Origin: Promethearchaeota archaeon
GTDB taxonomy: Archaea > Asgardarchaeota > Lokiarchaeia > Sigyniarchaeales > SOKP01
Reading direction: 5' to 3'
Length of the DNA stretch: 64,000 nt
Assembly (NCBI GenBank): GCA_048939015.1
Contig: JBHLPW010000003.1
Span: 67,628 to 131,627, forward strand
Shown one piece after another: positions 1 through 64,000 of this stretch. The notes beneath the pieces are model-generated. The model was not told the DNA's origin, did no database searches, and saw only the letters and a program-made list of their open reading frames with translations. A program made the translations under genes and the position numbers. How positions within the stretch are numbered: position 1 is the stretch's first letter; each line of letters begins with the position of its first letter.

Positions 1-282
1 AGAACCACACATTTTAATATATACCTCTATTTTTACAAAGTAACCAACATCAACGGAGGGGTCGATATAATTTATTGTGATGTTTCCTACATCGATTTTA
101 AGATTTAATATTTCTATAGATGGTGTATTTGGATCAGTTTCAAAATTAAGTGGCTCTTGAGTAATATACGTGTCATAAGTTGACAGATGGCTTGAAATAT
201 ACAAAATCGGTATAGAACTAATAAGAAGAGTAAAGATGATAACCGTTATACTAATACTCCTTATGATATGTTTTTTCATCAT
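1..282 (-). CDS. Partial CDS, N-terminally anchored or secreted protein (runs off window start)
   Basis: Manual translation from ATG 282: MMKKHIIRSISITVIIFTLLISSIPILY... open to position 1; basic N-terminus plus hydrophobic helix; not in ORF track. Confidence 0.7.
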   Translation of the reverse strand, partial: MMKKHIIRSISITVIIFTLLISSIPILYISSHLSTYDTYITQEPLNFETDPNTPSIEILNLKIDVGNITINYIDPSVDVGYFVKIEVYIKMCGS

Positions 283-575
283 CTTTAAAACCTTCGACCT
301 AGATTTAGTAACTCTACAATTATTTAGATAAGAGAGTCTTTTATTTAAATTAACGTATCAGATAAAGGATTTAAAAATCAATTTTCGATAAAATTATTAT
401 CTTAATTCAGGATATAAAAAAAACATAATTCTTTTATATTGAAATCGCTTATAAGCTAATTATTATAAGATAATCTAAATTCAAATCATAGTACTAGTGA
501 TTCCAAACAATTCTCTTAATAACTTTTGATCTATTAGAGCGTTTTTTTTCCACCATCGCCATTTTTGTATTAATT

Positions 576-1616
576 GTGTGTAGTCTATTTTATATCTCCC
601 GTGGTCGTAAAAGGGATATAATACATGATAAAATGCTAATGTATGGATTTGCCAGTTTTTGGTTTAGTATCGCATTAGCAAGAATTTATTTTTTTTTTGC
701 TGATTACTTTTTAGAAGGAACATATAGCGGCGATTTAAGCCAAATTTATCTCACTTTCAACACCATAAATTACGTATTGATGTACTTTTATCTTTATTTA
801 TACATATTTATACTTGTGAGTGTGGTCTCCTTAAGTATAATTTTCATTTGGTTTTCGATAAGATCAAGTAAGGAATTCAAAGCGATTTCCTCAATAATGA
901 CAATAGGTTATGCAGTATTTTTAGTAGGATGGGTGTTTGAGACTATGGTAATCAAATATGAAAGTTATGTGGCACCTTCAATTCCACCTATACTTATGAT
1001 TATTGGGGCACTTGTAGCAATGTCACCATTGATAATTGATCTTCAATTTTTTGCGAAATCTTTTGTTAACTGGATAATAATAGTTTCAATTGCTTTCATA
1101 TTCCTTGCTTTATGTTTAACCTTATTCACACAATTACCAACACTGATAATAATTCAAATTATTATAATATTTGCTTCTTTTGTTCTGGTGTTTGCGCTTC
1201 TTTATATCTCGATTAATGTCTATAAAGTTTATAAATCTCCAAAGTCTTTAATGGAAGATCAAGAAAAAGAACTTAGAGATTTTATACGAGCCTTTTCAAA
1301 ACCTCAAAGGATTACAGAAGAAGAAGTGCAAATGTATAAACAAAAGATGATTTGTCTTGTATGTAAAAGTCATATTTCACGTGTTAACTACGTTTGCCCT
1401 GAGTGTAATGCACTTTATTGTATCAAGTGTTCAAATGCGCTGAGTAATTTAGAAAATGCATGTTGGGTGTGTGATACACCATTTGATGAGTCTCGACCAA
1501 TACAACCTCATGAGGTGGTTGAAGAAGCTTTAGGTTTTGAAGAACAGATTATCGCAGAAAGTGAAGTAGGAGAACCACATAAAGCTTTAAAAAAGGCAAA
1601 AAAAATCAAAAAATAA
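576..1616 (+). CDS. Multi-pass membrane protein with C-terminal C4C4 RING-like zinc finger (candidate membrane E3 ligase)
   Basis: About 6-7 hydrophobic segments, then CLVC-x10-CPEC-x4-CIKC-x9-CWVC; frame is open upstream to 501 without ATG, so the true start may be earlier. Confidence 0.7.
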   Translation: MCSLFYISRGRKRDIIHDKMLMYGFASFWFSIALARIYFFFADYFLEGTYSGDLSQIYLTFNTINYVLMYFYLYLYIFILVSVVSLSIIFIWFSIRSSKEFKAISSIMTIGYAVFLVGWVFETMVIKYESYVAPSIPPILMIIGALVAMSPLIIDLQFFAKSFVNWIIIVSIAFIFLALCLTLFTQLPTLIIIQIIIIFASFVLVFALLYISINVYKVYKSPKSLMEDQEKELRDFIRAFSKPQRITEEEVQMYKQKMICLVCKSHISRVNYVCPECNALYCIKCSNALSNLENACWVCDTPFDESRPIQPHEVVEEALGFEEQIIAESEVGEPHKALKKAKKIKK

Positions 1617-1627
1617 AAAAGAAATAT

Positions 1628-1903
1628 GTGAGAAGAAACAAGATGATATTAATGATTTTTTCTGTATTAAGCGATTTATATTTTTTGGTTGGGCTATTAC
1701 TTGTTATTTTTTTGGTAATACCTTATTCTATCTTAATATTTCTAACAATCTGGGTATATAGAGATGCTAAAAGAAAAGAAATTAATGCTGCCGCATGGGT
1801 TTTAATAGTATGGATAATTCCTTTTTTCATTGGGTTCATCCTATATTTATCTATTAGAAATAAATCGATTTCAAGTACTGTGAGTAGAGAGATACCTGAA
1901 TAA
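1628..1903 (+). CDS. Small membrane protein, PLDc_N (cardiolipin-synthase N-terminal)-like
   Basis: WVYRDAKRKEINAAAWVLIVWIIPFFIGFILYL matches the PLDc_N pattern. Confidence 0.65.
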   Translation: MRRNKMILMIFSVLSDLYFLVGLLLVIFLVIPYSILIFLTIWVYRDAKRKEINAAAWVLIVWIIPFFIGFILYLSIRNKSISSTVSREIPE

Positions 1904-1995
1904 ATTATGTGAAAAATTAAATTATAAAAAATAAATATTAAAAACAACAAAAACAATATTTACAATATATAATAAATTGAAAGGTGCGAAAAAAA

Positions 1996-2253
1996 ATGCG
2001 AATCAGTGTGGAAGATAGTCGTACTGGAAAGCTAATTAAATTAGATGTTAAAAATCACCATCAGATTGAAAGAATAGTTGATATTATCATAAAGCATATG
2101 GGTATTATAAGCGCAGAACAACGTTCGTATACACTTGTCCTCAAAGATCAAGAGTTACCAAATACAATAACTATTGAGGATGCCATTCACAAATTCGGAT
2201 TACAAGAAAATGATAAGTTAATTCTATGGGCTAAAGTTATTGGTGGATTTTAA
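1996..2253 (+). CDS. Ubiquitin-like modifier (beta-grasp), pro-form ending GG-F
   Basis: MRISVED...G..IKLDV...IERIVD...LQENDKLILWAKVIGGF; 85 aa from ATG 1996 (track starts at GTG 1984); adjacent to E2/E1/JAMM. Confidence 0.85.
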   Translation: MRISVEDSRTGKLIKLDVKNHHQIERIVDIIIKHMGIISAEQRSYTLVLKDQELPNTITIEDAIHKFGLQENDKLILWAKVIGGF

Positions 2254-2279
2254 TTTAATAAATACTTAGTAAAATTTGC

Positions 2280-2840
2280 CTAATCATCTATAATTAAAAC
2301 ATCCTCCTCTTCTTCCTCTTTTTCCTCAATCTGTTCTTCAGCAATATTGAGTCCTTCTTTAATCTCACTCATTGTCTTATTTCTAAATAATTCTGCAGCT
2401 TCTAAACATATTGGATAATTAAGAGGATCATCAGGATTTGGATTTTCTACTAAATTTTTAAGTGCTTTAGCTGTAGTTTCTAAATCAGATAACCGCGACC
2501 ACTTTTTCAAAACATTAAGACAAATGTATCCTGTACCAGGATTTCCTTGGGGAATTTGAACAGGATGAATGTTAGGATGAAATATATGCGTTATCCAGGA
2601 GAAATCAATTCCGCCGGGATATGGAAATGATCTATTAATTTTCAAGAAAATGCGATGTGATCTTTGTGGTATAAGTTCTCCTTTATTTTTAATAAGTCCT
2701 AAAGCATTTATATTTATTGTGAACTCAACACTAGATTCCCCTTTAAGAACGGTATTTTCTTCCAATACCTTTAATTTTTTTATATTTGTGAGTTCATTTT
2801 CAATTCTGTCCTTCCAAATTTCATAAGGTAATTCTGGCAA
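2280..2840 (-). CDS. Ubiquitin-conjugating enzyme E2 (UBC fold)
   Basis: FPYP...IFHPNI...GYICLNVLKKW...NPNPDDPLN; HPN triad and catalytic Cys; TTG start after GAGGGG. Confidence 0.92.
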   Translation of the reverse strand: MPELPYEIWKDRIENELTNIKKLKVLEENTVLKGESSVEFTININALGLIKNKGELIPQRSHRIFLKINRSFPYPGGIDFSWITHIFHPNIHPVQIPQGNPGTGYICLNVLKKWSRLSDLETTAKALKNLVENPNPDDPLNYPICLEAAELFRNKTMSEIKEGLNIAEEQIEEKEEEEEDVLIIDD

Positions 2841-2953
2841 TTCTTTTACCCCTCATTAATTTTTTAAAATTAAATCATAATTATTATTAATTTTTTTCTT
2901 TATTATTTTTTGGATATTTTTAATTTTATTATATTCAACTTTTGTGAGCTTTT

Positions 2954-3835
2954 TCAATCTTTTTTATCATAGGAGCACGTCCAACATTCAGGATTCTTCA
3001 ATTTTTCAACAACTCTAAATTTATTTAATAATCCATTATAGTTTAACTGTTTACCAATCAAAGGTTTACCTATATAAGTATCCCATTTACCATGTTCTTT
3101 AAAATAATCTAAACCTAAGACAAATTTTAATACTTGTTGTGATTGGAGGCCTCCAATAATTGATGTTGTAGTTATAATTGTTGCTACTTTTGCCACAGTT
3201 TCACCATTTTCACTCTGAATTTCTTCACCAGTACAAGAAAATTTTTTCCACATTAAATCTAAGTCTGCATTAGAAATACTACATTGCAAACATGCAGCAT
3301 CTTTCTCTTCAGAATAAACTGCTTGAACACTACCAAAAAACTCTTCAATCCCAGAATCCACGAAAGGCACTCCATAATAATAAGCATAATTATTTGCTTG
3401 TAGTCTAGCCTCTACATTATCGAGACACGAACATATAACATCAGATTTTTGATAAAGAGTCTTATCAATATCGTTTAAATCCTTTTTTATTGCTACAATT
3501 TCGCTATCAGGATTTAATTCTTCGCATGCATTTTTCACAACATCTACTTTATATTCTTTATTTTGAGCACTTTGGTTATTAAATAACACACATCGATTTA
3601 AATTTGAAATATTTATAAAATCATAGTCTACTAATATTAATTTACCGACACCAGTTAACACTAAATTTTTCACAACTTCATTTCCTGTGGCACCAACCCC
3701 GATTATGAGAACTGTAGCGTTAGAAATCTTTTTTTGATCCCAACCCTCAATACGTTTTTGACGATCAAATTTATCTGAGTCTATAGATTCAACTCCAAAG
3801 ACTTCATAATCTGCTTTTTTTTCTTTACTTGGCAT
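2954..3835 (-). CDS. Ubiquitin-activating E1-like enzyme (ThiF/MoeB/E1 family)
   Basis: FDRQ, GVGATG, VDYD...SNLNR, CLDN, CLQC and CWTC zinc motifs, candidate catalytic Cys in FSCTG; ATG 3835 is the likely start. Confidence 0.92.
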   Translation of the reverse strand: MPSKEKKADYEVFGVESIDSDKFDRQKRIEGWDQKKISNATVLIIGVGATGNEVVKNLVLTGVGKLILVDYDFINISNLNRCVLFNNQSAQNKEYKVDVVKNACEELNPDSEIVAIKKDLNDIDKTLYQKSDVICSCLDNVEARLQANNYAYYYGVPFVDSGIEEFFGSVQAVYSEEKDAACLQCSISNADLDLMWKKFSCTGEEIQSENGETVAKVATIITTTSIIGGLQSQQVLKFVLGLDYFKEHGKWDTYIGKPLIGKQLNYNGLLNKFRVVEKLKNPECWTCSYDKKD

Positions 3836-3854
3836 ATACTCAATATTTATAAGG

Positions 3855-4358
3855 TTAATTCGAATTAAAGTCCACAACTGCATAACTTACTTCTTTATAA
3901 CCCTTTTCTGAATTTTTATCAAGAGTATAAAATTGGGAATCATCGTCAACTGGATCGACAACTAATGCTACTTGATATGATTCTGGAAAAAAATATTTCT
4001 GAGTTTTTACGTCTGTTTTAGACAAAAAACAACCGAATCCTGGATGTGAGTGCCACCAGCCTACTATTCTTAAACTCTCATCCTTTCTTCTTCTTTTTAA
4101 TCTTTGAAATTTCTTATCATACTTTCCCGCAGCACCCTCTATTTGAGCTGTAGAATATTTATCACTATAAATGGCACCTAAAAGAAAAAGAAGTTCTTCT
4201 ATTTTAACATAAAGTTTCTCGTCCCATTTCAATATATTTCCTATTAAATATCCAAAAATTTCATTATGAAAGTTTTTACATAATATCTTTATCCTATTTA
4301 AGACATCTTTTTTAATATATACTGGAAATACAAAATTTTCTTCAAATGTCATTATCAT
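3855..4358 (-). CDS. JAMM/MPN+ metalloprotease (Rpn11-like deubiquitinase or maturase)
   Basis: EIFGYLIG and [17 protein letters not shown] (HxH-x7-S-x2-D), ALVVDP. Confidence 0.92.
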
Positions 4359-5275
4359 TAATTTTTCTTAATTTCTTTTATTGAGCGTATAGAAAAATTC
4401 TCACTCTTTTTTAAAATTGAGATTTCTAACATATTTTTTATTATTTGATTAATTTGGTCTCGCGAATTTCCTTGAATCGCAGAAAACCCAAATGTTTTTA
4501 ACCCAAAAGACTCATTAATTTTGCTAGGTTCAAATGCAGAGTTAATAGAGTCTTGGAAATTTGCGAGTATATAAAAATCGATATTTTTAACTCTCTCTTT
4601 TAATCTTGAGTATAAATTACTAGTTCGGCTTAAATTACCAGCACCAGAGTTGGTAACTATACAAATTATATTAATCTTGGCAATTAAGGGTTTATAATTA
4701 CTGAAGTTTTCTACTAAATCTACTAAATTTATTTCTCTTATAACAAACTCATTAATTCCTTCTAAGTTAGAAATCTTCACTGTTTTTTCTACGATCTCAT
4801 TCATCTCATCATCAATTTCTAATACAGTTTCTCCAGGAAATAGATTCATAATTGTTGATTTTCCTACACCGTCCTCACCTGCTAATAAAATCTTGGGTGG
4901 GATTATAATATTATTTTCTATAAAATTACCAAAATCTTTAATCTGAGGGCTCTGATCATTTCCTGTTCCCAATCCATTCTTAAATCGTTTGAAAAATTCT
5001 TCCTTCACCAACTCTAACTTATACATTACTTCATCTTCCGGATCATAATGATCAGTCGTAACTATGAATACATAATCTTGTCGACCATAGGTATATACAA
5101 AATTAAAATTCTCAAAATTTAATGATCTTATATATCCTCCTTCAATCTTTTTACAAACACGTGTAATAAGAGTAAGAAAGCTTACGATATCATTATTTAT
5201 ATGATCAGCACCATAAAATGATTTAAAATAGCGGACTACTCCATCCAATGTAATAATATAGATATTCGATATCAT
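4358..5275 (-). CDS. Longin-domain / small GTPase fusion, paralog 1
   Basis: N-terminal longin-like [16 protein letters not shown]...SFLT; P-loop GEDGVGKST; ANFQD; FSAI; stop overlaps JAMM start (TAATG). Confidence 0.8.
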
Positions 5276-5403
5276 ACCAGAATTTTAATTTTCTCTTTTT
5301 CTTACTTTTGACTTTAACTTTTCTTATTTTTTTAATAAATATATGTAATATAATTACATGAACAATGAAATTGTATTCTTCTTACTTTTTGATAATTAAA
5401 TCT

Positions 5404-6300
5404 TTAAATTTGCTTACTTTCTATTTTTTCTATTATTGAAATTTTTATCATTTCACTAATTATTTCAAGTATCTTTTCTTCAGCTTCCTTTTTAATTGCA
5501 CAAAAACCATACGTTTGCATACCAAATAATTCTTCTACTTTTTCTGGTTCATATGATGTATTTTCTAGATCTTGAAAATTAGCTATCACATAATAATCCG
5601 CTTTTTTGACTATTTTTTCTAATTGAGAGTAAAATCTTTGAGTTCTACCTAAATTACTTGCACCAGAATTAGTAACAATGCAAATTATATCGACTGAATC
5701 CAATATTGGTCTATAAATTTTAGAATTTTTAATCAATTCCTCCAAATCAAATTCCCGTAATACTATCTCCTTTATTCTTTTAAAATTAGATAAGGGGATA
5801 GATTTTTGAATAATTTCATTCAAGTCTCCATCAAGTTCTAACACAGTTTCTCCAGGTAATAAATCCATGATGGTTGTTTTTCCTACCCCCAGTTCGCCTA
5901 CAAGCAATATTTTGGGCGGGATAAAGATGTGGTTTTCTGCGAATTCATCAAATACTTCGAATCTTCCTGTTTCACATTTCCAATTTATTAAATCATCGTG
6001 AAATTGTCTAATAAATTCATTTTTCATTAACTCTAGTTTATCTTGCGCTTCCTCTTCAGGATCATCAATCTCTGTAACAATAATAAACATACATAACTTT
6101 TCATCGTCATATGTATATACAAAATTAAAATTTCTGAAATTCAACGATTTTATTTCGCCCCCGCCAATTTCCTTTGCAATACTACTAATTGCTGTAAGGA
6201 ATCCGCTTACTAAATCATAATCCATGTCATCGCTTCCCACAAATGTCTTTGAATAACAAAGAACACCATTAGCCATTATTATGAGTATTTTAGATATCAT
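5404..6300 (-). CDS. Longin-domain / small GTPase fusion, paralog 2
   Basis: ILIIMANGVLCYSKTF...LVSGFLTAISSIAKEIGGGEIKSLNF; GELGVGKTT; ANFQD; FCAI. Confidence 0.85.
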   Translation of the reverse strand: MISKILIIMANGVLCYSKTFVGSDDMDYDLVSGFLTAISSIAKEIGGGEIKSLNFRNFNFVYTYDDEKLCMFIIVTEIDDPEEEAQDKLELMKNEFIRQFHDDLINWKCETGRFEVFDEFAENHIFIPPKILLVGELGVGKTTIMDLLPGETVLELDGDLNEIIQKSIPLSNFKRIKEIVLREFDLEELIKNSKIYRPILDSVDIICIVTNSGASNLGRTQRFYSQLEKIVKKADYYVIANFQDLENTSYEPEKVEELFGMQTYGFCAIKKEAEEKILEIISEMIKISIIEKIESKQI

Positions 6301-6424
6301 TTTGAATTTCTTATTTTATTCTATTAATAATTAATTTAATAATAGAGTTGAGTATTATTTAAAATAACTGTGCGGAATTATCATTGTCATTATGAATATC
6401 CCTTTTAAAAATCTGTGAAATGAT

Positions 6425-6580
6425 ATGGGTGAAGAAGAAAAGGATTCAAAATCAAATGATCATTATCCAACAATAATATCTTACGAAGATCGAGAAATTA
6501 AAGAACAAAAACCTCCAAATGATAAAATTATTAGTTATAAAATCGTAGATGAGAAAATAAATTCAGATTCTGAAGATTAA
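6425..6580 (+). CDS. Unannotated 51-aa acidic micro-protein
   Basis: MGEEEKDSKSNDHYPTIISYEDREIKEQKPPNDKIISYKIVDEKINSDSED; fills the intergenic gap; purine-rich coding-like composition; below ORF-track cutoff. Confidence 0.5.
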   Translation: MGEEEKDSKSNDHYPTIISYEDREIKEQKPPNDKIISYKIVDEKINSDSED

Positions 6581-6609
6581 TTATCAAATCTCATAAGATC
6601 TATAGAGAT

Positions 6610-7557
6610 CTAGTCTACGTAAATAATAATATCATCATCTTCTTCCTTTTTAGATTCATCAATAGCTTTTTTGTTATTATGTTGTTTTTTTAGGATCGTT
6701 CTATTTACCATTTCTTCTATAATCTTATAAATTTCATTCCTTGCTTTTTTTGATATTGCTGAAAGCCCATACGTTTTTACTCTAAAAAATTCTTCCACTT
6801 TTTCAGGAACAAGTGCTGTATTAAAATCCTGGAAGTTAGCAATAATATAAAAATCTGCTTTTTTTATCTTTTGTTCTAACAATGAAAACATCCTATGTGT
6901 ATTACGTAGATTCATTCCTCCTGAATTTGTTACAAAACAAATAATATCAACAGAATCTAAAAGTTGCCTATAATTATTTTGATTATCAACTAGATCTTGT
7001 AAGTCCATCTCTCTTATTACAATCTCCTGGATTTCCTCTAGATTTGGTAGTTTAATTGACTTCTCTACGATGTCATTGGTATCTTCATCAATTTTTATTA
7101 CCGTTTCTCCAGGAAATAAATTGAAGATGGTCGATTTCCCAGTACCCGGAACACCAACTAATAAAATCTTAGGAGGTATAAAAATGTGAGTATTAATATA
7201 TTCATCAAAACTTTCAAACTTTCCAACATCACAATCCCAATTTTTAATTTCCTGTCGATATCTCTTGAAAAATTCAAATTTAAGCGATTCTAATTTATAT
7301 CTTACTTCCTCTTCAGGATCATCAATATTGGTTACTATAATAAAAATCCAATTCTTCTCATAATCAAAGGTGAATACAATATTAAAATTTCTAAAATTTA
7401 ATGATCGTACCTCTCCCCCACCGATCTCGCTCGCTATATTGCTAATTGCTGTGAAAAAGCCACTTATAAAATCTTCATCAATAGACTCTTCGCTAAAAAA
7501 TGATTTTGAATAGCATAGAACTCCACTCGCTTTTATTATGAATATTTTTTTTATCAT
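6610..7557 (-). CDS. Longin-domain / small GTPase fusion, paralog 3
   Basis: MIKKIFIIKASGVLCYSKSF...FISGFFTAIS; GVPGTGKST; ANFQD; LSAI; acidic tail EEDDDIIIYVD; ATG 7557 aligns with paralog starts. Confidence 0.85.
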   Translation of the reverse strand: MIKKIFIIKASGVLCYSKSFFSEESIDEDFISGFFTAISNIASEIGGGEVRSLNFRNFNIVFTFDYEKNWIFIIVTNIDDPEEEVRYKLESLKFEFFKRYRQEIKNWDCDVGKFESFDEYINTHIFIPPKILLVGVPGTGKSTIFNLFPGETVIKIDEDTNDIVEKSIKLPNLEEIQEIVIREMDLQDLVDNQNNYRQLLDSVDIICFVTNSGGMNLRNTHRMFSLLEQKIKKADFYIIANFQDFNTALVPEKVEEFFRVKTYGLSAISKKARNEIYKIIEEMVNRTILKKQHNNKKAIDESKKEEDDDIIIYVD

Positions 7558-7600
7558 AGGATTTTTTATTCTTTTTTGCAATAATAGATTGTATGATTAT

Positions 7601-9484
7601 TTAATATGATTCCTCTATCATCTCAAGGAATATATCAGCTATATTAAGCCATTTATTTTTATGTTCAGGCTCTAATGTTTCTTTTTTTGTCAATTCTTTC
7701 CCTTTTTTGAGATATTTAATAGATTGATCCTTGTTTCCTAAATGTTTATAGCAAATTCCTAATTTTATATAAGTTTGATTAATATACCATTCTTCAGGAC
7801 TTAATTCAACTACTTTTTGAAATTGCACTAGTGCTTCATGGTAGTTTTGGTTATACATTAGAATCTCCCCATATGTATCTAGATAAGTAGGATTATTTGG
7901 AGAGTTCAAAATAAGATTCTCAATGATTTCTAACGATTCATCTTTTTGATCCATATACTGCAACCAGTAAGCTTTGTACATAAGTAAATCTTTATCATCT
8001 GGGTAATCTTGAAGTAATCCTTCTATAATTTCAAATCCCGCTTTAAGTTTGTTTATTCGTTTTAGAATTGATGCTTTCTTAATTTTGATTTCTCTCCTAT
8101 TCTCTGGAAATTTGTCAACCATTTCATCTAAATCCCTTGAAGCTTCATTATAACGACCTAAATAAATCAAAATTTTAATTTTAGAATAATAATTCTCCAT
8201 ATTCTGTGAATTTTTACTAATTTTCTCATTTATGTTTAAAAGTTCTTGTTCATATTGATTTTCAGATTCTTGAAATAACTCAGCCATATTTTGCCAAATA
8301 ATTCCCTCTAATTTATCCCCAATCCCTCTTAATTCAGGCTCTGTTTCAATTTTATATGCTAAATAATTAATATAATCAGGTAAAAAATTATACAGGGATT
8401 CTTCTAATCCTTTAATAAATAATTTATCTAAGCATTCTTCTAGAATTTTATCAATAATTAACTGTTTATTTATTGATTTTGAAAAGAGTCTATTAAAGTA
8501 AGTCAACATAGTAACATGTTCTTCTGTTATCGCTCTAAGCATCATTTCAATTTTTTCATTTTCTTGAAAATAATAAATCTGGTCTGATGAAACTTTTAAT
8601 TGAAAAAATTTAATCGGATATAATCCATTTTCTACAATTTGATCAATGTAATAAGTAAGGGTATTCTCTTTAATGCCATATTTCTTTGAAAATGTCTCAG
8701 GTGATTCATAGTTAGGAAATTCATTAGGGTGATTTACTGAAAGAAATAGTATAATTTTGTTAAAATCATCCTCATTTTTTAGCAATGATTCCACTCTGGT
8801 ATAATCTAATTTTACAATATTGTTTAGAAGCCTAAATTGTAAGAATTCATCCTCAATCTTATTTTTTTTAAAAAAATCAATAGTCTTGTTAGTGATTTCC
8901 TCAACTCGCTTACTTTCTCTTTCTAAAATTGATTGTCTGTCTAAATTGTAATTTTGTAGCATATAGGCATACTCGACTTTCCCTTTTCTTGTGATTTTAT
9001 ATTCCTTGCTCTCATCATCCTTTTCTACTAAACCTTCTCTTTTTAATTGTTTTAAGTATTTTGATAGTGAGGTTTGATTGATTGCAACAGGCTCTTCGAG
9101 AAAATCAGACCACTTACAGTAGCTATTGTTATAGAGCATCCATAATATCCAATGATCATAATTCCTACCTTTCTTTAGGATAATATTTGGCGGAAAGTTT
9201 ACTTTTCTTATTTCTACTGCATTTTGAGACAATTTATTGAATCGAATTATCCCATCTGGGGTAATTTTATAATGCCCTATATCAGATTTAACTATTAAAC
9301 CTTGATTTCTTAGAACTCTTAAATATCTTGACAATGTAGAAGTTGGAATTTTAAGGTTAACAAAATCAGACCACTCACTATCATCATTATTACTCAACAT
9401 CCAGAGAATAATATGCTCATAATTTTTCTTATCCATTGCTGGAGGGTTGAGAATCTCTTGAGGAGGGTAAATTTTCACTGGCAT
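7601..9484 (-). CDS. Tandem winged-helix + TPR protein (putative transcription regulator), paralog A
   Basis: Two wHTH repeats (IPTSTLSRYLRVLRNQGLI..YKITPDG; INQTSLSKYLKQLKREGLV..YKITRKG) and C-terminal TPRs (YLDTYGEIL..YHEALVQFQKVVELSP). Confidence 0.8.
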   Translation of the reverse strand: MPVKIYPPQEILNPPAMDKKNYEHIILWMLSNNDDSEWSDFVNLKIPTSTLSRYLRVLRNQGLIVKSDIGHYKITPDGIIRFNKLSQNAVEIRKVNFPPNIILKKGRNYDHWILWMLYNNSYCKWSDFLEEPVAINQTSLSKYLKQLKREGLVEKDDESKEYKITRKGKVEYAYMLQNYNLDRQSILERESKRVEEITNKTIDFFKKNKIEDEFLQFRLLNNIVKLDYTRVESLLKNEDDFNKIILFLSVNHPNEFPNYESPETFSKKYGIKENTLTYYIDQIVENGLYPIKFFQLKVSSDQIYYFQENEKIEMMLRAITEEHVTMLTYFNRLFSKSINKQLIIDKILEECLDKLFIKGLEESLYNFLPDYINYLAYKIETEPELRGIGDKLEGIIWQNMAELFQESENQYEQELLNINEKISKNSQNMENYYSKIKILIYLGRYNEASRDLDEMVDKFPENRREIKIKKASILKRINKLKAGFEIIEGLLQDYPDDKDLLMYKAYWLQYMDQKDESLEIIENLILNSPNNPTYLDTYGEILMYNQNYHEALVQFQKVVELSPEEWYINQTYIKLGICYKHLGNKDQSIKYLKKGKELTKKETLEPEHKNKWLNIADIFLEMIEESY

Positions 9485-9555
9485 TTTAGAAGAATTGATA
9501 TAAAAACTACTCTATTTAAAAATAGTGTTAGGTTCTATATATATTTATTTTGTAG

Positions 9556-9610
9556 AACTACCATAGTAATTCGGGACTACCATGAAGGTACCTTTAAAAA
9601 AACTATAAAT
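9556..9610 (+). promoter_or_regulatory. Operator-like palindrome plus BRE/TATA, copy 1
   Basis: CATAGTAATTCGGGACTACCATG (9562-9584), then 19 nt, then TATAAAT (9604-9610). Confidence 0.7.
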
Positions 9611-9721
9611 GGTTGTCATAAATACTCTTTTATGACCATTTCCATATTGTTCACTCTTAAAATTACTAATATTAATTTGGGTGTAGAATTAACAATGAGT
9701 AATAATAAGAGGGACGAAACA

Positions 9722-9767
9722 AGAATTTAGAATAGGAGGAATATATTTAATCCTCCATTCTAATTCT
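9722..9767 (+). other. Short copy of the conserved GGAGGA/TCCTCC hairpin
   Basis: AGAATTTAGAATAGGAGGA-10nt-TCCTCCATTCTAATTCT. Confidence 0.55.
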
Positions 9768-9797
9768 AAATTTTAAGTAAAAAGGATAGATGAAAAA

Positions 9798-11135
9798 ATG
9801 AATAATAAAAAAACCTTTTTTATGGCATTAATATTGATCTTGTGTTTTAGCTTCCTGACACAAGGATTAACTGTCTCTAATGAAAAAAATGATATAAACA
9901 ATAAGAGTACTTTACGTCTTTCGTCTACAAGCAATTCCGTTAAGTTTTCGTGGTATTGTATATGGGATCTTGCTCAGGAGGGAGGTGAGGGAGTGGCAGT
10001 AGATTCGTCAGGGAATATATATCTTGTAGGATGGACATATAACGCCACATTAACTGATATGGTTCTGGTGAAATATGACAGTTCTGGGGTACAGCAATGG
10101 AATCGCACATGGGGTGGAAGTATTTCTGATGGAGGTGAAGATGTAGCAGTAGATTCTTCTGACAACGTGTATCTTGCCGGAAAAACAAGTAGTTTCGGAG
10201 AAGGAGATTATGACATGGTTCTGGTGAAATACGACAGTTCTGGTGTGCAGCAATGGAATCGCACATGGGGTGGAAGTATTAGGGATGATGGCTATGGAGT
10301 GGCATTTGATTCGTCTGATAACGTGTATCTTGTGGGAAGTACATTTAGTTACGGGGAGGGATATGATGATATAGTTTTGGTGAAATACAACAGTTCTGGT
10401 GTGCAGCAATGGAATCGCACATGGGGCGGAAGTGGTTCTGATGGAGGCAGGGGAGTGGCAGTAGATTCGTCTGACAACGTTTATCTTTCGGGAGAAACAA
10501 AAAATTTCGGGGAGGGAAATTATGATATGGTTCTGGTGAAGTACGACAGTTCTGGAGTGCAGCAATGGAATCGCACATGGGGCGGAAGTAGTTCTGATGA
10601 AGGCACGGGAGTGGCAGTAGATTCGTCTGACAACTTATATCTTTCTGGATCGACAGAAAGTTTCGGGGAGGGAAATTATGATATAGTTCTGGTGAAATAC
10701 GATGGTACTGGAGTGCAGCAATGGAATCGCACATGGGGCGGGATTATTAGGGATGAGTCCTATGGAGTGGCAGTAGATTCAGCTAACAGAATATATCTTG
10801 CGGGACGTACAAATAGTTTCGGGGAGGGATCTGATGATATAGTCTTGGTGAAATACGACAGTTCTGGTATGCAGCAAGGGGATCAAACATGGGGCGGGGT
10901 TAGTGGTGATGGAGGTACGGGAGTGGCAATAGATTCGTCTAACAACGTGTATCTTTCTGGATATACAGAAAGTTACGGAGGACCAGGTTCATCTATGGCT
11001 TTAGTGAAATATGTACAAGAACAAGGAATTTCTAGTTATAACTTATTTCTGTTTATTATTATAATTGGTGCGATAACAGTGATAACAGCAATATCCCTTA
11101 AAAAAAAATATTATAAGAAATTTCTTCTTGAATAG
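9798..11135 (+). CDS. Secreted SBBP-type beta-propeller surface protein with Loki-CTERM-like anchor
   Basis: Signal peptide; about 7 repeats GVAVDSSDNVYL.G....FGEG.YD.VLVKYDSSGVQQWNRTWGG; C-terminal ISSYNLFLFII-TM-KKK. Confidence 0.88.
   Translation: MNNKKTFFMALILILCFSFLTQGLTVSNEKNDINNKSTLRLSSTSNSVKFSWYCIWDLAQEGGEGVAVDSSGNIYLVGWTYNATLTDMVLVKYDSSGVQQWNRTWGGSISDGGEDVAVDSSDNVYLAGKTSSFGEGDYDMVLVKYDSSGVQQWNRTWGGSIRDDGYGVAFDSSDNVYLVGSTFSYGEGYDDIVLVKYNSSGVQQWNRTWGGSGSDGGRGVAVDSSDNVYLSGETKNFGEGNYDMVLVKYDSSGVQQWNRTWGGSSSDEGTGVAVDSSDNLYLSGSTESFGEGNYDIVLVKYDGTGVQQWNRTWGGIIRDESYGVAVDSANRIYLAGRTNSFGEGSDDIVLVKYDSSGMQQGDQTWGGVSGDGGTGVAIDSSNNVYLSGYTESYGGPGSSMALVKYVQEQGISSYNLFLFIIIIGAITVITAISLKKKYYKKFLLE
9985..11010 (+). 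repeat. About 153-bp intragenic tandem repeat (about 7 units)
   Basis: Near-identical CAGCAATGGAATCGCACATGGGG and GGAGTGGCAGTAGATTC recur at about 153-nt period; GC-richer than flanks. Confidence 0.9.
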
Positions 11136-11171
11136 GGTTGTTACTAAGTCATAAATACCCTATATTTTTTT
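11133..11171 (+). terminator. Hairpin plus T-tract terminator
   Basis: TAGGGT...ACCCTA followed by a T-run right after the stop. Confidence 0.5.
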
Positions 11172-11300
11172 ATAAAAATTGAACAAAACTAAATTTAAGT
11201 TAAGAATTTTTAATATCTGGGTCATTAATTCATACCTCTGAATGACCTTTTAATCCTTTATTCTATACATAATTTTTTTTTTTTCTAATTTTATTGAATT

Positions 11301-11355
11301 TACTTTCTTGATAATTCGGGATTACCATGGGACTTCGCTATTAAAAACTATAAAT
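11301..11355 (+). promoter_or_regulatory. Operator-like palindrome plus BRE/TATA, copy 2
   Basis: CTTGATAATTCGGGATTACCATG (11307-11329), then 19 nt, then TATAAAT (11349-11355); same spacing as copy 1. Confidence 0.7.
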
Positions 11356-11426
11356 AGAAACGAGATCTCAGATATTATTGATCATCAATTCGATGATTAC
11401 CAAATTTAGAAAAAAGATGAAAAAAA

Positions 11427-12200
11427 ATGAGTAAAACTTCTAAAGTACTAACATTAGTGACGCTAGGAATCCTCATTTTAAGCTTTACTTCTGCAGTATT
11501 AGCAAGTGAAGGTAATATTACTAAGAGGCCACTAGAGGATTGGTTAGAACCAAATTATACCGCTTTCCCTTGGGGCGAAGAAAATTGGGCTTTTTCGGAC
11601 TTTGTTAGCCCTTATTCTTGGTTAGTGTGTAAGATGGGATTTCCTTGGCCTGCTGATAATGAAACATGTGAGTGGAGTCCATTTGTAAATGATTTAATAT
11701 ATGAGAATAGTTTAGTAGTAGGCGATACTATAATTAGCGGAGATATCAAAGAAAGAGCATTAGATGATGGAACAGCTTTAATAACTTTACATTTAGATGT
11801 AAAGAATGCCCCTATGACGGTCTATGATTACTTTGATTTAATTTTCTATTGTTTTGATTGGGCACCCAAACCTCAAGCAGTATTAGGTGATGGAGAGGAT
11901 GGTTATATAGATTATAAAGTAGACTTCAAATTTATTATCCCTGAGCCTGGAGCAGATTTACCCGATGCATTTTCTATGTGGGATAATTATATCTCATGTA
12001 ATATTCATGGCATTGGTTATGGAACCTTGACAGAACGTGCAGTTGAGCTTGGTTTTGCTGAAACCGCTGGCGCAACAGGAATGGTAAACCTTCATGAAAT
12101 TTGCCTTTTTAAACCCGATTTTGAAGAGGGTCACCCTAAATATGATCCTGGTTACGGTGATTTATGGCCTGTCGAAACAATTGAAATTCATGAAATATAA
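11427..12200 (+). CDS. Secreted acidic protein of unknown function
   Basis: Signal peptide MSKTSKVLTLVTLGILILSFTSAVLA; W/P/D-rich mature region. Confidence 0.8.
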   Translation: MSKTSKVLTLVTLGILILSFTSAVLASEGNITKRPLEDWLEPNYTAFPWGEENWAFSDFVSPYSWLVCKMGFPWPADNETCEWSPFVNDLIYENSLVVGDTIISGDIKERALDDGTALITLHLDVKNAPMTVYDYFDLIFYCFDWAPKPQAVLGDGEDGYIDYKVDFKFIIPEPGADLPDAFSMWDNYISCNIHGIGYGTLTERAVELGFAETAGATGMVNLHEICLFKPDFEEGHPKYDPGYGDLWPVETIEIHEI

Positions 12201-12242
12201 AATAAATGGAGAGAAATTGAGGGTTGAATATCTAAATTATAA

Positions 12243-12333
12243 TATAGAATAAGGAGGAAAAAGTTTAGATAAATGGCTTCTCGAATAACCACACCTAAAC
12301 TGCAACTCCTCCAAATCTATATATCTTTTTTTT
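12243..12333 (+). ncRNA. Conserved structured element (long hairpin plus U-tract), copy B
   Basis: TAGA..GGAGGA..AGTTTAG / CTAAACT..TCCTCC..TCTA, then T8; homolog at 20092-20181. Confidence 0.55.
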
Positions 12334-12443
12334 ATTTATAAATTTGATTGGTTTATTTAATGGTATTGGAATATTAACAATCTTTTTATAAGTAAAAATC
12401 TAAACTTATTTTAAACATAATCCTATATGATTCATCTTTTTTC

Positions 12444-12992
12444 ATGGGAAATTCTGTAAAAAAATTTAGATTTAAAATTACTGTCATAGGGGATGGTAGA
12501 GTAGGAAAGACATCCCTTATTAAGAAATTCACTTTAGGTACTTTTAAAACAGATTATGTTGAAACAATAGGTGCTCAATTCTCTAAATATGAAAAAGAAA
12601 TTCACGGAGATAATATTCGATTACTATTTTGGGACATTGCAGGACAAAGAGAGTTTGATTTTCTTCGGCCTTCTTTCTACAAGGAAAGTAACGCAGCTGT
12701 CATAGTTTATAGTCTTGAACAAAATGAGCTTGGAGATGGAAGCTTTAGACACATAAACGATTGGGATAACGAAATTAAGAAATTTTGCGGAGATATCCCG
12801 ATTGTGGTATTTGCAAACAAAGCTGATTTAATAAATGAGAACGATCTAAATTTATCTAAAATTGAAAAAATTGTAAGAGAACATAATTTTCTCGGATATT
12901 ATATTACTTCGGCAAAAACAGGACAAGGTGTTTATAAAGCTTTTGATGATATTATTGAAAATGTATATTATAGTCTTGTAGAAACTAGTTAG
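12444..12992 (+). CDS. Rab-like small GTPase
   Basis: GDGRVGKTS, TIG, WDIAGQ, NKAD, TSAK; no C-terminal Cys. Confidence 0.93.
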   Translation: MGNSVKKFRFKITVIGDGRVGKTSLIKKFTLGTFKTDYVETIGAQFSKYEKEIHGDNIRLLFWDIAGQREFDFLRPSFYKESNAAVIVYSLEQNELGDGSFRHINDWDNEIKKFCGDIPIVVFANKADLINENDLNLSKIEKIVREHNFLGYYITSAKTGQGVYKAFDDIIENVYYSLVETS

Positions 12993-13041
12993 CCATAATA
13001 AATAAAACATAAATAAAAATTAAAAAGAAATAGGAGTAAAT

Positions 13042-13278
13042 TTAGGCAACATTTACAACTTGTTTTACTTCTGGGACAAATTGTTTAATTGCTCTTTCTA
13101 CACCGTAAGTTAAGGTTTGTTGAGCGTGCATACAACCAGCACAATGGCCTAGCAATCGTACTTTTACTATTCCATCATCTTCGACACTAATAAGTTCGAT
13201 ATCGCCGCCATCCATCTGTAATTGTGGTCTTATTTTCTCGATAACTTGTACAACTTTATCTTTATCCATCAAATTCAC
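13042..13278 (-). CDS. NifU C-terminal / NfuA-type Fe-S carrier
   Basis: IRPQLQMDGGDIEL...VRLLGHCAGC...GVER. Confidence 0.9.
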   Translation of the reverse strand: MNLMDKDKVVQVIEKIRPQLQMDGGDIELISVEDDGIVKVRLLGHCAGCMHAQQTLTYGVERAIKQFVPEVKQVVNVA

Positions 13279-13464
13279 TTAACAAAAATAGTTTATATTC
13301 TTTAATTTACAAAAGGCAAATAACCTTTTAAAGGATTCTTTTTATATTTTATTAATATTTTTCTAATGTAGTTATTTAAATCACGCTTTTTGGGGTTAGA
13401 TCTTTTAAGTAAAAAGATTATTGAGTTACCTCATATTTTTAACTCTAGAATAATCTGAAAAGAT

Positions 13465-14193
13465 TTGAAGATGGAAATTGAAAAAATATGGAATGAGAGT
13501 AGCTGGACTAAACAGGCTCGTGATATTATAACAAATATTAGAAAATTTCCTGAAGATTCTAAGGTTATTTTGATCCTTAGACATTCTCAGAGGAATGAAC
13601 CTAAAAAGTTCAGTGTAAACGCAGACTTGAGTTTGACTCCTCAAGGTCGAAGAATTGCTTATCTTTTTGGTGAAAAACTACCAAAGAATAGATCAATTCG
13701 TGTGTTTCACAGTGATGCTGAGAGATGTAAAGACACAGCTAATGAGATATTTGATGGTTTCAAAACATTGGGTGGTGATGCCATTTTGAAGGGTTTTTTC
13801 AAACCTTTATCTCACATAGGTATTGCTGTAAAATCCTTTTTCCAAGAAAATGAAAAATATGAGATATTAGACCTTTTTTATCGATGGGTTGCTGGAGTTT
13901 ATTCTCCTACACTTTGGACTCCATTAATCACATATAGTCAAGAAGCTGGATTAATGATGTTGGAAAAAATCGATAATGCTCCAGAGGAAACATTAGATAT
14001 TCATGTTACGCATGATTTACATCTTATGGCTTTAAGATTAGGATGGTTTGGATTACATCCAGATGGAAGATGGGTTGATTACCTTGGAGGATTTGCGTTT
14101 TCGCTTTTAGAGGATCAAATAAAATTATTTGAGTATGGTGAATTTAAACCAGTAGAATATCCCTATTGGTGGAAAAACTCTAAAACAACCTAA
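13465..14193 (+). CDS. Histidine phosphatase superfamily protein
   Basis: LILRHS, LTPQG, S..RC..TA, VTHD motifs. Confidence 0.8.
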   Translation: MKMEIEKIWNESSWTKQARDIITNIRKFPEDSKVILILRHSQRNEPKKFSVNADLSLTPQGRRIAYLFGEKLPKNRSIRVFHSDAERCKDTANEIFDGFKTLGGDAILKGFFKPLSHIGIAVKSFFQENEKYEILDLFYRWVAGVYSPTLWTPLITYSQEAGLMMLEKIDNAPEETLDIHVTHDLHLMALRLGWFGLHPDGRWVDYLGGFAFSLLEDQIKLFEYGEFKPVEYPYWWKNSKTT

Positions 14194-14215
14194 TTTTAAT
14201 AAAATTATCAATAAG

Positions 14216-14605
14216 TTGAAGTTAAAAATGGATGCAAAAGAATTTATAAACCAATTGAATTATGTTCAAGAATTAATGCAAGAAGAGAATTATAAGGAAG
14301 CAATTATCATACTTGAAAAACTTAAAGAATTAGACAAAAATACAGATTTTGATTATAATCTCACTCATAGATTATACCAATTAGATTCAAATACTCGCTC
14401 ACTCTATAATCAAGAAATTATCTTGAAATTATTAACTCAACTTTCCACTAAAACTAAAAAAGTTAGTTTCGATGACTTAAAGCAAAAACTAATGGAATTA
14501 AATAATTTAGATCTAAGTGTTGATATTTTAAGAAGGGAAATTGAAATACTCATATTAAGAAATCTTTTAGCATGTAGAATTGATGGAGAATTTTTAATAT
14601 TTTGA
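14216..14605 (+). CDS. Small helical-hairpin + winged-helix protein, PCI-like
   Basis: TPR-like ENYKEAIIILEKL, then KVSFDDLKQKL...EIEILILRNLLACRIDGEFLIF; ATG 14228 is an alternative start. Confidence 0.55.
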   Translation: MKLKMDAKEFINQLNYVQELMQEENYKEAIIILEKLKELDKNTDFDYNLTHRLYQLDSNTRSLYNQEIILKLLTQLSTKTKKVSFDDLKQKLMELNNLDLSVDILRREIEILILRNLLACRIDGEFLIF

Positions 14606-14624
14606 AAAAAAATTCTGCTTTAAT

Positions 14625-16535
14625 TTAAGGAGATAATAGAATCTTTTGTTCCTCTATCTCAGCAAGAAAAAGGTCTACAATTGCTAACCACTTGTTTTTT
14701 GATTCAATATCGCTAGTAATTTTGTTTGTTAATTCTTTTCCTTTCCTGAGATTTTCAAGCGCTAAATCAATATTATCAAGTGCAGAATAGCAAATTCCAA
14801 TTTTGATATAGGTCTGGTAGATAAACCACTTATTTGGATCAATTTCTATGGTTTTTTTAAACTCTTTTATGGCTTTTTCATATTCTTTAAAGGTTATTAA
14901 GATTTCTCCATAGGTATCATGATAAATTCCTTTTTTTGGTTCGCTTTCGGTGAGGCTCCGAAGGATTTTCAATGCTTCTTGTCTCTTACCTAAATATGAT
15001 AACCAATAAGCTTTATAATTATAAAGAGAATTATCATCAGGAAATTTTTCGAGTAATTCTTCAATAATTTCTAATCCCGCCTCCAAATTTTTATCTTTTT
15101 TAAGAGTATATGCCTTTTTTATCTTAATATCAATCTCCTTTTCTGGAAATAATGCTCTCATATTCTCTAACACTGTTAGAACCTCGTTGTATTGATTAAA
15201 ATAGATTAGAATTCTAATCTTTGAATTATATAATTCATAATTATTAGGGTTTCTACTGATTTCTTTATCAATTTCTTTAATTTTTTCTTCGTACTGAGAT
15301 TTAAAATTTTCAATATTCTGCAATTCCAAAATGTCTGTCATGTTCTGCCAAATTATGCCTTCTAACTTATCATAAGTATCTTTTAATTCTTTTTTTATCT
15401 CCATTTTATATGCTAAATATTTGATATATCTTGGTAAAAATTCACTCAATGATTCCTTGAAATGTTTATTGAATAAGGTTTCACAAATTTCGTCAAGAAT
15501 ATTCTCTATAATAAAGTCAAAACTCCCAGATCTCCCAAATTTCTCTAAATATTTGTTTGTTGCAATATGTTCTTCAGTTATAGCTCGAAGGATCTTCTCT
15601 AATTTTTCATCCGAATGAAAATAGTAATGTTTATTTGGAGAAATATCTAATTTAAAAAACTTTAAGTCATATAAGTCGCTTTCTACGATCTCATTTACCC
15701 AAAAATCAAGGATTCTCTTTTTGATTTCATAAAATCTCGAAAATTCCTCAAAAGATAAATAGTCAGGATAAAAATCGGGATGATTTATCGATAAAAAAAG
15801 TAAGATTTTATGAAAATCCTCTTCATTTTTTAAAATTGCTTTAACTTTTGAATAATCTAATTTTAACACATTATTCAAAAATCTAAATTTGACCTGATCA
15901 TCTGAAATACTATATTTATTAAAAAACAGTGAAGTCTTTGTAGTAATTTCATCAATCCTTTTCTTTTCTTCCTCCAATATTGTTTGTCTATCCAAATCAT
16001 ATTGCTGTAAAATTCTCGAATATTCAGATTTGCCCGATTGAGTAATTATATATCTTTTATTTTCTTTGATGATAAAACCCTTTTGAGTCAATAAATCTAG
16101 ACTTTTTGATAAAGAGGATTGATTTATAGATAGTGGTTCTTCAAGAAAGTCAGTTCTTTTGCAATAACCATTATTATAAACCATCCATAGAATCCAATGA
16201 GGATAATTTCTACCTCTTTTTAAGATAATATTAGGTGGATAATTCAGTTTACGTTTTATTTTTCTTTCTTTTGATAACTCATGAAATCTTCTTCTTCCTT
16301 CTGGAGTTATCCTGTATTTTCCTCTAGAAAACTTTTCTATAAATCCGTTGAGGATTAATTTTCCTAAATGACGTGATATTGTAGATATTGGGATTTCCAC
16401 TGGCTTTTGCTCAAAATTAGACCATTCACAACTTTCATTATTAGCTAATATCCAAAGGATTATCTGTTCGTAATTCCTTCTTTGCAGTTCTGAAGGGTTA
16501 AGAACCTCCTTAGATGGATAATTAAATTTTCCCAT
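14625..16535 (-). CDS. Tandem winged-helix + TPR protein (putative transcription regulator), paralog B
   Basis: Collinear with 7601-9484 over its full length (NYE.IILW, GRNY.HWILWM, KLEGIIWQNM, DTYGEIL, YQTYIK.GICY). Confidence 0.8.
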   Translation of the reverse strand: MGKFNYPSKEVLNPSELQRRNYEQIILWILANNESCEWSNFEQKPVEIPISTISRHLGKLILNGFIEKFSRGKYRITPEGRRRFHELSKERKIKRKLNYPPNIILKRGRNYPHWILWMVYNNGYCKRTDFLEEPLSINQSSLSKSLDLLTQKGFIIKENKRYIITQSGKSEYSRILQQYDLDRQTILEEEKKRIDEITTKTSLFFNKYSISDDQVKFRFLNNVLKLDYSKVKAILKNEEDFHKILLFLSINHPDFYPDYLSFEEFSRFYEIKKRILDFWVNEIVESDLYDLKFFKLDISPNKHYYFHSDEKLEKILRAITEEHIATNKYLEKFGRSGSFDFIIENILDEICETLFNKHFKESLSEFLPRYIKYLAYKMEIKKELKDTYDKLEGIIWQNMTDILELQNIENFKSQYEEKIKEIDKEISRNPNNYELYNSKIRILIYFNQYNEVLTVLENMRALFPEKEIDIKIKKAYTLKKDKNLEAGLEIIEELLEKFPDDNSLYNYKAYWLSYLGKRQEALKILRSLTESEPKKGIYHDTYGEILITFKEYEKAIKEFKKTIEIDPNKWFIYQTYIKIGICYSALDNIDLALENLRKGKELTNKITSDIESKNKWLAIVDLFLAEIEEQKILLSP

Positions 16536-16589
16536 TATCTATGAGAGTAAATCGATTTATTCAATAAGTATAAATTGGGAACATTTCTA

Positions 16590-16662
16590 TTTATATCTTA
16601 TTTTCAAAACTTCCACACTTTCTCGGAATTTTCAAGGAATTGTCGAAAGTGGGACTATATAT
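16590..16662 (+). promoter_or_regulatory. Operator plus TATA element, copy 3 (divergent promoter)
   Basis: 62/73 ungapped identity to 19345-19417; AACTTCCA...TCGGAATTTTCAAG...ACTATATAT. Confidence 0.72.
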
Positions 16663-16750
16663 GGATGGATAGGTGTACAATTAATTGAACATCATTTTGA
16701 TGATAAAATTTGAATTAAAACAAAAAAAAAAGAATAAAGTTGATAAAAAA

Positions 16751-17137
16751 ATGACTGAACTTAAAAAAATTACAAAAATTGTGTTGATTTGGTATGTGAT
16801 CTGCGGATCACTCTTTTCAATTATGTACTTGGTTTTGACTGAGATGCAGTTGTCAATGTGGATCTACAACGACCCTGTTACTTTTTGGAGTATGGGAATC
16901 ACTATGCTAGTACTTACTATAGCTACGGTTATAGCATTTTTCAGAGAATGGGAACAGATCGAATTGTATTGGATTATTATGAACTTTTGGATGGTCGGAT
17001 ATATCATTATGAATATTTTAATCATTACAACTTTACCTTTAACTGCGATTGCACTAATGAATGAGGTTATGAATCTCTTTTTTCTAAGTTTGAATGTAGC
17101 TTTAGGAATCATTTGCTATATAATCCAAAGGAGATAA
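16751..17137 (+). CDS. Four-helix membrane protein
   Basis: Four hydrophobic segments; ATG 16751 more plausible than TTG 16685. Confidence 0.7.
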   Translation: MTELKKITKIVLIWYVICGSLFSIMYLVLTEMQLSMWIYNDPVTFWSMGITMLVLTIATVIAFFREWEQIELYWIIMNFWMVGYIIMNILIITTLPLTAIALMNEVMNLFFLSLNVALGIICYIIQRR

Positions 17138-17343
17138 GTTAAATTGTATTAAACAAATGAAATTGTCGTGTTTATGAAAAAAAGAGGCTAAACGACATAA
17201 TTTAAAAAATTTTTAATTAATTTTTTTTTAAATCCTTATTTAGAGAAAAGGTTATATCTTTTTTCAATGGAAATAAGCACTAGATTTAAAATGATGATTA
17301 GCTTATTATATTCATAGGTTTATAATCCAAATCAAGTAAATAA

Positions 17344-19293
17344 ATGTCCTATCTACAGTTAAATCAATTAACAAGGGCAGAAGAACTTTTTGATGCTTGT
17401 AAGATTGATGAAGCTCTTGAATTATTAAATGATCAAAGCTTATTTGAGGGGCTTGATCTTGAGCAGAAAAGTTATTTTCAGTTTCTTAAGGGCTTGATTC
17501 TTTTATATCAACATAATATCGCAGAAACTATTAAGGTGGGTGAACAAATGCTAAAAAAAGGTCAAACATATAATGATAATGTCTACTCATTTGATGGATT
17601 ATTTTTTATTATTAATGGATTGATTCAGACTAATAAATTTGATGATGCACAAGAAAAAGTTGAAGAAGCTGAAGATTTCTTAAAACTTATTTCTACTAAG
17701 CCTAAGGATATTATAATTCTAAGAGAGGTTCGTTTAGGTTTATTAAAAGCATTGTTGAACTTTGAGTTGGGCAATTCAGATATTGCAGAAAAGTACTTAA
17801 AAAAACCCTTAGAATCTCAAAAAGAACTTGGTAATACATTGGAACTTGTTTGGGCGAATGCAATAATGGCAGAAATTATGATGTGGGTAAAAAATAGAAT
17901 AGATCCTGCTATGGAATACGCCAAGAGAGTACTATCAATCGCTAAGGAAATTAAATTTAACCATTTCTGGATTGTTATCGGTCATGCTTTTATGGGTATA
18001 ATGTATCATTGGATTGGGGAATTAGAGACTAGTTTAAAACATTATATAAAAACGACAGAAATACTTAAAAAATTTAAAAGCGATTTTTGGATGGCAAGGC
18101 AGCTAAATAATACAGGACTCTTGTATGCTGATCTTGGCGATTATGAAATGGCTTTAAAATGTCTGGAGGAAGCTTTAATATTATATGAGCGAGATCCCCT
18201 CCTAACTATAGAAAGTCCTATTTCTAGTATAATGACTGTAGCTTTTAAGAAGGGAGATACTGAACTTGCTCAAAAATATTTTCAACGCTTGGAAAATATG
18301 TATAAACAAGCACCAACTAGTCATATCGAATTTCTATATAAATATAATAAAGCTATAATGTTGAAGAGCAGTTCTCGAATACGAGATAAAGCAAAAGCTG
18401 AAAAATTATTTAAACAAGTCATTGGAACAAAAAAAGAAAGTATACATATTGACGTAATAATTATCTCATGTATTCATCTTTGCGATTTACTTCTTAGCGA
18501 ATATCGCATAAGTTATAATAGCGAAGTTCTTGATGAGATTAATCAAAATGTTACTCAAATAATAGCTTTTGCTGAAAAAGCACATGCCTATCCAACTTTC
18601 TGCGAAACTTTCATATTACAAGCTAAATTAGCTTTATTAAATTTTGATATAAAAGCTGCCCGACGATATTTAACTCAAGCTCAGAAGATTGCAGAATCAT
18701 ATGAATTAAAAAAATTAGCAATGAAAATCTCAAATGAACATGATAACTTACTAAAAGAATTACGTAAATGGGAAATCCTGAGTGAATCAAATGCTAGTCT
18801 GGCGGAGCGTATTGAATTAGCCCGATTGGATGATCAGATGACTACGATGCTAAAAAAGCGATCAATAGAAGTACCAAAGATATCAAAAGAAGACCCTGTT
18901 ATGATATTAATCTTAACGGAGGGAGGTAATTTGTTATTCTCTAAGAAATTTATAGAGGATTTTTCATTTGAAGATGATATCTTAGGAGGATTTCTAACTA
19001 GTGTAAATTACATAATTAGTGAGGTATTTTCTGAAGGTCTTGATAGGGCGGTTTTCGGTCAATACACACTGCTAATGATCCCACTTCAACCATTTTTGGT
19101 ATGTTATATCTTTAAAGGGGCATCATATTTTGCTCAACATAAGATAAATACCTTTGTTACGTCATTAAAGAATGATAATATCACTTGGCAATCTCTACAG
19201 AAATTTTTCCAAAAGAGTAAATCAGTTCAATTAAATGATATCCCCTCTCTTGAATCTAAGATAATGGAGATTTTTGTTGAGAAAAAAGATTAG
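17344..19293 (+). CDS. TPR-solenoid protein with C-terminal longin-like domain
   Basis: TPRs (ARQLNNTGLLYADLGDYEMALKCLEEAL); C-terminal ILILTEGGNLLFSKKF...ILGGFLTSV resembles the longin N-termini at 4.4-7.6 kb. Confidence 0.8.
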   Translation: MSYLQLNQLTRAEELFDACKIDEALELLNDQSLFEGLDLEQKSYFQFLKGLILLYQHNIAETIKVGEQMLKKGQTYNDNVYSFDGLFFIINGLIQTNKFDDAQEKVEEAEDFLKLISTKPKDIIILREVRLGLLKALLNFELGNSDIAEKYLKKPLESQKELGNTLELVWANAIMAEIMMWVKNRIDPAMEYAKRVLSIAKEIKFNHFWIVIGHAFMGIMYHWIGELETSLKHYIKTTEILKKFKSDFWMARQLNNTGLLYADLGDYEMALKCLEEALILYERDPLLTIESPISSIMTVAFKKGDTELAQKYFQRLENMYKQAPTSHIEFLYKYNKAIMLKSSSRIRDKAKAEKLFKQVIGTKKESIHIDVIIISCIHLCDLLLSEYRISYNSEVLDEINQNVTQIIAFAEKAHAYPTFCETFILQAKLALLNFDIKAARRYLTQAQKIAESYELKKLAMKISNEHDNLLKELRKWEILSESNASLAERIELARLDDQMTTMLKKRSIEVPKISKEDPVMILILTEGGNLLFSKKFIEDFSFEDDILGGFLTSVNYIISEVFSEGLDRAVFGQYTLLMIPLQPFLVCYIFKGASYFAQHKINTFVTSLKNDNITWQSLQKFFQKSKSVQLNDIPSLESKIMEIFVEKKD

Positions 19294-19344
19294 TGAAAGT
19301 TAGTAGGTTATTATCTTCTAAAATTGACATTTACGCTCAGATAG

Positions 19345-19417
19345 TTTATATCTATTTTTCACAACTTCCACTTATTTTCGGAATTTTCAAAGAATTGTCG
19401 AAAGTAGAACTATAAAT
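19345..19417 (+). promoter_or_regulatory. Operator plus TATA element, copy 4
   Basis: Direct repeat of 16590-16662; ends ACTATAAAT, upstream of a secreted-protein gene. Confidence 0.72.
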
Positions 19418-19484
19418 CATAGATATATATCCTTTTCAGTGAACATCATAAAGATGATAAAACAGAAATTTAAAAAAAAAAGAG

Positions 19485-20033
19485 TTGATCAAAATTAGTA
19501 GATCGAAATTAGTACCAAAAGTCTTAGTAGGTTTAACTGTTTTGTTAACAATCTTTGGTTTAATAACAACTGCTAATGCTGGTATCCCTCCATTTATTTG
19601 GGAATACTCCCAATACAATTATATCTGGGGTGTAGATCAAACGCTTCCGCAAGATGAACCATGTTTTTGGGCAATTGGTATAGCATGTAGTGAAGAAGAA
19701 ATTGAAACAGGATATTATCCTAAACCTCCATTTAAACATAAACTGTATATTGATGGAGAGGAAATAAATCTGCGTAGATTTATCTTTACGGACAAGGATG
19801 GGAGCATGTTTGGGATTCCAGGGCAAAAATGGTATTTTTTCTACCAAGTTTTTGAAGCAAGTTATTTTACTTTAGGCGAGTATGACGTGACAGAGGAATT
19901 TTGGGTTCATCACCCCTATACGGGTAGTGAAACTTATGGATGGAGAATCTTTGTAAATTATGAGGGGCCTGAATATAAGTATGGCCCAGTAGGTCTACCA
20001 CATACTTTAACGTATACTTTAACTTTTGTTTAA
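19485..20033 (+). CDS. Secreted protein of unknown function
   Basis: Signal peptide ...KVLVGLTVLLTIFGLITTANA; aromatic-rich, likely beta-rich mature part. Confidence 0.75.
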   Translation: MIKISRSKLVPKVLVGLTVLLTIFGLITTANAGIPPFIWEYSQYNYIWGVDQTLPQDEPCFWAIGIACSEEEIETGYYPKPPFKHKLYIDGEEINLRRFIFTDKDGSMFGIPGQKWYFFYQVFEASYFTLGEYDVTEEFWVHHPYTGSETYGWRIFVNYEGPEYKYGPVGLPHTLTYTLTFV

Positions 20034-20091
20034 CACTAATAATTTATTATTTAGAGGGTGAATAAGGGAAATTTTAATTTTAAAACATGGA

Positions 20092-20181
20092 ATAGAAGTG
20101 GAGGAGTTGGGTTAGCTAAACTACTTCCTGACGAAGCTACTACTAAACCAATAATCCTCCATTCTATACTTCTTTTTTTTT
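20092..20181 (+). ncRNA. Conserved structured element (long hairpin plus U-tract), copy C
   Basis: TAGAAGTGGAGGA-GTTGGGTTAG / CTAAACCAA-TAATCCTCCATTCTA, then T9. Confidence 0.55.
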
Positions 20182-20277
20182 CTATTTAAACCTTAATAAT
20201 TCACCAAAATTTTATATTAAACTAAACCTAATTTTTCATTAAAAAAAATCATATTTTCATTAAGACTTAGAAATCTA

Positions 20278-20820
20278 ATGAATAATTCTGAGGAATTTCG
20301 ATTTAAAATAGTCGTAGTAGGAGATGGAGCAGTAGGTAAAACATCCTTAATTAAGAAATTCACGAAAGGGACGTTCGAAAAAGATTATGTAAAAACTATC
20401 GGTGCTCAGTTTTCCAAATATAACAAGAAATTTAATGGAGATGTGGTTAGATTATTATTCTGGGATATAGCAGGTCAAGATGATTTCAATTTTCTACATC
20501 ATTTATTTTATAAAGAGGCTAAAGCAGCAATCATCGTATATAGTCTTGAAGAAAATGAACTTGGTCAAAATAGTTTTACACATATAAAGAACTGGAATGA
20601 AGTACTAGAAAAAAATTGTGGACCTATTCCTGTTGTTTTATTTGCTAATAAAGTTGATTTAGTAGATGAAAATAGTTTAGATACAACAGAAATTCAACAA
20701 TTTGTTAATGAACGTAATTTTTTAACTTACTTCTTCACTTCAGCAAAAACAGGACAAGGGGTTGTTGAAGCATTTAACGCAATTATAGAGCGGTTATATT
20801 TTAAATTTAAAACCCTTTAA
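20278..20820 (+). CDS. Rab-like small GTPase, paralog of 12444
   Basis: GDGAVGKTS, WDIAGQ, NKVD, TSAK; highly similar to 12444-12992. Confidence 0.93.
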   Translation: MNNSEEFRFKIVVVGDGAVGKTSLIKKFTKGTFEKDYVKTIGAQFSKYNKKFNGDVVRLLFWDIAGQDDFNFLHHLFYKEAKAAIIVYSLEENELGQNSFTHIKNWNEVLEKNCGPIPVVLFANKVDLVDENSLDTTEIQQFVNERNFLTYFFTSAKTGQGVVEAFNAIIERLYFKFKTL

Positions 20821-20923
20821 TTAAAATTATACTTTCATTTCTTTTTCCCTTAATTGATATAAAAATTATTGGCTTTTATAAGGCTATTTTAAAATTAACG
20901 GTTAAAAGGATGTTAAATTTAGA

Positions 20924-21517
20924 TTGATTATTGACCATTCTGCGAAGAGTATTAGTATTAAAATTGTCTATTTTGGTCCCGCTATGAGCGGTAAGACAAC
21001 ATCAATTAAAGCTTTATTTTCTGAATTTGGGAAAGAAGATGAAGTATGTAGTATTGAAAGTACTTTAGAAAGAACTTTATTTTTTGATTACGGTACTGTT
21101 ACGTTTCAAAATCAAGAATGGAAATTGAAAATTCATATTTATACTACTACTGGACAAGATTTCTATTTTATTACTAGACCCGTCACTTTGCGAGCAGTAG
21201 ATGGAGTTGTTTTTGTTATCGACTCTCAGGAAGATGTTTATGAAAGAAATCTGATCTCTTGGCAGGAATTAATCGCCTATTTTAATGAATCCTTAAGTAA
21301 ATTACCCATTATCATTGCATTCAATAAACAAGATTTAGAAGAAAAATTTAACTCCATAGATTTTTTGAAGGAAATTATGTATCATAAATACAAGAATATA
21401 GATACCAGATACACAAGCGCATTAAATGGAGAAGGAATCTTAGATTGTTTCGAAGATATTCTTAGATTGATTTTAAGAAAATATTATAATCAAAAATTTG
21501 TTTCAGTAATTAATTGA
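20924..21517 (+). CDS. MglA-type small GTPase
   Basis: KIVYFGPAMSGKTT, ERTLFFDY, TTTGQ, DGVVFVIDSQ, NKQD, SA. Confidence 0.85.
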   Translation: MIIDHSAKSISIKIVYFGPAMSGKTTSIKALFSEFGKEDEVCSIESTLERTLFFDYGTVTFQNQEWKLKIHIYTTTGQDFYFITRPVTLRAVDGVVFVIDSQEDVYERNLISWQELIAYFNESLSKLPIIIAFNKQDLEEKFNSIDFLKEIMYHKYKNIDTRYTSALNGEGILDCFEDILRLILRKYYNQKFVSVIN

Positions 21518-21564
21518 AATAAGTTTCCTGAATTAAACCGATAACAAAAGGATTTATTTTTATT

Positions 21565-22785
21565 TTAAAAAAAACTAACTTCTGAGACAGGAGATTGAAT
21601 TCGGATTCTTTGTTGACTATTATCTTCTAAGATTGAAATGAGTGCTGTAACATTTTGCTTTGTTTCATAAATGATCTCTTTCTCTTCACCCTTTTTCCAG
21701 GTATTAAAGCCTGTCAAATGTGAAGCAGTTTCAAATAATCCTTCTTGCAATCCTGAAACTAGAACAGTTACTCCTTCTAAATCATTTTTAGATATATTTT
21801 TTATATGTAATCGATACATATCAATATCAGAATCAATCGCTTCTACTTTGTAAGTTTTCTGAAATTTTGATATTCCGTCAAATAAGGACGATGCAGCAGT
21901 AGGAGTTTCTGAAAATAGATCTACACCAACCTTTTCCTCAGAAATAGGACCTGTAGAAATAGTTATTGGGATTTCAAGTTTAATAGGTTCCAAACCGTAT
22001 TCAGGTTTTTTCTTTCCTATAATTAAAAGACTCCATTTTGTATAAGCTCCATACCTGAAGCCAAATTGCTCCTTTTCTGAAGGGGACCATAAATAATTAT
22101 GACTGGGTTCAGCTACTTCTGGAACTTTTAGAAGCATAAAATCTTTTTCAAAGTTTTGTGTCCGAATATCACCTGCAATTGCAGGAGGTAATTCTTCAAC
22201 TTTACGACAATTTTGGCCATATGCTTCGCAATAACAAACCAAATTAGAGTTTTGTAGCAACCTAATTTCCAAACTTTTAAGCTCCTCCGAGGTGTAGCCA
22301 ATCTTTATAGCTTCGCCTGGTTTAAAAATATCTTTTGTTAAGAGGATATTTAACCCTGAAATTGAAAATGAAATTGGTTTTGGAGATTTCGCTTGAAGTC
22401 CAGAATTTCGTGCTTTAATTTCAATGTCATGTATTTTATTAATCATTAAATCATCTTCTGGATTAATCGGATTTGGTTGTCTTAGATTCAATTTTAGAAT
22501 ATAGTTTAAATTTCTGTTCTTTATGGTTGGTACAATATTACTTTTAATCAAAAGGGATTTTTCTCGTAGATATTCACCTGCTTCAAAATTGCCCTTACTA
22601 AATATTTCTTCTTTTGATATTTGAAGTTCTTTAGCACAAGGGGGATTAGTAATCAATTGAATTCCACTCCAATGAATTTCAGCATCTTCCTCAAATTTGA
22701 ATTTAGATCGTGTGATTAATTTATCTCCTATATAAACTACTCCGTTATTTAAGTCGGTTAACTCTAATTTTATCAAGCGAAACAT
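21565..22785 (-). CDS. Arrestin/Vps26-fold protein with extra C-terminal Ig-like domain
   Basis: VVYIGDKL, LNYILKLNLRQP and ILLTKDIFKPGEAIKI match arrestin N- and C-domain signatures. Confidence 0.6.
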   Translation of the reverse strand: MFRLIKLELTDLNNGVVYIGDKLITRSKFKFEEDAEIHWSGIQLITNPPCAKELQISKEEIFSKGNFEAGEYLREKSLLIKSNIVPTIKNRNLNYILKLNLRQPNPINPEDDLMINKIHDIEIKARNSGLQAKSPKPISFSISGLNILLTKDIFKPGEAIKIGYTSEELKSLEIRLLQNSNLVCYCEAYGQNCRKVEELPPAIAGDIRTQNFEKDFMLLKVPEVAEPSHNYLWSPSEKEQFGFRYGAYTKWSLLIIGKKKPEYGLEPIKLEIPITISTGPISEEKVGVDLFSETPTAASSLFDGISKFQKTYKVEAIDSDIDMYRLHIKNISKNDLEGVTVLVSGLQEGLFETASHLTGFNTWKKGEEKEIIYETKQNVTALISILEDNSQQRIRIQSPVSEVSFF

Positions 22786-23008
22786 GTATAATGATTATAT
22801 TTCTACTATTTGTATAAAAAGATAGAATTTTATAAAAACTTTTTATTATTAGATAAGATATAAGGAGATAACCATTCTCTCTTTTAAGCGATAATATCTT
22901 ATTCAAGAATGTCAATTTTTTTATTTGAATTAGTAATTTAAATGATAAATAATTTGAATCACCTTTAATTATACCATTTAAGACGTAATATCATAATAAT
23001 TTGGAACT

Positions 23009-23725
23009 ATGAATAAAGGTCTAGATGAAAAAATTAAAGCTATTCTCTTTGATTTAGATAATACTTTAATAGATGTTGATTTAGATAAATTTATACCCCA
23101 ATATTTACAGCTATTAGCTCAAAGTGTTGCCCATATCATTACTCCTAAAAAGTTTATTTCAAAAATACTTGAGGCATCTAAAGCTGTAGAAGAAAATAAT
23201 GGACGCAGCACTAACGAAGATGTATATGCTAATGCATTCTTTCCATTAGAAGGTCATATTCGTGAAGAAATCGAACCATTCTTTGACAATTTCTATAAAA
23301 AAGATTTCACCGAACTACGTCAGTACACTCGAAAGAAACCTGAAGCAAGATCTGTTGTTCAAACTGCTTTTGATAGAGGTTATGATGTTGTTATTGCTAC
23401 AACGCCCATGTTACCTGCTACTGCAATCGAGCAACGTTTAGAATGGGCTGATGTTGCTGACTTTCCTTACCGTTTAATAACGACTATAGAGAATAGTCAT
23501 GCTACTAAATCTTTAACACATTTACTTTATTATGAACAAATTTTAGACAAGATTGGATACCCTGCTGACGCATGTTTAATGGTTGGAGATGACGAAAAGG
23601 ATATGATAGCAGCACGTCTTGGAATACTCACTTTTTTTATTGAAGATAAAGAAACAGATTTCTCTAATCATATACCAGAGCCCACATATAGAGGGGCTTT
23701 AGCGGACTTGAAAAATATCCTTTAG
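23009..23725 (+). CDS. HAD-family hydrolase
   Basis: ILFDLDNTL, ATT, K, MVGDD...D motifs. Confidence 0.9.
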   Translation: MNKGLDEKIKAILFDLDNTLIDVDLDKFIPQYLQLLAQSVAHIITPKKFISKILEASKAVEENNGRSTNEDVYANAFFPLEGHIREEIEPFFDNFYKKDFTELRQYTRKKPEARSVVQTAFDRGYDVVIATTPMLPATAIEQRLEWADVADFPYRLITTIENSHATKSLTHLLYYEQILDKIGYPADACLMVGDDEKDMIAARLGILTFFIEDKETDFSNHIPEPTYRGALADLKNIL

Positions 23726-23735
23726 GTATATTATT

Positions 23736-23909
23736 TTATATTTTTTTTTTCCAAGTATGACCTAATTTACTCATATTATAGATTTGAGGAGGAGGATCTT
23801 CTAATAATAATTTTCCAAGGCATTTAGCACATAAATAGACTTCTTTATTTTTATCCGTAAAAAAACACATATATAAATTCTCTCGCTTTAAACAAGATTG
23901 GCATCTCAC
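23736..23909 (-). CDS. Unannotated 57-aa zinc-finger micro-protein
   Basis: GTG start: MRCQSCLKRENLYMCFFTDKNKEVYLCAKCLGKLLLEDPPPQIYNMSKLGHTWKKKI; CxxC-x20-CxxC. Confidence 0.5.
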   Translation of the reverse strand: MRCQSCLKRENLYMCFFTDKNKEVYLCAKCLGKLLLEDPPPQIYNMSKLGHTWKKKI

Positions 23910-24093
23910 ACATTAAATTCTTTTATAAAAATATAAAAATTTTGTTATCAAATTCTCAATAATCTTCTGAAAATAGACTCTCAAATTTATCCCTTTTTCC
24001 ATGAAATGTTGGTTTTATAATTATAACATAAGTTTTTTTAAACCTTAAAGTTAAATCTTAATTAAATGTTAAAATTTAAGATTTAGATACCTT

Positions 24094-25212
24094 ATGCAGA
24101 TTAAGCGTAAATTTCTCACATCGATTTCTAAACTTCTTAAAATGAGATCCTACAGGTACTTTCATTATTGTTCAATTATCACTTTTATTATCACCTCTTT
24201 TCTACTTTATTATCAGTTATTTCTAGTTAACCAGATTCAATTTAGAATATTTGCAATTGAACTATGTTATGGCTTAATGTTATTCGTTCCAATTTTTCTG
24301 ATTAGTTGGTCTTTAAAAAAAACTAGGTTTCAGTTCGATTTAGTTATGGTATTATCTGGAATTTGTGCTTATGGTGCTTATCTTGCTGATTTAATGACAA
24401 AATCAACGCCAAATTGGGGCCCTCTACGAAGTAACATTCCATTTCTAATTGGATTCGTTATATTGGGATTATCTAATATTATATCATTGCTGGATATAAC
24501 TGTCTTTATAACAAAAAAAAAAATCTTGAATCCACTTCATCAAGCAATTAAACAAAATAAGGAGAAAGAGAAGGTTCTTCATCGACAAAAGCAAGAATTA
24601 AGCCAATTTGCCCATATGATGTCTCATGATTTGCGGAGTAATTTAACATCCATAAAAGGATATCTTGAAATAATATTGACTGAATCAACTAATGAAAAAA
24701 TACAAGGAATGTTAAAAAAGATAGAGCAAATTCAGGATTTATTAGAAACCTCAGTAAAATTAGCAGATTCCGGAAAAGTAATAGATACTGCTGAAATTGT
24801 TGATTTACATGAACTTACATTAGAAGTTACTGACACAATAATCCCAAAACATATTAATTGTAACATTGATGGATTGCCTATGGTTTTAGCCGATAAACAC
24901 CGCATTTATCAAGTAATGAAAAATATATTGGAAAACGCAGTTATTCATGGTAAACCGGAATTCATTAATATATTTTCTAAACATGAAAATGGGGACATCA
25001 TTATTGTTATAGAAAATGATGGTTTTACTATTCCTAACGATTTTATTGAAAGCTTTAATGATCCAAATTTCAGTCTTGACTTTCGAAATAAAGGAATTGG
25101 ATTAAAAATTGTAAAACGGATTATAGAAGCACATAATTGGAAAATTTCAATTACCAATGATCCCCAAACCACATTTCTAATAAATATCCCTGAAACTAAA
25201 AATATTGATTAG
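24094..25212 (+). CDS. Membrane sensor histidine kinase
   Basis: 4 TM; H-box FAHMMSHDLRSNL; N-box NILENAVIHG; G-box KGIGLKIVKRIIEAH. Confidence 0.9.
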   Translation: MQIKRKFLTSISKLLKMRSYRYFHYCSIITFIITSFLLYYQLFLVNQIQFRIFAIELCYGLMLFVPIFLISWSLKKTRFQFDLVMVLSGICAYGAYLADLMTKSTPNWGPLRSNIPFLIGFVILGLSNIISLLDITVFITKKKILNPLHQAIKQNKEKEKVLHRQKQELSQFAHMMSHDLRSNLTSIKGYLEIILTESTNEKIQGMLKKIEQIQDLLETSVKLADSGKVIDTAEIVDLHELTLEVTDTIIPKHINCNIDGLPMVLADKHRIYQVMKNILENAVIHGKPEFINIFSKHENGDIIIVIENDGFTIPNDFIESFNDPNFSLDFRNKGIGLKIVKRIIEAHNWKISITNDPQTTFLINIPETKNID

Positions 25213-25227
25213 ATATCATGTTTCTAA

Positions 25228-25803
25228 TTAACTAGAAATTTCTTTAATTTCTTGATATCTAAAACAATCTATAACATGATCATTAACCATCCCTACTGCT
25301 TGCATAAAAGCATAACAGATGGTTGGACCCACAAATTTAAATCCTCTTTTTTTCAAATCTTTACTCATCTGTTCTGATTGTATAGTTTTGGATGGCAATT
25401 CTGAAAGCTCCTTAAATTTGTTATCCATTGTTTTATTATTAACAAATTTCCAGATATATTTATCAAATGATCCAAATTCCTTCTGTACATGTAAGAACGC
25501 TTTCCCATTTGCGATTACTGCATTAATTTTAAGTCTGTTTCTTATTATCCCTTCATTCTGCATTAACAATTCCACTTTTTCTTCGGAATATTTTGCGATC
25601 TTGATGTAATCAAAATTATCAAAAGCAGTTCTGAAGTTTTCCCTTTTTTTTAAAATTGTACTCCAACTTAATCCCGCTTGTGCTCCTTCCAATATTAAAA
25701 ATTCAAAGAGAAGGTGATCATCGTGAATAGGAGTACCCCACTCTTTATCATGATACTCTATCATCTGTGGGTCATCGCCAGCCCATGCGCATCTTTTAAC
25801 CAT
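25228..25803 (-). CDS. tag: DNA-3-methyladenine glycosylase I
   Basis: RCAWA, YHDKEWG, LEGAQAGLSW, IIRNRLKI, FKFVGPTICYAFMQAVGMVNDH. Confidence 0.96.
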   Translation of the reverse strand: MVKRCAWAGDDPQMIEYHDKEWGTPIHDDHLLFEFLILEGAQAGLSWSTILKKRENFRTAFDNFDYIKIAKYSEEKVELLMQNEGIIRNRLKINAVIANGKAFLHVQKEFGSFDKYIWKFVNNKTMDNKFKELSELPSKTIQSEQMSKDLKKRGFKFVGPTICYAFMQAVGMVNDHVIDCFRYQEIKEISS

Positions 25804-25914
25804 TCCTATCACATTTGTATTTATGATCCCAAATAGTTAACAAATTATTAATTTCTTTAAAAAAAATAGAAATAGATTAAAAAATTTAATTATTGAATTC
25901 AATCTTTGATGATA

Positions 25915-26475
25915 TTAATGTTCCTCTAAGTATACAAAGCCAATAATGATAAGACTTATCAAAAATCCTCCACCTAATGCAATGAGAAAGTAATGAGAAT
26001 AAAGTGATGTAAAGGTAGATGGTGCTTCAGATGTGATTGCGACAATGACAATTGTATAAATAAACAACCAAAAAAATGTCGTTGGAGCTAAGGCATACAA
26101 ATAGACGGTTGTTTCATCAAACTCTATACCTTTTATTAATTTTGCAGCACCAGGTATAATAAAGCATAAACTCCAAAAAATGATGTTTACAACCATAAGT
26201 GTAATTCTTGAGTATGTATAGGCCAATAGTGCAGTATTAATAACGAAAGTTGAAAATGCAATGAAAATACCGCCGATAATTAATAACATTATTCGCCGAT
26301 TTCGAATTGATAATCCTCTATAAAGAACTATAAATCCTACAGGGATGAAAATAACTGGGATAGGTAATAAGACGAGTGTCATTATGGAGATTGGGATTAT
26401 TGGAAGAAAAATCGTCCCTATAACAAGAAGAATTATACCAACTTTAACCTTGGTTTCATCTTTTATTTTAACCAT
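25915..26475 (-). CDS. Multi-pass membrane protein
   Basis: About 6 hydrophobic segments; ATG 26475 follows GAGGG. Confidence 0.7.
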   Translation of the reverse strand: MVKIKDETKVKVGIILLVIGTIFLPIIPISIMTLVLLPIPVIFIPVGFIVLYRGLSIRNRRIMLLIIGGIFIAFSTFVINTALLAYTYSRITLMVVNIIFWSLCFIIPGAAKLIKGIEFDETTVYLYALAPTTFFWLFIYTIVIVAITSEAPSTFTSLYSHYFLIALGGGFLISLIIIGFVYLEEH

Positions 26476-26686
26476 GGAAAGACCCTCTCGTATTTCAATT
26501 GTAATATATAGCAATTGCTACTAATGAAGTCAATATTAAATCCTTATTAAAATCTATCTAAAATTCTATGAAATGAAGTTTAAAAAGGATAGATAATATG
26601 AATTTCTAAAATCTTGATTTAACTTTAACAATTTTAGCTTCAATTATAAGTATATTCCTTACAATAGCTTCATTATTTGTCAATTC

Positions 26687-27574
26687 TTATAGATACGCTT
26701 TAGATGCATTTTCTGTAATTGCGTCTACTACTTTCGGTCCCACTTCTAAAGGGATACTATGACCCATCCCTTCAATAATTAGCAATTCTGCTCCAGGAAT
26801 TGCTTCCGCAGTATCTTTGCCTCCTTCAGGTGGCACAAGAGGATCATCACTACCATGAATTACAAGTGTAGGGGTCGTTATAGAAGTCAGGTTTTGCTTA
26901 CGATTTCCGGTAGCCAATATTGCTGCTAATTGGCGAGAATAACCCGGACGATAATCTGACCGATCCAACGATTCTATGGCCAGTCGTCGGGCTCTTTCTT
27001 CATCAAAAGGAAATCCAGTACCATAAAGAAGTCGCGCAGCATTCACAAAATTATCAATAATTGCTTCGCGCTCAATTGGTCGTGGTTGAATTAATACTTT
27101 CATTGCCTCTGGCTTTGGACGGGGTAAATCGGGATTACCTGTACTACTCATTATAGATGTAAGAGATAAAACACGAGATGGATGTCTATATGCAACTGTT
27201 TGAGCAATCATCCCCCCCATAGACGCACCACAGATATGAGCTTTATCAATATTTAAAGCATCAAGAAGTCCAACCGCATCGTCAGCCATATCATTTAATG
27301 TATATAATGATTCAATTTTTTCTCCCGTTGCTACTTGCATATATAATTTCGGAAGGTCTGGTTCTCCTGCTTCATCAAATTTTGTAGATAGACCTACATC
27401 TCGATTGTCGAACCTGATTACAAAAAAACCTCGTTCTACAAATTTCTCACAAAATTCTTCTTCCCAACTAATCATTTGACCACCAAGCCCCATAATAAGC
27501 AATAAGGGTTTTGAAGATGGATCCCCAAATGTATCATACTCAATTTCAATATTATTAGCTTTAACTCTTGGCAT
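26687..27574 (-). CDS. Alpha/beta hydrolase
   Basis: FDNRDVGLS, GASMGG nucleophile elbow, HGSDDPLV, GMGH. Confidence 0.93.
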   Translation of the reverse strand: MPRVKANNIEIEYDTFGDPSSKPLLLIMGLGGQMISWEEEFCEKFVERGFFVIRFDNRDVGLSTKFDEAGEPDLPKLYMQVATGEKIESLYTLNDMADDAVGLLDALNIDKAHICGASMGGMIAQTVAYRHPSRVLSLTSIMSSTGNPDLPRPKPEAMKVLIQPRPIEREAIIDNFVNAARLLYGTGFPFDEERARRLAIESLDRSDYRPGYSRQLAAILATGNRKQNLTSITTPTLVIHGSDDPLVPPEGGKDTAEAIPGAELLIIEGMGHSIPLEVGPKVVDAITENASKAYL

Positions 27575-27697
27575 TAGTTTATTCCTCCTTTCATAGCTTA
27601 AATTAAATTTAAGATTTACATACTTTTATAAGTTTTGAATGAACTTAGGTTTTAAAAAAAGATATAAAGAAAATTGAATTTATTGAAATTTTACAGA

Positions 27698-28606
27698 TTA
27701 ATCTGTGTGTGCAGAGATAATTAAATCGGCAAAAAGCTTCATGTCATTTAGTAACATATTTAATTTATCTTGCGAATCTCTGTCTAATTCTCCAGATTTC
27801 ATAACAAGTACAGAAATGATGTATTTGAAAATGTGAAGTTCAATTTCTTTCCCATCTCCGTCTCGACCTCCAAATTTTGCAGAATCTGCCATAAATATAT
27901 TTTCTCTAACTGTATTGCAAGCATTAATAAAATCCCTTAAGTCTCCCCTTAATGTTAATCCACTACTAACACCTTGGACATTATGCACGATAACATTACC
28001 TGAAATATCAGCAATAATAACTTTAGCCTTAATCTCATCAAGCTGTTTCTCGGCTTTTTCTACGTGAGATTTTAATTCAGCATACTCAGAAATTAACACA
28101 TCTCTGAAAACTTTTGCTAATTTGTCCTCCTCATATATACTTGTTAACATATAGTCAAAATCGTAATCTTTAAACATATCCAGGAAAATATCCTTAGCAT
28201 TTTTAACGTTTGTATCAAGTAATTCTTTCTGATAATCTTCTGTATCATACTTATGAAGGAATAAGAAGATCTTTGGTTTCTCATTGTTCTTACGGTATAA
28301 ATCCAATAAATTTATGAAATATTCTTTTGCCTCTTCAAATGTATTTGGATCGTGTAAATCAACAATTGGAATTAGAATATCAGTTCCTCTAAAGATTTCT
28401 GGTTTTTCCATATACTCTTTACGGAACTCTTCTTGCCCACCAAAGTCAAAAATTCCTACCTGTAAGCCTAAAAATGGATGTCTTCTTGTTTCATAAAGAA
28501 TTGTTGGGGCTAATCCTTTTGTATCTTCTGGTCGTTTTGCAGCAAAGGCAACTGAATAAACTGATGTTTTTCCGCAACCAGAAAGTCCAATTAAAGCAAT
28601 TTTTAT
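27698..28606 (-). CDS. Rag/Gtr1-like GTPase with C-terminal roadblock-like domain; apparent ATA start
   Basis: Frame extends 65 codons upstream of the track ATG: IKIALIGLSGCGKTS...PT...FDFGGQ; HKYD (G4), TSIY (G5); SD AGGTGA 6 nt before ATA; in-frame TGA just upstream. Confidence 0.85.
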   Translation of the reverse strand: MKIALIGLSGCGKTSVYSVAFAAKRPEDTKGLAPTILYETRRHPFLGLQVGIFDFGGQEEFRKEYMEKPEIFRGTDILIPIVDLHDPNTFEEAKEYFINLLDLYRKNNEKPKIFLFLHKYDTEDYQKELLDTNVKNAKDIFLDMFKDYDFDYMLTSIYEEDKLAKVFRDVLISEYAELKSHVEKAEKQLDEIKAKVIIADISGNVIVHNVQGVSSGLTLRGDLRDFINACNTVRENIFMADSAKFGGRDGDGKEIELHIFKYIISVLVMKSGELDRDSQDKLNMLLNDMKLFADLIISAHTD

Positions 28607-28696
28607 GATTTTTCACCTTTTTTGCTTTTCAGTTTTTAATATTTTTTATAATAATTTATTTCATTTAACTTTTTTAATAAAATTTGATTTAGATTT

Positions 28697-30187
28697 TTAT
28701 TCTTTTGGTGCTATTTTTAGTGTTCTGGAAAAAATCTTACCAAAGTCTTCAGTTGAAGCTTCAACTAATACATTTGCTTTAATAGGTTCGCCATCTGATC
28801 TATTCATGGGATATCCAATTTCTATTGTTTCATATGGAAATAATTCTCTTATAGTTGTTATCCATGGATTTTTCTCAAAAAGTTCTTCCACGGTGACAAT
28901 CCGTATTTTCAAATCTTCTAAAACATATCCTATAGTATTAGTCAGTGATATGTTAAGAATTTGTTCATCTTCATTTAAATCCTTATTCACGCTTAGAAAT
29001 TTTCTTGCTCCTAGAGTGGGTGCGCCTCCTGCTTGTTCTGTTTCTGGTCTAGTTTCAATTCTTGGTTCTTCTTTTTCTTCAGAATCACGCACAATAAAGA
29101 CTTTTCTTTTTTGTACGGTGTATTGAGAGACTTTTTTAAGCTTTGCTAAGAACAAAACTGCATTTAAATTAATAGTGTTAAAAGGTTCTATTTTTAAATA
29201 ACCCTTTTCAGCAGCATCTTCCATAATTTCAGCACCAATACCACTTCTAGCAAAGACAGTATTTTTATTTGCGCCAGAACCTACACTACCTACACTAATA
29301 TCGGCGTTTTCAGCAGTTAAATCTGTACAAAAATTGCAGCTTGATGATTTAAATTTATCTAATTGCTTAATAGTATAGGATTTTACAGGTTCACCTTGAG
29401 GATCATAATAAAGGTGAAATTTCCCTTTATTGATATCCATTTTTTGCACCTTTGATAGATCAATCCCCTCTTTTTCGAAGAAAGGATAAATAGCCTCAGG
29501 AGCAAATGAATCCATACAGAATAAACCAATCTTTAGAACATGACAACGCATAAAATACTTTAACATACCCATTGGGCTATCGAACATTTTTGAAACGGCA
29601 TCGATATTACATGGAGTTCCTACGAAGGCAATTGATCTAAAATCTTGGCGTACAGCATCCATTAAAGCCTCAACAGTTTGAGAATGACTATAAATAGAAC
29701 CCGAAGATTTAATAGCATCATCTTTACTTGTAATAATTTGAGCTACCGGATGCCAAGGATTGTTTGGATCTTTCATTGTAACAACGGCAGCATCGATTAA
29801 ATGCTCATCAAATAGATAGCATAGTAAACTTGTTACAGTTCCACCATCTTGACCCCCAATAACTTCAGGAATATTTGTATTTGCTACATAACCTGTTTTA
29901 AATTCTCCCATAAGTTGATAAGGGTCTGTTATAGTTCTTGGACACTGATTATAACAGATACCACAACCAGTACATTTACCAATAAGTTTAGGTTGCCCTG
30001 CTATATCATCCCATTCTAAGACAGGACAAACTGCGGCACATGTTCCGCATTCAGTGCAGATACCTGTGCGTACAATTTCCTTCATTAACATACCAAAAGA
30101 ATCTTTCTTTCCCTCCAACTTCTTCTGAATAAATTCAAAAGAGTATTCATATGGAGTTTCAGTTTGTTTTGGTTTATCTTCAGTCAT
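28697..30187 (-). CDS. FrhB/FdhB-family (F420-hydrogenase beta-like) protein with ferredoxin and extra C-terminal domain
   Basis: CTECGTCAAVCP, CTGCGICYNQCP, QDGGTVT, VGTPC, GLFCM, CNFCTD, ADISVGSVGS; about 120-aa C-terminal extension. Confidence 0.88.
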   Translation of the reverse strand: MTEDKPKQTETPYEYSFEFIQKKLEGKKDSFGMLMKEIVRTGICTECGTCAAVCPVLEWDDIAGQPKLIGKCTGCGICYNQCPRTITDPYQLMGEFKTGYVANTNIPEVIGGQDGGTVTSLLCYLFDEHLIDAAVVTMKDPNNPWHPVAQIITSKDDAIKSSGSIYSHSQTVEALMDAVRQDFRSIAFVGTPCNIDAVSKMFDSPMGMLKYFMRCHVLKIGLFCMDSFAPEAIYPFFEKEGIDLSKVQKMDINKGKFHLYYDPQGEPVKSYTIKQLDKFKSSSCNFCTDLTAENADISVGSVGSGANKNTVFARSGIGAEIMEDAAEKGYLKIEPFNTINLNAVLFLAKLKKVSQYTVQKRKVFIVRDSEEKEEPRIETRPETEQAGGAPTLGARKFLSVNKDLNEDEQILNISLTNTIGYVLEDLKIRIVTVEELFEKNPWITTIRELFPYETIEIGYPMNRSDGEPIKANVLVEASTEDFGKIFSRTLKIAPKE

Positions 30188-30511
30188 AATATTCTACTGA
30201 ACAGATTAATTGATTATATAATATTTGAAAGTGTCAATAAATAAAATAAGCTTTTTAAAAAAAACATTATTAAATTGAGTAAGTACTAAAGACCTCACTT
30301 TGAAAAAAAAGTCAAAATGGACATCTGTAGAACAATTAATCTATCAACCTAAGTTATCCAGAAATGCAATAGAAAGTAAAATGTCTATTATACCTAAATT
30401 TGATGTCTAATGTTTAAAAAGGCAATAAAAAAAAAACCTATTTAAACAACAATATCTAAATAAAAAATATTGATTTATTTAAACATAAACTAAATTAAGA
30501 GAAACATTCAA

Positions 30512-31249
30512 ATGTTATATCAAGATACGTTTAGTGTGATGCTTGATGGTGTATTATTCAATATTGTCCTTTTCCTCACAATCTTTTTAGCAGCTTTATT
30601 TATCTATAAAGGAATTAAAGGTGGTATTCTAAAAACATGTATTTTGATGGCTATCTATATGCTAACATTAGGTTCACCATGGTGGCCTAATATCATTAAT
30701 TTCTATAATACATTATTAGGTTATCCCACATTAACACCGTATTGGTATGTATTCTTCATTTACGCATTCATACCAATGGGAATTTGGTTATGGTTTTCGG
30801 TTTATTATACACAGTTGCATAAAAATAAATGGTTCTTGATTATCTTTTCCATCCTAGGATTATTATTCTATTTCGTAATTTTTGCATCCTTATGGAACAA
30901 TGAACTATTATTGGGATACATCCCAATGATTTTTAGTGCAATAGGGTTAACTGGAAATTTATATACAGGTAGTTATTCGTTTTATATTACTCAAAAAAGA
31001 GAAGATGAAAATAGAAATAATAAAAAAGTGCTATGGAAAACGCGATTTTTATCTTTAGCATTTTTATTGTATTCTTTAGCAGCGATTTATGGGGCAATTG
31101 GCCTTGTAGTAGAAATGCCATTTGGAACCATAGGAGTTTACGTGATGGTGATAATTTTATACATTTCTTTAATCTTCTTTTATTTTGGGTTCTTCATACC
31201 TGAACGAGTGGCTAAATTATTAATTAAAGGATATCAGGTAAATGAATAA
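30512..31249 (+). CDS. Seven-helix membrane protein
   Basis: About 7 hydrophobic segments, ends YFGFFIP. Confidence 0.75.
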   Translation: MLYQDTFSVMLDGVLFNIVLFLTIFLAALFIYKGIKGGILKTCILMAIYMLTLGSPWWPNIINFYNTLLGYPTLTPYWYVFFIYAFIPMGIWLWFSVYYTQLHKNKWFLIIFSILGLLFYFVIFASLWNNELLLGYIPMIFSAIGLTGNLYTGSYSFYITQKREDENRNNKKVLWKTRFLSLAFLLYSLAAIYGAIGLVVEMPFGTIGVYVMVIILYISLIFFYFGFFIPERVAKLLIKGYQVNE

Positions 31250-31294
31250 ATATTTTTTTTATTTTTTTTTTTAATATCAAGTTTTAATAAATAA

Positions 31295-31798
31295 TCAAAA
31301 AATCATAATTATCGGAGTTCCTATTATCATTGAAACCAGGTTTGCGATAATCGTGGTTATAATTATTTTAATATTTGATACTTGAGAATAATTTATTTTA
31401 TTGATCATATCTGGTAATAGAATTGATTCCAATAAAATTGCAATTATTTCATTTAATAAAATAAATAGCAGCAAATATGTACTAAAGAGTGTAGCAAAAA
31501 GAATCCCAAAAATCTGTACTATGGGAAAAGTTAAAGAATTTATATACAAAATTTTTTTCGATAAATTTTTTCTTGACATATTTTTTCCCTCTAAATCTTC
31601 TAGAAAAGCTATATAAAAAACAACAAGCTCTAATCCCAGTGTAATTATGAATGAAAGGAATATATATGGTAATAGCAATAGAAAAGTAAAAATATCACTT
31701 AATGGCTCTGCTGGGACGGGGTTGGCTTTTACTTCTGGAAATAATAGACATATTAAGAATATAAATAGGATTAAAGAAATTCGACAGTTGAATTTCAT
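31295..31798 (-). CDS. Membrane protein
   Basis: Signal-like segment ending VKA-NPVP, then about 4 TM. Confidence 0.65.
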   Translation of the reverse strand: MKFNCRISLILFIFLICLLFPEVKANPVPAEPLSDIFTFLLLLPYIFLSFIITLGLELVVFYIAFLEDLEGKNMSRKNLSKKILYINSLTFPIVQIFGILFATLFSTYLLLFILLNEIIAILLESILLPDMINKINYSQVSNIKIIITTIIANLVSMIIGTPIIMIF

Positions 31799-31869
31799 AC
31801 AAATTATATAATCAATACACCTTATATTTTTTGTTCTCAAAAAAATGAGGAAATCTAATATGTTAGATT

Positions 31870-33468
31870 TTAATTATTTTCTAATTCAAGTCTTTCCTCA
31901 ATTTTTTTTATTGCATTTGAAGCATGAATTCGTACTACTCGATGGAAATCATTCACTCTTTTAACCAAAGCATTAAGCACTTGTTCATCACCATAATTTT
32001 CTAATAATTTTATAATACTTAATTTAACTTTGTAGTTTTCACTTTCCTGTGTTCTCAAATGATCAGCAATAATTGTAATATATTTAATTAATGTCCTCGT
32101 AATTTCTTGCGTTTCATCTTTCACTTTATACCAATTTCTTTGAAATATATTGTTTACGGCATCTATAGCGACTTTTTTTAGAAGCCAATAAGAATTCTCA
32201 TCCTGTAAAATTTTGAGTATGTCTTCTAGAGGATCGATGCATCCAATTTTACCTAAAGCTATTAATGTATTCTTTCTTACATCTAAGTTCCTGACTTCAA
32301 GTAATTTACATAATGGTACGATAAATTGTTCCTTACCAATCTCACCAAGAATAAATGCTACACTTTCCCTGATAGTATTATTATCTTTTCTCAGAGAATC
32401 AAAGAGATAATCAAAGGAGGCATCATTATTAAAAAGATATATATTTTTTATAGCATCCAAAACATAGAGCTTCATATCTAAATCAGTATATTCAAAACTA
32501 ATGTCCTCAATATCTAAAACATTAATTAGCTCTGGGACTGCCGAGATATCTCCAATTTCTCCTAAAGCTTCAATCGCGGCTATGCTTACTTCATTATAGA
32601 TATTATCTAAGTTAGAAATCAGAAAATCTAAAGATTCCTTCAGTTTCAATTTTCCACATAAAACAATAGCATTCTTTTTTACAATGAAATCATCGATTAA
32701 TAATAATTTTACAATATCTTTTTCAACATTCTTTCCTAAGATTGATAAAATAGTTATCACAGCATCAACTAAACTAGAATCTTCTTCTTTCAAAATCTGG
32801 GTGATATTCTCCAGTAAAATATCTTTATATTTAATTAAATTTGTTAAGATTTCAGGATATTTCTTCTGAATAAACCCTATATCCTCAAAAGAAACATTTA
32901 TGCTTGATAATTCAAAACCAATTAATCTTAAAAACTCTAATTTATGTTCGTTAGAAAATCGTTTATTTTTTAATGAAATTAATAATAGATTTATTAATTT
33001 GTCTGGTTGTAAACTTAATAATTGAATTGAAACATATTCTTTGATTGATTTGATTTTTGTATCTAACTCATTTATAAAAAGATTTATCTCAGATTCCTCA
33101 AATCGAGTTTTATGTATCGCTTTTAATACAGCAATTTTAATGTTATAATCAAGTGATTCTTGGGTTAGTGCCCAATTTAAAGGTTTCAAAGCTTTTTCAT
33201 ATTTCAAATTGCCTAAGGCTTTTGCAGCTTCACATTTTATATCAGTTACATCATCTGAAATTAATAAATTTTCAAATATTTCAAAGCATTCATTTTTTAA
33301 AGGGATTGAATTATGACTAATCAATCCTAAATATTTAATTGCTTCTTTTCGCTTATTATTATCCTTTTCTGATTCTATGATTTCTGTTAACATACTCGCG
33401 GAATTTTTTAATCCAAATTCTTCACTTCTCTGATATATTTCACGAGGCTCAATTTTTGTTTTTAACAT
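31870..33468 (-). CDS. HEAT (PBS-lyase-type) repeat protein
   Basis: Repeated AAKALGNL, AAIEALGEIG, VAFILGEIG, LIALGKIG. Confidence 0.88.
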   Translation of the reverse strand: MLKTKIEPREIYQRSEEFGLKNSASMLTEIIESEKDNNKRKEAIKYLGLISHNSIPLKNECFEIFENLLISDDVTDIKCEAAKALGNLKYEKALKPLNWALTQESLDYNIKIAVLKAIHKTRFEESEINLFINELDTKIKSIKEYVSIQLLSLQPDKLINLLLISLKNKRFSNEHKLEFLRLIGFELSSINVSFEDIGFIQKKYPEILTNLIKYKDILLENITQILKEEDSSLVDAVITILSILGKNVEKDIVKLLLIDDFIVKKNAIVLCGKLKLKESLDFLISNLDNIYNEVSIAAIEALGEIGDISAVPELINVLDIEDISFEYTDLDMKLYVLDAIKNIYLFNNDASFDYLFDSLRKDNNTIRESVAFILGEIGKEQFIVPLCKLLEVRNLDVRKNTLIALGKIGCIDPLEDILKILQDENSYWLLKKVAIDAVNNIFQRNWYKVKDETQEITRTLIKYITIIADHLRTQESENYKVKLSIIKLLENYGDEQVLNALVKRVNDFHRVVRIHASNAIKKIEERLELENN

Positions 33469-33660
33469 TAATAATGCCTTGACACGGATGTCTATTAAAC
33501 AAATGCTTGAAATTCTAGTTAATTATCAAAGTAGATCACTTATTATAAAAACATTTCTCAAAATCACGCATATTATTAGAAAAGAATGTCCGAAAAGGAT
33601 TATTTAAACTATAATAGATGATCAAGACTGATAAATAATAGAGTTAAAAAAATATAGTAT

Positions 33661-34386
33661 ATGAAAATTATTATGACTATACGTAAATCTATAAATAGCG
33701 CAAGAGCGAAATTTTACAATATCGTAACTAATTACCATTTTATCAAGAAAAGCTCTATTATCGTAATTACAGTATATCTAACGCTTCTTTTAATTGCGGT
33801 GATGATAGCTACAATATGGGGGCCATATGGATATACAATTTGGACGCATATGATTTCAGATTTAGGAGGAAGTAGTTATACTCCGACACCATTTATCTTT
33901 GATATTGCATGCATTTTCGCTGGAATCATGACAATTCCATTAACTTTTTACGTTGAAAATTTATTCGCGCCTTTACCTTCAAGAAAAAATCTAAGAGAAA
34001 TACATTTTTCACGCTTGAGATTTAGATTGGGGAGCAATGCTTTTTTCTTTAGTTTAATGGGAAACTTAGCATATATTTTTGTAGGGATTTTTAGTGAAGA
34101 TCGTAACTATCCATTATTAGATTTCGCTAGCTTTCATGATGTTTTCTCATTTTTTTCATTCACAGGATTTGCATTAGGGGCATTCTTTATTGGATGGATC
34201 GTTCTACTTTATGATACTAAAATACCAAAACTATTTGGAATATATGGGATAATTGGGCCAGTAAGTATACTATTTGCTTTCTTGTATACAATGGAAGCAT
34301 TATGGGAATGGATTTTATTATTCTCAATTCTTCTCTGGATAATACCACTCGTATTTTTGATGCTACGAAAATCAGAATTAAAATAA
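33661..34386 (+). CDS. DUF998 / Frag1-DRAM-like membrane protein, paralog 1
   Basis: GYTIWTHMISDLG, VGIFSED, H, EW motifs; paralog of 35269. Confidence 0.75.
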   Translation: MKIIMTIRKSINSARAKFYNIVTNYHFIKKSSIIVITVYLTLLLIAVMIATIWGPYGYTIWTHMISDLGGSSYTPTPFIFDIACIFAGIMTIPLTFYVENLFAPLPSRKNLREIHFSRLRFRLGSNAFFFSLMGNLAYIFVGIFSEDRNYPLLDFASFHDVFSFFSFTGFALGAFFIGWIVLLYDTKIPKLFGIYGIIGPVSILFAFLYTMEALWEWILLFSILLWIIPLVFLMLRKSELK

Positions 34387-34526
34387 AACTAATTAAGTTA
34401 ATAAATCTATTTATTTTGGTAAAATTCAAGGAAGTATATCTATTCCAAAAAGTTTTAAAATAATTTTGCCTTAGCAAAACTAGGTCCAACTAAATAATTC
34501 TATATTAAAAGAAATAATGATATAAA

Positions 34527-35192
34527 ATGAAAGATTCAGGAAAAAAACTAATACTTTTTATATTTGTTTACCTCATTTATCAGAACATATTTTATATAAT
34601 TCTTGTACCAGAAATATACTCGAACCCTATTTTTGTGATATATTTACTAATGGCATATATGTTTACTCTAACAGATACTCTAATACGTTCCCTTCCAGAG
34701 GAGAAAAAAGCTTCAAAAATTTTTGATTTATTAATATTGAGTATGCTTTTATTAAATCCCTTCTTCCTAATAGGTGCTTTTATGGAGAATAAATTGCTTA
34801 TATCACAAATATTACCTCTTTGGGATAATATCATTATTAGTTATTTAGGATTCCTACTTTTTCTTACAGGTAGTTTGCTTATACTCGTAGCAAGAGCACA
34901 AATAGGGAGATTTGGAACTGCTGAATTAATTACAAAAGAGGATCATCAGTTAATGACTGAAGGTGTATATAATTATATAAGAAATCCTATGTATTCTGGG
35001 GGATTAATAGCTACCATTGGATTTTGTCTTGTTTTTAGATGTGTCATTACTCTTATTATTATGTTTACTTATACTTTCTTAATATATAGAATGCGTATAA
35101 ATGAAGAAGAAAGAATTTTATTAGAGAAGTTCGGTAAGGAATTTGAAGAGTACAAAAAGAGAACCAAAAAGTTAATTCCCTTTCTTTATTGA
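34527..35192 (+). CDS. Isoprenylcysteine carboxylmethyltransferase / PEMT-family membrane methyltransferase
   Basis: HQLMTEGVYNYIRNPMYSG, RINEEERILLEKFGKEFEEY...LIPFLY. Confidence 0.9.
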   Translation: MKDSGKKLILFIFVYLIYQNIFYIILVPEIYSNPIFVIYLLMAYMFTLTDTLIRSLPEEKKASKIFDLLILSMLLLNPFFLIGAFMENKLLISQILPLWDNIIISYLGFLLFLTGSLLILVARAQIGRFGTAELITKEDHQLMTEGVYNYIRNPMYSGGLIATIGFCLVFRCVITLIIMFTYTFLIYRMRINEEERILLEKFGKEFEEYKKRTKKLIPFLY

Positions 35193-35268
35193 AGATTTAC
35201 TAAATAAAATTACCTTTATATTCATTTAAATTAAATATGATCAATAAAATTGGAATATAACTAATATC

Positions 35269-35994
35269 ATGACAGTTCGAGAATCAATAAATAAAATTAG
35301 AGCAAAAATGTATAAATTCGCAACTAACTTTAAAGTTGTGAAAATAAGTGCAATAAGTGTGATGTTCGGATATATTTTATTACTTATAATTGGTGTAATC
35401 GTCGCAGCTTTACTTGATCCAGATGGATATACTATTTGGGACAATTGGATTTCTGATCTTGGATCATCCAATGATACACCAGCTCCATTTCTATATGACA
35501 TTGCCTGTATCATTGCAGGAGTTATGACTATTCCACTTACTTATTATATGGAAAATTTACTTGCTCCATTACCTAAAAAAAGTAAATTAGGAGAACAGCA
35601 TTATTCTCGTTTACGGTTTCGGTTAAGTAGTTTTGCCTTTTTATTTAGTATCATAGGAAACTTTGCTTATATAGGAGTTGGGATCTTTAGCGCTGATCGC
35701 AATTATGAATTTTTGTCTGTTTTAGGGCAAGGACCTCATGGAATAATGTCTTATCTTGCTTTTGGAGGTTTTACTTTTGGAGCTTTTTTTATGGGCTGGA
35801 TCATTGTACTCTACAACACGAAAATTCCAAAGCTATTAGGAGTCTATGGAATCTTTGGTCCCCTCATTGTTGCTATTTTAAATCTTATAGATAGTACACC
35901 GTTCTTAGAATGGATGTTACTCTTCTCAATACTAGCCTGGATTATTCCTCTTTCACTCATTGTGCTAATGAAGCAAGAGTTACAACCCAGATAA
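35269..35994 (+). CDS. DUF998-like membrane protein, paralog 2
   Basis: GYTIWDNWISDLG, VGIFSAD, LEW; collinear with 33661. Confidence 0.75.
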   Translation: MTVRESINKIRAKMYKFATNFKVVKISAISVMFGYILLLIIGVIVAALLDPDGYTIWDNWISDLGSSNDTPAPFLYDIACIIAGVMTIPLTYYMENLLAPLPKKSKLGEQHYSRLRFRLSSFAFLFSIIGNFAYIGVGIFSADRNYEFLSVLGQGPHGIMSYLAFGGFTFGAFFMGWIIVLYNTKIPKLLGVYGIFGPLIVAILNLIDSTPFLEWMLLFSILAWIIPLSLIVLMKQELQPR

Positions 35995-36120
35995 AATTAT
36001 AGAATAGAAAATTATATCCTTATTATTTTAAATAAAAACTCTAAAGATTAATATTTAGTACGGAATTTGATATATCTATAATTGACATTTATTTTTTTGA
36101 ATTAGTAGTGTTTTGTTGAT

Positions 36121-36693
36121 ATGAGTAAGAAAAACAGTGAAAAAATCGATGTTATTGCTGATGCCATTGAACAATCTATGAAAAAAGGACATATTAGTAC
36201 ATTAATACTTTTAGCCCTAGAAAAAGGACCCTCTCATGGATATAGCTTAATGCAAACAATAACGGATGATACTTATGGTGTGTGGAATCCTACTGCATCT
36301 TCTCTATATCCACATCTTTCATCGCTGACAGAAAAAGGCTTAATTGAGTTTACAACAGAGATGGAAGGTAAGAGAGAACGTAAGGTTTATGAAATTACAA
36401 ATAAAGGCAGAAGAACATTAAAAAAACTTCTGGAAAGACAACAAAATATGCGAAAATCATTACTTTCGATGATTATGTCTACAATAGGCCTTACAGATTT
36501 AAGTCTCCCTAATGATTTTGAAGATATGTTTGGTCCAGATTTAATTGATGATGCAAGTTTAATTGGAAAAACAAATGATGAAAAGCTTGAGATTCTTTCA
36601 AAAAGAAAACTTGTTATATCCAAAATTGTAAGCAAATTAGAAAATCTTGTTAATGAGATTGATCAGAGAATTGAAAGCTTAAAAGAAGGATAA
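36121..36693 (+). CDS. PadR-family transcription regulator
   Basis: ILLALEKGPSHGYSL, SLYPHLSSLTEKGLI, RKVYEITNKG. Confidence 0.92.
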   Translation: MSKKNSEKIDVIADAIEQSMKKGHISTLILLALEKGPSHGYSLMQTITDDTYGVWNPTASSLYPHLSSLTEKGLIEFTTEMEGKRERKVYEITNKGRRTLKKLLERQQNMRKSLLSMIMSTIGLTDLSLPNDFEDMFGPDLIDDASLIGKTNDEKLEILSKRKLVISKIVSKLENLVNEIDQRIESLKEG

Positions 36694-36821
36694 GAAGTTA
36701 ATCTTATTTAGACTTAAGTAATTTCTTGATTTTTTTATAAAATGCAACATCATATATTCGATTCAGAGAAGAGTCAGAATTTGGATATATAATGTTTTAC
36801 ATATACGAAGATTTATATATG

Positions 36822-36859
36822 GTAGATTCAGATATATATTATAGTAGATTCAGATATAT
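36822..36859. promoter_or_regulatory. 16-bp direct repeat, 22-bp period (candidate operator)
   Basis: GTAGATTCAGATATAT at 36822 and 36844, upstream of the SDR gene. Confidence 0.5.
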
Positions 36860-36920
36860 CTTAATATTAGATATCAGTGACTTTTAGAATATCAATAACT
36901 AAGGGTAGAGGTATTTAGTT

Positions 36921-37916
36921 TTGAAAGTTTTATTAACTGGAGCATTTGGTAATGTAGGATTGAGTACCTTAAAGGAAATGCTTAATAGAAATTATGATAT
37001 AAGAATATTTGATATTAAAAATAAAAGAAACAAAAGACTTGCGATTAAATATAAAAAAGATGTCGAAATCTTTTGGGGTGATTTAAGAAATTATAAGGAT
37101 GTTGAACACGCAATATCTAATATTGATGTTATTGTTCATGTAGCTGCGATTATTCCACCTCTTGCTGATAAAAAACCTAAGTTTGCAAAAGCAGTTAATG
37201 TTGGTGGAACTGAAAATATAGTTAAAGCCATGGAGAATCAACCTAAAAAACCTAAACTTATTTTTACTTCCTCAGTTGCGATATATGGAGATAGACTTGA
37301 AAATCCTTTAATTACGCCTGATGATACACCAAATCCAAATGACGACGATGAATATGCTAAACAAAAAATACAATGCGAGGAAATTATCAAGAATTCTTCC
37401 TTAGATTGGGCCATTTTTCGTTTAACTTATATTACATCCTTAAATAAACTGAAAATGGATCCATTAATGTTTGAAATGCCACTTAATACTTGTATCGAAA
37501 TCTGTGATACTAATGATGTTGGACTTGCGCTTGCTAATGCAGTAAAGAGTAAAAAGATTTGGGGAGAAGTGATGCATATTGCAGGTGGAGATAGATGTCG
37601 TATTTCATATCGAGAATATGTTAAGGAAATGCTAGACATTTTCGGTATACGGTTTGAAGATATACCTGAAATTGCTTTCAGGCAAGATCGGGGGTTTCAT
37701 TGTGGATTTATGACTACTGATAAAAGTCAAGCCTTACTGAATTATCAAAGGTATACTCTCGATGATTATTTCAATGCCGTAAGGAAAAAAGTAGCTTTTT
37801 CACGATTTTTTATGATGATGTTTAGACCAATTGCACAAAAATATCTACTAAATAAATCTCACTATTATAAAGAGTTTTTAAATAATGAACATCCTGGATC
37901 CCTAAAACTTGCTTAA
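36921..37916 (+). CDS. NAD-dependent epimerase/dehydratase (extended SDR)
   Basis: TGAFGNVG, HVAA, TSS, YAKQK. Confidence 0.9.
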   Translation: MKVLLTGAFGNVGLSTLKEMLNRNYDIRIFDIKNKRNKRLAIKYKKDVEIFWGDLRNYKDVEHAISNIDVIVHVAAIIPPLADKKPKFAKAVNVGGTENIVKAMENQPKKPKLIFTSSVAIYGDRLENPLITPDDTPNPNDDDEYAKQKIQCEEIIKNSSLDWAIFRLTYITSLNKLKMDPLMFEMPLNTCIEICDTNDVGLALANAVKSKKIWGEVMHIAGGDRCRISYREYVKEMLDIFGIRFEDIPEIAFRQDRGFHCGFMTTDKSQALLNYQRYTLDDYFNAVRKKVAFSRFFMMMFRPIAQKYLLNKSHYYKEFLNNEHPGSLKLA

Positions 37917-38290
37917 CAATATTAGATTTTATTTCTACTCCTTTTATTATTTTTAATTTACTACTTCTCGTTTTACCTTTATAATAATTTTTCAATAACT
38001 AGAATGTTAAATTTCGATCATATATCCAATATTTATTAACAATCTCAAAAACTAGAAGTTTTATTCTGGTATAAATAATTTAATATTTTGACCGTTCCAT
38101 AAAAAATTGATTAATTCGATAAACAGATAATCTTAAAAATATTGAAATTCAATAAACTATTAAAAAAAATATTTAATATTGATCGTGACAAAAAGATCTA
38201 TATTGGAATTTAAAAATCATCCAATATACATTTAAGAAATTTACTAATATACAATTTTGTAAAAGTACGAGGTGGATGTGTAAAAAGAGA

Positions 38291-40234
38291 ATGAAGAGTA
38301 ATGAAAATCATCGGATTGGATACTATGCTTGTCAATGAGGCGTAAATATACGGACCAAAGTTGATTGCGATGAGCTTGTAGAATATGTAAGCAATAGTTT
38401 TAATGATGTTGTGATTGCTAAAAAAAATGCTTTTCTTTGAACTGATAATGCACAAAATGAAATAATAGAGGATATTAGGGAAAAGAATTTAAACAGAATT
38501 GTAGCTTCTGCTTGAACTCCACGAACTCACGAGGTTATTTATCGAGGAACAATTGCTAAAACAGATTTAAATCCTTATTACTTTCAAATGGTAAATGTAC
38601 GCGAACATTGTTCTTGGTGTACAGATACTAAAGAAGAAGCCACAGAAAAAGCAAAAAAATTAGTTAAAAGTGGGATTGAAAGAGCTAAAAGATTAGAACC
38701 TGTTCCAATAAAAACAGTTCCGGTTACAAAAGCTACTTTAGTAGTTGGAGGAGGGATAGGTGGTATGAATGCTGCTCTTGATCTTGCCAATCAGGGAATT
38801 AAGGTCTATTTAGTTGATCAAAAAACTACAATTGGAGGAAGAATGTCTCAATTAGACAGAACTTTTCCTACGGATGACTGTGCTATATGAATTTGCGGAC
38901 CTAAAATGTTAGAAGTCAATCGAAATGAGAATATTGAGTTATTAACGTATAGCGAAGTAAAGAAAGTAGAAGGTTATGTTGGGAATTATACTGTAACAAT
39001 TGAAAAGAAACCACGATATACAACGGATGAGTGTAATGGATGTGGTGCATGCAGCGAAGTTTGTCCAGTATATGTAAGTAATTATTTTGATGAACATTTA
39101 GGTGCTCGAAAAGCAATCGATATTCCATTTGGTCAAGCAGTACCATTTCTATTTGATATTGATAGAGATGCGTGTATTGAGTGTTTTTCATGTGTAGATG
39201 CATGCGAATTAGATGCTATTGATTTCAGTCAAATACCTACAGATATTAATGTTGAAGTAGGTACGATTATTATAGCAACTGGTTGGGATATATATGAACC
39301 TTTTGGTGAATATGGCTACGGAGAATTCGAAAATGTAATAACTCAAGTTCAATTAGAACGTATTTTAGCCCCAAATGGACCACTTGAGGGACATGTGCAT
39401 CGACTTTCAGATGATAAGAAACCCAAAGAAATTGTATTTATACAATGCGTAGGAAGTCGGGAAACTGAGCGAACATATTGTAGTGGAGTATGTTGCATGC
39501 TTGCCTTAAAGAATGGGAGATTATTACTTGAAGAATTCCCTGATGCGCACATAACAATTTGTTATATTGATATTAGAACCCCTGAAAAAGGATTTGAAGA
39601 GTATTATGAACGTGCAAAAGATGCAGGGATTAGAATGATTCGTGGTAAAGTAGGTGAAATCTCGGAAGATCCAGAAACTAAAAACTTAAAAGTCAGGTTA
39701 TATTCAACTTTAACAGATAAAATTGTAAAAATTGATGCTGATTTAGTTGTATTGTCCACAGCGGCACTCCCTTCAAAAGGAACTGAACAAATTGTAAAGG
39801 TTTTAAATCTTGATACTAATACATATGGTTTTCTCACTGAATCCCATTTCGGACTGATGCCGCAAGAAACTAAATCAAAAGGAGTTTTTATAGCAGGATT
39901 TGCTCAAGGACCAAAAAATATTTCCTATTCCGTTTCTCAAGCAAGAGCGGCGGCTAGTAAAGTAGCTGAATTAACAGCACCGGGGCAAATTGATGTAGAA
40001 CTTATCACTGCTGAAGTAGATAGTGAATTCTGTATTTCATGTAGACGATGCGAAAAAGCATGCCCTAAAAGTGCCATTAGAATTGAAAAGGATATCGGTG
40101 CATTTATTGATGAAATAAATTGTGATGGATGTGGTATTTGTGCTACTTGTTGCCCTACTCAAGCAATTGATATTAGATATTATCGTGATCATCAATTATA
40201 TGCTGAAATTGATGGTTTATTAGGAGGTGATTAA
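38291..40234 (+). CDS. hdrA: Selenocysteine-containing heterodisulfide reductase subunit A (647 aa, 4 Sec)
   Basis: One frame with TGA at 38336, 38438, 38513, 38888 (CQUG, FLU, ASAUTPRTHE, DCAIUI), aligning with CHCG, YTC, ASCTPRTHE, DCAICI in Cys paralogs 43602 and 60604; alternative ATG 38276. Confidence 0.92.
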
Positions 40235-40240
40235 ACAGAT

Positions 40241-40702
40241 ATGGATCATACATATAATCTCATTGTTTTTGCGTGCTTAAAATGAGGATATAGTGCTGCA
40301 GATTTAGCTGGAGTTTCACGATTGAAATATACTTCCGCTGTAAAAATTATTAAAGTAAGATGCACTGGAAGAGTTGGTGTTAAACATATCCTCTATAGTA
40401 TTCGCTCGGGAGCTGATGGTGTTATGATTGTGGGATGACAACCAAATGAATGTCAATTTAAAAATGGAAATTTCACAGCTGAAAGACATGTTGAATTAGC
40501 AAATAGAATATTAGCATTGAGAGGCTTTGGAGATCAAAGAATAAATATGTATTGGTTAAGTGGAGGAGATGCTGGGAAATTTGTCGAATCTGTTGAGGAT
40601 GCCTACGAAAAATTAAAAAAACTAGGACCAAATCCACTTAATTTAGTAAAAGAACAATCAGAACTTGAAAGTAAACAAGTAATAACTACCCCTGCGGAAT
40701 GA
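40241..40702 (+). CDS. mvhD: Selenocysteine-containing MvhD/VhuD/FlpD [2Fe-2S] subunit (153 aa, 2 Sec)
   Basis: SD GGAGGTGA; MDHTYNLIVFACLKUGYSAADLAG...RCTGRV...VGUQPNEC; TGA 40283 and 40436 match Cys in CNWCSYAGADLAG and TGCHIGDC of paralog 46662. Confidence 0.92.
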
Positions 40703-40748
40703 TTCTTATAAATAAATTTTAGTTATAGGAAGACTAACCTTGCAAGGG
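40689..40748 (+). ncRNA. Eukaryote-type SECIS element
   Basis: ATGA (40699-40702), 11-nt arm TTCTTATAAAT, AAA apical loop, 11-nt arm AGTTATAGGAA, GA (40732-33); lower stem CCCTGCG / TGCAAGGG. Confidence 0.85.
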
Positions 40749-40820
40749 AAGGGGTTTTTAATTAGTATTCAATTAAAAAGTAAGATTTGTTATTAAAAGT
40801 TAATCCAAAAGGATGGAAAT

Positions 40821-42341
40821 ATGGTTCAAATTACAAATAATTTAAGTTTCAATGGGATATCTCCAAAAGAATTAATGGATGCTACCTATGCGGCGGTAGA
40901 AAACTTTCAAATTCGCGCTTTCTTTGAAGCAAAGGATGAAATTTTAGAAGCAGGGAAATATACTGAAGATGAGTTTTATGAGTTTTTAGATGCGATGATT
41001 AATGCTGAAACAGAGCGTAAATTAGTACTAAATTCCTTAAAAGGTAAGAAACCGTTGTTTTTAGATGAAATTGCAGAAATAATAAATGGGTTTTCACCAG
41101 AAAATGTAATTTGTGATGTTATTTATCTTAAAGAACAGGGTTATATTGAAGAACTTATCGAAATTAAAACTAAAACTGTTATCAAGAAAATAAAGGGAGA
41201 AGAAAAAGAAGTTGAAGAAAAAGAATATTTCTACAGGTATCAAGTAAAAGATGTTCCTGAGGATTTCATGGAACATTTTTTTGAACCAGTTTCTATTGTG
41301 TTTGATTCTGGAGTATGCTGTCAATGTGGATGGTGTTCATCAATTTGTCCTGTAAATGCTATTTCAGTGACAGCAGATACTTTGGAAATAAATGATGAAA
41401 TATGTATGAAATGTGGTTTATGTTACTCTGTTTGTCCAAGATCATTTTCGATAGAACAAGCAGGTAAGAGTATAAATAAACTTAATAAAACATTAGAGTT
41501 TTCAGAAAAAATTAATGGTTATATTAATACTTATAGTGCTAGTACCACTAAAGATAGTATTAAAAAAGTAAGACAAGATGGAGGGATAGTTACTTCACTC
41601 TGTCAATATCTCTTAGATAATAATCTTGTTGATGCGATTGTAGCAGTACAACATTCGGAAGAAAAATGGAAACCTGAACCTGTTATTGTGGATGATTTAA
41701 AAGATTTATATAAAACTGGAGGCACAAAATATGCAAACGCATCAACTTTAGCTATTATAGATAATACTAAGAAATACGATAAAATAGCTGTTGTAGGAAC
41801 TCCATGTATGATGAATGCTCTTGAAAAAGGTAGTCTTTTTCCAAGTGGAGTATCTTTTTTCAAGAATATAGAATATAAGATTGGTCTTTTTTGCATGGAA
41901 TCTTTTCCATATGGAGGAGTACTTGGGTTAATTAAAGAGCAATTTAATCAAGATTTCAATAAAGTAATAAAGATGGACATTAGTAGCGGCAAATTTATCA
42001 TTTATTTGGATAATGGAGAAGACTTAAATGTTCCACTAAAAGATGTAAAATCATATGCCCGTCGTAATTGTCATTTTTGTGAGGATTTAACAGCAGATTA
42101 TGCAGATATATCCGTTGGATCGATTGGATCTGGAAGTGGATGGTCTTCTGTTATAACTCGAAATAAGAAAGGTGAAGAAATTTTTAAGGGAGCTATTAAG
42201 GCAGGATTAATAGAATCTAAAAGTTTAAAGGATGTTAAGCCAGGACTATCCCTATTAGAAAGAATTGCTGGTACAAAGAGAAAAAATTGTAAACCAATTG
42301 ATTTAAAGAAAGAAAAAGAAAGGAGTGACAATCATAACTGA
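40821..42341 (+). CDS. FrhB-family F420-oxidoreductase beta subunit with N-terminal extension
   Basis: CCQCGWCSSICP, CMKCGLCYSVCP, QDGGIVT, VGTPC, GLFCME, CHFCED, ADISVGSIGS. Confidence 0.88.
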   Translation: MVQITNNLSFNGISPKELMDATYAAVENFQIRAFFEAKDEILEAGKYTEDEFYEFLDAMINAETERKLVLNSLKGKKPLFLDEIAEIINGFSPENVICDVIYLKEQGYIEELIEIKTKTVIKKIKGEEKEVEEKEYFYRYQVKDVPEDFMEHFFEPVSIVFDSGVCCQCGWCSSICPVNAISVTADTLEINDEICMKCGLCYSVCPRSFSIEQAGKSINKLNKTLEFSEKINGYINTYSASTTKDSIKKVRQDGGIVTSLCQYLLDNNLVDAIVAVQHSEEKWKPEPVIVDDLKDLYKTGGTKYANASTLAIIDNTKKYDKIAVVGTPCMMNALEKGSLFPSGVSFFKNIEYKIGLFCMESFPYGGVLGLIKEQFNQDFNKVIKMDISSGKFIIYLDNGEDLNVPLKDVKSYARRNCHFCEDLTADYADISVGSIGSGSGWSSVITRNKKGEEIFKGAIKAGLIESKSLKDVKPGLSLLERIAGTKRKNCKPIDLKKEKERSDNHN

Positions 42342-43602
42342 AATTGAAAAATCGAAGAAGTTAAAACCAGTTTCAGGTGACAACAATGAATATTTGAAAA
42401 AAATATTCGAGCCAGATTTAAGCAATTTGTTAAAGAAATGTTATCAGTGCGCTCGTTGCTCAGGTGTATGCCAAATCAGCAAAGTTCAAAAATTTACTCC
42501 TAGTAGAATTATTCAAACAATATTAGAAGGTTTTGAAGAGGACATAATCAATAGTGGAGTGTTATGGGACTGTTTAATGTGCAATAGTTGCCTACAACAT
42601 TGCCCTAAAGAAATTAATTTTGCTGATATTGTTAGAATTGCTAGATATAAAATGAAAATAAATGATATTCAAAATCCTGATCGTTCTATTGCTCATAAAG
42701 GAATTTATCCTTTAATGTCAGAAATGATGAGTCAAGACAATATAGAAATTGAGAGACCTTTAGATTGGGTACCAAAAGGATGTAAAATTTCAGATAAAGG
42801 AAATATTTTATACTACGTGGGATGTTTACCTTTTTTCAATTATGAATTTGAAGATTCATTTTCTATAGCGGAAAGCACCCTTAAAATTATTTGTCAATTA
42901 GAGAATGATCCAGTTGTAGTTTTGAAAGATGAAATATGCTGTGGTCACGATTTATATTGGGGCCAAGCAAAATTCGAAAGTTTTATTGAATTAGCAAAAA
43001 AAAATCTTAAACTTTTTGAGGAAACAGGAGCAAATACAATAGTTACTGCTTGTGCTGAATGTTATAGAACTTTTAAAATCGATTATTCAAAACTATTTGA
43101 AGATTTTAATGAAAAGTTTGAAGTAAAACATATAATTGAATATATCTATGATAAATGGAAGCAGGGAAAAGTTCAATTTAAAAATCCTAATGAATCTAAT
43201 GATGTTATTCCTTTTACTTATCATGATCCATGTAGATTAAGTAGATTTTTACCAAAGGATAATAAAATTGTGGAGAATGTCCGAGAAATCTTCAAATATT
43301 TGAAAACCATTGGTTATAATTTTAAAGAAATGGAGCATAATAAAGAAAATTCTTATTGCTGTGGAGTAAATTCTTGGATGAATTGTAATGAACGGTCTAA
43401 AGCTTTAAGATATAAACGTCTTTTAGAAGCTAAAGCAGTTGGGAATAAAATGATTACAGCCTGTCCAAAATGCCGAATGCATTTGAATTGTTTAAAGAAA
43501 GATTATGATGCTTTTTCTTCTATAGAAATTATAGATTTTTCAGAATTTTTAGTAGATTTGATCGTGTTAATAGAACCTGATCAAAATATTGAGGGGAAGT
43601 AA
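42325..43602 (+). CDS. HdrD-like (HdrC-HdrB type) Fe-S/CCG oxidoreductase
   Basis: CYQCARCSGVC, CLMCNSCLQHCP, CCG twice, CAEC, YHDPC, CPKC; start may be ATA 42334. Confidence 0.88.
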   Translation: MTIITEIEKSKKLKPVSGDNNEYLKKIFEPDLSNLLKKCYQCARCSGVCQISKVQKFTPSRIIQTILEGFEEDIINSGVLWDCLMCNSCLQHCPKEINFADIVRIARYKMKINDIQNPDRSIAHKGIYPLMSEMMSQDNIEIERPLDWVPKGCKISDKGNILYYVGCLPFFNYEFEDSFSIAESTLKIICQLENDPVVVLKDEICCGHDLYWGQAKFESFIELAKKNLKLFEETGANTIVTACAECYRTFKIDYSKLFEDFNEKFEVKHIIEYIYDKWKQGKVQFKNPNESNDVIPFTYHDPCRLSRFLPKDNKIVENVREIFKYLKTIGYNFKEMEHNKENSYCCGVNSWMNCNERSKALRYKRLLEAKAVGNKMITACPKCRMHLNCLKKDYDAFSSIEIIDFSEFLVDLIVLIEPDQNIEGK

Positions 43603-46600
43603 TGGAGAAAGTCGGAGCTGTCTTAGTTATTGGTGGTGGAATTGCTGGTATTCAAACATCTATAGATTTAGCAGACTCAGGTTATAAAGTATATTTAGCA
43701 GAATCTACAACTAGTATTGGGGGAGTTATGTCTCAGCTAGATAAAACATTTCCCACTAATGATTGTGCAATTTGTATACTTGCTCCGAAGTTAGTACAAA
43801 CTGGTCGACATGAAAATATAGATATTTTAATTAATTCTTCGGTTGAAAAAATTGAAGGAGTCCCTGGTAATTTTAATGTTGAGTTGACTCAAACAACACT
43901 TCGTTTGGATCAAAGTAAATGCACAGGATGTGGTTTGTGCGCTCAACAATGCCCTATAGAGGCTATTGATTTTTTTAATGAAAAACTCTCTAATAATGCT
44001 GCAATTTCTGTAAAATTCCCTCAAGCAGTTCCCTTAGTCTTCTCAATTAATAAAGAAAAATGTATAGGTTGTGGTATTTGTAGGGGAATATGTAAAGCAA
44101 AAGCTATAAATTATGATCTTGAGGATAAACTTATTAATCTCAATGTAGGTGCTATTGTACTAGCAATTGGATTTGATGAATACGATCCTACGCCTTTAAC
44201 AGAATTAGGTTATGGTAAGCATTTAAATGTAATTACTAGTATTGAGTTTGAACGTATACTTAGTGCTAGTGGTCCACATTCAGGGTTAATAATTCGTCCC
44301 TCTGATGGAATTATTCCCAAAAAAATAGCCTTTCTACATTGTATAGGATCAAGGGATAGAAAGCATAGAATTGATTACTGTTCTTCTGTATGTTGTATGT
44401 ATACTACAAAGGAAGCGGTTATTGCAAAAGAGCATATGAATATTGTAAAACCAACAATTTTTACAATGGATATAAGGGCATATGGCAAAGATTTTGATAA
44501 ATATATTGAACGAGCGAAAAATGAATATGGTGTAAGATATATTAGACGCAGAATATCTTCTATTAAAGAAATTCCAGACTCTAAAGATTTAAAGGTGTAT
44601 TATGAAAATGGACATGGGAAAATTGTTGAAGAAATATTTAATTTAGTTGTCCTTTCTGTGGGAATGCAACCTAACCGACAAGCAAATAAATTAGCACAGA
44701 AACTAAGTATCCAGTTAAATGAATATGGTTTTTGTAAAACAGGAACTTTTAACCCAGTAGAAACATCGAAACCTGGAATTTATGTGTGTGGTTCTTTCGC
44801 AACGCCTAAAGATATTCCAGAAACAGTTATTGAAGCTAGTGCTGCTGCGGGGCAAGTAAATGTTCTTTTATCAGAAGCAAGAAATACTTTAGTCTCTAAG
44901 AAGGAACTCCCTGAGGAACTAGATGTAAGTGATCAACCCCCGCGAATCGGTGTATTTATTTGTCATTGTGGTATAAATATTGGTGGGGTTGTTGATGTTC
45001 CTGCAGTAGTTGAATATGTTAAAACTTTGCCCAATGTTGCTTATGCTGAGCATAATTTATATACTTGTTCAGCTGATACTCAAACTAATATTAAAGAAAA
45101 AATCATAAAGAATCAACTTAATAGGGTTATTGTCGCATCATGTACTCCAAGGACACATGAACCTTTATTTCAAGCGACAATCAGGGAGGTTGGGTTAAAT
45201 AAATATCTTTTTGAAATGGTGAATATTCGAGATCAGTGTTCATGGGTTCATATGCATGAACCTGAAAAAGCAACAGCAAAAGCTAAAGACCTATTGCGCA
45301 TGTCAGTTGCAAAGGCTAGTCAATTGATCCCGTTGCAAGAACAAGAAATATCTGTAATAGACAAAGGTCTAATCATAGGTGGTGGTGTATCTGGAATGTC
45401 AGCAGCGTTAAATTTGGCTTCTCAAGGATATGAAGTGTTCTTAATTGAAAAAGAAGATTCACTAGGTGGTTTCGCTAAAAATATTTTTCAAACCCTTGAA
45501 AATGACAATGTTCAAGAATTTCTTGAAAACCTAATTAATAAAGTTGAAAATAATCAACTAATCCAGGTGTTTAAAAACACTGAAATCAAATCTATATCCG
45601 GATACATTGGAAATTTTTCTACAAATATAACTTATGGCAATAATGGTAAAAGTATTGATTTAGATCATGGGATAATCATCGTAGCCACTGGTGCAAAAGA
45701 ATATCAGCCAAAAGAATATAGTTACAGAAAAGATGAAAGAATTATATTACAGACTGAGTTTGAAAAAGTTCTATTTACTACTGACAAGATCAAAGGATTA
45801 AAATCAATAGTAATGATCCAATGTGTAGGATCGAGAAATGAAGATCATCCTTATTGTAGCAGAATTTGCTGCTCAGAAGCAATAAAAAATGCCTTAAAAG
45901 CAAAAGAAATAAACCCTGAAATAGAAATAGTCATCCTATATCGTGATATTCGAACATATGGTTTTAAAGAAAAATACTACAACTTAGCACGAGATAATAA
46001 GATAATATTTCTTAGATTCGATGAATCTAAACCCCCAGAATTAAAAATTAAAAATAAAAGGTTAACAATTATAACAAATAATCCAGATTTAGGGAAACTT
46101 GAAATAAATCCTGATTTAGTTGTATTAAGTACAGGACTCATAGCACCTATAAAAGAAAATGAGGAACTTGCTAAAATGTTAAAAGTTCCTCTTAATGAAG
46201 ACAAATTCTTTTTAGAAGCTCATGTTAAATTGAGACCAATTGATTTTGCTACGGATGGCATATATTTATGTGGAACTGCTCATTCACCAAAAGATCTTCG
46301 AGAATCAATAGCACAATCAAATGGAGCTGCTGCTCAAGCTGTTAAAATTTTAAGTGCTGAAAAACTCGTCACATCAGGACTTGTAGCAGTTGTAATTGAA
46401 GAAAATTGCATTGGATGTGGAAGCTGTATGGAAGTCTGTCAATTTAATGCTATTGAATTAATAGAGAAAGAAAAAACATTCGAAGATATTACAATGACTA
46501 TAAGAAAATCTCATGTAAATCCTGCACTCTGTAAAGGTTGTGGTACATGTGGTGCGCAATGTCCTAATTCAACAATTGTTATAAAACATTTTGGATTTGA

Positions 46601-46643
46601 GCAAATCCATGCAATGATATCGGCACTTCTAGTCCAAACCTAA
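43602..46643 (+). CDS. hdrA: Large (two-module) heterodisulfide reductase subunit A
   Basis: GGGIAG, LDKTFPTNDCAIC, ferredoxin motifs, CSSVCCM, CHCG, CTPRTHE, second FAD module. Confidence 0.93.
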   Translation: MEKVGAVLVIGGGIAGIQTSIDLADSGYKVYLAESTTSIGGVMSQLDKTFPTNDCAICILAPKLVQTGRHENIDILINSSVEKIEGVPGNFNVELTQTTLRLDQSKCTGCGLCAQQCPIEAIDFFNEKLSNNAAISVKFPQAVPLVFSINKEKCIGCGICRGICKAKAINYDLEDKLINLNVGAIVLAIGFDEYDPTPLTELGYGKHLNVITSIEFERILSASGPHSGLIIRPSDGIIPKKIAFLHCIGSRDRKHRIDYCSSVCCMYTTKEAVIAKEHMNIVKPTIFTMDIRAYGKDFDKYIERAKNEYGVRYIRRRISSIKEIPDSKDLKVYYENGHGKIVEEIFNLVVLSVGMQPNRQANKLAQKLSIQLNEYGFCKTGTFNPVETSKPGIYVCGSFATPKDIPETVIEASAAAGQVNVLLSEARNTLVSKKELPEELDVSDQPPRIGVFICHCGINIGGVVDVPAVVEYVKTLPNVAYAEHNLYTCSADTQTNIKEKIIKNQLNRVIVASCTPRTHEPLFQATIREVGLNKYLFEMVNIRDQCSWVHMHEPEKATAKAKDLLRMSVAKASQLIPLQEQEISVIDKGLIIGGGVSGMSAALNLASQGYEVFLIEKEDSLGGFAKNIFQTLENDNVQEFLENLINKVENNQLIQVFKNTEIKSISGYIGNFSTNITYGNNGKSIDLDHGIIIVATGAKEYQPKEYSYRKDERIILQTEFEKVLFTTDKIKGLKSIVMIQCVGSRNEDHPYCSRICCSEAIKNALKAKEINPEIEIVILYRDIRTYGFKEKYYNLARDNKIIFLRFDESKPPELKIKNKRLTIITNNPDLGKLEINPDLVVLSTGLIAPIKENEELAKMLKVPLNEDKFFLEAHVKLRPIDFATDGIYLCGTAHSPKDLRESIAQSNGAAAQAVKILSAEKLVTSGLVAVVIEENCIGCGSCMEVCQFNAIELIEKEKTFEDITMTIRKSHVNPALCKGCGTCGAQCPNSTIVIKHFGFEQIHAMISALLVQT

Positions 46644-46661
46644 ATTATAAGGTATTAAATT

Positions 46662-47093
46662 ATGTCTAAGTCAAAAAAGAAAGTAAGTAAAAAAGATTTT
46701 CACCCAAACATATTGTGTTTTTGTTGTAATTGGTGTAGTTATGCTGGGGCAGATTTAGCTGGTGTATCACGTTTTCAATATCCCTCTACCATTAGAATTG
46801 TACGGGTAATGTGTTCTGGTCGAGTAGACCCCGCTTTTATTTTAGAGGCGTTTAAAGATGGTATTGATGGTGTCATTGTGACAGGGTGTCATATTGGTGA
46901 TTGTCACTATCTGAAAGGCAATGAGTTCGCTAGAGATAGATTTGAACGTTTTAAAGAAATACTAAAAATATTTCATCTTGATAAAAGATTTAGACTTGAA
47001 TGGGTAAGTGCATCTGAAGGAAAACGATTTGCTGAAGTTATTACTGAATTTACTAATCAAATTAAAAAATTAGGACCATTACAATCAATCTAA
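46662..47093 (+). CDS. mvhD: MvhD/FlpD [2Fe-2S] subunit (Cys form)
   Basis: CCNWCSYAGADLAG, VMCSGRV, GCHIGDCHY, WVSASEG. Confidence 0.95.
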   Translation: MSKSKKKVSKKDFHPNILCFCCNWCSYAGADLAGVSRFQYPSTIRIVRVMCSGRVDPAFILEAFKDGIDGVIVTGCHIGDCHYLKGNEFARDRFERFKEILKIFHLDKRFRLEWVSASEGKRFAEVITEFTNQIKKLGPLQSI

Positions 47094-47126
47094 ATAATTA
47101 TCTATTTTCGATTATATTCTTTAGGA

Positions 47127-47492
47127 TCAAACTCCTTTATTTTTCAATTCGCTTAATCTTTCTCTTGTATATAATGATTTTAGATAATCTGTGATATGTT
47201 GGAGCCTTTGTTCAAAAGGAAGGTTTTCATCTAAAACCATTTTTCGCATTAATGCTTGGTATTTCCCTTCCGCCTTTTCTATAAGGGTATTATGCTCAGT
47301 TTGAATTAACCGAATTTTTGGTTGTTTTTGAATAAAATCAATTAATATCAACCATTTTTCAGCAGCCCGAGGGTTTAATCCAATCTCTTTTAATCTACTC
47401 TTAGGAAAAACATTTTTTTGGGTATCTATAAACTTGAAGATTGCCTCAACTCGCTCTATAAGGGTTCGACGCTGTTTTGTATTTCTTGACAT
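47127..47492 (-). CDS. Small basic protein, possibly winged-helix DNA-binding
   Basis: 121-aa ORF; helix pattern FPKSRLKEIGLNPRAAEKWLILI. Confidence 0.6.
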   Translation of the reverse strand: MSRNTKQRRTLIERVEAIFKFIDTQKNVFPKSRLKEIGLNPRAAEKWLILIDFIQKQPKIRLIQTEHNTLIEKAEGKYQALMRKMVLDENLPFEQRLQHITDYLKSLYTRERLSELKNKGV

Positions 47493-47628
47493 TTTAAAAA
47501 TATATTATTGTACCTTTTAATATAAGATAATAATATATTAATGTATCTTATGATATATAAACATAACATTTTAAATTAATAATAACATTATGAATATATA
47601 AAAATATCAATAATGAAATCATAAGAAA

Positions 47629-49704
47629 ATGGACATTAATGAACGAATTGCTAATATTGAAATTAATTTTGAATCTCAGAAAAGTTCCTTAGAGTTTTAT
47701 ATTAAGTATGCATTAGAAACTAGTGGACATCAAGATTCAGAGGAATTGGGAAATAAATTTATGGAAGCACATGGAAAGCTCCTCAAGAGCTTTGAAGCTG
47801 AAGATAAGACAGATCTTGCTCGTTATTATAGACATGTCATGATGGTTAAACCAGCGCTAAACACGATTTTAAAACCTGGAGCAGAATATGATTCGTTATG
47901 TGACATTTTACTCGATTCCTTTAATGTTGTTTTAGATAGAATAAGAAGAACTGTAAATGATAATAAAGCTAAGAAAAAAAGAAGCGGGCCTATTTTACCA
48001 GGAAGTAATAAATCATTACAACTTCGATATTTTTGTACTATTTGTAATGAAAGTTTTGAAATTCCACCTGAAATGAGGGAAAAACTTGATAATTCTGATG
48101 AGAAGCTAGAATTACCGAAACATCACGATAAAGAAATGGTTATTAAAATAGTAAGGATTGAAGAAGAAAAAGAGAATGAAGATGATTTCGTAGAAATTAA
48201 GATTCTTCCAGCAGAAGTTTTGATGAGTCATACAGATTCTGTTGAAAGCAATGTAGACTATTTAAGCATTTTAAGTGTAGGTATTGATGTTGGATCCTCA
48301 ACATCTCATCTTATTTTCTCACGACTTACGCTCAAAAGAGAATCCAGCTTTTTTAATATGACAAATAGATATTTCCTTGTAAATCGAGAAATCATATATA
48401 AGGGAAACATAATATTTACACCCTTGCTTGACCGATTCACTATTGATATTGAAACAGTTATTAAATTCTTTCAAGAAGAATATAAGAAGGCAGGAATTAC
48501 TCCTGAGATAGTTGATACAGGTGCGGTAATCGTTACGGGTGAGACGGCTAAAAAGCAAAACGCAGCAGAGATTGTGAGACGGTTGTCCTCTGAATCTGGA
48601 AAATTTGTTAGTGCTTCTGCGGGACCTAATTTTGAATCTCTTTTAGGGGCTATGGGGAGTGGTATTGTTGATCTGTCACGAAAGAAACAAAATACACTCT
48701 TAAATATAGATATAGGTGGGGGCACGAGTAATCTCGCAATATCCTCAAAGGGGGATGTTCTAAGCACTTCATGCATAAATGTGGGTGGAAGATTACTCGG
48801 AATAGATGAAAATTTCAAAATTTGGAGAATTGATGGTCCTACCGAAATTCTCATGGAGGAATTAAACATGAGATATAAGATAGGAGATATAATTCCAGAA
48901 GCGGACGTGAAGATGATAGCAAGAGAATATGCAAAAGCATTAGTTGAGGTAATAAAAGGTCCAGCAATTAGTAAGATTGCAAAGAATCTAATGATGACCG
49001 AAGATTTGGATTTTTCCGTTCCTATTGATGGGATATCCTTCTCTGGTGGAGTTGCAGAAATGATTTACGATAAGAATAAAGGGGAATTTTATAATGACAT
49101 TGGTCTATATCTTGCAGAAGAAATCAAAAGTTTTTTAGATGATTTTAGCATACCATTAATCGAACCTGAGAACAAAATTCGGGCAACTGTTATTGGTGCT
49201 GGGGCTTTTTCTCTTTCAGTCTCGGGATCCACATGTTATTGCGACGAATCAGTAGAGCTCCCTCTGGAAAATGTACCTGTCGTGCCAATAAATATAGACA
49301 GTAAAGATATATACAAAGATGAAAAAAGGAAGGATTTTAAAGATATAATCTCACTCGCCCTAAAAAATTTTAGCTTAATTGAAGGAAAAGATGTATTCGC
49401 ATTATACTTCAAGGATATTCTCCTTGGATCACATATTGTTCCCTTAGCAAAAATCATCGAAACAGCACTTCCTAAATCCATTGTTAATAAAAACTTAATT
49501 CTGGTTATCTTGCGAGGGGATGGAGGTAAAATGCTTGGGTTAACCCTAAAAAACAATACTTCCATTAAAAAAAACCTCGTTTGCTTAGACGAATTGGAAT
49601 TGGAAGCTGGAGACTGGATTGATATTGGTGCACCACTCAAAGATCGTGAAGCTTTTCCAGTTACTATTAAGAGTTTAGTATTCAATACAGACAAAAAAGA
49701 TTGA
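47629..49704 (+). CDS. eutA: EutA-like reactivase (actin-fold ATPase) with about 200-aa N-terminal extension
   Basis: SVGIDVGSSTSHLIFS, TGAVIVTGETA, ASAGPNFES, NIDIGGGTSN, NVGGRL, IRATVIGAG, GDWIDIG, PVTIKSL. Confidence 0.85.
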   Translation: MDINERIANIEINFESQKSSLEFYIKYALETSGHQDSEELGNKFMEAHGKLLKSFEAEDKTDLARYYRHVMMVKPALNTILKPGAEYDSLCDILLDSFNVVLDRIRRTVNDNKAKKKRSGPILPGSNKSLQLRYFCTICNESFEIPPEMREKLDNSDEKLELPKHHDKEMVIKIVRIEEEKENEDDFVEIKILPAEVLMSHTDSVESNVDYLSILSVGIDVGSSTSHLIFSRLTLKRESSFFNMTNRYFLVNREIIYKGNIIFTPLLDRFTIDIETVIKFFQEEYKKAGITPEIVDTGAVIVTGETAKKQNAAEIVRRLSSESGKFVSASAGPNFESLLGAMGSGIVDLSRKKQNTLLNIDIGGGTSNLAISSKGDVLSTSCINVGGRLLGIDENFKIWRIDGPTEILMEELNMRYKIGDIIPEADVKMIAREYAKALVEVIKGPAISKIAKNLMMTEDLDFSVPIDGISFSGGVAEMIYDKNKGEFYNDIGLYLAEEIKSFLDDFSIPLIEPENKIRATVIGAGAFSLSVSGSTCYCDESVELPLENVPVVPINIDSKDIYKDEKRKDFKDIISLALKNFSLIEGKDVFALYFKDILLGSHIVPLAKIIETALPKSIVNKNLILVILRGDGGKMLGLTLKNNTSIKKNLVCLDELELEAGDWIDIGAPLKDREAFPVTIKSLVFNTDKKD

Positions 49705-49717
49705 ATGAATGGAAAAT

Positions 49718-49750
49718 TAAATTCAGAGTCTAATTTCAATAAAAATTTCC
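49718..49750 (+). repeat. Short dispersed repeat, copy 1
   Basis: TAAATTCAGAGTCTAATTTCAATAAAAATTTCC; related copies at 51508 and 56943. Confidence 0.5.
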
Positions 49751-49919
49751 CTAGAAGTATTTTTTAAGAAAATAAGGTTTTATCTTATACATTGATCTTA
49801 AAACCTAAATTTGTTTCTGAAGTTATTTTTCCATTTTGGTTCGTTGACAAACCAAATCTATCATAGAATTTTTATAGAAATTGGTTTTTATTAGAATATC
49901 ATATAATTTAATTTTACAT

Positions 49920-49990
49920 GTAATGTGTTCTGGTAGATTACTGAATTTACTGAACAAGTTAAAGAATTAGGTCCATTACAGGTAATATAA
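49920..49990 (+). pseudogene. mvhD: Internally deleted mvhD remnant
   Basis: GTAATGTGTTCTGGT (VMCSG, identical to 46806-46820) joined out of frame to ITEFTEQVKELGPLQVI*, cf. ITEFTNQIKKLGPLQSI* at 47040-47093. Confidence 0.8.
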
Positions 49991-50138
49991 TAATTAATAA
50001 ATATCGGAAAAAACCAATTAGATTTATAGCCTTTAAATTAATATTTCCACAAATAAATTGAAATTCTCAACTAATTAATTGAAAAAAAACCAATTTAGCC
50101 TGAGCATCTCTAAGTGCTTCTAAACCTTATCAAGGGAC

Positions 50139-51473
50139 TTATATCCATTCAACTAGGGATGAACATCCTAGTCCTTTTTTGTCTTCAATTCTGCCTTGAA
50201 CCATAAAAGAATCACCTTCATAACCACATTCAGGACACTTATTCTTTGATATTAATTCTACGAGATCATCTACTAGAATCGCATGATTTACAGAAGCAGC
50301 TACTCCAAACGGGGTAAAAACCTGCAAAAAACCTTTATCACCCACATTTCTTAGAGGATCCAAAGTAGCTATATCTCGAATTAAAATCCTTGCTTGAGGT
50401 GGACAGTGAAATATAAAATCTTGATGCTTGTTTGACCAATGACTACCAAAAACTATTGGTGTTTCAGTAAAACCGTACATATCGGTAATATTTTCAACTT
50501 TAGTACCAAAAAATTCGACGCAATCTGCAACAAATTGTGATTTTTCAATGGGAGGATATTTTAGTTGGGATTTATGTCCATTCCATCCACCACCACCTGT
50601 AGTTATATAACTATTGGGCAAATCAAATCTTATATTTTCTTCTTTCAAATACTGATTCACAAACGTGTTTAATAATTGGAGACTTCCCCCAATTGAAATA
50701 TTTTTTTGTTTTTCGACGGGTTTATTTGAATTCTTGTTGATTGTCTTTATTACATGTTTAGCATTAATTCCAAAAGCGCCTACTAAACCATGTCTCTTGA
50801 TAATCTCTTTAAATGCTTTGAAGATGAAGAATTTAATCAAATATTTTGGTTTTGTTATTTTAGTTGTAATTTCGTTTAATGTGCTAGTATATAAATTAAT
50901 TGGTCTCAAATCAGTATACCTCATCGCAATTCGATTTAAAAATTTAATATTAGGAGCAAAATTCATTGAAATAGTTCCGTATTGATTATGTTCCTCCATT
51001 GGGATAGGAATAAAATCATAAATACATTTAATGGTCATGCTGGCTAAAAACTCTAGATCGTCTAAAGATCTCCCTACTAAAGATGGATCCCCAGTCGTAC
51101 AAGAAGAGACATTCCATGTCTTGAATTCAGGGGATTCTAAGGGAATTTTTAATAACTTTTTAAACATACCCGCTGATTCTTTGAAAGTAGGTGCAGTTAT
51201 AAAAGGTATAAGCGCTAAATCATCCATTTTATTAACATCTTCGATATTAAATTTTTGTTTGATGACTGATTTTTTATAAAAAGGATTAGATTTAATAGAT
51301 TTAGTCGTGATATCTTTCATTAGACTTATGAATTCTTTATCTTTATAAGCTGAATTAACAATAAACCGTGTTTTCTCATTCCGTATAACTTCTTTTGATA
51401 TTGTTATTAGAATAGCCTCTTTTGGAATAATGATTATTAAAAATTGATATATAGAAATAAAATTTGGAACCAT
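50139..51473 (-). CDS. LuxE-like acyl-protein synthetase
   Basis: IPFI...FKE, SSCTTGDPS, TGGGGW, DMYGFTE, GRIE...GCS. Confidence 0.75.
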   Translation of the reverse strand: MVPNFISIYQFLIIIIPKEAILITISKEVIRNEKTRFIVNSAYKDKEFISLMKDITTKSIKSNPFYKKSVIKQKFNIEDVNKMDDLALIPFITAPTFKESAGMFKKLLKIPLESPEFKTWNVSSCTTGDPSLVGRSLDDLEFLASMTIKCIYDFIPIPMEEHNQYGTISMNFAPNIKFLNRIAMRYTDLRPINLYTSTLNEITTKITKPKYLIKFFIFKAFKEIIKRHGLVGAFGINAKHVIKTINKNSNKPVEKQKNISIGGSLQLLNTFVNQYLKEENIRFDLPNSYITTGGGGWNGHKSQLKYPPIEKSQFVADCVEFFGTKVENITDMYGFTETPIVFGSHWSNKHQDFIFHCPPQARILIRDIATLDPLRNVGDKGFLQVFTPFGVAASVNHAILVDDLVELISKNKCPECGYEGDSFMVQGRIEDKKGLGCSSLVEWI

Positions 51474-51507
51474 TTATAAATATAAGGAAGGCTAACATTT
51501 CTTGAAA

Positions 51508-51531
51508 GGTAAATTCAAAGTCTGTTTTCAA
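51508..51531 (+). repeat. Short dispersed repeat, copy 2
   Basis: GGTAAATTCAAAGTCTGTTTTCAA. Confidence 0.4.
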
Positions 51532-53304
51532 TTATTCTCCATGTTTTCTATAATTAATAGAAAATTCAATGGAGGAAACAATAATTAAAGATATAGATAA
51601 GTTCAACAGGAATAATATATACATATGATCCAAGATTCCCGTTAAAAGAAGTGGTAAAAACCAAACTGCCCATGTTAAAATGAGAAAAACACTTACTTTT
51701 ATCAGATATACCATTGATCTTTCTTTGCGATCATTTTGATTTTTAATAACCTTCTTTTGGACTAATGGAACGAGAATCAATAGCATAACTACTATTAAAG
51801 GATACATTATTATGAACATCAGCCAATCTATTTTGGAAATGAAGTTGAATAATTCTAGAATGAGAAATATGCCACCTATTATTATTGGAATACTAAAGTT
51901 AACTATAAGTCTCCATTTATTGTCTCTTCCAAGAGTTATACCCCTTTTTACTAATAAAACTAACTCTCCTTTATTGCTAAATGAAAATAAAAGAAATGCA
52001 GTTAGAAAAATGCCAAGTATACCAATTAATAGGAAGAAATTATGAAAAGCATAAAAGGGTAGGAGAGGTAATTGCAAAATAGGAATATCATCAAAAAACG
52101 GCCACCATTCTCCAGAATGATTCCAATAGATCATCGAGAAGCTTAAAAAAGACCAAACAGTACCCAAGGAAAGAATTATTTGCTTACGTAGTCCATTAGA
52201 CGAAATTGTATCCGTTTTAAGCTTGCCTTCTTGCTTAGATTTACTGATTTTATGGAATAATCTCTTAATAATTAGAATTATAATATATATACTAATGATT
52301 ATGTCAATTATAATTGTAACAAACAAAAGTGCAATATCAGTTGGAAAAAACCGAATTAAAATCGAATAATCTTGATATTCATTTAATGCGTGATTTATAA
52401 GATCTTGTGAAAACAAATCAGAAATCCGATACGAATGCCAACCTTTTGCTAATTCTTCTTCAAGATTTAATACTACAACTTCTCCATATTGATGAAAATA
52501 ATAGAGGTAAATAATACCGTTTTCAACATCAAAAATATTCGAATATAAGGTATTTACAAGTGGTCCTTCAAAATGAGCTGCATCTAAAACATTTGTGATA
52601 TCTTCTAGTGAGATAGGATTACTTGTGTTAATATCATTAAGTTTTTGTTCCGCAGCATTATATCGTCTAATTGCATCTGAACTGGGATTACCTCGTGAAG
52701 TATCATTAAAGTAATAATTAGAAGCTATTTGAAACGTCTCATTATTACGAAAAAAATCAAATTCACCATCTATGCCTATGTTAAAAACAACAGATTCCCC
52801 TGATTTATCGAGATACATTGATTGAATGCTCCCTTCTTGTTGATAAACTCCATGTGCTGCTTTATAATCAATAACATCTGCAATTGTTTCACAACTGAAT
52901 AAATCTGGGACTAAATTCTGGGGTCTCTCGCTATGAAGATTTGGTGAAGTATAAGGAACGGAGGTTGAATCAGACGCTAAACCCTTTTCATTCATTCCTC
53001 CTTGAAACCAACTCAACCCACTTACATTACTATAGCCAACTATAGCAGCTCCATACATTATTGTTGAGCCATCATACCATAATGAACCGTTCGGTACAAA
53101 TGTTATAACTGTATTAGAAATCTGGGGAATAGCATGATCTTCATTATTACCAAAATAAACCCCATAATCATTTCTTATTTTGAAATTTAGACATGAAGTA
53201 TCAGTAGTTGTAATTGATCGACGGTTTAATGAATTTAATAAAAAAATAATAATGAAAACAAAAAAAAATATCATATATCTCTTTTTCATATGAATTTTCA
53301 CCAT
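51532..53304 (-). CDS. Ntn-hydrolase (choloylglycine hydrolase / C45-like) fused to multi-TM domain
   Basis: Signal/TM, then S-CLNF...FGNNED, GMNEKGL, SNY, RRY, TLYSNIFD; about 7 C-terminal TM. Confidence 0.75.
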   Translation of the reverse strand: MVKIHMKKRYMIFFFVFIIIFLLNSLNRRSITTTDTSCLNFKIRNDYGVYFGNNEDHAIPQISNTVITFVPNGSLWYDGSTIMYGAAIVGYSNVSGLSWFQGGMNEKGLASDSTSVPYTSPNLHSERPQNLVPDLFSCETIADVIDYKAAHGVYQQEGSIQSMYLDKSGESVVFNIGIDGEFDFFRNNETFQIASNYYFNDTSRGNPSSDAIRRYNAAEQKLNDINTSNPISLEDITNVLDAAHFEGPLVNTLYSNIFDVENGIIYLYYFHQYGEVVVLNLEEELAKGWHSYRISDLFSQDLINHALNEYQDYSILIRFFPTDIALLFVTIIIDIIISIYIIILIIKRLFHKISKSKQEGKLKTDTISSNGLRKQIILSLGTVWSFLSFSMIYWNHSGEWWPFFDDIPILQLPLLPFYAFHNFFLLIGILGIFLTAFLLFSFSNKGELVLLVKRGITLGRDNKWRLIVNFSIPIIIGGIFLILELFNFISKIDWLMFIIMYPLIVVMLLILVPLVQKKVIKNQNDRKERSMVYLIKVSVFLILTWAVWFLPLLLTGILDHMYILFLLNLSISLIIVSSIEFSINYRKHGE

Positions 53305-53519
53305 GTAGATGTAAAAAAATAGTCTATTTCGAACTTACAATATCGAACTGTGTTATATTTCCATCTACAGATTTTTCATTAATTAAAAAAATAGTTAAAA
53401 TATATTTAACAGATTTGTAGACCAGTTTTTTAGCGATATTTTCACATTATCATTAAATATATTTCAATGAAAATACCTTTGAAAAAAATAATCAAAATTT
53501 ATGAATTGAATAAAAATAC

Positions 53520-54908
53520 TCAAGAATTCGAGGATTTTTTTACTTTTTTACTAAGAATGATTACTAAAGTGAATAGAATGCCTAGGAGAAGAAATAAATT
53601 GTAACTAGGAATGGAGGTTATGCGATCATGACATTCATTATTTTCAAATATATTATTTTCAGAATATACTTCATAAAAGCATTTTTCATTTCCAATAAGC
53701 GAATTTCCAGTAATATTATTACTTCTGCAATTCATAAAGTAGATTCCATATTTTTTATTGTGATTTATTTCATTTCCAGAGATGATGCTATTTTCCAAAC
53801 TATAGCAAAAAAATCCATTATTATTATAACTTACATTGTTCTCTAAGAAGATGTTATAACTGTTTAATTCTAAAAAAAAGCCGTTATAGTTGTTATAAGA
53901 TACAGAATTTTCCGATATGTTGTTATTATCTCCACCAAATATATAGATACCATCTCGCTGGTTGTTATTCATAGTGTTTCCAATGATAAAGTTATCATGG
54001 CAATTAATTAATGAAATTCCAGTATCAGTATAAGAAAGATTTAAATTTGAAATCAATGAATTGCTACAAGAAGCCAGTATTACTTGCCCTGCATTTGTAA
54101 AATTGGTTGGACCTAAATTAATTTCATTGGTGTAGTAATATAATGGTTTTCCATTGACTAAATTGGTGGTGTCAATATATTGTGAATAAAAATTTACAGT
54201 ATCTGAATATATTCGTAAACCACATTTATTCATTAAATTTTCCGAAATATTATTGTAAAGCCCATCTAAATTTATCCCGCTATTGACAATATTTTTTAAA
54301 ATTAAATTATCATCACTGTCAGATAATAATATTCCATAATCACAGTTATTCTTTTCAGTGTTTTCCAATATATTATTCCTGTCACTGTAGAATAAATGTA
54401 TACCCCAATATTCATTGTTATTTACGATGTTACCAGAAACAGTATTATTAGTACTATGACTTAAGGATATCCCATAAAATTTGTTTGAGGAACAATTATT
54501 ATTTAATATCCGGGCATTTTTGGTGTACACTAATCTGATTCCGCAATACGAATTAAAAACACTACAATTCTCAATCTCAAAAAATACTTCAGAATTTTCA
54601 ATAAGAATGCAACTCACAGAACCGTCTCCATTTATTATCAAATCTCTAATGATATATGGATCAGAATATGTGCCACTGCCCACACAGATTCCTGCAACCT
54701 TCGCAGCAGACCAATTATTGTCAATATGGATTTTTTCCGAGATTACTGAGATTTTAAAATAATCTTGATTGAATTGATCGTTATAATTAGAAGTTATATC
54801 ACGATCTTGTGCAGTAACCCATTGATTATTGAAGAAAATTGGTAAAAAGGCAGCTGAGATCCCTAAAACTATTAGAATATGTGTAATTGTTTCTTTTTTT
54901 AATTTCAT
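53520..54908 (-). CDS. Secreted parallel beta-helix (NosD/CASH) protein with Loki-CTERM-like anchor
   Basis: GSGTYSDPYII, NN..GI.L..S.NN repeats, NLVNGKPLYY; tail IPSYNLFLLLGILFTLVIILSKKVKK. Confidence 0.85.
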   Translation of the reverse strand: MKLKKETITHILIVLGISAAFLPIFFNNQWVTAQDRDITSNYNDQFNQDYFKISVISEKIHIDNNWSAAKVAGICVGSGTYSDPYIIRDLIINGDGSVSCILIENSEVFFEIENCSVFNSYCGIRLVYTKNARILNNNCSSNKFYGISLSHSTNNTVSGNIVNNNEYWGIHLFYSDRNNILENTEKNNCDYGILLSDSDDNLILKNIVNSGINLDGLYNNISENLMNKCGLRIYSDTVNFYSQYIDTTNLVNGKPLYYYTNEINLGPTNFTNAGQVILASCSNSLISNLNLSYTDTGISLINCHDNFIIGNTMNNNQRDGIYIFGGDNNNISENSVSYNNYNGFFLELNSYNIFLENNVSYNNNGFFCYSLENSIISGNEINHNKKYGIYFMNCRSNNITGNSLIGNEKCFYEVYSENNIFENNECHDRITSIPSYNLFLLLGILFTLVIILSKKVKKSSNS

Positions 54909-55130
54909 TTTGATTTCATCCAAATCTTATATATGATTAAGAAAATCGAATATTTAAAGGTCGTTTTTTAGTATTCCGAATTTATTTTTTTTGATTTAGT
55001 TATTCTTAACTTTCTTTTAATTTCCTTTTGAATTGAAATGGAAAAGTAAATTCTAAATTTGATTTTAAAGTATATATATAGAAACATCTAATAATTTCAT
55101 AATTATTTTACAAAATAGAGAGGATTAGAT

Positions 55131-55604
55131 ATGGAAAATAATCTTGAATTAGATTTTGGAAATCTAAAGATTCAACACATAAATTACATATATGAAGAAC
55201 CGGAGAAACATGCAAAGATGATGGAATCGATTTTTAACATGCCAAAGTTTCACTTTTCTGAAGATTTAGATCATCCTGCTATATATCGGGGCAGGGAAAC
55301 GAAATTCTCGATAAAAATGGGTGTCAGTAGATGCTTCTCTACGACAATTGAAATTTTTCAATGGCTCAAAGGTGACTCTGTATATAAAGAATTTGTGGAT
55401 TCTCAAAAAGAAGGACTCCACCATTTTGGAGTGTTTGTTGAAGATTTAGAAAAATATGTTGATAATTTTCAAAAACAAGGAATAGATGTGGTACAATCTG
55501 GCATGTTTCCACCAAGAATGAAATATGTTTATATGGATACTGTAGAAATATTTGGAGCTGTAATAGAATTAATAGAAATAATGAAAAGAAAGAGAAAGTC
55601 ATAA
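55131..55604 (+). CDS. VOC family (methylmalonyl-CoA epimerase-like) protein
   Basis: IQHI, IEIFQ, EGLHHFG, YMDT...VIELIE. Confidence 0.85.
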   Translation: MENNLELDFGNLKIQHINYIYEEPEKHAKMMESIFNMPKFHFSEDLDHPAIYRGRETKFSIKMGVSRCFSTTIEIFQWLKGDSVYKEFVDSQKEGLHHFGVFVEDLEKYVDNFQKQGIDVVQSGMFPPRMKYVYMDTVEIFGAVIELIEIMKRKRKS

Positions 55605-55644
55605 AAGATACGAAATGTATTATAAAATCTTAAGTGTTTAAAAT

Positions 55645-56877
55645 ATGTGTGAGATCAAAAACATAAAAACGATAGTTATTATTGGGGCAGGAGTACAAGG
55701 ACATGCTATTTGTCAAATCGCTTTAATGGCTGGTTTTAAAAATGTAGTTCTGAATGACATTAATATGGATATCCTAAATAAAGCAGTAGATTTAATGAAG
55801 AATGGAATGAGATTAATGGATTCTAAATCTGGAACCAAAAATAATGGTTTAAAGGCGCTTGAAGAAAGAGGCCAACTATCAGAGGGTCAAACTTGCGAGT
55901 CATTATTAAAAAAATTAACTCTCGAAACTGACCTGGAAAAAGCGGTGAGGAATTCCGATTACATAATAGAAGCGGTTCCAGAAATCATGGAAATAAAACA
56001 AGAAGTTTATAAAAAATTGGGAACACTAACACCGAATCATTCAGTTTTAGCATCAAATACATCCACAATGAGTATTTCAAAAATTGGGGAGGCTTCTGGA
56101 AAACCAAAAAATGTAATAGGAATGCATTTCTTCTCTCCAATTAGAAGTAGATTGATTGAGATTACAAAAGGAGAAAAAACATCGAATGAAGCGATGGACA
56201 TTGGTGAAACTGTAGCATATAAACTTCCTTGCATCGGAGGTAAGCGGATGGTGGCACGGCTTGAAAAAGAAACACCAGGGTTTATTGCAAATCGAATTAA
56301 TATAGTTGGCACACTCTATTTAAAATGGCTTCTTGAGCAAGCAGTAGAAAAGAATATTCCCTACGAAGAAATAGACGCCGATGTAATTCACGTAATGAAT
56401 CCAGGTCCTTTTGTATTAATGGATTCAATGGGAATAGACACAGTATATGGTGCGATAAAGTATTTTGAAGAAACGGTCTCTAAAGATTTTTCTCCTGGTA
56501 AAATATTCACTGATTTAATTGAATCGGGTAATTTAGGCGTAAAAACGGGAAAAGGATTTTACGATTGGAGTTCTGGTGAGGGTCCAAAAATAGATCCGTC
56601 TAAAAAGGCGGGATTAGCTAGCGCTGAAATATTGTTAGCTTTACAATTAAATGAAGGCTGCAGGTTAATTGAACAAGGAATAGTAAACGGATATAAAATT
56701 ATTGATGATGTAAATCTGGCAGGTTATGGAAATCCTGGTCCATTTATTGCAGGAGGAAAAAAAAATTATGAAAGATGGTCTAAATTACTAGAAGATTTTG
56801 CAGAAAAGTCGGGATATGCTTATGCTAAACCATGTGAATTAATGAAAACAGGAGCATTTATGAAAATGCGAAAATAA
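55645..56877 (+). CDS. 3-hydroxyacyl-CoA dehydrogenase
   Basis: GAGVQG, IIEAVPE, ASNTS, GMHFF, PGFIANRI, GPF, LGVKTGKGFY. Confidence 0.92.
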   Translation: MCEIKNIKTIVIIGAGVQGHAICQIALMAGFKNVVLNDINMDILNKAVDLMKNGMRLMDSKSGTKNNGLKALEERGQLSEGQTCESLLKKLTLETDLEKAVRNSDYIIEAVPEIMEIKQEVYKKLGTLTPNHSVLASNTSTMSISKIGEASGKPKNVIGMHFFSPIRSRLIEITKGEKTSNEAMDIGETVAYKLPCIGGKRMVARLEKETPGFIANRINIVGTLYLKWLLEQAVEKNIPYEEIDADVIHVMNPGPFVLMDSMGIDTVYGAIKYFEETVSKDFSPGKIFTDLIESGNLGVKTGKGFYDWSSGEGPKIDPSKKAGLASAEILLALQLNEGCRLIEQGIVNGYKIIDDVNLAGYGNPGPFIAGGKKNYERWSKLLEDFAEKSGYAYAKPCELMKTGAFMKMRK

Positions 56878-56942
56878 TCCAAGCAACATTTCTAAATACC
56901 TTATAATTTTTATCACAATTGTCCGTGAAATTTTGATAGAAC

Positions 56943-56976
56943 GGTAAATTCAGATTCTAATTTCAACGAAAATTCC
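56943..56976 (+). repeat. Short dispersed repeat, copy 3
   Basis: GGTAAATTCAGATTCTAATTTCAACGAAAATTCC. Confidence 0.5.
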
Positions 56977-57036
56977 AAAAAAAAAAATAAATGATAGTTA
57001 TAAATATTAAAGAACTATTACTCCCGTACTTGAAAT

Positions 57037-57606
57037 TTAATAATCTCCAACGTATTCAATCCCTAACTGGTTAAAATCATTATTTGGTGCAACATCGCTG
57101 GTCATAAGTAAAGAATTAACATAGAAATCATAATAATTTGAACCATCACTGTAAATATAGAATTGTCCTTCCATAGTAAGAAAGTCACTATCATTACTCG
57201 TAGCATTATATGAATTGGCAAATGCCACTGCAGTCGAACCTTCTTTCAAAGCTCTAAAATAAACATCTGTTGTTCCAGAAATATCAATCAACGTGAGTAA
57301 CAGATTAACTCGATACCATCCCGTCTTAATTAAATGAAATCGAGTATCACTTCGATTTAAGAAAAAATAGTCACTATTATTAACTTCTATGCCATCCACT
57401 GAAATAAGATATTGTTGATCTGTATTATAAGGGGCATAATCCTTATTTTGATATAACCGATCCCATATTCCAACGACAATGCAAGTTGTTTCTGGAGATC
57501 CTAGATTCACTGGCATACGCATAAAACAAAAAATACCCAAGCCTAATCCTGATACTCCAATAATAAAGCTTAATACTGCAAATGTTGCTAAACCTTTATT
57601 CCCCAA
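57037..57606 (-). CDS. Membrane-anchored extracellular protein (possible jelly-roll / C1q-like domain)
   Basis: N-terminal TM ...GVSGLGLGIF; F.L.KTGWYRV beta pattern; TTG start after AGGAG. Confidence 0.65.
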   Translation of the reverse strand: MGNKGLATFAVLSFIIGVSGLGLGIFCFMRMPVNLGSPETTCIVVGIWDRLYQNKDYAPYNTDQQYLISVDGIEVNNSDYFFLNRSDTRFHLIKTGWYRVNLLLTLIDISGTTDVYFRALKEGSTAVAFANSYNATSNDSDFLTMEGQFYIYSDGSNYYDFYVNSLLMTSDVAPNNDFNQLGIEYVGDY

Positions 57607-57862
57607 AATTTCACACTCCTAAGTTTTTATATCTAATTAATACTAATTTTTTATAAGATAATTACGCTATAAGAACCTACATTAAATTTGTTAAATTTAA
57701 ATATTTCTATCGAAATTAATTACAATAAGTTCAAGAAAATCATTGAATGCTGAAATTAAAGATCGAAGAAATTTCATAGTATTTTCATTCATGGGCTAGT
57801 CTTCTTAAAATATATTGAGGAAATGTTCATAATTGCAGTAAATATGAATTCTCTTAAGTTAA

Positions 57863-58063
57863 ATGAATTTGGTATTAGAAAAAAAGGATAATTTAAACCT
57901 TTTTAATCTACTTAAAGATAACATGGCTTCAGTTAAAGAATTCTTTATTAAGACATTTGGGTGGGATTATATAGCAACAAATATGGATGGAGGTCATCAT
58001 TTTGCTACAAATGTCCTCATTGATGAATATGTGGTCTGTCAACTTTCAGATAATCCTTATTAA
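57863..58063 (+). CDS. Short ORF, possible VOC/glyoxalase fragment
   Basis: VKEFFIKTFGWDY resembles a glyoxalase N-terminus but the ORF is truncated. Confidence 0.3.
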   Translation: MNLVLEKKDNLNLFNLLKDNMASVKEFFIKTFGWDYIATNMDGGHHFATNVLIDEYVVCQLSDNPY

Positions 58064-58176
58064 AAATATTAAAATTGTTTAATCATTAGATACACTGAGC
58101 AGCCAAAATCTAAAAAAAAAATCAATTTTATATTCTGAAATGAATAAATAGGAATTATCGAAGGTGAGTTATTCTC

Positions 58177-59334
58177 ATGAGTATAGAATATAATAAACCA
58201 CGGCTCCTCTTTCTTGATAATATCAAGGTCCTATTTTCAATTCTTGTAATCTTTCAGCATGCGAGAGTAACATATGGAGGAACAGGTTGGTGGTACTATA
58301 TTGAACCTGCTCCAACTGATACTTTCAGCGTTCTATTTTTTATAATTTTAAGTTCAATTGGAGGTTTTTTTCAAGCTTCCCTCATGGGATTATTCTTCTT
58401 AATGGGAGGGTATTTTACGCCTAAAAGTTATGATCGAAAAGGAGTCGGTGCCTTCTGGAAAGAACGGATTCTCCGTCTGGGTATTCCTGTTGTTTTATAT
58501 GTAGTAATAATTAACCCTATTATGGTTTATTCATTAAATATTTCAGGTTTTTATCCATGGCCATTACCAGGATCTATACTTGGCTTTATAACATTTTGGG
58601 GTCCTATGTGGTTTCTCATTGTTTTAATACTTTTTACTGCTGGTTATACTCTTTGGCGTCAGCTAACCAAAATTGAATCAATACAAAAACTCATCCCAAA
58701 AGAATTTACCATTCCAAAATATATATATTTATTTCTTATAGCTCTTGGTTTGGGATTTAGTACTTTTTTGGTACGTATATTTTTTTCTATTGACGAAACT
58801 CTTTTGGGATTACCCCTCGCTTTTATAATTCAATATATTATGATGTTCAGTCTCGGTGTCATCATTGTTCGATATGATTGGATCAAGCAGATGACAAGAA
58901 GCCATGTTAAAGTTTGGGTGATAATAATAACAGCTTCGTTTATCTTATTTTTTGCATATGCCATTCCTGTTCTAGGACTTGAAGGAGATTATGGCATTTT
59001 AATGGGAGGATTCAATATACACGCTCTTCTATTTGCCTTAGTAGAGAATATCATTTGTGTGGGAATGATTTTCGTTTTACTCAAGGTCTTTTATGCAAAA
59101 TTCAACAAACAAGGAAAAATAATGAAAAATCTATCTTCTGGCGCATTCTATATATACCTTATTCATCCACCTATCCTTGTCCTTGTATCTCTCGCATTTG
59201 CTGCTGTATCTATTATTCCCGTTGCAAAACTTGGGATTGTGTTCCCTTTAACCTTCATTGCGTGCTATTTATTGAGCCATTTTGTCCTTGAAAAAATACA
59301 TTTAAGCAAGAACGCAAGACTTCATAAAAATTAG
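58177..59334 (+). CDS. Acyltransferase-3 family (OpgC/MdoC-like) membrane protein
   Basis: RLLFLDNIK, VIFQH, MGLFFLMGGYF, RILRLGIP, GPMWFL, YIYLIH. Confidence 0.9.
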   Translation: MSIEYNKPRLLFLDNIKVLFSILVIFQHARVTYGGTGWWYYIEPAPTDTFSVLFFIILSSIGGFFQASLMGLFFLMGGYFTPKSYDRKGVGAFWKERILRLGIPVVLYVVIINPIMVYSLNISGFYPWPLPGSILGFITFWGPMWFLIVLILFTAGYTLWRQLTKIESIQKLIPKEFTIPKYIYLFLIALGLGFSTFLVRIFFSIDETLLGLPLAFIIQYIMMFSLGVIIVRYDWIKQMTRSHVKVWVIIITASFILFFAYAIPVLGLEGDYGILMGGFNIHALLFALVENIICVGMIFVLLKVFYAKFNKQGKIMKNLSSGAFYIYLIHPPILVLVSLAFAAVSIIPVAKLGIVFPLTFIACYLLSHFVLEKIHLSKNARLHKN

Positions 59335-59372
59335 TAACAAAAAGGAAAAATGTTTAATTCTGATTTTTCAAG

Positions 59373-59960
59373 TTAATAATAAGGTACATAATAAATCAAT
59401 GAATATGGACCGAAAACTAACAAGAAAAGACCTATAGCATTTGTAATAATTCCCAAAATTCCAATAATGCTTCCAGCTTTCTCAAAATCATTATAAGGCT
59501 CAGAATTTCCTGCCTTTGAACTATTATATTTCGAGAAAATGCCCAATATTAATCCTCCTGCTCGTAAAAAAATATTTATAGTTACTATTATAAGTCTTCT
59601 ATTAAAATAAACATAATCATAAGGGTAATAGAAGAACATATTACTATAATAACCAATCATTAAAGAGACAATTCCTATAATAATAGAGGATATTGCCAAC
59701 CCAAGACATAACTTAGAATTTTTCCCGGGAAGTCCCTTTTGTATTGGTTTAGAATATTTAACAGGAACATAATATACTTGTGGTGATGGTTCATATTGAG
59801 GTCTTTCAGTTTTATAACTAGGTGTTTCATAACTGGGCGTTTCATAACTAGGTGTTTTATAACTAGTTGTTTTATAATGATTTGGAACTTCAGCTCCACA
59901 ATTATGACAAAAATTTTGATTAGCATTACTTAATTTTTCTCCACATTTCGAACAATACAT
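59373..59960 (-). CDS. Zinc-ribbon + low-complexity linker + three-TM protein
   Basis: MYCSKCG...FCHNCG; (Y[KE]TPS)n linker; three TM. Confidence 0.8.
   Translation of the reverse strand: MYCSKCGEKLSNANQNFCHNCGAEVPNHYKTTSYKTPSYETPSYETPSYKTERPQYEPSPQVYYVPVKYSKPIQKGLPGKNSKLCLGLAISSIIIGIVSLMIGYYSNMFFYYPYDYVYFNRRLIIVTINIFLRAGGLILGIFSKYNSSKAGNSEPYNDFEKAGSIIGILGIITNAIGLFLLVFGPYSLIYYVPYY
59808..59876 (-). repeat. 15-bp coding tandem repeat (about 4.5 units)
   Basis: Encodes YKTTS-YKTPS-YETPS-YETPS-YKT. Confidence 0.8.
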
Positions 59961-60603
59961 TCTTCTTCCCTTTTTAAATTTCTAATTTATAGTACACTTT
60001 GGATTATTTAATAATATTAAAAAACATACTTTTAAAATTATGGTCAAAATTGTTAATGTGTGTGGAAATTCAATTTACATCATCTAAGGTTATCTAAGAG
60101 AAATTTGATATGTCTTTTTTTTTGCATAACATTGAATTTATTAATCAGGTCTAAAACTTTATGTATGGAATAGATAAAATTTCAGAGAAAATTTGTATGG
60201 ATTCAATAATCTATACATTTGATATGTTTGACATGGATCATATAATAGGGGGAAGTGTTCCTTTAGTTACAAAATGCAGAAAAAACACGATCCATTAATA
60301 GTATTATTATCCAAAATCCAAAAGCTACAAATATAATTTATCCTAACTGATCATCTCTCCATGAGAAAATTATTTATTATTGACATTGTTTACATTTAGG
60401 CTAAAATTCTGGATGAAATATTAATGATTACGAAAATCTGAAGAAAAAAAGTTTTTGGGACTGATCATTTCAAAGCGAATCATGTCGAATATTGATCATT
60501 TTTCATAAAAATGTTTATATAATTGGCTTGCTATATTTTTTTATTAACTGAAAAAAAGATAGCTAAACACCGATTTTTCAATAAAATTAGTATGTGATAA
60601 ATT

Positions 60604-63600
60604 ATGGAGGGATCTGTATTAGTTATAGGTGGAGGTATTGCCGGAATACAAACCTCCTTAGATTTAACTGAATTAGGATTTAAAGTCTACTTAGTAGAAA
60701 GAACACCTTCAATTGGAGGAAGAATGGCTCAGCTTGATAAAACATTTCCTACAAATGATTGTAGCCTGTGTATACTTGCTCCTAAGATGGTAGAAGTCTT
60801 CAGAAATCCTAACATCGAACTCATGACATATCATGAGGTTGAAAAAGTTACAGGGAAACCAGGAAATTTTATGGTCTCAATTCTTAAGAAACCTCGATAT
60901 ATTGATGAAACTAAATGCAAGGGATGTGGGGATTGTGCCTCGAAATGTCCAAAGATTGAAACACCAAATATTTTCGATATGAATTTAGGCAAAAGAAAAT
61001 CCGTTTATATTCCTTTTCCTCAAGCAGTACCTCCTATTTATTTAATTGATTCTGAAATGTGTTTAAAATTAACTAAGGGTGTTTGTGGCGTATGCGAAAA
61101 AGTTTGTAAAGCAGAAGCAATTGATTTTGGGCAAAAGCCTCGAGAAATCAAATTAAATGTTGGTGCTATTGTTGTTGCTACTGGATTTGATGTTTTGGGA
61201 GAAGAATTAACCTCAAGATGGGGCTATAAATATAAAAATGTAGTAAGTGCTTTAGAATATGAACGTATATTATCAGCTTCTGGACCATTTGAAGGTCATA
61301 TTAAGCGACCTAGTGATGAAAAAGAGCCAGAAAAAATAGCATTCATACAGTGTGCGGGATCAAGGGATTTACGTGAAGGAATTCCTTATTGTTCAAGTGT
61401 ATGTTGTATGTATATCGCTAAAGAAGCTGTAATTACAAAAGAACATTCTGAAACCTCAAAATGTTATGTATTTAGGCATGATGTGAGAGCTTACGGTAAA
61501 AATTTTTATGAATTTACCCAGAGAGCTCAGGAAGAATATGGAGTAGAATATTTTCAGACTAAAATTAGCAGAATAATAGAAGACCCAGAATCAAATGATT
61601 TAGTGATTCATTATGAAGATTTAAAAACAGGAGAATTTAAAGATTTTAGGGCAAATCTAGTGGTATTAGCTACACCTCTTGTGCCATCAGCTGGAACTAA
61701 AGAACTAGCTAAAATTTTAGATATTGAGTTGGATGATTATAATTTCTTCAAAGAAAAATCCTATTTTGATAAATCTTTATCCTCTAAAGAAGGTATTTTC
61801 TTAGCTGGATTTTGTCAAGGTCCAATGGACATACCAGAAACAGTAGCTGACTCCAGTGGTGTAGCATCACAAGTAGCAACTATGCTTAATTCTTTTAAAT
61901 TTACTGAAACAAAGGAAAAAATTAGTGGAAAACCAGAAAAACCTGTTTCAGAAATAGATGCACCTAGAATTGGGGTACTCATATGTCATTGTGGAATTAA
62001 TATTGGAAAATATATTGATATTCCTCAAGTCATAGAACAGATAAAAGCCTTACCAAATGTGGTATTTTGTGAAGATAATTTATATTCATGCAGCTCTGAT
62101 TCTCAAGAACGAATTAAAGAAGTAATAGAGGAATATAATTTGAATAGATTTATTGTAGCATCTTGCACTCCTAGAACACATGAGAGTTTATTTCAAGAAA
62201 CATGTGAAGAAGCGGGACTAAATAAATATCTATTTGAAATGGTTAATATCCGTGATCAATGTTCATGGGTACATATGACAGAAAAGGAGCTTGCTACGGA
62301 TAAGGCAGTCGATTTAATAAGAATGGGTGTTGCTAAATCAAGATTATTAAAACCACAAACAGAATCAAAACTAAAAATCAATCAATCTGCATTAGTAATT
62401 GGAGGGGGTATTTCTGGAATGACTGCTGCATTAAATATAGCTAACCAAGGTTTTACTGTTTATCTCGTAGAAAAAGATAAATATTTGGGTGGAAATTTAA
62501 AGTATTTAAATATGTTATACCCTACTCAAGAAGATGCTTCAATTTTATTGAATGAAACCATAGAAAAGGTTTCAAAGAAAAAAAACATTCAAGTTTTCTT
62601 GAATTCTAATTTGAAAGATATTAATGGATATATTGGAAATTATAATGTTTTACTTAGCGATGCGGATAATAATGCGCATGATTTAAGAATTGGTACAATT
62701 ATAGTTGCCACAGGAGGTCAAGAATTAAAACCCAATGAATTTTTTGATTATACTTATACGAATCATAATGTAATTACACAATTACAGTTAGAACAAAAAT
62801 TAAAGGATGAAGATCAATCATGGTTAGGCAAACTTAATCACATAACTACTCTATTATGTGTGAACGCAAGACAAGAAAAAGGGATAACCTATTGCTCGAA
62901 CATTTGTTGTGAAAGTGCAATAAAAAACATCAACATTCTAAAAGAATTAAAGCAAGACCTCAAATTAATCGTTCTCTATAGAGATCTTCAAATGGCAAAG
63001 AAGGAATTTGAAAGATATTATCGTGAGCGTAGAAAAGATGCTATTTTTTTGAGATATGATTTAGATAATCCACCTGAGATAAAAGAGATAAATGGAGGTA
63101 CTAGTAAGTTCGAAATTAATATCTTCGATACTAATCTACAAGATAATATCAAATTTAATACAGATTTAATCGTTCTTTCAACGCCAATGGTTCCCCCTGA
63201 TAATTTAGATAACTTAGCAAAAATGCTTAAAGTTCCCTTAGACAAGAATGGATTTTTTCTGGAAGCTCATGTTAAATTACGACCACTAGATTTTGCTACC
63301 GATGGGATCTTCTTGTGTGGCTGTGCGCATTGGCCAAAAAATATTCAAGATTCAATATCACAAGCTAATGGAGCTGCCGGAAGAGCGTGTAGGTTTTTAA
63401 GTGCAGAGGAAATTACCACATCTGGATTAATAGCAGAAGTGGATCAAGACACATGTATTGGATGTGGAACATGTGAAGAAGCGTGTTCATATAATGCAAT
63501 AGAAATTACAGAAGTCTTGAAGGAATTTGAAGAAGTGAGTCTTCCGATAAAAAAATCTACTGTTAATTCAGGATTATGTAAAGGTTGTGGAACGTGTGCT

Positions 63601-63684
63601 GTTAATTGTCCAGTTGGGGCTATTTCAATAAAACACTACGATTTTGAACAAATTAATGCGATGATTAAAACCCTTGTAATGTAA
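60604..63684 (+). CDS. hdrA: Large (two-module) heterodisulfide reductase subunit A, stand-alone paralog
   Basis: Collinear with 43602-46643: GGGIAG, TNDCSLC, CSSVCCM, CHCG, CTPRTHE, LEAHVKLRPLDF. Confidence 0.93.
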   Translation: MEGSVLVIGGGIAGIQTSLDLTELGFKVYLVERTPSIGGRMAQLDKTFPTNDCSLCILAPKMVEVFRNPNIELMTYHEVEKVTGKPGNFMVSILKKPRYIDETKCKGCGDCASKCPKIETPNIFDMNLGKRKSVYIPFPQAVPPIYLIDSEMCLKLTKGVCGVCEKVCKAEAIDFGQKPREIKLNVGAIVVATGFDVLGEELTSRWGYKYKNVVSALEYERILSASGPFEGHIKRPSDEKEPEKIAFIQCAGSRDLREGIPYCSSVCCMYIAKEAVITKEHSETSKCYVFRHDVRAYGKNFYEFTQRAQEEYGVEYFQTKISRIIEDPESNDLVIHYEDLKTGEFKDFRANLVVLATPLVPSAGTKELAKILDIELDDYNFFKEKSYFDKSLSSKEGIFLAGFCQGPMDIPETVADSSGVASQVATMLNSFKFTETKEKISGKPEKPVSEIDAPRIGVLICHCGINIGKYIDIPQVIEQIKALPNVVFCEDNLYSCSSDSQERIKEVIEEYNLNRFIVASCTPRTHESLFQETCEEAGLNKYLFEMVNIRDQCSWVHMTEKELATDKAVDLIRMGVAKSRLLKPQTESKLKINQSALVIGGGISGMTAALNIANQGFTVYLVEKDKYLGGNLKYLNMLYPTQEDASILLNETIEKVSKKKNIQVFLNSNLKDINGYIGNYNVLLSDADNNAHDLRIGTIIVATGGQELKPNEFFDYTYTNHNVITQLQLEQKLKDEDQSWLGKLNHITTLLCVNARQEKGITYCSNICCESAIKNINILKELKQDLKLIVLYRDLQMAKKEFERYYRERRKDAIFLRYDLDNPPEIKEINGGTSKFEINIFDTNLQDNIKFNTDLIVLSTPMVPPDNLDNLAKMLKVPLDKNGFFLEAHVKLRPLDFATDGIFLCGCAHWPKNIQDSISQANGAAGRACRFLSAEEITTSGLIAEVDQDTCIGCGTCEEACSYNAIEITEVLKEFEEVSLPIKKSTVNSGLCKGCGTCAVNCPVGAISIKHYDFEQINAMIKTLVM

Positions 63685-63741
63685 ATTCACATATTCAAAA
63701 AAAAAGAATTTATTATTAAACTTGAATGGGATAAGACCTCC

Positions 63742-64000
63742 TTATTCAGGTGGTTTCATTCCGATCATCCCCATTGCTTCTACTACAGTGAAACAAACCT
63801 CAATGGTATATTCATATCCTTCGATGTCATGGTACATAATCATAGCGTTCTGTTGTCGCATGAGAGCTTCATTAAGTTTACCTTCCTTTACTTGAGCAAT
63901 ATATATAGATCTTATCTTATTTTTATCAACCTTTATTGCATTTGCGACTAATTCTTTTACTAGGGATTTATCTGGAGGAAACGCTTTTCTCTCTTCAATA
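63742..64000 (-). CDS. Partial hypothetical protein (C-terminal part)
   Basis: Open frame ...FPPDKSLVKELVANAIKV...YHDIEGYEYTIEVCFTVVEAMGMIGMKPPE*. Confidence 0.6.
   Translation of the reverse strand, partial: IEERKAFPPDKSLVKELVANAIKVDKNKIRSIYIAQVKEGKLNEALMRQQNAMIMYHDIEGYEYTIEVCFTVVEAMGMIGMKPPE

Follow-up and report, generated by a model that had tools for sequence, protein, structure and literature searches.

A ubiquitin gene module with longin-pseudo-GTPases and membrane RING-fold proteins: a possible signaling pathway of Lokiarchaeia

Do the GTPase-like proteins and the membrane finger protein encoded beside a ubiquitin cascade in a lokiarchaeal genome belong to that cascade, and, if they do, what might the assembly accomplish? 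The question is raised by a 64,000-nucleotide stretch of DNA (the window, in which all coordinates are given), where a first-pass annotation had proposed a dedicated system that ubiquitylates longin-GTPases or is gated by them. The genes at the locus are real and intact, the host genome belongs to the Lokiarchaeia, and a check of coordinates and translations recovered all nine open reading frames of that annotation at their places and on their strands. On the plus strand lie a ~7-TM membrane protein with a cytoplasmic C4C4 RING-fold finger (510..1616, start uncertain), which is a candidate receptor-type E3; a small 2-TM protein of the PLDc_N family (1628..1903; Pfam PLDc_N, 3e-5); and a pro-ubiquitin of eukaryote-like fold (1996..2253) that ends in GG plus Phe, with its mature end at 2247. 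The minus strand encodes an E2 conjugating enzyme with HPN, Cys107, and an acidic tail (2280..2840; UQ_con, 2.7e-10); a ThiF-type E1 with two zinc CxxC motifs and a candidate catalytic Cys201 (2954..3835; ThiF, 1e-49); a JAMM/MPN+ metalloprotease with an intact E-HSH-S-D motif (3855..4358; JAB, 1.9e-10); and three longin-pseudo-GTPases, namely, paralog 3 (4358..5275, 305 aa), which adjoins JAMM, paralog 2 (5404..6300, 298 aa), which has an Arf/MglA-like fold, an intact P-loop, and NFQD for NKxD, and paralog 1 (6610..7557, 315 aa). The UQ_con, ThiF, JAB, and PLDc_N matches lie above the Pfam cut-offs; the longin and G domains match weakly. Corrected starts are likely for ubiquitin (1996), E1 (3835), and pseudo-GTPase paralog 1 (7557). 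For the RING gene, the ORF caller chose GTG at 576; the frame is open from 501, and the true start is probably ATT at 510, judging by alignment to homologue N termini.

The HPN and Cys107 of the E2 are invariant across homologues, as are E33, HSH 103-105, S113, and D116 of JAMM. Ubiquitin homologues have an invariant GG followed by a tail of 0 to 11 residues; their profile matches eukaryotic ubiquitin chains, and identity is 73 to 93% among main-locus copies and 62% for copies in the satellite cassettes described below. (A Pfam hint of an RA domain in the ubiquitin, at E 0.087, was too weak and was discarded.) Intact motifs and the precedent of the Caldiarchaeum cascade (PMC5654768) suggest that JAMM would trim pro-ubiquitin to Gly-Gly and later deconjugate it and that E1 and a single dedicated E2, encoded by separate genes, would charge it. 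The E2 has loops (FPYP and WSRL) of the RING-binding type. The locus is distinct from the two other E1/E2 loci of the genome (C5 and C17), which bears out the idea of a dedicated system. No ESCRT, Vps4, or UEV gene was recognized in the mapped loci; Vps4 and ESCRT-III homologues lie on contig C10.

In the survey of related genomes that had been suggested as a check, a pseudo-GTPase gene immediately precedes JAMM in the same orientation at 51 of 55 loci, an order that spans five genera of the family plus a second family, f4. The three-copy array is a duplication inside one sub-clade, and the majority of genomes carry a single copy there. The TAATG overlap noted between paralog 3 (stop, 4360-4358) and JAMM (ATG, 4358) is present in the window but is not conserved: alignment of JAMM homologues points to the Met at 4352 instead of to that ATG, and the gap between the two genes at other loci runs from about -86 to +83 nt. 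Ubiquitin occurs in 70, the pseudo-GTPase in 69, and the RING protein in 79 of 135 family genomes; 65 have all three and 54 have none, counts that are not independent, as the genomes are kin, and that derive mostly from incomplete MAGs. Since the RING gene is one of 18 paralogs in this genome, its adjacency alone had to be tested: a RING gene lies within 5 kb of ubiquitin at 24 of 34 main loci (10 have none), against a chance proximity of at most about 5% (18 copies × 10 kb / 4 Mb). The linkage of the G and RING genes to ubiquitin genes is beyond chance, and these are conserved neighbors that are inherited together with them. Presence of the module is patchy inside several genera. Module-less genomes retain other E2s, but nothing in them matched this E2, ubiquitin, or 7TM domain, and the JAMMs found there are distant ones. 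The RING copies of two near-complete module-less genomes mostly contain stop codons (two of three in G220 and the only one in G242); in a third genome, G237 (100% complete), three RING genes are open, and no E2 or ubiquitin of this family was found. The module is found in two families of one lokiarchaeal order only, and its ubiquitin family is equally restricted.

We read these genes as an accessory, lineage-specific ubiquitin signaling pathway of Lokiarchaeia, in which numerous sensor-RING E3s share one E1/E2 and the pseudo-GTPase serves as adaptor or substrate, a reading to which we assign a probability of roughly 0.55. The module itself is well supported; the mechanism is our inference from it. 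Members of the C4C4-RING family would act as E3s, each with an interchangeable input part, and the RING would be the output domain, in the place of the histidine kinase or cyclase that prokaryotic sensors usually use. The pseudo-GTPase, having given up GTP switching, would be a shared cytoplasmic partner, standing between RING, E2, and ubiquitin in the role of adaptor or substrate, and longin, TPR, or TPR-nitrilase parts would have been joined to it in different lineages; a role as adaptor or scaffold has slightly better than even odds, and one as principal substrate slightly worse. Support comes from gene order, co-inheritance, the satellite cassettes, the RING fold, the variety of input domains, and the loss of G motifs with Lys166 retained; the replacement of Pro by Trp, the lack of an Arg linchpin, p44-like scores, G237, the dispersed genes of f4, and the 10 RING-less loci weaken it. 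In a more specific version that we consider less likely than not, up to 18 RING-output sensors would converge on one E1/E2, the pseudo-GTPase would be the receiver that is ubiquitylated or docked, and the RING/pseudo-GTPase/ubiquitin cassettes would be channels insulated from one another, each with a ubiquitin variant of its own. Together, the genes suggest that ubiquitin tagging serves this archaeon as a signal relay.

How well the C4C4 protein fits the part of a ligase depends on its finger (1353..1472), C-x2-C-x10-C-x2-C-x4-C-x2-C-x10-C-x2-C, whose eight C/H zinc-ligand columns are conserved in 94 to 95 of 95 rows. An AF2 model of the finger (pLDDT 88) has the RING fold and superimposes on its best structural matches, which include the RINGs of HRD1, RNF4, and p44, at Z 4 to 5.2 and rmsd 2 to 3 Å over ~50 residues; the leading VIA-align rows are nearly all RING/U-box domains, and the best HMM matches are RNF4 and TRIM37. 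RING folds that are E3-inactive or not E3s, such as TFIIH p44, score as well as E3 RINGs (Z 4 to 5). Among the E2-contact positions, V/I26 and L53 are conserved, the linchpin position is N/E/D in place of Arg, and the Pro that RINGs usually carry after Cys7 is Trp in 94 of 95 rows. The C4C4-RING proteins are thus candidate E3s with atypical contact positions. Genomes of the family encode 1 to 18 of them, and their input domains vary: a ~7-TM bundle, an extracellular beta-helix with one TM, or soluble TPR repeats. The 7TM part reaches TM 0.4 to 0.48 against HisKA_7TM models, so that its assignment as a 7TM sensor is a lead only. Complex prediction for RING, E2, ubiquitin, and pseudo-GTPase gave 0.58/0.50/0.61, with 0.00 and 0.00 for partner-replaced controls and 0.43 for the E2-replaced control, values that we weigh neither for nor against the reading.

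The alternative that survives best, unlikely as we consider it, makes the pseudo-GTPase a regulator of JAMM or E1, or an E3-like factor, and the C4C4 proteins downstream readers or substrates of ubiquitin and not ligases. It accords with the atypical finger, with the 10 main loci that have no nearby RING, and with family f4, where the module is dispersed and the G-JAMM-E1 block, the oldest conserved block, is intact with E2, ubiquitin, and RINGs elsewhere. The 16 satellite cassettes, in 13 genomes, argue otherwise: in these, JAMM, E1, and E2 are dropped and the pseudo-GTPase is kept with RING and ubiquitin, under purifying selection (dN/dS 0.19 to 0.29, GG intact). The RING fold, the conserved hydrophobic contact positions, and the RING-binding-type loops retained by the E2 also favor ligases.

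As for the G proteins, the original proposal held that active longin-GTPase switches gate or obey ubiquitylation for membrane trafficking, in the manner of Rab/Arf. Their longin domain, the nearby membrane RING, and the Arf/MglA-like fold (best Foldseek matches of the G-domain model: Arf/Arl/MglA, E ~1e-8) suit this view, and because the P-loop GxxxxGK (Lys in 96 of 97 rows) and N-x-Q-D are retained, nucleotide binding is possible. Switch gating did not hold up, however: the G2 Thr, G3 DxxG, and G4 Lys are lost across the family (the G2 column is Q/E/K, the G3 Gly column mostly E/D, and G4 is NFQD in 92 of 97 rows and NKQD in 1) but are all retained by four longin-GTPase paralogs of the same genome, which marks the proteins as pseudo-GTPases rather than switches. 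With the satellite forms lacking longin and the ESCRT genes on another contig, the analogy to control of endomembrane GTPases loses support as well, and we regard active switching as improbable. Lys166 (codon 5803-5805 in paralog 2) lies in the switch-I hairpin, is retained in 96 of 97 rows, and may be a ubiquitin acceptor or, alternatively, structural or phosphate-binding. The TPR-nitrilase tail carried by some pseudo-GTPases was ruled out as a feature peculiar to the module, having turned up on further long proteins of genomes that lack it.

No better are the prospects of antiviral conjugation, of the Bil/ISG15-like or CBASS E1-E2/JAB kind, tagging viral or membrane proteins. Defense genes typically show patchy presence inside genera, cassette duplication, and expanded paralog sets, and all three are seen here; against this, PADLOC returned only generic E1 and JAB domain matches (ubiquitin, E2, RING, and G without a match), ubiquitin is strongly conserved, and the neighbors are not defense genes but solute-binding proteins, Rab-like GTPases, and wHTH-TPR regulators. 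In CBASS/Pycsar, moreover, E1-E2 is fused and accompanied by a cyclase and an effector, whereas here E1 and E2 are separate and no cyclase was recognized in the mapped loci. That the G and RING genes merely hitch-hike beside an ordinary ubiquitin operon can be all but dismissed: wHTH-TPR and SBP_bac_5 genes also recur near the locus, and the wHTH-TPR gene at 7601-9484, tried as a module part, is independent of it (present in five of five module-less genomes tested), but co-presence holds for unlinked copies, RINGs decay once the module is lost, and satellites are under purifying selection.

Eukaryotic membrane RING E3s include HRD1, MARCH, and PA-TM-RING, and C4C4 RINGs include NOT4 and TFIIH p44. 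The lokiarchaeal proteins share with the former a transmembrane or ectodomain input and a cytoplasmic RING, but the only homology seen is in the finger, an atypical one with Trp in place of Pro and no Arg linchpin; because just two lokiarchaeal families have these RING proteins, this looks like parallel invention. The closest archaeal comparison is the Caldiarchaeum subterraneum operon, Ub-E1-E2-srfp(RING)-Rpn11 (PMC5654768, PMC6043591), which likewise clusters a GG-plus-tail pro-ubiquitin, a ThiF-type E1, an HPN/Cys E2, JAMM, and a RING-fold protein. Its RING-H2 protein is small and soluble, whereas the locus here has no srfp gene, its sole RING-fold gene being the polytopic C4C4 protein, and C4C4 RINGs occur on membrane or TPR input domains in up to 18 copies; a pseudo-GTPase at the operon head and satellite cassettes are further differences. 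A eukaryote-like cascade is shared with the Asgard ubiquitin-ESCRT clusters (Hatano 2022, PMC9192718; Makarova 2024, PMC10936438; bioRxiv 10.1101/2023.07.25.550441), but the locus has no ESCRT/UEV gene and represents an additional, lineage-restricted system, which the searched passages of these papers do not describe. The clusters also provide a precedent for neighbors as substrates, in that the neighboring nonenzyme gene product UEV-Vps23 of Helarchaeia proved to be one. Longin plus an Arf/Rag-like G domain recurs in longin-fused Rag/Arf-like GTPases of Asgard archaea (bioRxiv 10.1101/2020.10.19.343400; PMC10933270), including canonical paralogs in this genome (e.g., on C34), in contrast with which the present clade no longer has G2, G3, or the G4 Lys and is operon-linked to ubiquitin enzymes; GTPase genes of MK-D1 generally lie outside operons with their regulators, and ubiquitin is never mentioned (PMC10933270). 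Eukaryotic pseudoGTPases (CENP-M, p190RhoGAP domains), which serve as scaffolds, likewise have a G fold without switch or catalytic motifs (PMC10211241), but the present ones come from archaea, arose independently, and are tied to a ubiquitin cascade. No description of the ubiquitin/longin-G linkage was found in the part of the literature searched, and its novelty is therefore provisional.

To our knowledge, the archaeal ubiquitin systems described so far each include a single small E3, and few of their substrates are known. The present lineage seems to repeat the eukaryotic plan of one E1/E2 and many E3s, some of them membrane and receptor-like, and to combine it with multiple ubiquitin paralogs and a pseudo-enzyme as cofactor. 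Because it occurs in two families of one order only, the module bears on convergent complexity and not on direct eukaryotic ancestry; its soluble parts are small and reconstitutable, so that Asgard ubiquitin use beyond ESCRT is directly testable.

A scan for sigma-70 promoters and terminators, with models ill-suited to archaea, gave 45 hits versus 47 in shuffles. Whether the cassette is a main or a satellite one, the PLDc_N gene often stands immediately 3′ of the RING gene. At 11 loci, divergent small ORFs of a family designated F11 lie upstream of the pseudo-GTPase gene; a 51-aa plus-strand ORF in the window (6425..6580) resembles this family, by eye only.

The window's ubiquitin-enzyme genes, degenerate longin-GTPase genes (hereafter pseudo-G), and C4C4-finger (RING) gene form a real module, and its parts very probably function as one, a case built on intact enzymes, conserved gene order, co-inheritance, motif loss, folds, and selection. 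All genes named in the first-pass annotation were recovered by ORF and Pfam analysis from this 4.86-Mb assembly (G000; window at C32:67628–131627; GC content of the window contig, 30.7%). Close homologues of its proteins are mostly labelled Promethearchaeota or Lokiarchaeia, suggesting an Asgard archaeon of lokiarchaeal affiliation. In the mechanism that we favor (probability roughly 0.55), sensor-RING proteins would, on a signal, activate a dedicated E2, pseudo-G would act as a common adaptor or substrate, and the ubiquitin would be matured, and then recycled, by the JAMM protein.

The E2 carries an HPN motif and a Cys107 that are invariant among homologues, the metal motif of the JAMM is complete, and the E1 contains two CxxC motifs and Cys201. 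The modifier matches eukaryotic ubiquitin in a profile comparison, and because nearly all copies end in GG plus a short tail, JAMM trimming of the window pro-ubiquitin is expected by analogy with Caldiarchaeum (PMC5654768). The module would operate in the manner of the cascades of Caldiarchaeum and other Asgard archaea, yet it is neither a Caldiarchaeum-type small-RING operon nor a ubiquitin-ESCRT cluster; ESCRT-III and Vps4 homologues of this genome (G000) are placed on contig C10. Three E2s pass the Pfam cutoff in G000, and the window system is additional to two other loci: one on C5 (L181, G000:C5:30770–37426), an operon in which a membrane finger protein accompanies a ubiquitin-like protein, E1, E2, and JAMM, and one on C17 (L182, C17:29378–34351), with a 527-aa E1 beside an E2.

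The C4C4 finger adopts a RING fold: it is best matched in profile searches by RNF4 and TRIM37, and the top VIA-align rows for its model are nearly all RING or U-box domains (Z of 4 to 5.2, low values, as expected at about 50 residues). Because Trp replaces the usual Pro and the Arg linchpin is missing, despite conservation of Val/Ile in loop 1 and Leu in the helix, we rate E3 activity as plausible; an unlikely alternative, though the best placed of those considered, is that the fingers are not ligases and that pseudo-G regulates the enzymes. G000 encodes 18 RING copies, whose N-terminal parts are polytopic transmembrane bundles, beta-helix ectodomains with a single transmembrane segment, or soluble TPR repeats; the weak likeness of the bundle to HisKA_7TM sensor domains (TM-score, 0.4 to 0.48) is a lead only. 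A RING copy lies within 5 kb of ubiquitin in 24 of 34 main loci (those with the enzyme block). In two near-complete genomes without window-type E2 and ubiquitin, three of the four remaining RING copies contain stops; G237, also without both, still has three open copies and is the main exception to this decay. Just upstream of the window's RING gene lie three tandem pairs (L185, G000:C32:62097–67909, and window 1–282) of F10, a large membrane-anchored protein whose homologue in genome G003 is SBP_bac_5, and F9, an unannotated membrane-anchored protein of ~330 aa; comparable pairs are found ahead of RING in many cassettes, main as well as satellite, and their products may be ligand-binding partners of the 7-TM RING. 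In family f4 (G041; L189, L205, and L198), C4C4 RING matches fall inside very long open frames (1,300 to 2,400 aa), possibly surface proteins.

What the first-pass annotation called GTPases turned out to be pseudo-GTPases. The AF2 model (pLDDT, 86.7) has an N-terminal longin-like alpha/beta domain followed by a G domain closest to Arf/Arl and MglA. The P-loop Lys survives in 96 of 97 family rows, but the G2 Thr column is Q/E/K, E or D predominates in the G3 Gly column, and the G4 motif is NFQD in 92 rows and NKQD in a single row from f4, whereas four longin-GTPase paralogs of G000 keep PT, DFAGQ, and NKQD. The family splits from these canonical paralogs with 100/100 support, subject to a long-branch warning and an outgroup of four rows. 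Its switch-I region forms an acidic hairpin that is conserved and includes Asp157 (95/97) and Lys166 (96/97), neither of which is shared with the canonical paralogs. From this motif loss we infer that GTPase switching was lost, while nucleotide binding may be retained; genuine switching in the service of trafficking is improbable. The three window copies stem from duplication inside a single sub-clade, and for the orthologues of every copy dN is far under dS. Longin-GTPase fusions are already known in Asgard archaea (bioRxiv 10.1101/2020.10.19.343400; PMC10933270); the examined portions of that literature describe neither a degenerate clade nor a ubiquitin link.

A long form, combining longin, pseudo-G, TPR-like, and nitrilase-fold domains, occurs at L172:1744–4371 (G000:C125), flanked by two RING paralogs, and at 17 other loci; its nitrilase-fold domain is highly conserved, with the Glu-Lys-Cys triad intact. 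The TPR-nitrilase part recurs on ~1,277-aa TPR proteins (G000 contigs C15, C112, and C117), which adjoin the operon in three g28 genomes.

Of the 400 phylum genomes, 74 contain the window's ubiquitin family: 70/135 of its own family, 4/4 of f4, and none of the rest at E ≤ 1e-12. Near-complete relatives lacking it retain other E2s and have only distant JAMM matches. Ubiquitin, pseudo-G, and RING are jointly present in 65 and jointly absent in 54 of the 135 family genomes (counts from kin, mostly incomplete, given without a P value). Module presence is polymorphic inside several genera; that the module is a defence system seems, all the same, doubtful. The proposed linkage of G genes to ubiquitin enzymes extends across related genomes: the order Ub> <E2 <E1 <JAMM <G is repeated in genera g1, g21, g27, g28, and g29, and f4 keeps G-JAMM-E1 or G-E1 as a block, with E2 and ubiquitin located elsewhere. 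Among the 55 JAMM loci having an upstream neighbor, a co-oriented G gene is immediately upstream in 51 (one a fragment) and lies past an inserted ORF in 1 more. That the G and RING genes merely hitch-hike beside a ubiquitin operon is very improbable. The TAATG overlap of G stop and JAMM start, also remarked on in the first-pass annotation, is present in the window but not conserved in homologous loci.

Satellite cassettes (16 in 13 genomes) comprise RING, usually PLDc_N, pseudo-G, and a ubiquitin paralog, and all 16 lack E1, E2, and JAMM. Since their two layouts, RING> PLDc_N> G-TPR> <Ub and RING> Ub> <longin-G-TPR-nitrilase, equal the G002/G265-type and G014-type main loci, respectively, minus the enzyme block, satellites would have arisen through two or more duplications, with the shared enzymes lost afterwards. 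In satellites, the median dN/dS values of ubiquitin, G, and RING are 0.19, 0.29, and 0.24, respectively (pairs not independent). Satellite ubiquitins all keep GG and diverge in the N-terminal half, and the constant part of pseudo-G proteins is the G domain, not longin. The simplest reading is that enzymes act in trans and that RING, pseudo-G, and ubiquitin constitute a specificity unit.

A domain of the ubiquitin family also forms the N-terminal part of two longer proteins, L148:7911–9539 (G278; 542 aa) and L149:2–1297 (G013:C248; at least 431 aa), one with an internal GG and both otherwise without Pfam matches; these are possible JAMM-cleaved linear fusions. Degraded loci include a truncated RING beside ubiquitin (G030, L063:7618–7848), a duplicate locus with E2 disrupted and E1 missing (G029:C76, L091), and a fragmentary pseudo-G (G233, L165). 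A 51-aa ORF (window 6425–6580) resembles by eye F11, found divergently upstream of pseudo-G in 11 loci, and is a candidate microprotein or, alternatively, a candidate conserved noncoding element. Tandem-wHTH-TPR proteins (window 7601–9484 and 14625–16535) have six close paralogs in G000, and a shorter form (~420 aa) often flanks satellite ubiquitin genes; the family was rejected as a module part because it is also present in module-less genomes. A canonical-looking Rab-like small GTPase lies at window 12444–12992, and similar genes (F6) occur near the module in 20 loci.

Follow-up and report, generated by a model that had tools for sequence, protein, structure and literature searches.

A candidate module of a wHTH-TPR regulator, its operators and an adjoining Rab-like GTPase, repeatedly duplicated in a Lokiarchaeial genome

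Two cassettes of a six-member family

We lean, with some reserve, towards reading two neighbouring cassettes in the genome of a Promethearchaeota archaeon (Lokiarchaeia; 4.86 Mb) as members of a lineage-specific, repeatedly duplicated module that would couple a small GTPase and its cognate longin protein to a local regulon under a transcription factor. Both lie in the window, the 64,000-nt stretch of contig JBHLPW010000003.1 (assembly GCA_048939015.1) that was analysed, and their duplication is real, with every part named in the original prediction recovered at or near its position. The two regulators (regulator 1, 627 aa, 7601–9484; regulator 2, 636 aa, 14625–16535; both on the minus strand) share 52% identity over 627 aa and the two GTPases 63%, bearing out their claimed homology. 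The cassettes are two of six members in this genome, and the core of the module has three parts, namely a wHTH-TPR regulator of ~630 aa, a Rab/Ras-like GTPase and, usually, a TPR-longin protein of ~650 aa. Each of the six close regulator paralogs is adjoined by one or two of the seven close Rab paralogs of the same genome, and a TPR-longin paralog is present in five of the six modules, cassette 1 having no such gene. A 129-aa helical protein (14216–14605, plus strand) is a conserved neighbour of regulator-2 orthologs in five other genomes. No published description of the module family was found in the literature.

Among the genomes searched, all 24 congeneric ones had the regulator and all 40 had the Rab subfamily, while the module family was found in one of 16 genomes from other families of the order. 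The neighbourhood analysis that had been proposed for the regulator family confirmed a conserved linkage to Rab, recurring across 25 genomes: by hand count, a subfamily Rab lies within 10 kb of 49 of the 65 full-length regulator matches, and the regulator and Rab trees are congruent, mirroring each other. Many of the 16 matches with no Rab within this distance lie at contig ends. Exceptions to the linkage exist: the complete genome G006 has a regulator-2 ortholog in a fused form of 1012 aa that lacks a neighbouring Rab, and in G000 four of the 11 subfamily Rabs are unlinked.

Regulator and cargo on one side, and Rab and TPR-longin on the other, might instead be two systems without a functional tie, copied and relocated as joint blocks. 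Congruent trees would be expected from block duplication alone, and some regulators and some Rabs do occur apart. However, the adjacency has outlasted many duplications, cargo replacements and rearrangements (divergent, convergent and tandem) in 25 genomes, which would be hard to maintain without selection, and we regard this explanation as unlikely.

Operators at the regulator loci

Each module has one to three promoters with a clade-specific block of ~75 bp, and all four in the two cassettes have the TATA box at exactly 32 bp from the start of an upstream TCGGrAyT core. All four are on the plus strand. In cassette 1, operator 1a with its TATA box occupies 9556–9610 (core TCGGGACT at 9571–9578, TATA CTATAAAT at 9603–9610) and operator 1b 11301–11355 (core TCGGGATT at 11316–11323, TATA CTATAAAT at 11348–11355); they have a common 17-mer at 9568–9584 and 11313–11329, and operator 1a has homologs among the class C operators found in G014 and G024. 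In cassette 2, operator 2a occupies 16588–16662 (core 16623–16650, TATA CTATATAT at 16655–16662) and operator 2b 19343–19417 (core 19378–19405, TATA CTATAAAT at 19410–19417), with 85% identity over 73 nt (16590–16662 against 19345–19417). The operators are thus paired in both cassettes, as predicted. The core of operator 2a consists of GGAATT-N5-GGAATT inside an imperfect dyad, and the region is common to the divergent regulator promoter.

In the 4.86-Mb genome the cassette-2 28-mer has three occurrences (≤4 mismatches) and the cassette-1 17-mer has two plus one weak match (≤2 mismatches), a recurrence far beyond chance. In the genome-wide scan suggested for both motifs, the operators were unique in the genome. 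Matches to the hairpin 3′ arm beyond the C32 and C120 cassettes fall in coding regions and are due to chance. The strict TCGG form alone singles out the operators, and the loose TYGGrAyT-N24-TATA pattern shows no enrichment at that spacing (seven matches vs. one to seven at other spacings). A match to the TATA box plus leader palindrome on C87 lies inside a gene and was rejected.

Four operator classes (A–D) each map to one regulator clade with a support of 97–100, though part of this co-variation arises because the operator is inherited beside the regulator gene. The class A operator is confined to the regulator locus in five other genomes; it is conserved together with its TATA box and leader in seven species, in which the first downstream gene varies. 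Sequence comparison supports a recurrent, undescribed regulator-operator-cargo arrangement whose secreted or surface cargo is exchangeable. Operator copies away from the regulator retain only the ~75-bp block, which was dropped as a MITE or other mobile element because it has no terminal repeats; duplication of a promoter module fits its origin better. An unlinked copy on C8 is species-specific and precedes an orphan Dpp/Opp-type ABC permease gene.

Cargo, stem-loops and the Rab-like GTPases

The operator promoters precede variable cargo, including secreted, membrane and surface proteins, the stray ABC permease and, in sister loci, micro-peptides. The cargo of cassette 1 (all cargo being on the plus strand) comprises a beta-propeller protein (9798–11135) with a signal peptide, seven SBBP repeats of 156 nt (Pfam SBBP, E 1.4e-32) and a C-terminal TM anchor, and the 257-aa secreted protein sec1 (11427–12200), which has a signal peptide and belongs to no family, with no paralog in the genome. 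Cassette 2 carries the 4-TM membrane protein tm4 (16751–17137, in an ORF from 16685, the start being probably the ATG at 16751), which has paralogs in C120 locus B, and the 182-aa secreted protein sec2 (19485–20033), which has a signal peptide and a 57% paralog in the same locus. Direct Pfam scans of sec1, sec2 and tm4 gave no match, and sec1 and sec2 have no detectable similarity to each other, in agreement with the original remark that the cargo genes show no visible similarity. An ORF at 9413–9730 was discarded as spurious. Leader palindromes (or hairpins) follow promoters 1b (11382–11399; TCATCA-N-GATGAT, about 25 nt past the TATA box), 2a (16689–16706) and 2b (19443–19460) on the plus strand.

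At the 3′ ends of the cargo, stem-loops followed by T8–9 runs were observed at 12242–12335 in cassette 1 (GGAGGA...TCCTCC stem-loop at 12242–12322; −21.1 kcal/mol, z −4.7) and at 20089–20182 in cassette 2 (stem-loop at 20089–20169, then T9; −25.7 kcal/mol, z −3.4), both on the plus strand. A third, short GGAGGA/TCCTCC copy lies between promoter 1a and the propeller gene (9728–9762, plus strand; −14.3 kcal/mol, z −3.2) and has no T-run. A homologous copy of the cassette-2 stem-loop follows sec2B in C120, the hairpin is absent where tprlong, the TPR-longin gene, directly precedes rab2 in other species, and an Rfam scan of 7000–22000 at E up to 1 gave no match. The hairpin of the original prediction folds in both cassettes, but it is tied to cargo 3′ ends rather than to Rab, as a terminator-like element in the 3′ part of those transcripts.

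Downstream on the plus strand, Rab-like GTPase 1 (12382–12992; ORF 12444–12992; Pfam Ras, E 2e-38) has its own TATA-like box at 12382–12392, and Rab-like GTPase 2 (20210–20820; ORF 20278–20820; Pfam Ras, E 6.5e-41) its own promoter TTTTATAT at 20210–20217. Motifs G1–G5 are intact and invariant in 10 aligned module Rabs (GDGxVGKT, T40, WDIAGQ, NKxD and TSAK) and the catalytic Gln is kept, so that the features of Rab-like members of the Ras superfamily (G1, switch I Thr, G3 DxxGQ, G4 and G5) are all present. The C-terminal Cys prenylation motif of eukaryotic Rabs is absent, the module Rabs ending in ...FKTL or ...KALSS.

It had been proposed that the regulator switches on cargo and Rab as one regulon, the Rab output coupling secretion to GTPase signalling. 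This accords with the position of Rab downstream of the cargo, in the same orientation, in both cassettes, and archaeal termination at T-runs can be leaky. However, no operator was found upstream of any Rab; the Rab promoter and 5′UTR are conserved among orthologs and common to different operator classes; cargo and Rab are separated by a stem-loop and T8–9 run in both cassettes; and Rab either converges on the regulator or occupies its other side in C21 and a number of other genomes. Joint induction is in our judgement quite unlikely. Promoters of tprlong are also conserved across classes and orthologs and have no operator. Since both have their own class-independent promoters and lack an operator, Rab and TPR-longin look like co-inherited partners and not operator-driven cargo.

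The TPR-longin protein

The TPR-longin gene of cassette 2 (17280–19293, plus strand; ORF 17344–19293) is near-leaderless and has its own conserved promoter, TTTATAAT at 17319–17326. It had been counted among the cargo but belongs to the module core as a conserved partner. Close tprlong paralogs lie 78–2177 bp from a Rab, in a genome with a mean small-GTPase gene spacing of 72 kb, and distant paralogs have no GTPase nearby.

The AF2 model places a TPR solenoid at residues 1–480 and a longin domain at 517–625, the latter in the order bb-a-bbb-aa (E517–525, short E, H544–564, E568–571, E574–581, E584–591, H594–610 and H612–624) with a pLDDT of only 40–70. A direct Pfam scan of the longin domain in the 17344–19293 copy gave no match and a profile search against PDB sequences gave nothing significant. 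However, PF19036 (FUZ/MON1/HPS1 LD1 longin) matched seven of 35 diverse C-terminal homologs (best E 3e-4), and the longin-domain profile aligned to a profile of the genome's own proteins above the PF19036 cut-off (hhalign 96.2%, E 2.3e-9, 58 columns). From these profile matches, the C-terminal domain is predicted to be a MON1/FUZ-type longin.

Structure prediction for two longin-domain copies with rab2 scored 0.59, against 0.02 for the best of three controls, with runs agreeing in at least 82% of contacts and a partner pLDDT of at least 80. In calibration 58 of the 80 solved complexes reached the mark, as did two of 110 mismatched pairs, scores ≤0.60 covering only seven of the 80 solved complexes plus both mismatches that passed. 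The prediction hints weakly at a longin-Rab complex, and its pass may reflect likeness only, because longin-GTPase complexes have already been solved.

The regulators and their TPR domain

Regulator 1 (operator class C, clade C of the regulator tree) is predicted to contain two wHTH domains, a third wHTH-like domain and TPRs, with Pfam matches to HTH_45, HTH_5 and TPR. Regulator 2 (operator class A) has an N-terminal wHTH and C-terminal TPR by Pfam, and its AF2 model contains wHTH domains at 22–88 and 111–178, a wHTH-like domain at 213–307 and TPRs at 408–634; its orthologs are 76–80% identical. The Pfam matches of the regulators are to DNA-binding wHTH families (ArsR, MarR, TrmB, PadR, HTH_45 and HTH_34), and winged helix 1 is the most class-specific domain, with an identity of 0.80 within classes vs. 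0.56 between them. From the wHTH matches (E about 1e-8) and the motif co-variation we infer that the regulators bind DNA. With the AF2 wHTH folds and clade-specific operators kept across species at the regulators' own loci, they have the marks of archaeal wHTH transcription factors. "Activator" and "signal-responsive", as originally applied to them, are only suggested by the operator upstream of the TATA box and the TPR domain.

That domain might bind a cargo-derived peptide in an RRNPP-like circuit of autoinduction or cell-cell signalling, with Rab and longin as bystanders, which we hold to be very unlikely. The HTH plus TPR architecture beside a small, locally regulated gene, the resemblance of the TPR domain to peptide-tail binders such as Tom70 and PEX5, the single operator copy before a Dpp/Opp-type permease, and arrays of conserved 24–30-aa ORFs with SD-like signals beside regulators at class D and C loci would all suit it. 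Nevertheless, the micro-peptides have no signal peptides, the cargo proteins of cassettes 1 and 2 are 180–450 aa long, the permease is an orphan gene whose operator copy is confined to one species, the HTH is an ArsR/MarR-type winged helix (also with TrmB and HTH_45 matches) and not XRE, and no RRNPP system in archaea was found in the literature examined. Least probable of all is that the wHTH-TPR protein is a scaffold like ESCRT-II or PCI winged helices, another factor reading the promoter blocks: in eukaryote-like Asgard systems, tandem winged helices serve in contacts between proteins as well, and a fold search with the regulator model gave no match to a specific transcription factor because TPR matches dominated it, but the DNA-binding Pfam families, the conserved recognition-helix motif STLSRHL and the clade-specific operators directly beside each regulator gene speak against it. 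Foldseek of the full-length regulator and TPR-longin models returned generic TPR proteins only.

Proposed mechanism

In the module as we read it, the ~630-aa regulator would read an operator of ~45 bp through its tandem winged helices, an operator that abuts the TATA box and has GGAAyT-type boxes 11 bp apart. Winged helix 1 and operator diverge by clade, so the targets of each paralog would be limited to one to three promoters of its own and probably the divergent promoter of its own gene as well. Short transcripts with a hairpin at their end would start at these promoters and encode exchangeable proteins (secreted, membrane or surface) or micro-peptides, activation being somewhat more likely than repression because the site is upstream of the TATA box. 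The Rab-like GTPase and TPR-longin would each have a class-independent promoter of their own and, being co-inherited with each regulator, seem to share one pathway with it. The exchange factor or platform of the GTPase would most likely be the MON1/FUZ-type longin domain, and the GTPase state may be relayed to the regulator TPR domain or used to handle cargo. A specific form of this, tentative and rather unlikely, is an insulated channel from GTPase switch to transcription, in which a cue lets TPR-longin GTP-load Rab, Rab-GTP docks on the regulator TPR, and the regulator then activates its private promoters, whose products are surface or secreted proteins or peptides.

Relation to known systems

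Asgard archaea encode dozens of Rab/Ras-like GTPases and longin/roadblock proteins, longin and roadblock dimers are classical small-GTPase-binding platforms, and archaeal winged-helix factors act from sites upstream of BRE/TATA, e.g., Ptr2 and TrmB-family activation sites. The module resembles the latter in its wHTH domains, operator directly upstream of the TATA box and divergent autoregulatory layout, and differs in the predicted tandem wHTH in one chain reading direct repeats 11 bp apart, the large TPR domain and the expanded paralog and operator classes. With the RRNPP(A) receptors of Firmicutes and phages (PlcR, NprR, Rap, PrgX and AimR; PMC9765709, PMC12700828) it has in common a one-component layout of N-terminal HTH and C-terminal TPR sensor, an expansion to many paralogs in a genome, with a small cargo gene beside each paralog and a local target private to it, and matches to Rap proteins in the TPR-longin fold search, which was dominated by the TPR part. 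Unlike these receptors, which have one XRE HTH, the module regulator carries ArsR/MarR-type winged helices, two or three per chain, and resides in an archaeal host. A secreted pro-peptide is not evident, and a small GTPase and longin protein are linked.

In the tri-longin-domain Rab GEFs Mon1-Ccz1, Fuzzy-Inturned and HPS1-HPS4 (PMC5216073, PMC6864590), as exemplified by the catalytic core formed by the MON1/CCZ1 longin domains (PMC5216073), and in MglA/MglB, the parallel is a MON1/FUZ-type longin encoded beside a Rab-like GTPase; tandem TPR-longin gene pairs in C120 locus B and G007 recall a heterodimer. The module protein has one longin domain instead of three, fused to a 480-aa TPR solenoid. 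Like the Asgard Rab-like GTPases (Thor-Rab, MK-D1; PMC10933270), the module Rabs have a Rab/Ras-like core, intact switch motifs and no C-terminal prenylation cysteines. The MK-D1 study states that operons joining small GTPase genes to roadblock/longin genes are generally absent there and that pairing is hard to predict from layout (PMC10933270), whereas here one Rab subfamily stably adjoins a longin protein and a regulator.

The family gives candidate cognate triads of Rab, TPR-longin and regulator with defined operator sequences and output genes, which allow direct design of GEF/GAP, pull-down and DNA-binding assays and offer GTPase-partner pairs open to testing in the archaea most closely related to eukaryotes. 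If the insulated channel exists, a small-GTPase pathway of a prokaryote would lead straight to a transcription factor, with six or more non-cross-talking paralog sets per genome. Should the GTPase talk to the regulator, the archaeal relatives of eukaryotes would have small-GTPase signalling connected to gene expression; otherwise the family would still be a clean natural case of paralogous factors and operators diverging into private channels.

Two Homologous Cassettes and Their Paralogs

The genome under study is assembled into 125 contigs, with a total of 4.86 Mb and a GC content of 29.8%; the window corresponds to C32:67628–131627. The two regulators, encoded by ORFs at 7601–9484 and 14625–16535, both on the minus strand, are 52% identical and both match Pfam wHTH and TPR families, while the GTPases at 12444–12992 and 20278–20820 (rab1 and rab2) share 63% identity and match Pfam Ras with E values of 1e-38 to 1e-41. 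The genes between regulator and GTPase are unrelated between the two cassettes, and they encode an SBBP beta-propeller with a signal peptide and TM anchor, a 4-TM protein (tm4), a TPR protein of 649 aa (17344–19293) and two mutually unrelated signal-peptide proteins. The duplicated cassette, with homologous regulators and GTPases, dissimilar cargo and repeated promoter blocks, was confirmed and extended to a wider family. The homologs in the database come from MAGs named Promethearchaeota, Lokiarchaeota or other Asgard groups and carry no annotation beyond 'hypothetical' or 'tetratricopeptide repeat protein'.

Six close regulator paralogs were obtained by tblastn in the same genome, two each on contigs C32 (carrying the window) and C120 and one each on C59 and C21. 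Each of the six has as neighbors one or two Rab genes from a set of seven close paralogs, and a 650-aa TPR-protein paralog adjoins five of them. Locus B of C120 is syntenic with cassette 2, harboring a regulator, two tm4 genes, the secreted-protein gene sec2, two TPR-protein genes and a Rab. The regulator family also includes forms of 830–1050 aa, with added C-terminal or inserted parts, and forms of about 450 aa that have no TPR domain; some of these long or short forms adjoin subfamily Rabs (examples in the match list are G014:C92, G003:C3 and G006:C1:3251194).

Two neighboring features were also observed. A 129-aa helical protein (14216–14605) is conserved beside orthologs of regulator 2, the cassette-2 regulator, in five other genomes, and its C-terminus (...LLACRIDGEFLIF) looks by eye like a PCI-type winged helix. 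After rab2 stand the genes for another GTPase, of Arf/SRbeta-like type (20924–21517), and for a protein of 406 aa (21565–22785), both syntenic in genomes G016 and G024. This GTPase has close paralogs on C78 and on C116, the latter beside a distant regulator-like gene.

Operator Classes and Regulator Clades

The operator blocks of cassette 2 (16590–16662 and 19345–19417) are 85% identical over 73 nt, and cassette 1 has its own pair of promoter blocks. A scan of the whole genome gave three copies of the cassette-2 core, and two copies plus one weak match for the cassette-1 core. The distance from the start of the TCGGrAyT core to the TATA box is exactly 32 bp in all four promoters and in a fifth copy on contig C8. 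The operator is kept by the regulator-2 orthologs of six other species (76–80% protein identity), most of them with an almost unchanged TATA box and TSS-proximal palindrome, while the first gene downstream varies, being tm4 or a gene for a 1631-aa or a 217–225-aa protein. Operator copies away from regulators have in common only a block of about 75 bp ending at the TATA box; they lie in the sec2 promoter, at a second site in G007 and, on C8, before an orphan ABC permease. The class A (cassette-2) core was found once or twice in each of five other genomes, always at the regulator locus, and the reversed core, used as a control, gave zero matches in the same five genomes.

The upstream regions of 25 regulators fell into four operator classes (A–D) and two singletons, and every class corresponds to a single clade of the regulator tree with good support. 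This congruence is in part expected from descent, because the operator is inherited beside the regulator gene; independent evidence for putative functional operators comes from their footprint-like conservation and from the copies at a distance. All classes have a common plan of an upstream TTCCA box, two GGAAyT-type boxes 11 bp apart and a TATA box, a layout that fits winged helices arranged in tandem on a single chain. The AF2 model of regulator 2 contains wHTH domains at residues 22–88 and 111–178, a third wHTH-like unit at 213–307 and a TPR region at 408–634. The domain that differs most between classes is winged helix 1, with identities of 0.80 within and 0.56 between them; winged helix 2 differs less (0.82 and 0.68, respectively).

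At the C8 locus (L032; 8416–9630 and 9960–11495), the third cassette-2 operator-TATA block stands before the orphan permease, of Dpp/Opp type, which it is predicted to drive; the divergent neighbor encodes a 511-aa TPR protein with a Pfam SNAP (soluble NSF attachment protein) match (E 3e-13). Outside the window, at C32:26736–27063, an identical 37-nt string, TCGGAATT...TTATAAA, is present in two copies at a spacing of 291 nt. Arrays of two to four conserved ORFs of 24–30 aa lie between the class D regulators and TPR-longin/Rab genes (C120 locus L029, 7460–8287, and L016–L020); each ORF has an SD-like GAGGTAAAAAAA, and none encodes a signal peptide. Several families of these micro-peptides recur across species, such as ...DFxLNPKKYxFGxKDL* and MKKNAxxGLIxINNxxQN...DLxK*.

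Separate Promoters of the Rab and TPR-Protein Genes

The original prediction had the Rab-like GTPase turned on together with the cargo, a reading that the promoters do not support. All Rab paralogs have their own TATA-like box and a downstream motif of the type AAAATTTTATAT...AAAyCTAAT, common to different operator classes. In rab2 orthologs about 75 nt 5′ of the ATG are conserved, and no operator was found upstream of them. The TPR-protein genes are likewise preceded by a conserved promoter of their own, whose end is 18 nt 5′ of the ATG; this argues against counting the protein as cargo. A stem-loop with a T8–9 run lies between cargo and Rab. Hence both Rab and TPR-longin protein appear to be partners inherited together with the module rather than outputs of it.

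The stem-loops, with GGAGGA/TCCTCC cores and folding z-scores of −2.3 to −4.7, are restricted in this genome to the C32 and C120 modules. They lie 3′ of cargo genes, not of Rab genes, and none was found where the TPR-protein gene directly precedes rab2 in other species. One G024 stem-loop carries the compensatory change GGAAGA/TCTTCC. We read these elements as probable 3′-end or terminator elements of the regulated cargo transcripts.

About 25 nt downstream of the TATA box lies the TSS-proximal palindrome TCATCA-N-GATGAT. In combination with its upstream TATA, it is found nearly exclusively in these modules (6 of 8 distinct matches); a symmetric double change in one sequence is compatible with an RNA hairpin and a DNA site alike. 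In promoter 1a of cassette 1, a different leader hairpin at 9615–9645, GTCATAAA-N5-TTTATGAC, replaces this palindrome and is followed by an 11-codon mini-ORF, which may be the remnant of a lost cargo gene.

A Predicted Longin Domain in the TPR Protein

The AF2 model of the TPR protein contains a TPR solenoid (residues 1–480) followed by a bb-a-bbb-aa domain at low confidence. This C-terminal domain alone as query retrieved 764 cluster representatives, in which it is mostly C-terminal in proteins of about 650 aa. Pfam Fuz_longin_1 (PF19036), the first longin domain of FUZ, MON1 and HPS1, was matched by 7 of 35 diverse members (best E 3e-4), and a profile-profile comparison with this genome's proteins above the PF19036 cut-off gave 96.2% probability (E 2.3e-9), which supports a longin domain at the C-terminus of the TPR protein. 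In Mon1-Ccz1, the catalytic Rab-GEF core is built from the longin domains (PMC5216073). In the Rab, every GTPase motif is present, the catalytic Gln included, and a Cys for prenylation is lacking.

A subfamily Rab outside the regulator modules (L044, contig C14, 2894–3442) lies 1.3 kb from a 367-aa protein (4741–5844) whose N-terminus matches the PF19036 longin (E 1e-4), so Rab-longin adjacency may reach beyond the regulator modules.

Linkage of Regulator and Rab

Close TPR-protein paralogs lie 78–2177 bp from a Rab, while small GTPase genes have a mean spacing of 72 kb genome-wide; of five distant paralogs, four have no small GTPase nearby and the fifth, on C59, is 2.2 kb from the module's Rab. 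The regulator was present in all 24 genomes searched within the genus, with 2–12 matches per genome, and in one of the 16 that represent the order's other families; the Rab subfamily was found in every one of 40 genomes belonging to the genus. By hand comparison of coordinate lists, a subfamily Rab lies within 10 kb of 49 of the 65 full-length regulator matches; many of the other 16 are at contig ends, and the complete genome G006 contains clear exceptions. Like the regulator tree, the Rab tree has one branch with classes A and B and the C21 module and another with classes C and D and the C59 module; regulator and Rab have therefore remained together since the early duplications. The predicted linkage was therefore borne out as a stable one, which does not imply protein contact.

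The Asgard GTPase structural survey found MK-D1 small GTPase genes generally outside operons with roadblock, longin or TRAPPC3 genes, and genome layout to be a poor guide to partners (PMC10933270). No description of the module was found in the literature on Asgard winged helix, TPR, longin or GEF proteins. RRNPP systems are described for Firmicutes and Firmicutes phages, and no archaeal one was found in the RRNPP literature searched, one paper of which has 'archaea' only in its reference list. The direction of regulation, the sensed signal and any coupling of GTPase and regulator are inferences. What stands of the original prediction, with the Rab as a linked gene and the hairpin as a cargo element, appears to be a recurrent and hitherto undescribed system of regulator, operator and cargo, with a Rab-like GTPase in stable linkage.

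Follow-up and report, generated by a model that had tools for sequence, protein, structure and literature searches.

An Ig-like tail domain shared by proteins encoded around a Rag-type GTPase gene in Asgard archaea

Gene layout of the locus

Within the window, the whole stretch of 64,000 nucleotides of DNA from a Promethearchaeota archaeon of the Lokiarchaeia type that was analysed, the reverse strand carries a gene for a 496-residue FrhB-family iron-sulfur flavoprotein with a C-terminal extension (28697-30187). Its catalytic core (residues 39-337; 29177-30073) comprises a 2x[4Fe-4S] ferredoxin domain and the FrhB N and C domains, and leads through a charged, poorly conserved linker (residues 338-394; 29006-29176) to a tail domain, a predicted Ig-like beta-sandwich (residues 395-496; 28700-29005). 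The tail belongs to no Pfam family, with no match at E<=10, and residues 338-496 as a whole have no Pfam match. The frhB stop codon (28697-28699) is followed by a 90-nt spacer (28607-28696, as read from the sequence) and then, on the same strand, by the gene for a 302-residue Rag/Gtr1-type GTPase (27698-28606; Pfam Gtr1_RagA). The reading frame of this GTPase starts at 28606, where ATA (28604-28606) occupies the initiator position and orthologues begin with MKISL at the same codon, and a GGTGA lies 6 nt ahead of it (28613-28617).

Five unrelated genes outside the module (22786-27697), encoding according to Pfam a HAD hydrolase, a histidine kinase, a 3-methyladenine glycosylase, a membrane protein and an alpha/beta hydrolase, stand between the GTPase gene and that of a 406-residue arrestin-fold protein (21565-22785, reverse strand). 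In the latter, two predicted arrestin-like lobes, suggested by structure comparison (residues 1-280; 21946-22785), precede the same tail as in FrhB (residues 305-406, with an HMM-matched core at 320-390; 21568-21873). The module is scattered in this genome, since the five genes precede the arrestin-like gene and a third tail carrier, a longin protein, is encoded on another contig (C122). A second FrhB gene (40821-42341, forward strand) lies in an HdrA/MvhD/HdrBC-type cluster identified with Pfam. The preliminary description of the locus had put frhB 90 nt ahead of a co-oriented Rag-like gene, with no hydrogenase partners nearby, and had described the second FrhB as tail-less. The sequence coordinates give exactly this spacing, the sole NiFe-hydrogenase large-subunit match of the genome is on a different contig (C95), and the second FrhB ends 35 residues past its FrhB_C domain, with no match to the tail HMM.

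Homology, fold and distribution of the tail

That the FrhB-type and arrestin-fold proteins share their C-terminal domain had been proposed from an alignment by eye, and profile comparison supports this significantly and in the same register. Direct BLASTP of the two tails yields only a non-significant 10-bit alignment in that register (E=70) and phmmer found no paralogue within the genome, both of which would suit a chance likeness between beta-rich sequences of similar composition. However, hhalign, given 135 FrhB tails and 120 arrestin-like ones, reports a probability of 74% (P=2.8e-5) over 66 columns, again in that register; when longin-family tails are added to the FrhB side, these values become 82% and P=1e-5, with a score of 33.7 against a mean of 11.4 (SD 2.1, maximum 17.1) in 100 column shuffles. 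The FrhB and longin-family tails match each other with a probability of 96.8% (P=2.7e-10, hhalign). Furthermore, a profile restricted to FrhB tails finds the arrestin-like orthologues in genomes from other Asgard families (G017, G076), with per-genome E-values of about 1e-10, and an HMM of FrhB and longin tails matches such orthologues at E 1e-8 to 1e-12. A second-round HMM, built without arrestin-like tails from the organism's own family, picked out the tail of the arrestin-fold protein (at residues 320-390) from the 12,032 ORFs of the whole genome with E=1.4e-6, the next match outside the tail family being at E=0.33. Chance likeness, whose probability appears negligible, is refuted by the column shuffles, the E-value over the whole genome, the intermediate sequences in other families and the constant register. 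On the evidence of these profiles, the tails are homologous across their carriers.

A search of Asgard genomes with a tail HMM had also been suggested, and it found the tail on longin proteins and, in another family, on a fourth carrier, a GltD/NfnB-type flavoenzyme (tail E=8.6e-22; Pfam Fer4_20 and Pyr_redox_2). In a tree of the tails, these cluster by host protein and not by organism, with the arrestin-like tails forming one clade (support 96/88), which indicates that the fusions arose long ago and have persisted since.

With regard to its fold, the tail appears to be an Ig-like sandwich of about 95 residues on a flexible linker; in every carrier that was modelled or aligned, the linker ahead of it is disordered or poorly conserved. 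The fold of the FrhB tail is taken from the homologous longin-family tail, whose AF2 model has block-mean pLDDT values of mostly 83-92. Residues 243-344 of this model superpose on 6d50_A with Z 9.9 and an rmsd of 2.5 A over 94 aligned residues (VIA-align), and many further structure matches resemble this one, including GH2 Ig-like, FnIII-like and HAP2 domains at Z 9-10. The AF2 model and its superposition on GH2 Ig-like domains thus bear out the Ig-like nature that had been proposed for the shared tail. The generic, E-set-type Ig-like domains of GH2 glycosidases and DUF3244 are like the tail in fold, but they have no sequence relation to it that Pfam or PDB sequence searches detect, the latter having returned no match. 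Moreover, unlike these domains, the tail is C-terminal on cytoplasmic proteins, to which it is joined by a flexible linker, and is so far confined to Asgard genomes. Its region in FrhB is common to 209 homologues, a search of 1.84 billion representative proteins returned FrhB-type relatives only, and no eukaryotic counterpart was found. In a survey of 301 genomes from 30 Asgard families, it was present in only eight families (f1, f3, f4, f10, f15, f20, f21 and f24).

The operon and its proteins across Asgard families

The tail carriers and the Rag gene share a conserved operon and a common phyletic pattern. Adjacency of frhB and the Rag gene, whose conservation the preliminary description had named as a point to check, is found at 69 of 74 species loci (93%), with the Rag gene co-oriented 71-127 nt downstream. 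The longin, FrhB-tail, Rag and arrestin-like genes lie on the same strand in loci of three families (L032/L033 in f10, L034 in f21 and L035 in f4), and the last three are contiguous in L041 (f1), L045 (f10) and L123 (labelled Helarchaeota); in L034, L035, L041 and L045, the Rag gene either overlaps the arrestin-like gene or is at most about 40 nt away from it. The arrestin-like gene is found directly after Rag in the same operon in distant families, and adjacency, operon structure and joint occurrence make the link of the tailed FrhB to the GTPase far stronger than was apparent from the window. Genes for Fer4/HdrA-like proteins, FlpD and FrhB2 adjoin the module in L032, L033, L035, L036 and L045. 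MglA-like and Rab-like GTPase genes do not adjoin the arrestin-like gene in the other families examined, unlike here.

Among the 301 genomes, the Rag-like orthologue occurs in the same families as the tail except f15, and the arrestin-like orthologue in the same families except f15 and f24, although these counts include related, non-independent genomes and few independent gains or losses underlie them. In f2, which is of the same order as f1, the tail and the Rag-like and arrestin-like orthologues are each absent from all seven genomes. The f15 genomes keep the FrhB tail with no Rag-like, arrestin-like or longin genes, so that the tail there must act without these partners. In f24, frhB and the Rag gene converge, with no co-transcription, and no arrestin-like protein was detected.

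The GTPase matches Pfam Gtr1_RagA with 89.2 bits (cut-off 22), and in a profile search its best named eukaryotic relatives in the PDB are RagA (1.2e-20) and Gtr1 (2.2e-20), with weaker matches to RagC (about 1e-13) and Arf/Arl (about 1e-9). Its motifs GLSGCGKT, DFGGQ, HKYD (G4) and TSIY (G5) are invariant in nine orthologues, and about 110 conserved residues, roadblock-sized, follow the G domain, the Gtr2 alignment reaching profile position 235. Rag/Gtr GTPases are obligate heterodimers of A/B-type and C/D-type paralogues, which dimerise through a roadblock domain at the C-terminus. The gene is a single match in this genome, with no second Rag paralogue at E<=1e-40; a second paralogue is encoded elsewhere in four other genomes (G040, G129, G147 and G180), and two more Gtr1_RagA genes lie near the module in G259.

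The FrhB-type protein scores above the Pfam cut-offs for FrhB_FdhB_C (137.7 bits) and FrhB_FdhB_N (72.5 bits), which together with Fer4 span residues 39-337. An alignment of 18 orthologues from eight Asgard families (core identity 46-93%) shows twelve cysteines (C44/47/50/54, C72/75/78/82 and C193/224/284/287) and the motif Q113-D-G-G116 to be invariant in all 18, whereas in distant orthologues linker identity is 21-37% against 46-56% in the core. Given the invariance of these residues, the protein looks like a working enzyme, which may be a target rather than a sensor, both roles being open to it. The genome encodes CofE, CofD and CofG, which suggests that F420 is probably made by this archaeon. 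The Pfam domains, ferredoxin domain and cluster ligands are shared with the FrhB/FdhB family (F420-reducing hydrogenase beta, FpoF and the N-terminal domain of Fsr), members of which stand beside Hdr/Mvh complexes, as does the tail-less paralogue in the nearby HdrA/MvhD cluster. The tailed protein differs from that family in its 160 residues of linker and tail and in having a GTPase as partner gene instead of a hydrogenase or dehydrogenase.

The arrestin-fold protein has 425 homologues and no Pfam match; Arrestin_C appears below threshold in seven of 14 orthologues (best E 0.0024), and the PDB profile match to ARRD-6 is at E 0.047 and 0.61. In its low-confidence model (pLDDT 50), the lobes align by VIA-align with the ARRDC3 N-lobe (Z 11.6), Spo0M (10.7), TXNIP (9.6) and VPS26 (9.4), and with ARRD-6 at Z 10.8 over 216 residues across both lobes. 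Foldseek, another proposed check, placed VPS26C, ARRD-6 and VPS26 at the top of the list for the same pLDDT 50 model, so that members of the arrestin clan lead both structure searches, and they alone align across residues 1-280. The language-model neighbours of the protein also all belong to this clan. It appears to share the two-lobed beta-sandwich of alpha-arrestins, Vps26, Spo0M and TXNIP, both lobes of ARRD-6, TXNIP and VPS26 being alignable to the low-confidence model, but differs from the clan in being sub-threshold in Pfam and in its extra C-terminal Ig-like tail. TXNIP is an arrestin tied through cysteines to its redox partner thioredoxin (cf. the title of entry 4ll1), and in parallel the arrestin-like protein has four invariant cysteines (C50, C184, C186 and C193) and a redox enzyme as partner gene.

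The longin protein has a head with a beta-beta-alpha-beta-beta-beta-alpha topology (AF2 pLDDT 79; about 73-93 across the domain and 63 in a basic loop), and its fold is closest to the longins of the FLCN complex and NPRL2. The top matches are 6nzd_H, from an FLCN-FNIP2-Rag-Ragulator entry (Z 10.4), and 8fw5_B, from a GATOR1 entry (Z 10.2), with Sec22 (9.9), a chain of the SEA complex (9.6) and a Lokiarchaeal longin (8.9) further down. The matches to GAP longins are within 1 Z unit of that to Sec22, which amounts to a tie. G33 is invariant at the start of strand 2 and is followed by H or Q, with a proline three residues after the glycine in some lineages only (G-[HQ]-x-P or G-H-x-x), so that the GP motif is half present. 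R91 is nearly invariant, being absent only from the second of the f24 tandem paralogues, and belongs to the conserved loop that joins strands 4 and 5 (K-S-x-R-x-K-R-R-x-G); a tandem second longin gene occurs only in f24 and G144. No DENN domain is present, the C-terminal part being made up of helices and, on a disordered linker, the Ig-like tail. The neighbours of the longin gene on its flanks include CBS-pair genes in f4, f10, f21 and f24. GAP longins of the FLCN/NPRL2/SMCR8 type have a GP motif that opens strand 2 (PMC12290439), with the catalytic arginine finger next to it. Like the GP-motif longins of the FLCN/SMCR8 type from Asgard archaea, the tailed longin is structurally close to GAP longins and has a conserved strand-2 glycine and a conserved arginine, but carries G-[HQ]-x-P or G-H-x-x in place of GP. 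That study (Traffic 2025) considered 15 longin sequences, without gene context, tail or redox partner, and asked whether ArfR or Rag is the GTPase partner (PMC12290439); gene context points to a Rag-type GTPase.

A putative docking module, its alternatives and its relatives

The reading that we hold to be somewhat probable is that the tail of about 95 residues is a private Ig-like domain for assembly or docking in one Asgard GTPase module. The flexible linker would tether it to varied heads, namely the FrhB-type 3x[4Fe-4S] flavoenzyme, the arrestin-fold protein, the longin with its basic Arg loop and, in one family, the GltD/NfnB-type flavoenzyme. By means of their tails, these heads would assemble into a single complex with the Rag/Gtr1-type GTPase, whose gene lies between theirs, the tails either binding a common site on a Rag dimer or pairing with one another. 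The longin head would act in a GAP-like manner on the Rag G domain, while the redox enzyme would link the switch with the F420/ferredoxin electron pool that belongs to the adjacent Hdr/Mvh-type complexes. An adenylate signal might come from the CBS-pair proteins whose genes adjoin the module in other families, and the arrestin-fold head could serve as adaptor or output. We infer physical contact, GAP activity and this direction of information flow, as well as docking by the tail and redox sensing by FrhB, which had been suggested from the start.

The same module might work in reverse, with Rag, longin and arrestin-fold partners controlling the recruitment, assembly or turnover of redox enzymes that bear the tail as a cargo tag. 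This appears somewhat improbable, although the FrhB core is that of a fully conserved enzyme and not of a degenerate sensor, and the tail occurs on flavoenzymes of two unrelated types (FrhB and GltD), as would be expected of cargo with one tag. Vps26 and the alpha-arrestins of the arrestin clan are moreover cargo adaptors, to which the low-confidence model is matched in fold. Nevertheless, the longin and arrestin-fold proteins are also tagged, which fits assembly better than cargo selection, and a signal for a membrane or compartment was not apparent in any of the module's proteins. It is unlikely, in turn, that the tail is an ordinary structural or self-associating Ig domain, gained separately, in a neighbourhood that reflects co-regulation with Hdr/Mvh-type genes and no GTPase complex. 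The generic fold, the lone FrhB tail of f15 and the Hdr/Mvh-type genes that adjoin the module in several families would agree with such an origin, whereas one rare, Asgard-only sequence family on four different proteins around one GTPase gene speaks against it, and the 93% adjacency and matching phyletic patterns, including the joint absence from f2, are hard to explain with no functional tie.

Among the known systems closest to the docking module is that of the eukaryotic Rag/Gtr GTPases with their longin GAP complexes (GATOR1 NPRL2-NPRL3, which is SEACIT in yeast, and FLCN-FNIP). The archaeal GTPase shares with it the Gtr1_RagA match, the HKxD and TSI motifs and the roadblock-sized C-terminal half, and the partner longin best matches chains of the GATOR1 and FLCN entries and has a conserved Arg loop. 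The tandem longins of f24, one of which is without the Arg loop, recall the pair of catalytic and non-catalytic subunits in eukaryotic GAP complexes. In contrast, the archaeal module has a single Rag gene instead of an A/C-type pair, no Ragulator, TOR or lysosome, and a longin with helices and tail in place of the DENN or other C-terminal domain of the eukaryotic complexes. Furthermore, eukaryotic Rag complexes have neither a redox enzyme nor an arrestin-fold protein, both of which are among the archaeal partners. No paper describing the tail or its Rag module was found in the literature.

More tentatively, it is possible that these genes represent a forerunner, in archaea, of the Rag nutrient-sensing hub, in which a single Rag-type GTPase and a GAP-type longin would be combined with F420/ferredoxin-linked redox enzymes, a CBS sensor of adenylates and an arrestin-fold output adaptor, brought together by a private docking domain. 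If so, the nucleotide state of Rag would report the redox and energy status of the cell, and, for the first time, an Asgard small GTPase would have a defined circuit of inputs and outputs. It would also suggest that Rag-longin signalling is older than eukaryotes and had a metabolic role, and the tail carriers provide a testable set of partners for an archaeal relative of the eukaryotic nutrient switch.

Homology and fold of the shared C-terminal domain

The source archaeon, whose assembly comprises 4.86 Mb at 30% GC, encodes an Ig-like C-terminal domain of about 95 residues, hereafter the tail, on three different proteins. The first is the product of the FrhB-like gene of the window (28697-30187, minus strand), 496 residues long, in which residues 39-337 comprise a ferredoxin domain of the 2x[4Fe-4S] type and the two FrhB/FdhB domains; its last 159 residues have no Pfam match, the tail having been searched to E<=10. 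The second, encoded at 21565-22785 on the minus strand, is an all-beta, arrestin-fold protein of 406 residues without a Pfam match. The third carrier, P0259, is encoded outside the window on contig C122 (G000:C122:4947-5996; L001:4947-5996) and, over 349 residues in total, combines a longin domain with a helical region and the tail. A GNAT acetyltransferase gene (L001:6010-6486) directly follows the longin-tail gene.

The preliminary description had claimed, from an alignment by eye, that the FrhB-like and arrestin-fold proteins share this domain. Direct BLASTP between the two tails reproduces the same register but is not significant (10 bits, E=70), and phmmer of either tail against the ORFs of its own genome retrieves only the query itself. 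The claim is borne out by profile comparison, which is significant. With 135 FrhB tails and 120 arrestin-like tails gathered as homologues, hhalign aligns 66 columns, again in the register seen by eye, with a probability of 74% and P=2.8e-5. When the 12,032 ORFs of the genome are searched with the FrhB-tail HMM, P0259 ranks first (E=1.2e-7) and the arrestin-like tail is next, as the best match below the threshold. The tail of the P0259 family, for which 370 homologues were found, aligns with the FrhB tail at a probability of 96.8% (P=2.7e-10). Pooling the FrhB and longin tails raises the probability against the arrestin-like tails to 82%, with a score of 33.7, and the pooled HMM detects the arrestin-like tail genome-wide at E=0.0097; when the columns of the arrestin-like alignment were shuffled 100 times, hhalign scored 11.4 +/- 2.1 and never above 17.1.

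The search with a tail HMM across Asgard genomes that had been proposed recovered the carriers, arrestin-like orthologues included. The profile built from FrhB tails only, run over 301 Asgard genomes, finds the arrestin-like orthologues in two of them, G017 and G076, with per-genome E-values of about 1e-10. In loci of five other families, the HMM of the full-length family recognises the arrestin-like orthologues at 1e-64 to 1e-77, and the FrhB and longin tail HMM recognises their tails at 1e-8 to 1e-12. A second-round HMM, to which seven distant arrestin-like tails were added, none of them from the source archaeon's own family, matches residues 320-390 of the window's arrestin-like protein at E=1.4e-6 (27.6 bits), with the next unrelated ORF at E=0.33. 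At the level of sequence, these intermediates from other families settle the homology of the tails. A pattern of N-x-[ST]-x3-L, alternating hydrophobic residues, F-E, W-x-P-x-E-E and Y-x-[LIV]-x-[IV]-x-D-x2-G is common to the four carrier types, including a flavoprotein of another family described below, and in their alignment a single Asn is invariant and a single Phe nearly so.

The AF2 model of the longin family, built on an alignment of 26 sequences with 17-78% identity, has a mean pLDDT of 79, with block means of mostly 83-92 over the tail (residues 247-347), which is modelled as a sandwich of seven to eight strands. In comparison with 48,161 PDB chains the fold is generic Ig-like, the GH2 Ig-like domain aligning over 94 residues at Z 9.9 and an rmsd of 2.5 A, and no single match stands out; a sequence search of the PDB with the longin family returned only noise. 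Among 1.84 billion representative proteins, a search with a single tail sequence found FrhB-type tails only, barring two long repeat proteins (cadherin/DUF285 and GspH-like), which were treated as spurious beta-repeat matches. Ahead of the tail, the FrhB protein (residues 338-394) and the longin protein (215-242) have a linker that is disordered or little conserved, and residues 279-321 of the arrestin-fold protein are modelled with low confidence. A tree of 30 tails places the arrestin-like ones of different families in one clade (support 96/88) and shows no grouping by organism, which indicates that the fusions are old rather than recent exchanges.

The tail-bearing proteins and the Rag-type GTPase

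The FrhB head is, judging by its conserved residues, an enzyme under selection: in 18 orthologues from eight families, with 46-93% core identity, twelve Cys in three clusters and the QDGG, GxPC, GLFCMD and SCxxCxD motifs are invariant. F420 is plausibly available, since the genome encodes CofE, CofD and CofG, and CofH likely adjoins. As the preliminary description had stated, hydrogenase partners are missing nearby, the sole match to a NiFe-hydrogenase large subunit in the genome being on another contig, and the second FrhB of the window (P0003, 40821-42341), a paralogue within an HdrA/MvhD-type cluster (38.3-47.1 kb) close to the tail-bearing genes, is indeed tail-less.

The AF2 model of the arrestin-fold protein, based on 24 close homologues, is poor (pLDDT 50). 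Its top Foldseek matches are VPS26C, ARRD-6, VPS26 and TXNIP; in VIA-align the N-lobe of ARRDC3 (Z 11.6), ARRD-6 (10.8, over 216 residues and both lobes) and Spo0M (10.7) lead, and TXNIP and VPS26 also align over residues 1-280. Arrestin_C is found below threshold in half of the 14 orthologues, and all named language-model neighbours belong to the arrestin clan. Together, the models and matches point to an arrestin fold, not to a proven member of the arrestin family. Four Cys, C50, C184, C186 and C193 (22636-22638, 22234-22236, 22228-22230 and 22207-22209), in the pattern P-C ... N-x2-C-x-C-x6-C, are invariant in the 14 orthologues down to 27% identity and constitute a candidate Zn or Fe-S site. 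This invariant-Cys protein is encoded alongside a redox enzyme.

In the longin protein, residues 20-135 are modelled as beta-beta-alpha-beta-beta-beta-alpha. The best structural matches of this head are 6nzd_H (Z 10.4, 144 residues), from the FLCN-FNIP2-RagA-RagC-Ragulator entry, and 8fw5_B (Z 10.2), from the GATOR1-Gtr entry; a SEA-complex chain follows at 9.6, and Sec22 (9.9) and other longins are within one unit of the best. From the chain order, we take 6nzd chain H to be FLCN, and 8fw5 chain B is assigned to NPRL2 from its length and the chain assignments in the PDB search with the Rag profile. In the protein atlas, the longin family had no neighbour with a name. An invariant Gly, G33, opens strand 2, and R91 is nearly invariant within the loop K-S-x-R-x-K-R-R-x-G that separates strands 4 and 5. 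GAP longins are characterised by a GP motif at the start of strand 2 and an arginine finger (PMC12290439); by comparison, only the Gly of the GP motif is conserved in the longin-tail family.

The Rag-type reading frame of 302 codons lies on the strand of frhB and starts at 28606, at a spacing of exactly 90 nt, as previously described. An ORF listing caught only its last 237 codons because there is no ATG, GTG or TTG between the in-frame TGA and the P-loop. Read from ATA (28604-28606), the protein matches Pfam Gtr1_RagA with 89 bits (cut-off 22). In the PDB, a profile of nine orthologues gives E-values near 1e-20 for RagA and Gtr1, near 1e-13 for RagC/D and no better than about 1e-9 for Arf/Arl; RagA and Gtr1 are outscored by two chains titled just "GTP-binding protein".

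The ATA aligns with the initiator Met of the orthologues, which begin MKISL. In 20 related loci (among them L006, L008, L014, L017 and L022) this position is ATG in seven, TTG in seven, ATA in two, ACG in two, and ATT and GTT in one each. Most of these loci have GGTG or GGAG a few bases 5' of it, and in those without ATG, GTG or TTG an in-frame stop often lies just a few codons upstream. The recurrence of near-cognate codons argues against a sequencing error at the ATA of the window and suggests that near-cognate initiation recurs on this gene. Of four DNA runs compared, only the probable source run has contigs that span 28589-28622. In two other sediment runs the contigs with the Rag gene end at 28573, and variant contigs cluster over 28640-28760, which suggests that strains differ around the frhB-Rag spacer. 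No RNA run containing the locus was listed.

Gene order and distribution across Asgard families

The longin-tail, FrhB-tail, Rag-like and arrestin-like-tail genes, hereafter the module, lie on one strand in loci L032 and L033 (family f10), L034 (f21) and L035 (f4, of the window's class). The interval between longin and frhB contains a CBS gene in L035 and, in L032 and L034, a gene for a C25 peptidase. These gingipain-type peptidase genes (L032:9430-12045; L034:9059-11080) are large and include CarboxypepD_reg domains. Downstream of the arrestin-like gene of L034 there are three tandem genes of about 425 codons (L034:939-4864), and the one scanned ends in a V4R (TRAPPC3-superfamily) domain. FrhB-tail, Rag and arrestin-like genes are contiguous in L041 (f1, another genus), L045 (f10) and L123 (a MAG labelled Helarchaeota), and are found within 4 kb in L036 (f20). 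In f24 the order is longin2, longin1, CBS and FrhB-tail, convergent with the Rag gene; the second longin has no Arg loop, and no arrestin-like gene was found in this family. A complete f24 genome (L038) has tandem longin-tail paralogues (12814-13845 and 13971-14906), one without the Arg loop, and three Gtr1/RagA-type genes (3742-4671, 6472-7548 and 9918-10820) within 7 kb. The fourth carrier type is also from f24: a GltD/NfnB-type NAD(P)H iron-sulfur flavoprotein (Fer4_20 and Pyr_redox_2; L037:6691-8421), with the tail at E=8.6e-22. A NuoF/HydB-like gene is present at L037:2345-4207.

CBS-pair or four-CBS genes adjoin the longin-tail gene in four families, f4, f10, f21 and f24 (L032:13254-13889; L034:12370-12876; L035:4738-5181 and 6285-7142; L038:12368-12799); there is none on contig C32, of which the window is 67628-131627, or on C122. 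A tail-less FrhB paralogue with an HdrA/MvhD-type cluster is also near the module in f4, f10 and f20.

An independent sample was obtained by a pattern search of a collection of 185,579 species, which found the FrhB-tail gene in 75 of 76 species loci, 74 with enough downstream DNA. A co-oriented Rag gene follows frhB after 71-127 nt in 69 of these 74, and lies 1.4-2.0 kb away in two more, so that the proposed conservation of frhB-rag synteny holds. No cultured strain is named for any of the 76 loci. Within the window's genus, the arrestin-like gene has moved away to a position 3-6 kb downstream, still on the same strand, and five unrelated genes occupy the gap in the window. Other genes of the window were not retained as members of the module: the HEAT-repeat gene (31870-33468) has no match in loci L032-L036, and the Rab-like and MglA-like GTPase genes (20278-21517), convergent with the arrestin-like gene, are not its neighbours in the other families examined. 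The last 120 or so residues of an upstream TPR protein (17344-19293, 649 residues) are patterned like a putative roadblock/longin-type domain.

Among 301 genomes from 30 Asgard families, the tail is present in f1 (64/68), f3, f4, f10 (5/5), f15 (3/3), f20, f21 (6/6) and f24 (21/21), and absent from the remaining 22. Of the tail-bearing families, all but f15 have the Rag-like orthologue (E<=1e-40), and all but f15 and f24 have the arrestin-like one. In f2, which is of the same order as f1, each of the three is found in none of seven genomes. The genomes sampled are kin, so that the pattern stands for only a few events and not for a statistic; still, the three distributions are consistent. Close homologues of the window proteins are labelled Promethearchaeota or Lokiarchaeota. 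Proteins P0005, P0014, P0058 and P0064 and loci L048, L052 and L068, from one MAG series, are 74-89% identical to the Lokiarchaeia-type sequence of the window and are nevertheless labelled Thor-, Hod-, Hermod- and Odinarchaeota, labels that look unreliable.

A candidate partner set for a Rag-type GTPase

One rare, tethered domain is thus found on four different heads, encoded around a single GTPase gene and inherited with it. We consider it somewhat probable that the tail mediates a common complex with the Rag protein. In the simplest mechanism, the tail would gather the heads into one complex, in which the longin head may act on the Rag G domain and the redox enzyme may link the Rag switch to electron metabolism; the CBS-pair genes beside the longin gene in f4, f10, f21 and f24 would fit an energy-sensing flavour. 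The main observation against a common complex is the FrhB of f15, which holds the tail without the other module genes.

The same module could also run in reverse, with the redox enzymes as targets, a reading that we regard as rather unlikely. That the tail is merely structural and its neighbours co-regulated appears improbable to us.

Asgard archaea have many eukaryote-like small GTPases and longin and roadblock proteins. A structural survey gives the role of Asgard Rag proteins as unknown and notes that the GTPase genes of one cultured Lokiarchaeon do not, as a rule, share operons with genes for roadblock, longin or TRAPPC3 proteins (PMC10933270), which makes the prediction of partners hard. 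FLCN/SMCR8-like longins were found in Asgard archaea in 2025, and the question of which GTPase they served was asked (PMC12290439). A full-text literature search found no description of the module. It offers a small, conserved candidate partner set for one Rag-type GTPase, comprising an Arg-loop longin, an arrestin-fold protein and one or two redox enzymes. Since one rare domain is common to all these partners and can be removed, exchanged or turned into bait, the question is testable with recombinant proteins. If the redox link is true, it would inform on Rag signalling before TOR and lysosomes.

Follow-up and report, generated by a model that had tools for sequence, protein, structure and literature searches.

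An hdrA-mvhD pair with six in-frame UGA codons, very probably read as selenocysteine, and a probable shared lokiSECIS in a Lokiarchaeial genome

Are the six TGA codons that interrupt an hdrA-mvhD pair in a Promethearchaeota archaeon (Lokiarchaeia; GCA_048939015.1) read as selenocysteine (Sec), and if so, which signal directs their decoding and what might the selenium be for? The pair lies in a window of 64,000 nucleotides, the whole stretch of DNA that was analysed, and a preliminary description of this window had claimed that it is hidden from the open reading frame track. This is the case, as translation under table 11 leaves only three fragments (38588-38890, 38906-40234 and 40517-40702), and reading through TGA yields two frames, one of 647 codons (38291-40234) and one of 153 codons (40241-40702). 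The bounds of the unit, 38291-40702, are exact, and the start at 38291 is backed by orthologs with an open frame beginning there. The read-through frames and an alignment of orthologs both confirm the four in-frame TGA codons noted for hdrA and the two noted for mvhD. The two genes and their predicted Sec codons are the following.

38291-40234, forward strand: hdrA, 647 codons from ATG 38291 to a TAA stop at 40232, encoding a full-length HdrA
38336-38338, forward strand: predicted Sec codon U16 of HdrA, motif C-Q-U-G; TGA in 77/77 orthologs, Cys in 5/5 solved HdrA and in the window paralogs
38438-38440, forward strand: predicted Sec codon U50 of HdrA, motif F-L-U; TGA in 55/77 and TGT/TGC in 22/77 orthologs, Cys in 5/5 solved HdrA
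38513-38515, forward strand: predicted Sec codon U75 of HdrA, motif A-U-T-P-R; TGA in 77/77 orthologs, Cys in 5/5 solved HdrA
38888-38890, forward strand: predicted Sec codon U200 of HdrA, the canonical HdrA Sec site, motif D-D-C-A-I-U-I-C; TGA in 80/80 orthologs
40241-40702, forward strand: mvhD/vhuD (FlpD family), 153 codons, starting 6 nt past the hdrA stop and ending in TGA at 40700
40283-40285, forward strand: predicted Sec codon U15 of MvhD; TGA in 79/79 orthologs, X in 9sfi_K, Cys16 in Methanothermobacter marburgensis MvhD
40436-40438, forward strand: predicted Sec codon U66 of MvhD; TGA in 77/77 orthologs, X in 9sfi_K, Cys67 in M. marburgensis MvhD

Both products are readily assigned. 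HdrA combines an N-terminal Cys-motif domain, a FAD/thioredoxin-reductase-like domain and inserted and C-terminal 2x[4Fe-4S] ferredoxin domains, with Pfam matches to the Fer4 and Pyr_redox families. Against the solved M. maripaludis HdrA (9sfi_A) it reaches 670 bits over residues 7-645, and against 5odc_A 655 bits; both alignments are complete from end to end. MvhD matches Pfam FlpD (PF02662) with 140.9 bits against a cut-off of 22.3 and aligns to VhuD (9sfi_K) with 134.8 bits. The statement that every TGA falls on a Cys of paralogs in the window proved correct at all six columns (fused HdrA genes at 43617-45629 and 60613-62655; MvhD at 46695-47078), and orthologs and five solved HdrA agree with it. 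Across the solved HdrA and MvhD structures all six columns hold Cys or Sec, and in the solved methanococcal proteins Sec (X) occupies the canonical HdrA site as well as the two MvhD sites. U200 aligns with the X of 9sfi_A (Sec197 of M. maripaludis), with Cys197 of 5odc_A and with Cys205 of the Cys202/Cys205 pair in M. marburgensis HdrA. Three of the codons (16, 50 and 75) do cluster in the N-terminal Cys-motif domain, as the preliminary description had it. Given 32 Cys/Sec columns among the 647 residues of HdrA and five among the 153 of MvhD, simple arithmetic puts the probability that six stops would hit only such columns by chance at about 6e-9.

The alignment of orthologs that had been proposed as a check for TGA/Cys exchange comprised 80 loci from distinct species genomes, with HdrA 74-93% identical and with per-site counts covering only the loci in which the position was readable (77-80). 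These loci come from Promethearchaeota/Promethearchaeia MAGs, which bears out the earlier view of the host as a Loki-type Asgard archaeon. HdrA positions 16, 75 and 200 and MvhD positions 15 and 66 are TGA in every readable ortholog and never TGT or TGC. Sec/Cys exchange was seen at HdrA position 50, where both codon types occur among the 77 orthologs in the numbers given above. A four-Sec HdrA ortholog is conserved over at least 50 species genomes, and at least 77 have one with either four or three Sec; the orthologs keep all 32 Cys/Sec columns. A search of genomes recovered the ortholog in 18 congeners at 80-93% identity; the open frames there span about 647-694 codons and contain 3-5 TGA codons. 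In five orthologs HdrA has a fifth UGA, which falls on Cys 298, 301 or 614 of the ferredoxin domains and makes seven UGA codons per SECIS, more than the published maximum of six.

We also searched the genome for the machinery of Sec synthesis and insertion. Contig C77 carries EFSec/SelB (236 bits), SepSecS (477 bits) and tRNA-Sec (61 bits in Rfam; anticodon tca according to ARAGORN). A protein of the NCBIfam family Sel_Asgard (227 bits) adjoins SepSecS, and there are two SelD genes with one in-frame TGA each. PSTK was not found in the 94.9%-complete assembly with TIGR03574, Pfam KTI12 or tblastn with a congener PSTK; a weak match on contig C33 turned out to be an adenylyl-sulfate kinase. PSTK is present in 24 of 25 congeners (121-157 bits), and its absence here most likely means that the gene is part of the approximately 5% of the MAG left unassembled. 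The machinery expected by the preliminary description is therefore present for four of five components (tRNA-Sec, SepSecS, EFSec and SelD), with PSTK missing from the assembly. Neither a genome devoid of Sec machinery nor decay in the orthologs, the two outcomes named as speaking against selenoproteins, applies to this locus.

The preliminary description had noted that Lokiarchaeota use eukaryote-like SECIS elements, and such an element is found directly behind mvhD.

40688-40755, forward strand: putative lokiSECIS (Asgard type I eSECIS-like), identified by shape match, covariation and position

A lower stem of 6 bp (40688-40693 with 40750-40755) leads to an AUGA core at 40699-40702, the UGA of which is the mvhD stop codon. 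Above it stand an upper stem of 9 bp (40703-40711 with 40723-40731), an apical loop of 11 nt (AUAAAUUUUAG, 40712-40722) and, after the upper stem, a GA at 40732-40733. The predicted hairpin matches the published lokiSECIS shape exactly (PMC4989117) and is the sole match to the pattern in 38200-40900. Over 9.7 Mb, with both strands counted, the strict pattern has 14 matches, and three of these lie directly behind Sec-type mvhD genes. Within this genome the element occurs no more than 70 nt behind all four Sec-type mvhD and within 300 nt of none of the eight Cys-type mvhD. It is likewise present in 74/74 orthologous loci with a complete mvhD end, and in 52 of these 74 the UGA within the AUGA core serves as the stop codon of mvhD. 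RNAalifold gave a consensus structure with compensatory pairs, and eight of the nine upper-stem pairs covary among 74 elements from orthologs and paralogs. In this alignment 94% of upper-stem cells are paired, compared with 42-57% when the partners are slid, and none of 500 shuffles reached the observed covariation score. An Rfam cmscan of 40600-40850 at E<=10 returned no SECIS family, only a chance PreQ1 match. The case for the RNA rests on covariation and position because the single-sequence fold of the element does not exceed shuffled sequences in stability (z = -0.81).

Taken from the sequence, the six UGA codons of hdrA-mvhD are best read as Sec, and we hold this reading with high confidence. 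The alternative that survives best is that UGA is read as Cys or another standard residue, or mostly terminates, so that the pair would be a selenium-sensing or attenuated gene. That Cys is tolerated at position 50, where TGA swaps freely with TGT/TGC, fits this idea, as does the fact that no archaeon has been shown to decode four UGA codons processively with one distant SECIS, which is itself an inference in the earlier work (PMC4989117). The other five positions, however, are TGA in 77-80 of 77-80 orthologs and never TGT/TGC, which argues for selection for Sec. Further, the genome has a dedicated tRNA-Sec, SepSecS and EFSec, the SECIS strictly co-occurs with TGA-bearing pairs, and in the experimentally solved homologs from M. 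maripaludis Sec is present at two sites of these families (PMC13518236). We therefore consider decoding as Cys, or termination, unlikely and prefer Sec at all six codons.

Slightly less probable still is a division of labor in which hdrA has a different Sec signal of its own, in its coding region or 5' UTR, leaving the downstream lokiSECIS to mvhD alone. The distance and the cistron boundary between the hdrA UGA codons and the SECIS would favor such a signal, and the search within hdrA covered lokiSECIS-shaped patterns only. Against it, no second lokiSECIS-like pattern lies in 38200-40900, and Mariotti et al. saw none near any HdrA-VhuD pair, RNAz included (PMC4989117). Moreover, hdrA always ends in UAA or UAG (TAA or TAG in 19/19 congeners), as expected if the downstream SECIS reaches hdrA, since a UGA stop there would be recoded. 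A separate signal for hdrA is thus improbable, and a single downstream lokiSECIS shared by both genes remains the preferred reading.

Two further alternatives have very little in their favor. A genetic code with TGA as a sense codon throughout the genome (tables 4 or 25), with no Sec, would also leave the frames open, but we reject it as 413 of 2986 long stop-to-stop frames in the genome (14%) and 6 of 38 in the window still close with TGA, in-frame TGA occurs only at Cys columns in a small number of selenoprotein families, and tRNA-Sec and SECIS are present. Equally remote are decaying pseudogenes or TGA codons created by assembly or sequencing errors: the standard ORF call does break both genes, yet we reject both readings on the retention of the same TGA codons in 80 orthologous loci, on independent runs (the TGA positions are covered by contigs of run X2, from an independent study, and of run X3, with no difference listed there) and on purifying selection. 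No frameshifts are seen, and stops fall at Cys columns only, in the window gene and in nearly all orthologs; just four stops outside these columns occur in the 80 loci, at least two of them in small inserts. Between the TGA codons 43-74% of codon changes are synonymous, so the region behind the first stop is under purifying selection.

The proposed bicistronic unit is supported by the 6-nt spacer between hdrA and mvhD, retained in most orthologs, and by GGAGGTGA at 40222-40229, within the hdrA 3' end and ahead of mvhD. Directly behind the SECIS lower stem lies a short T run, and GGGGTTTTT is retained behind the SECIS in many orthologs. The surroundings contain the following features.

40756-40760, forward strand: T5 run directly behind the SECIS lower stem, a probable archaeal transcript end of the bicistron
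40821-42341: FrhB-like gene, downstream of mvhD
42325-43602: HdrD-like CCG-domain gene, downstream of the FrhB-like gene
43602-46643: fused HdrA-HdrA, downstream of hdrA-mvhD
46662-47093: Cys-type MvhD, downstream of the fused HdrA-HdrA

The spacer, GGAGGTGA in the hdrA 3' end and the T run behind the SECIS together suggest one bicistronic mRNA, and hdrA and mvhD are thus probably co-transcribed. A scan for bacterial-type promoters and terminators was uninformative, the host being an archaeon. None of the neighbors of hdrA-mvhD is an adjoining hydrogenase; a single [NiFe] large subunit is encoded in the genome, on contig C95, and the host is not a methanogen.

How could six UGA codons be decoded from one element? 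We infer Sec insertion at all six, and the route we propose would begin with Sec-tRNA(Sec) made by SerRS, PSTK, SepSecS and SelD and delivered to the four hdrA and two mvhD codons by an EFSec of the archaeal/eukaryotic type. A single 3' SECIS of the kink-turn type would direct all six, up to 2.36 kb upstream and across the cistron boundary. The UAA stop of hdrA would allow safe termination there, and the UGA stop of mvhD, within the SECIS core, would be too near for recoding. The product would be the HdrA/MvhD part of a complex for flavin-based electron bifurcation (or confurcation), with selenium atoms lining its mobile arm and with HdrA U200 and MvhD U15 as 'extra' Sec residues facing the flavin.

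The putative ligation of clusters by Sec residues differs in plausibility from site to site. The HdrA N-terminal domain binds a [4Fe-4S] cluster (HA3 or A3) described as a mobile low-potential electron 'shuttle' (PMC12350162, PMC13580544, PMC13518236). In the five solved HdrA this domain has exactly four invariant Cys, which correspond to residues 14, 16, 50 and 75 here. Three of these four are Sec in this HdrA as we read it, so most ligands of the N-terminal [4Fe-4S] cluster are probably selenolates. We assign the ligands from invariance and from statements of homology, because we found no residue-level ligand list for this cluster in open papers. MvhD U66 is at one of the four other conserved Cys positions and presumably ligates the [2Fe-2S] cluster.

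For the canonical position the published accounts disagree. Cys197 of M. thermolithotrophicus HdrA, the equivalent of U200, was described as a residue that ligates the N-terminal cluster of the partner (PMC9012536), whereas two cryo-EM papers from 2026 describe a Cys/Sec pair near the FAD that binds an unknown ligand or forms a selenylsulfide (PMC13580544, PMC13518236). By homology, U200 and MvhD U15 can be matched to the 'additional', non-ligand cysteines near the flavin in the 2026 papers. That several ligands of the Fe-S clusters in this complex are Se, as had been suggested, is therefore plausible for U16, U50, U75 and MvhD U66 but doubtful for U200 and MvhD U15. Going further, we tentatively propose, while regarding it as somewhat less probable than an even chance, that the HA3 cluster, by which the low-potential electron leaves the bifurcating flavin, is held mainly by selenolates, with U200 of the partner subunit maybe a further ligand, and would thus be a natural, largely Se-ligated cubane tuned for bifurcation. 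All six Sec would then lie on the path between mobile arm and flavin, and the seventh UGA of the five orthologs would extend Se ligation to further clusters.

The arrangement itself is already known, having been published in 2016 and surveyed in 2024. Mariotti et al. reported Lokiarchaeota HdrA with up to four Sec, the extra ones at conserved N-terminal Cys, a VhuD that contains two Sec and is always found directly downstream of HdrA, and one shared SECIS for as many as six UGA codons over about 2 kb (PMC4989117). They also noted that HdrA always ends in UAA or UAG and that the AUGA core can double as a UGA stop (PMC4989117). Huang et al. surveyed 1439 Asgard selenoprotein sequences and found hdrA and frhD "always located together" (PMC11227280); the supplement text searched, apparently without the selenoprotein tables, has no match to the Sec motifs of this protein. 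The locus resembles the Lokiarchaeota HdrA-VhuD pairs in gene order, very short spacer, Sec sites, UAA/UAG stop and host lineage (PMC4989117, PMC11227280), and its element resembles the published lokiSECIS behind vhuD in its AUGA, a stem of 9 bp, an A-rich loop of 11 nt with AG at the end, and GA (PMC4989117). Nothing essential differs, except that here the mvhD stop is the core UGA, a situation described in 2016 for VhuU.1 (PMC4989117). Judged on its sequence, the locus is a Lokiarchaeial HdrA-VhuD pair with a shared putative lokiSECIS in every defining feature that can be tested, except that PSTK is missing from the assembly. The description of this HdrA as unusually Sec-rich holds in comparison with methanogens only; for Lokiarchaeota, four Sec in HdrA and six UGA per pair were on record in 2016 (PMC4989117).

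The closest counterparts outside the Lokiarchaeota are the HdrA(U)/VhuD proteins of the Methanococcales (M. maripaludis Hdr-Vhu-Fwd, PDB 9sfi, PMC13518236), which are homologous and share the canonical HdrA and the two VhuD Sec sites. However, methanococcal HdrA has one Sec, and each methanococcal gene uses an archaeal SECIS of the GAA_A type. The element resembles eukaryotic type I SECIS of multi-UGA mRNAs such as SelP, with a 3' UTR location, an AUGA...GA core, two helices (lower and upper) and unpaired A residues in its apical loop, and it would share with SelP-type SECIS the long-distance action on several UGA codons. In contrast to eukaryotic type I SECIS, its upper stem is shorter (9 bp), it would serve two cistrons of a prokaryotic mRNA and it has no Rfam match. 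We know of no SBP2 or SBP2-like factor for lokiSECIS.

What is fresh here is minor: the breadth of four-Sec orthologs, the mapping to the mobile arm and flavin path, and the five orthologs with a fifth HdrA UGA. As read from its sequence, the pair would be the extreme example in nature of a single SECIS that acts across a cistron boundary and on many UGA codons at a distance. Gene callers split such genes, and counts of the electron-bifurcating machinery in Lokiarchaeia come out too low as a result. Mapped on the cryo-EM models of 2025-2026, the six predicted Sec residues all lie on the mobile arm and beside the flavin, which offers a concrete hypothesis for what this organism may use selenium for.

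The selenocysteine (Sec) machinery of the genome that carries the window (G000, whose contigs bear C numbers) is gathered largely in a single locus on contig C77 (L057).

Sec machinery locus L057 (G000:C77:8000-20000), positions within the locus
1953-3383, minus strand: EFSec
7345-7437: tRNA-Sec
7462-8838: SepSecS
8959-9639: Sel_Asgard protein, 226 residues (NCBIfam NF045535, 227 bits)

To our knowledge, no SBP2 is known in archaea. The 226-residue protein has no Pfam domain and matches an NCBIfam family named 'Sel_Asgard, putative selenocysteine system protein'. PSTK was not found in the G000 assembly when two family models and the protein of a congener were used as queries; it was found in 24 out of 25 congeners, and its absence from G000 is most likely an assembly gap.

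Besides the window pair, G000 was found to encode three Sec-type hdrA-mvhD pairs, each with its own lokiSECIS, the eukaryote-like hairpin for Sec insertion. The stem sequences of these three lokiSECIS elements are mutually unrelated. Three full-length Cys-type pairs, with Cys at the Sec positions, were also identified on C46, C6 and C59, and the window itself harbors two fused HdrA-HdrA paralogs.

Further Sec-type pairs of G000 and fused paralogs of the window
C21:111634-113995: Sec-type hdrA-mvhD pair, 2+2 UGA, own lokiSECIS
C76:49784-52201: Sec-type hdrA-mvhD pair, 2+2 UGA, own lokiSECIS
C70:72530-74899: Sec-type hdrA-mvhD pair, 3+2 UGA, own lokiSECIS
Window 43602-46643: fused HdrA-HdrA
Window 60604-63684: fused HdrA-HdrA

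In both fused paralogs the losses are complementary between the halves, such that the first half retains the Cys197/Cys200 pair and lacks the N-terminal domain while the second half retains the four N-terminal Cys and has lost the Cys197/Cys200 pair. The same pattern of loss has been described for ANME archaea, in their fused or tandem HdrA proteins (PMC9012536).

Our search also revealed other selenoprotein candidates in G000 that are accompanied by a lokiSECIS.

Other selenoprotein candidates of G000
C12:165142-165636 (locus L141:1343-1837), minus strand: protein of ~155 residues, adjacent in-frame TGA pair (VVHAD-U-U), own lokiSECIS
C121 (locus L142:1254-1499), plus strand: 82-residue one-helix membrane ORF, motif NGGGG-U-GC, perfect lokiSECIS 3' of it at C121:12914
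C107:3174 and 3902 (locus L143), minus strand: two tandem Prx-like selenoprotein genes, one lokiSECIS each

Neither the ~155-residue protein nor the membrane ORF has a Pfam match, and the former is conserved with both TGA codons in 33 of the 41 genomes searched, including G000. The two Prx-like genes differ in motif, with W-U-S-H-C in one and W-U-T-Y-U in the other; the latter motif may form a diselenide, as in PrxL.1 of Mariotti 2016 (PMC4989117).

Just 3' of the SECIS and T-run of the window pair lies TAGTATTCAATTAAAA (window 40761-40790), a motif that most orthologs from congeners preserve within an otherwise variable spacer. It may serve the FrhB-like gene at 40821 as its promoter (BRE/TATA).

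Comparison with the orthologous loci of other genomes (L numbers) showed that hdrA is interrupted in four of them by hairpin inserts of 34-39 nt, either stop-containing or frame-breaking, at two different sites: after codon ~102 in L064 (~971-1009) and L073, and after codon ~107 in L125 and L135. Within each of these two pairs the stems are conserved and the loops are not, and the predicted fold of the inserts is helix-bulge-helix in shape. These inserts are probably mini-introns of the tRNA type (bulge-helix-bulge). The window's own hdrA has no such hairpin insert.

Finally, a fifth in-frame TGA was observed in hdrA of five orthologs, each time at a ferredoxin-domain Cys in the inserted or C-terminal domain, namely Cys614 in L071, Cys301 in L078, L101 and L117, and Cys298 in L136. 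Each of these hdrA-mvhD pairs thus has seven UGA codons in total, which exceeds the 'up to six' per pair given for Lokiarchaeota by Mariotti 2016 (PMC4989117).
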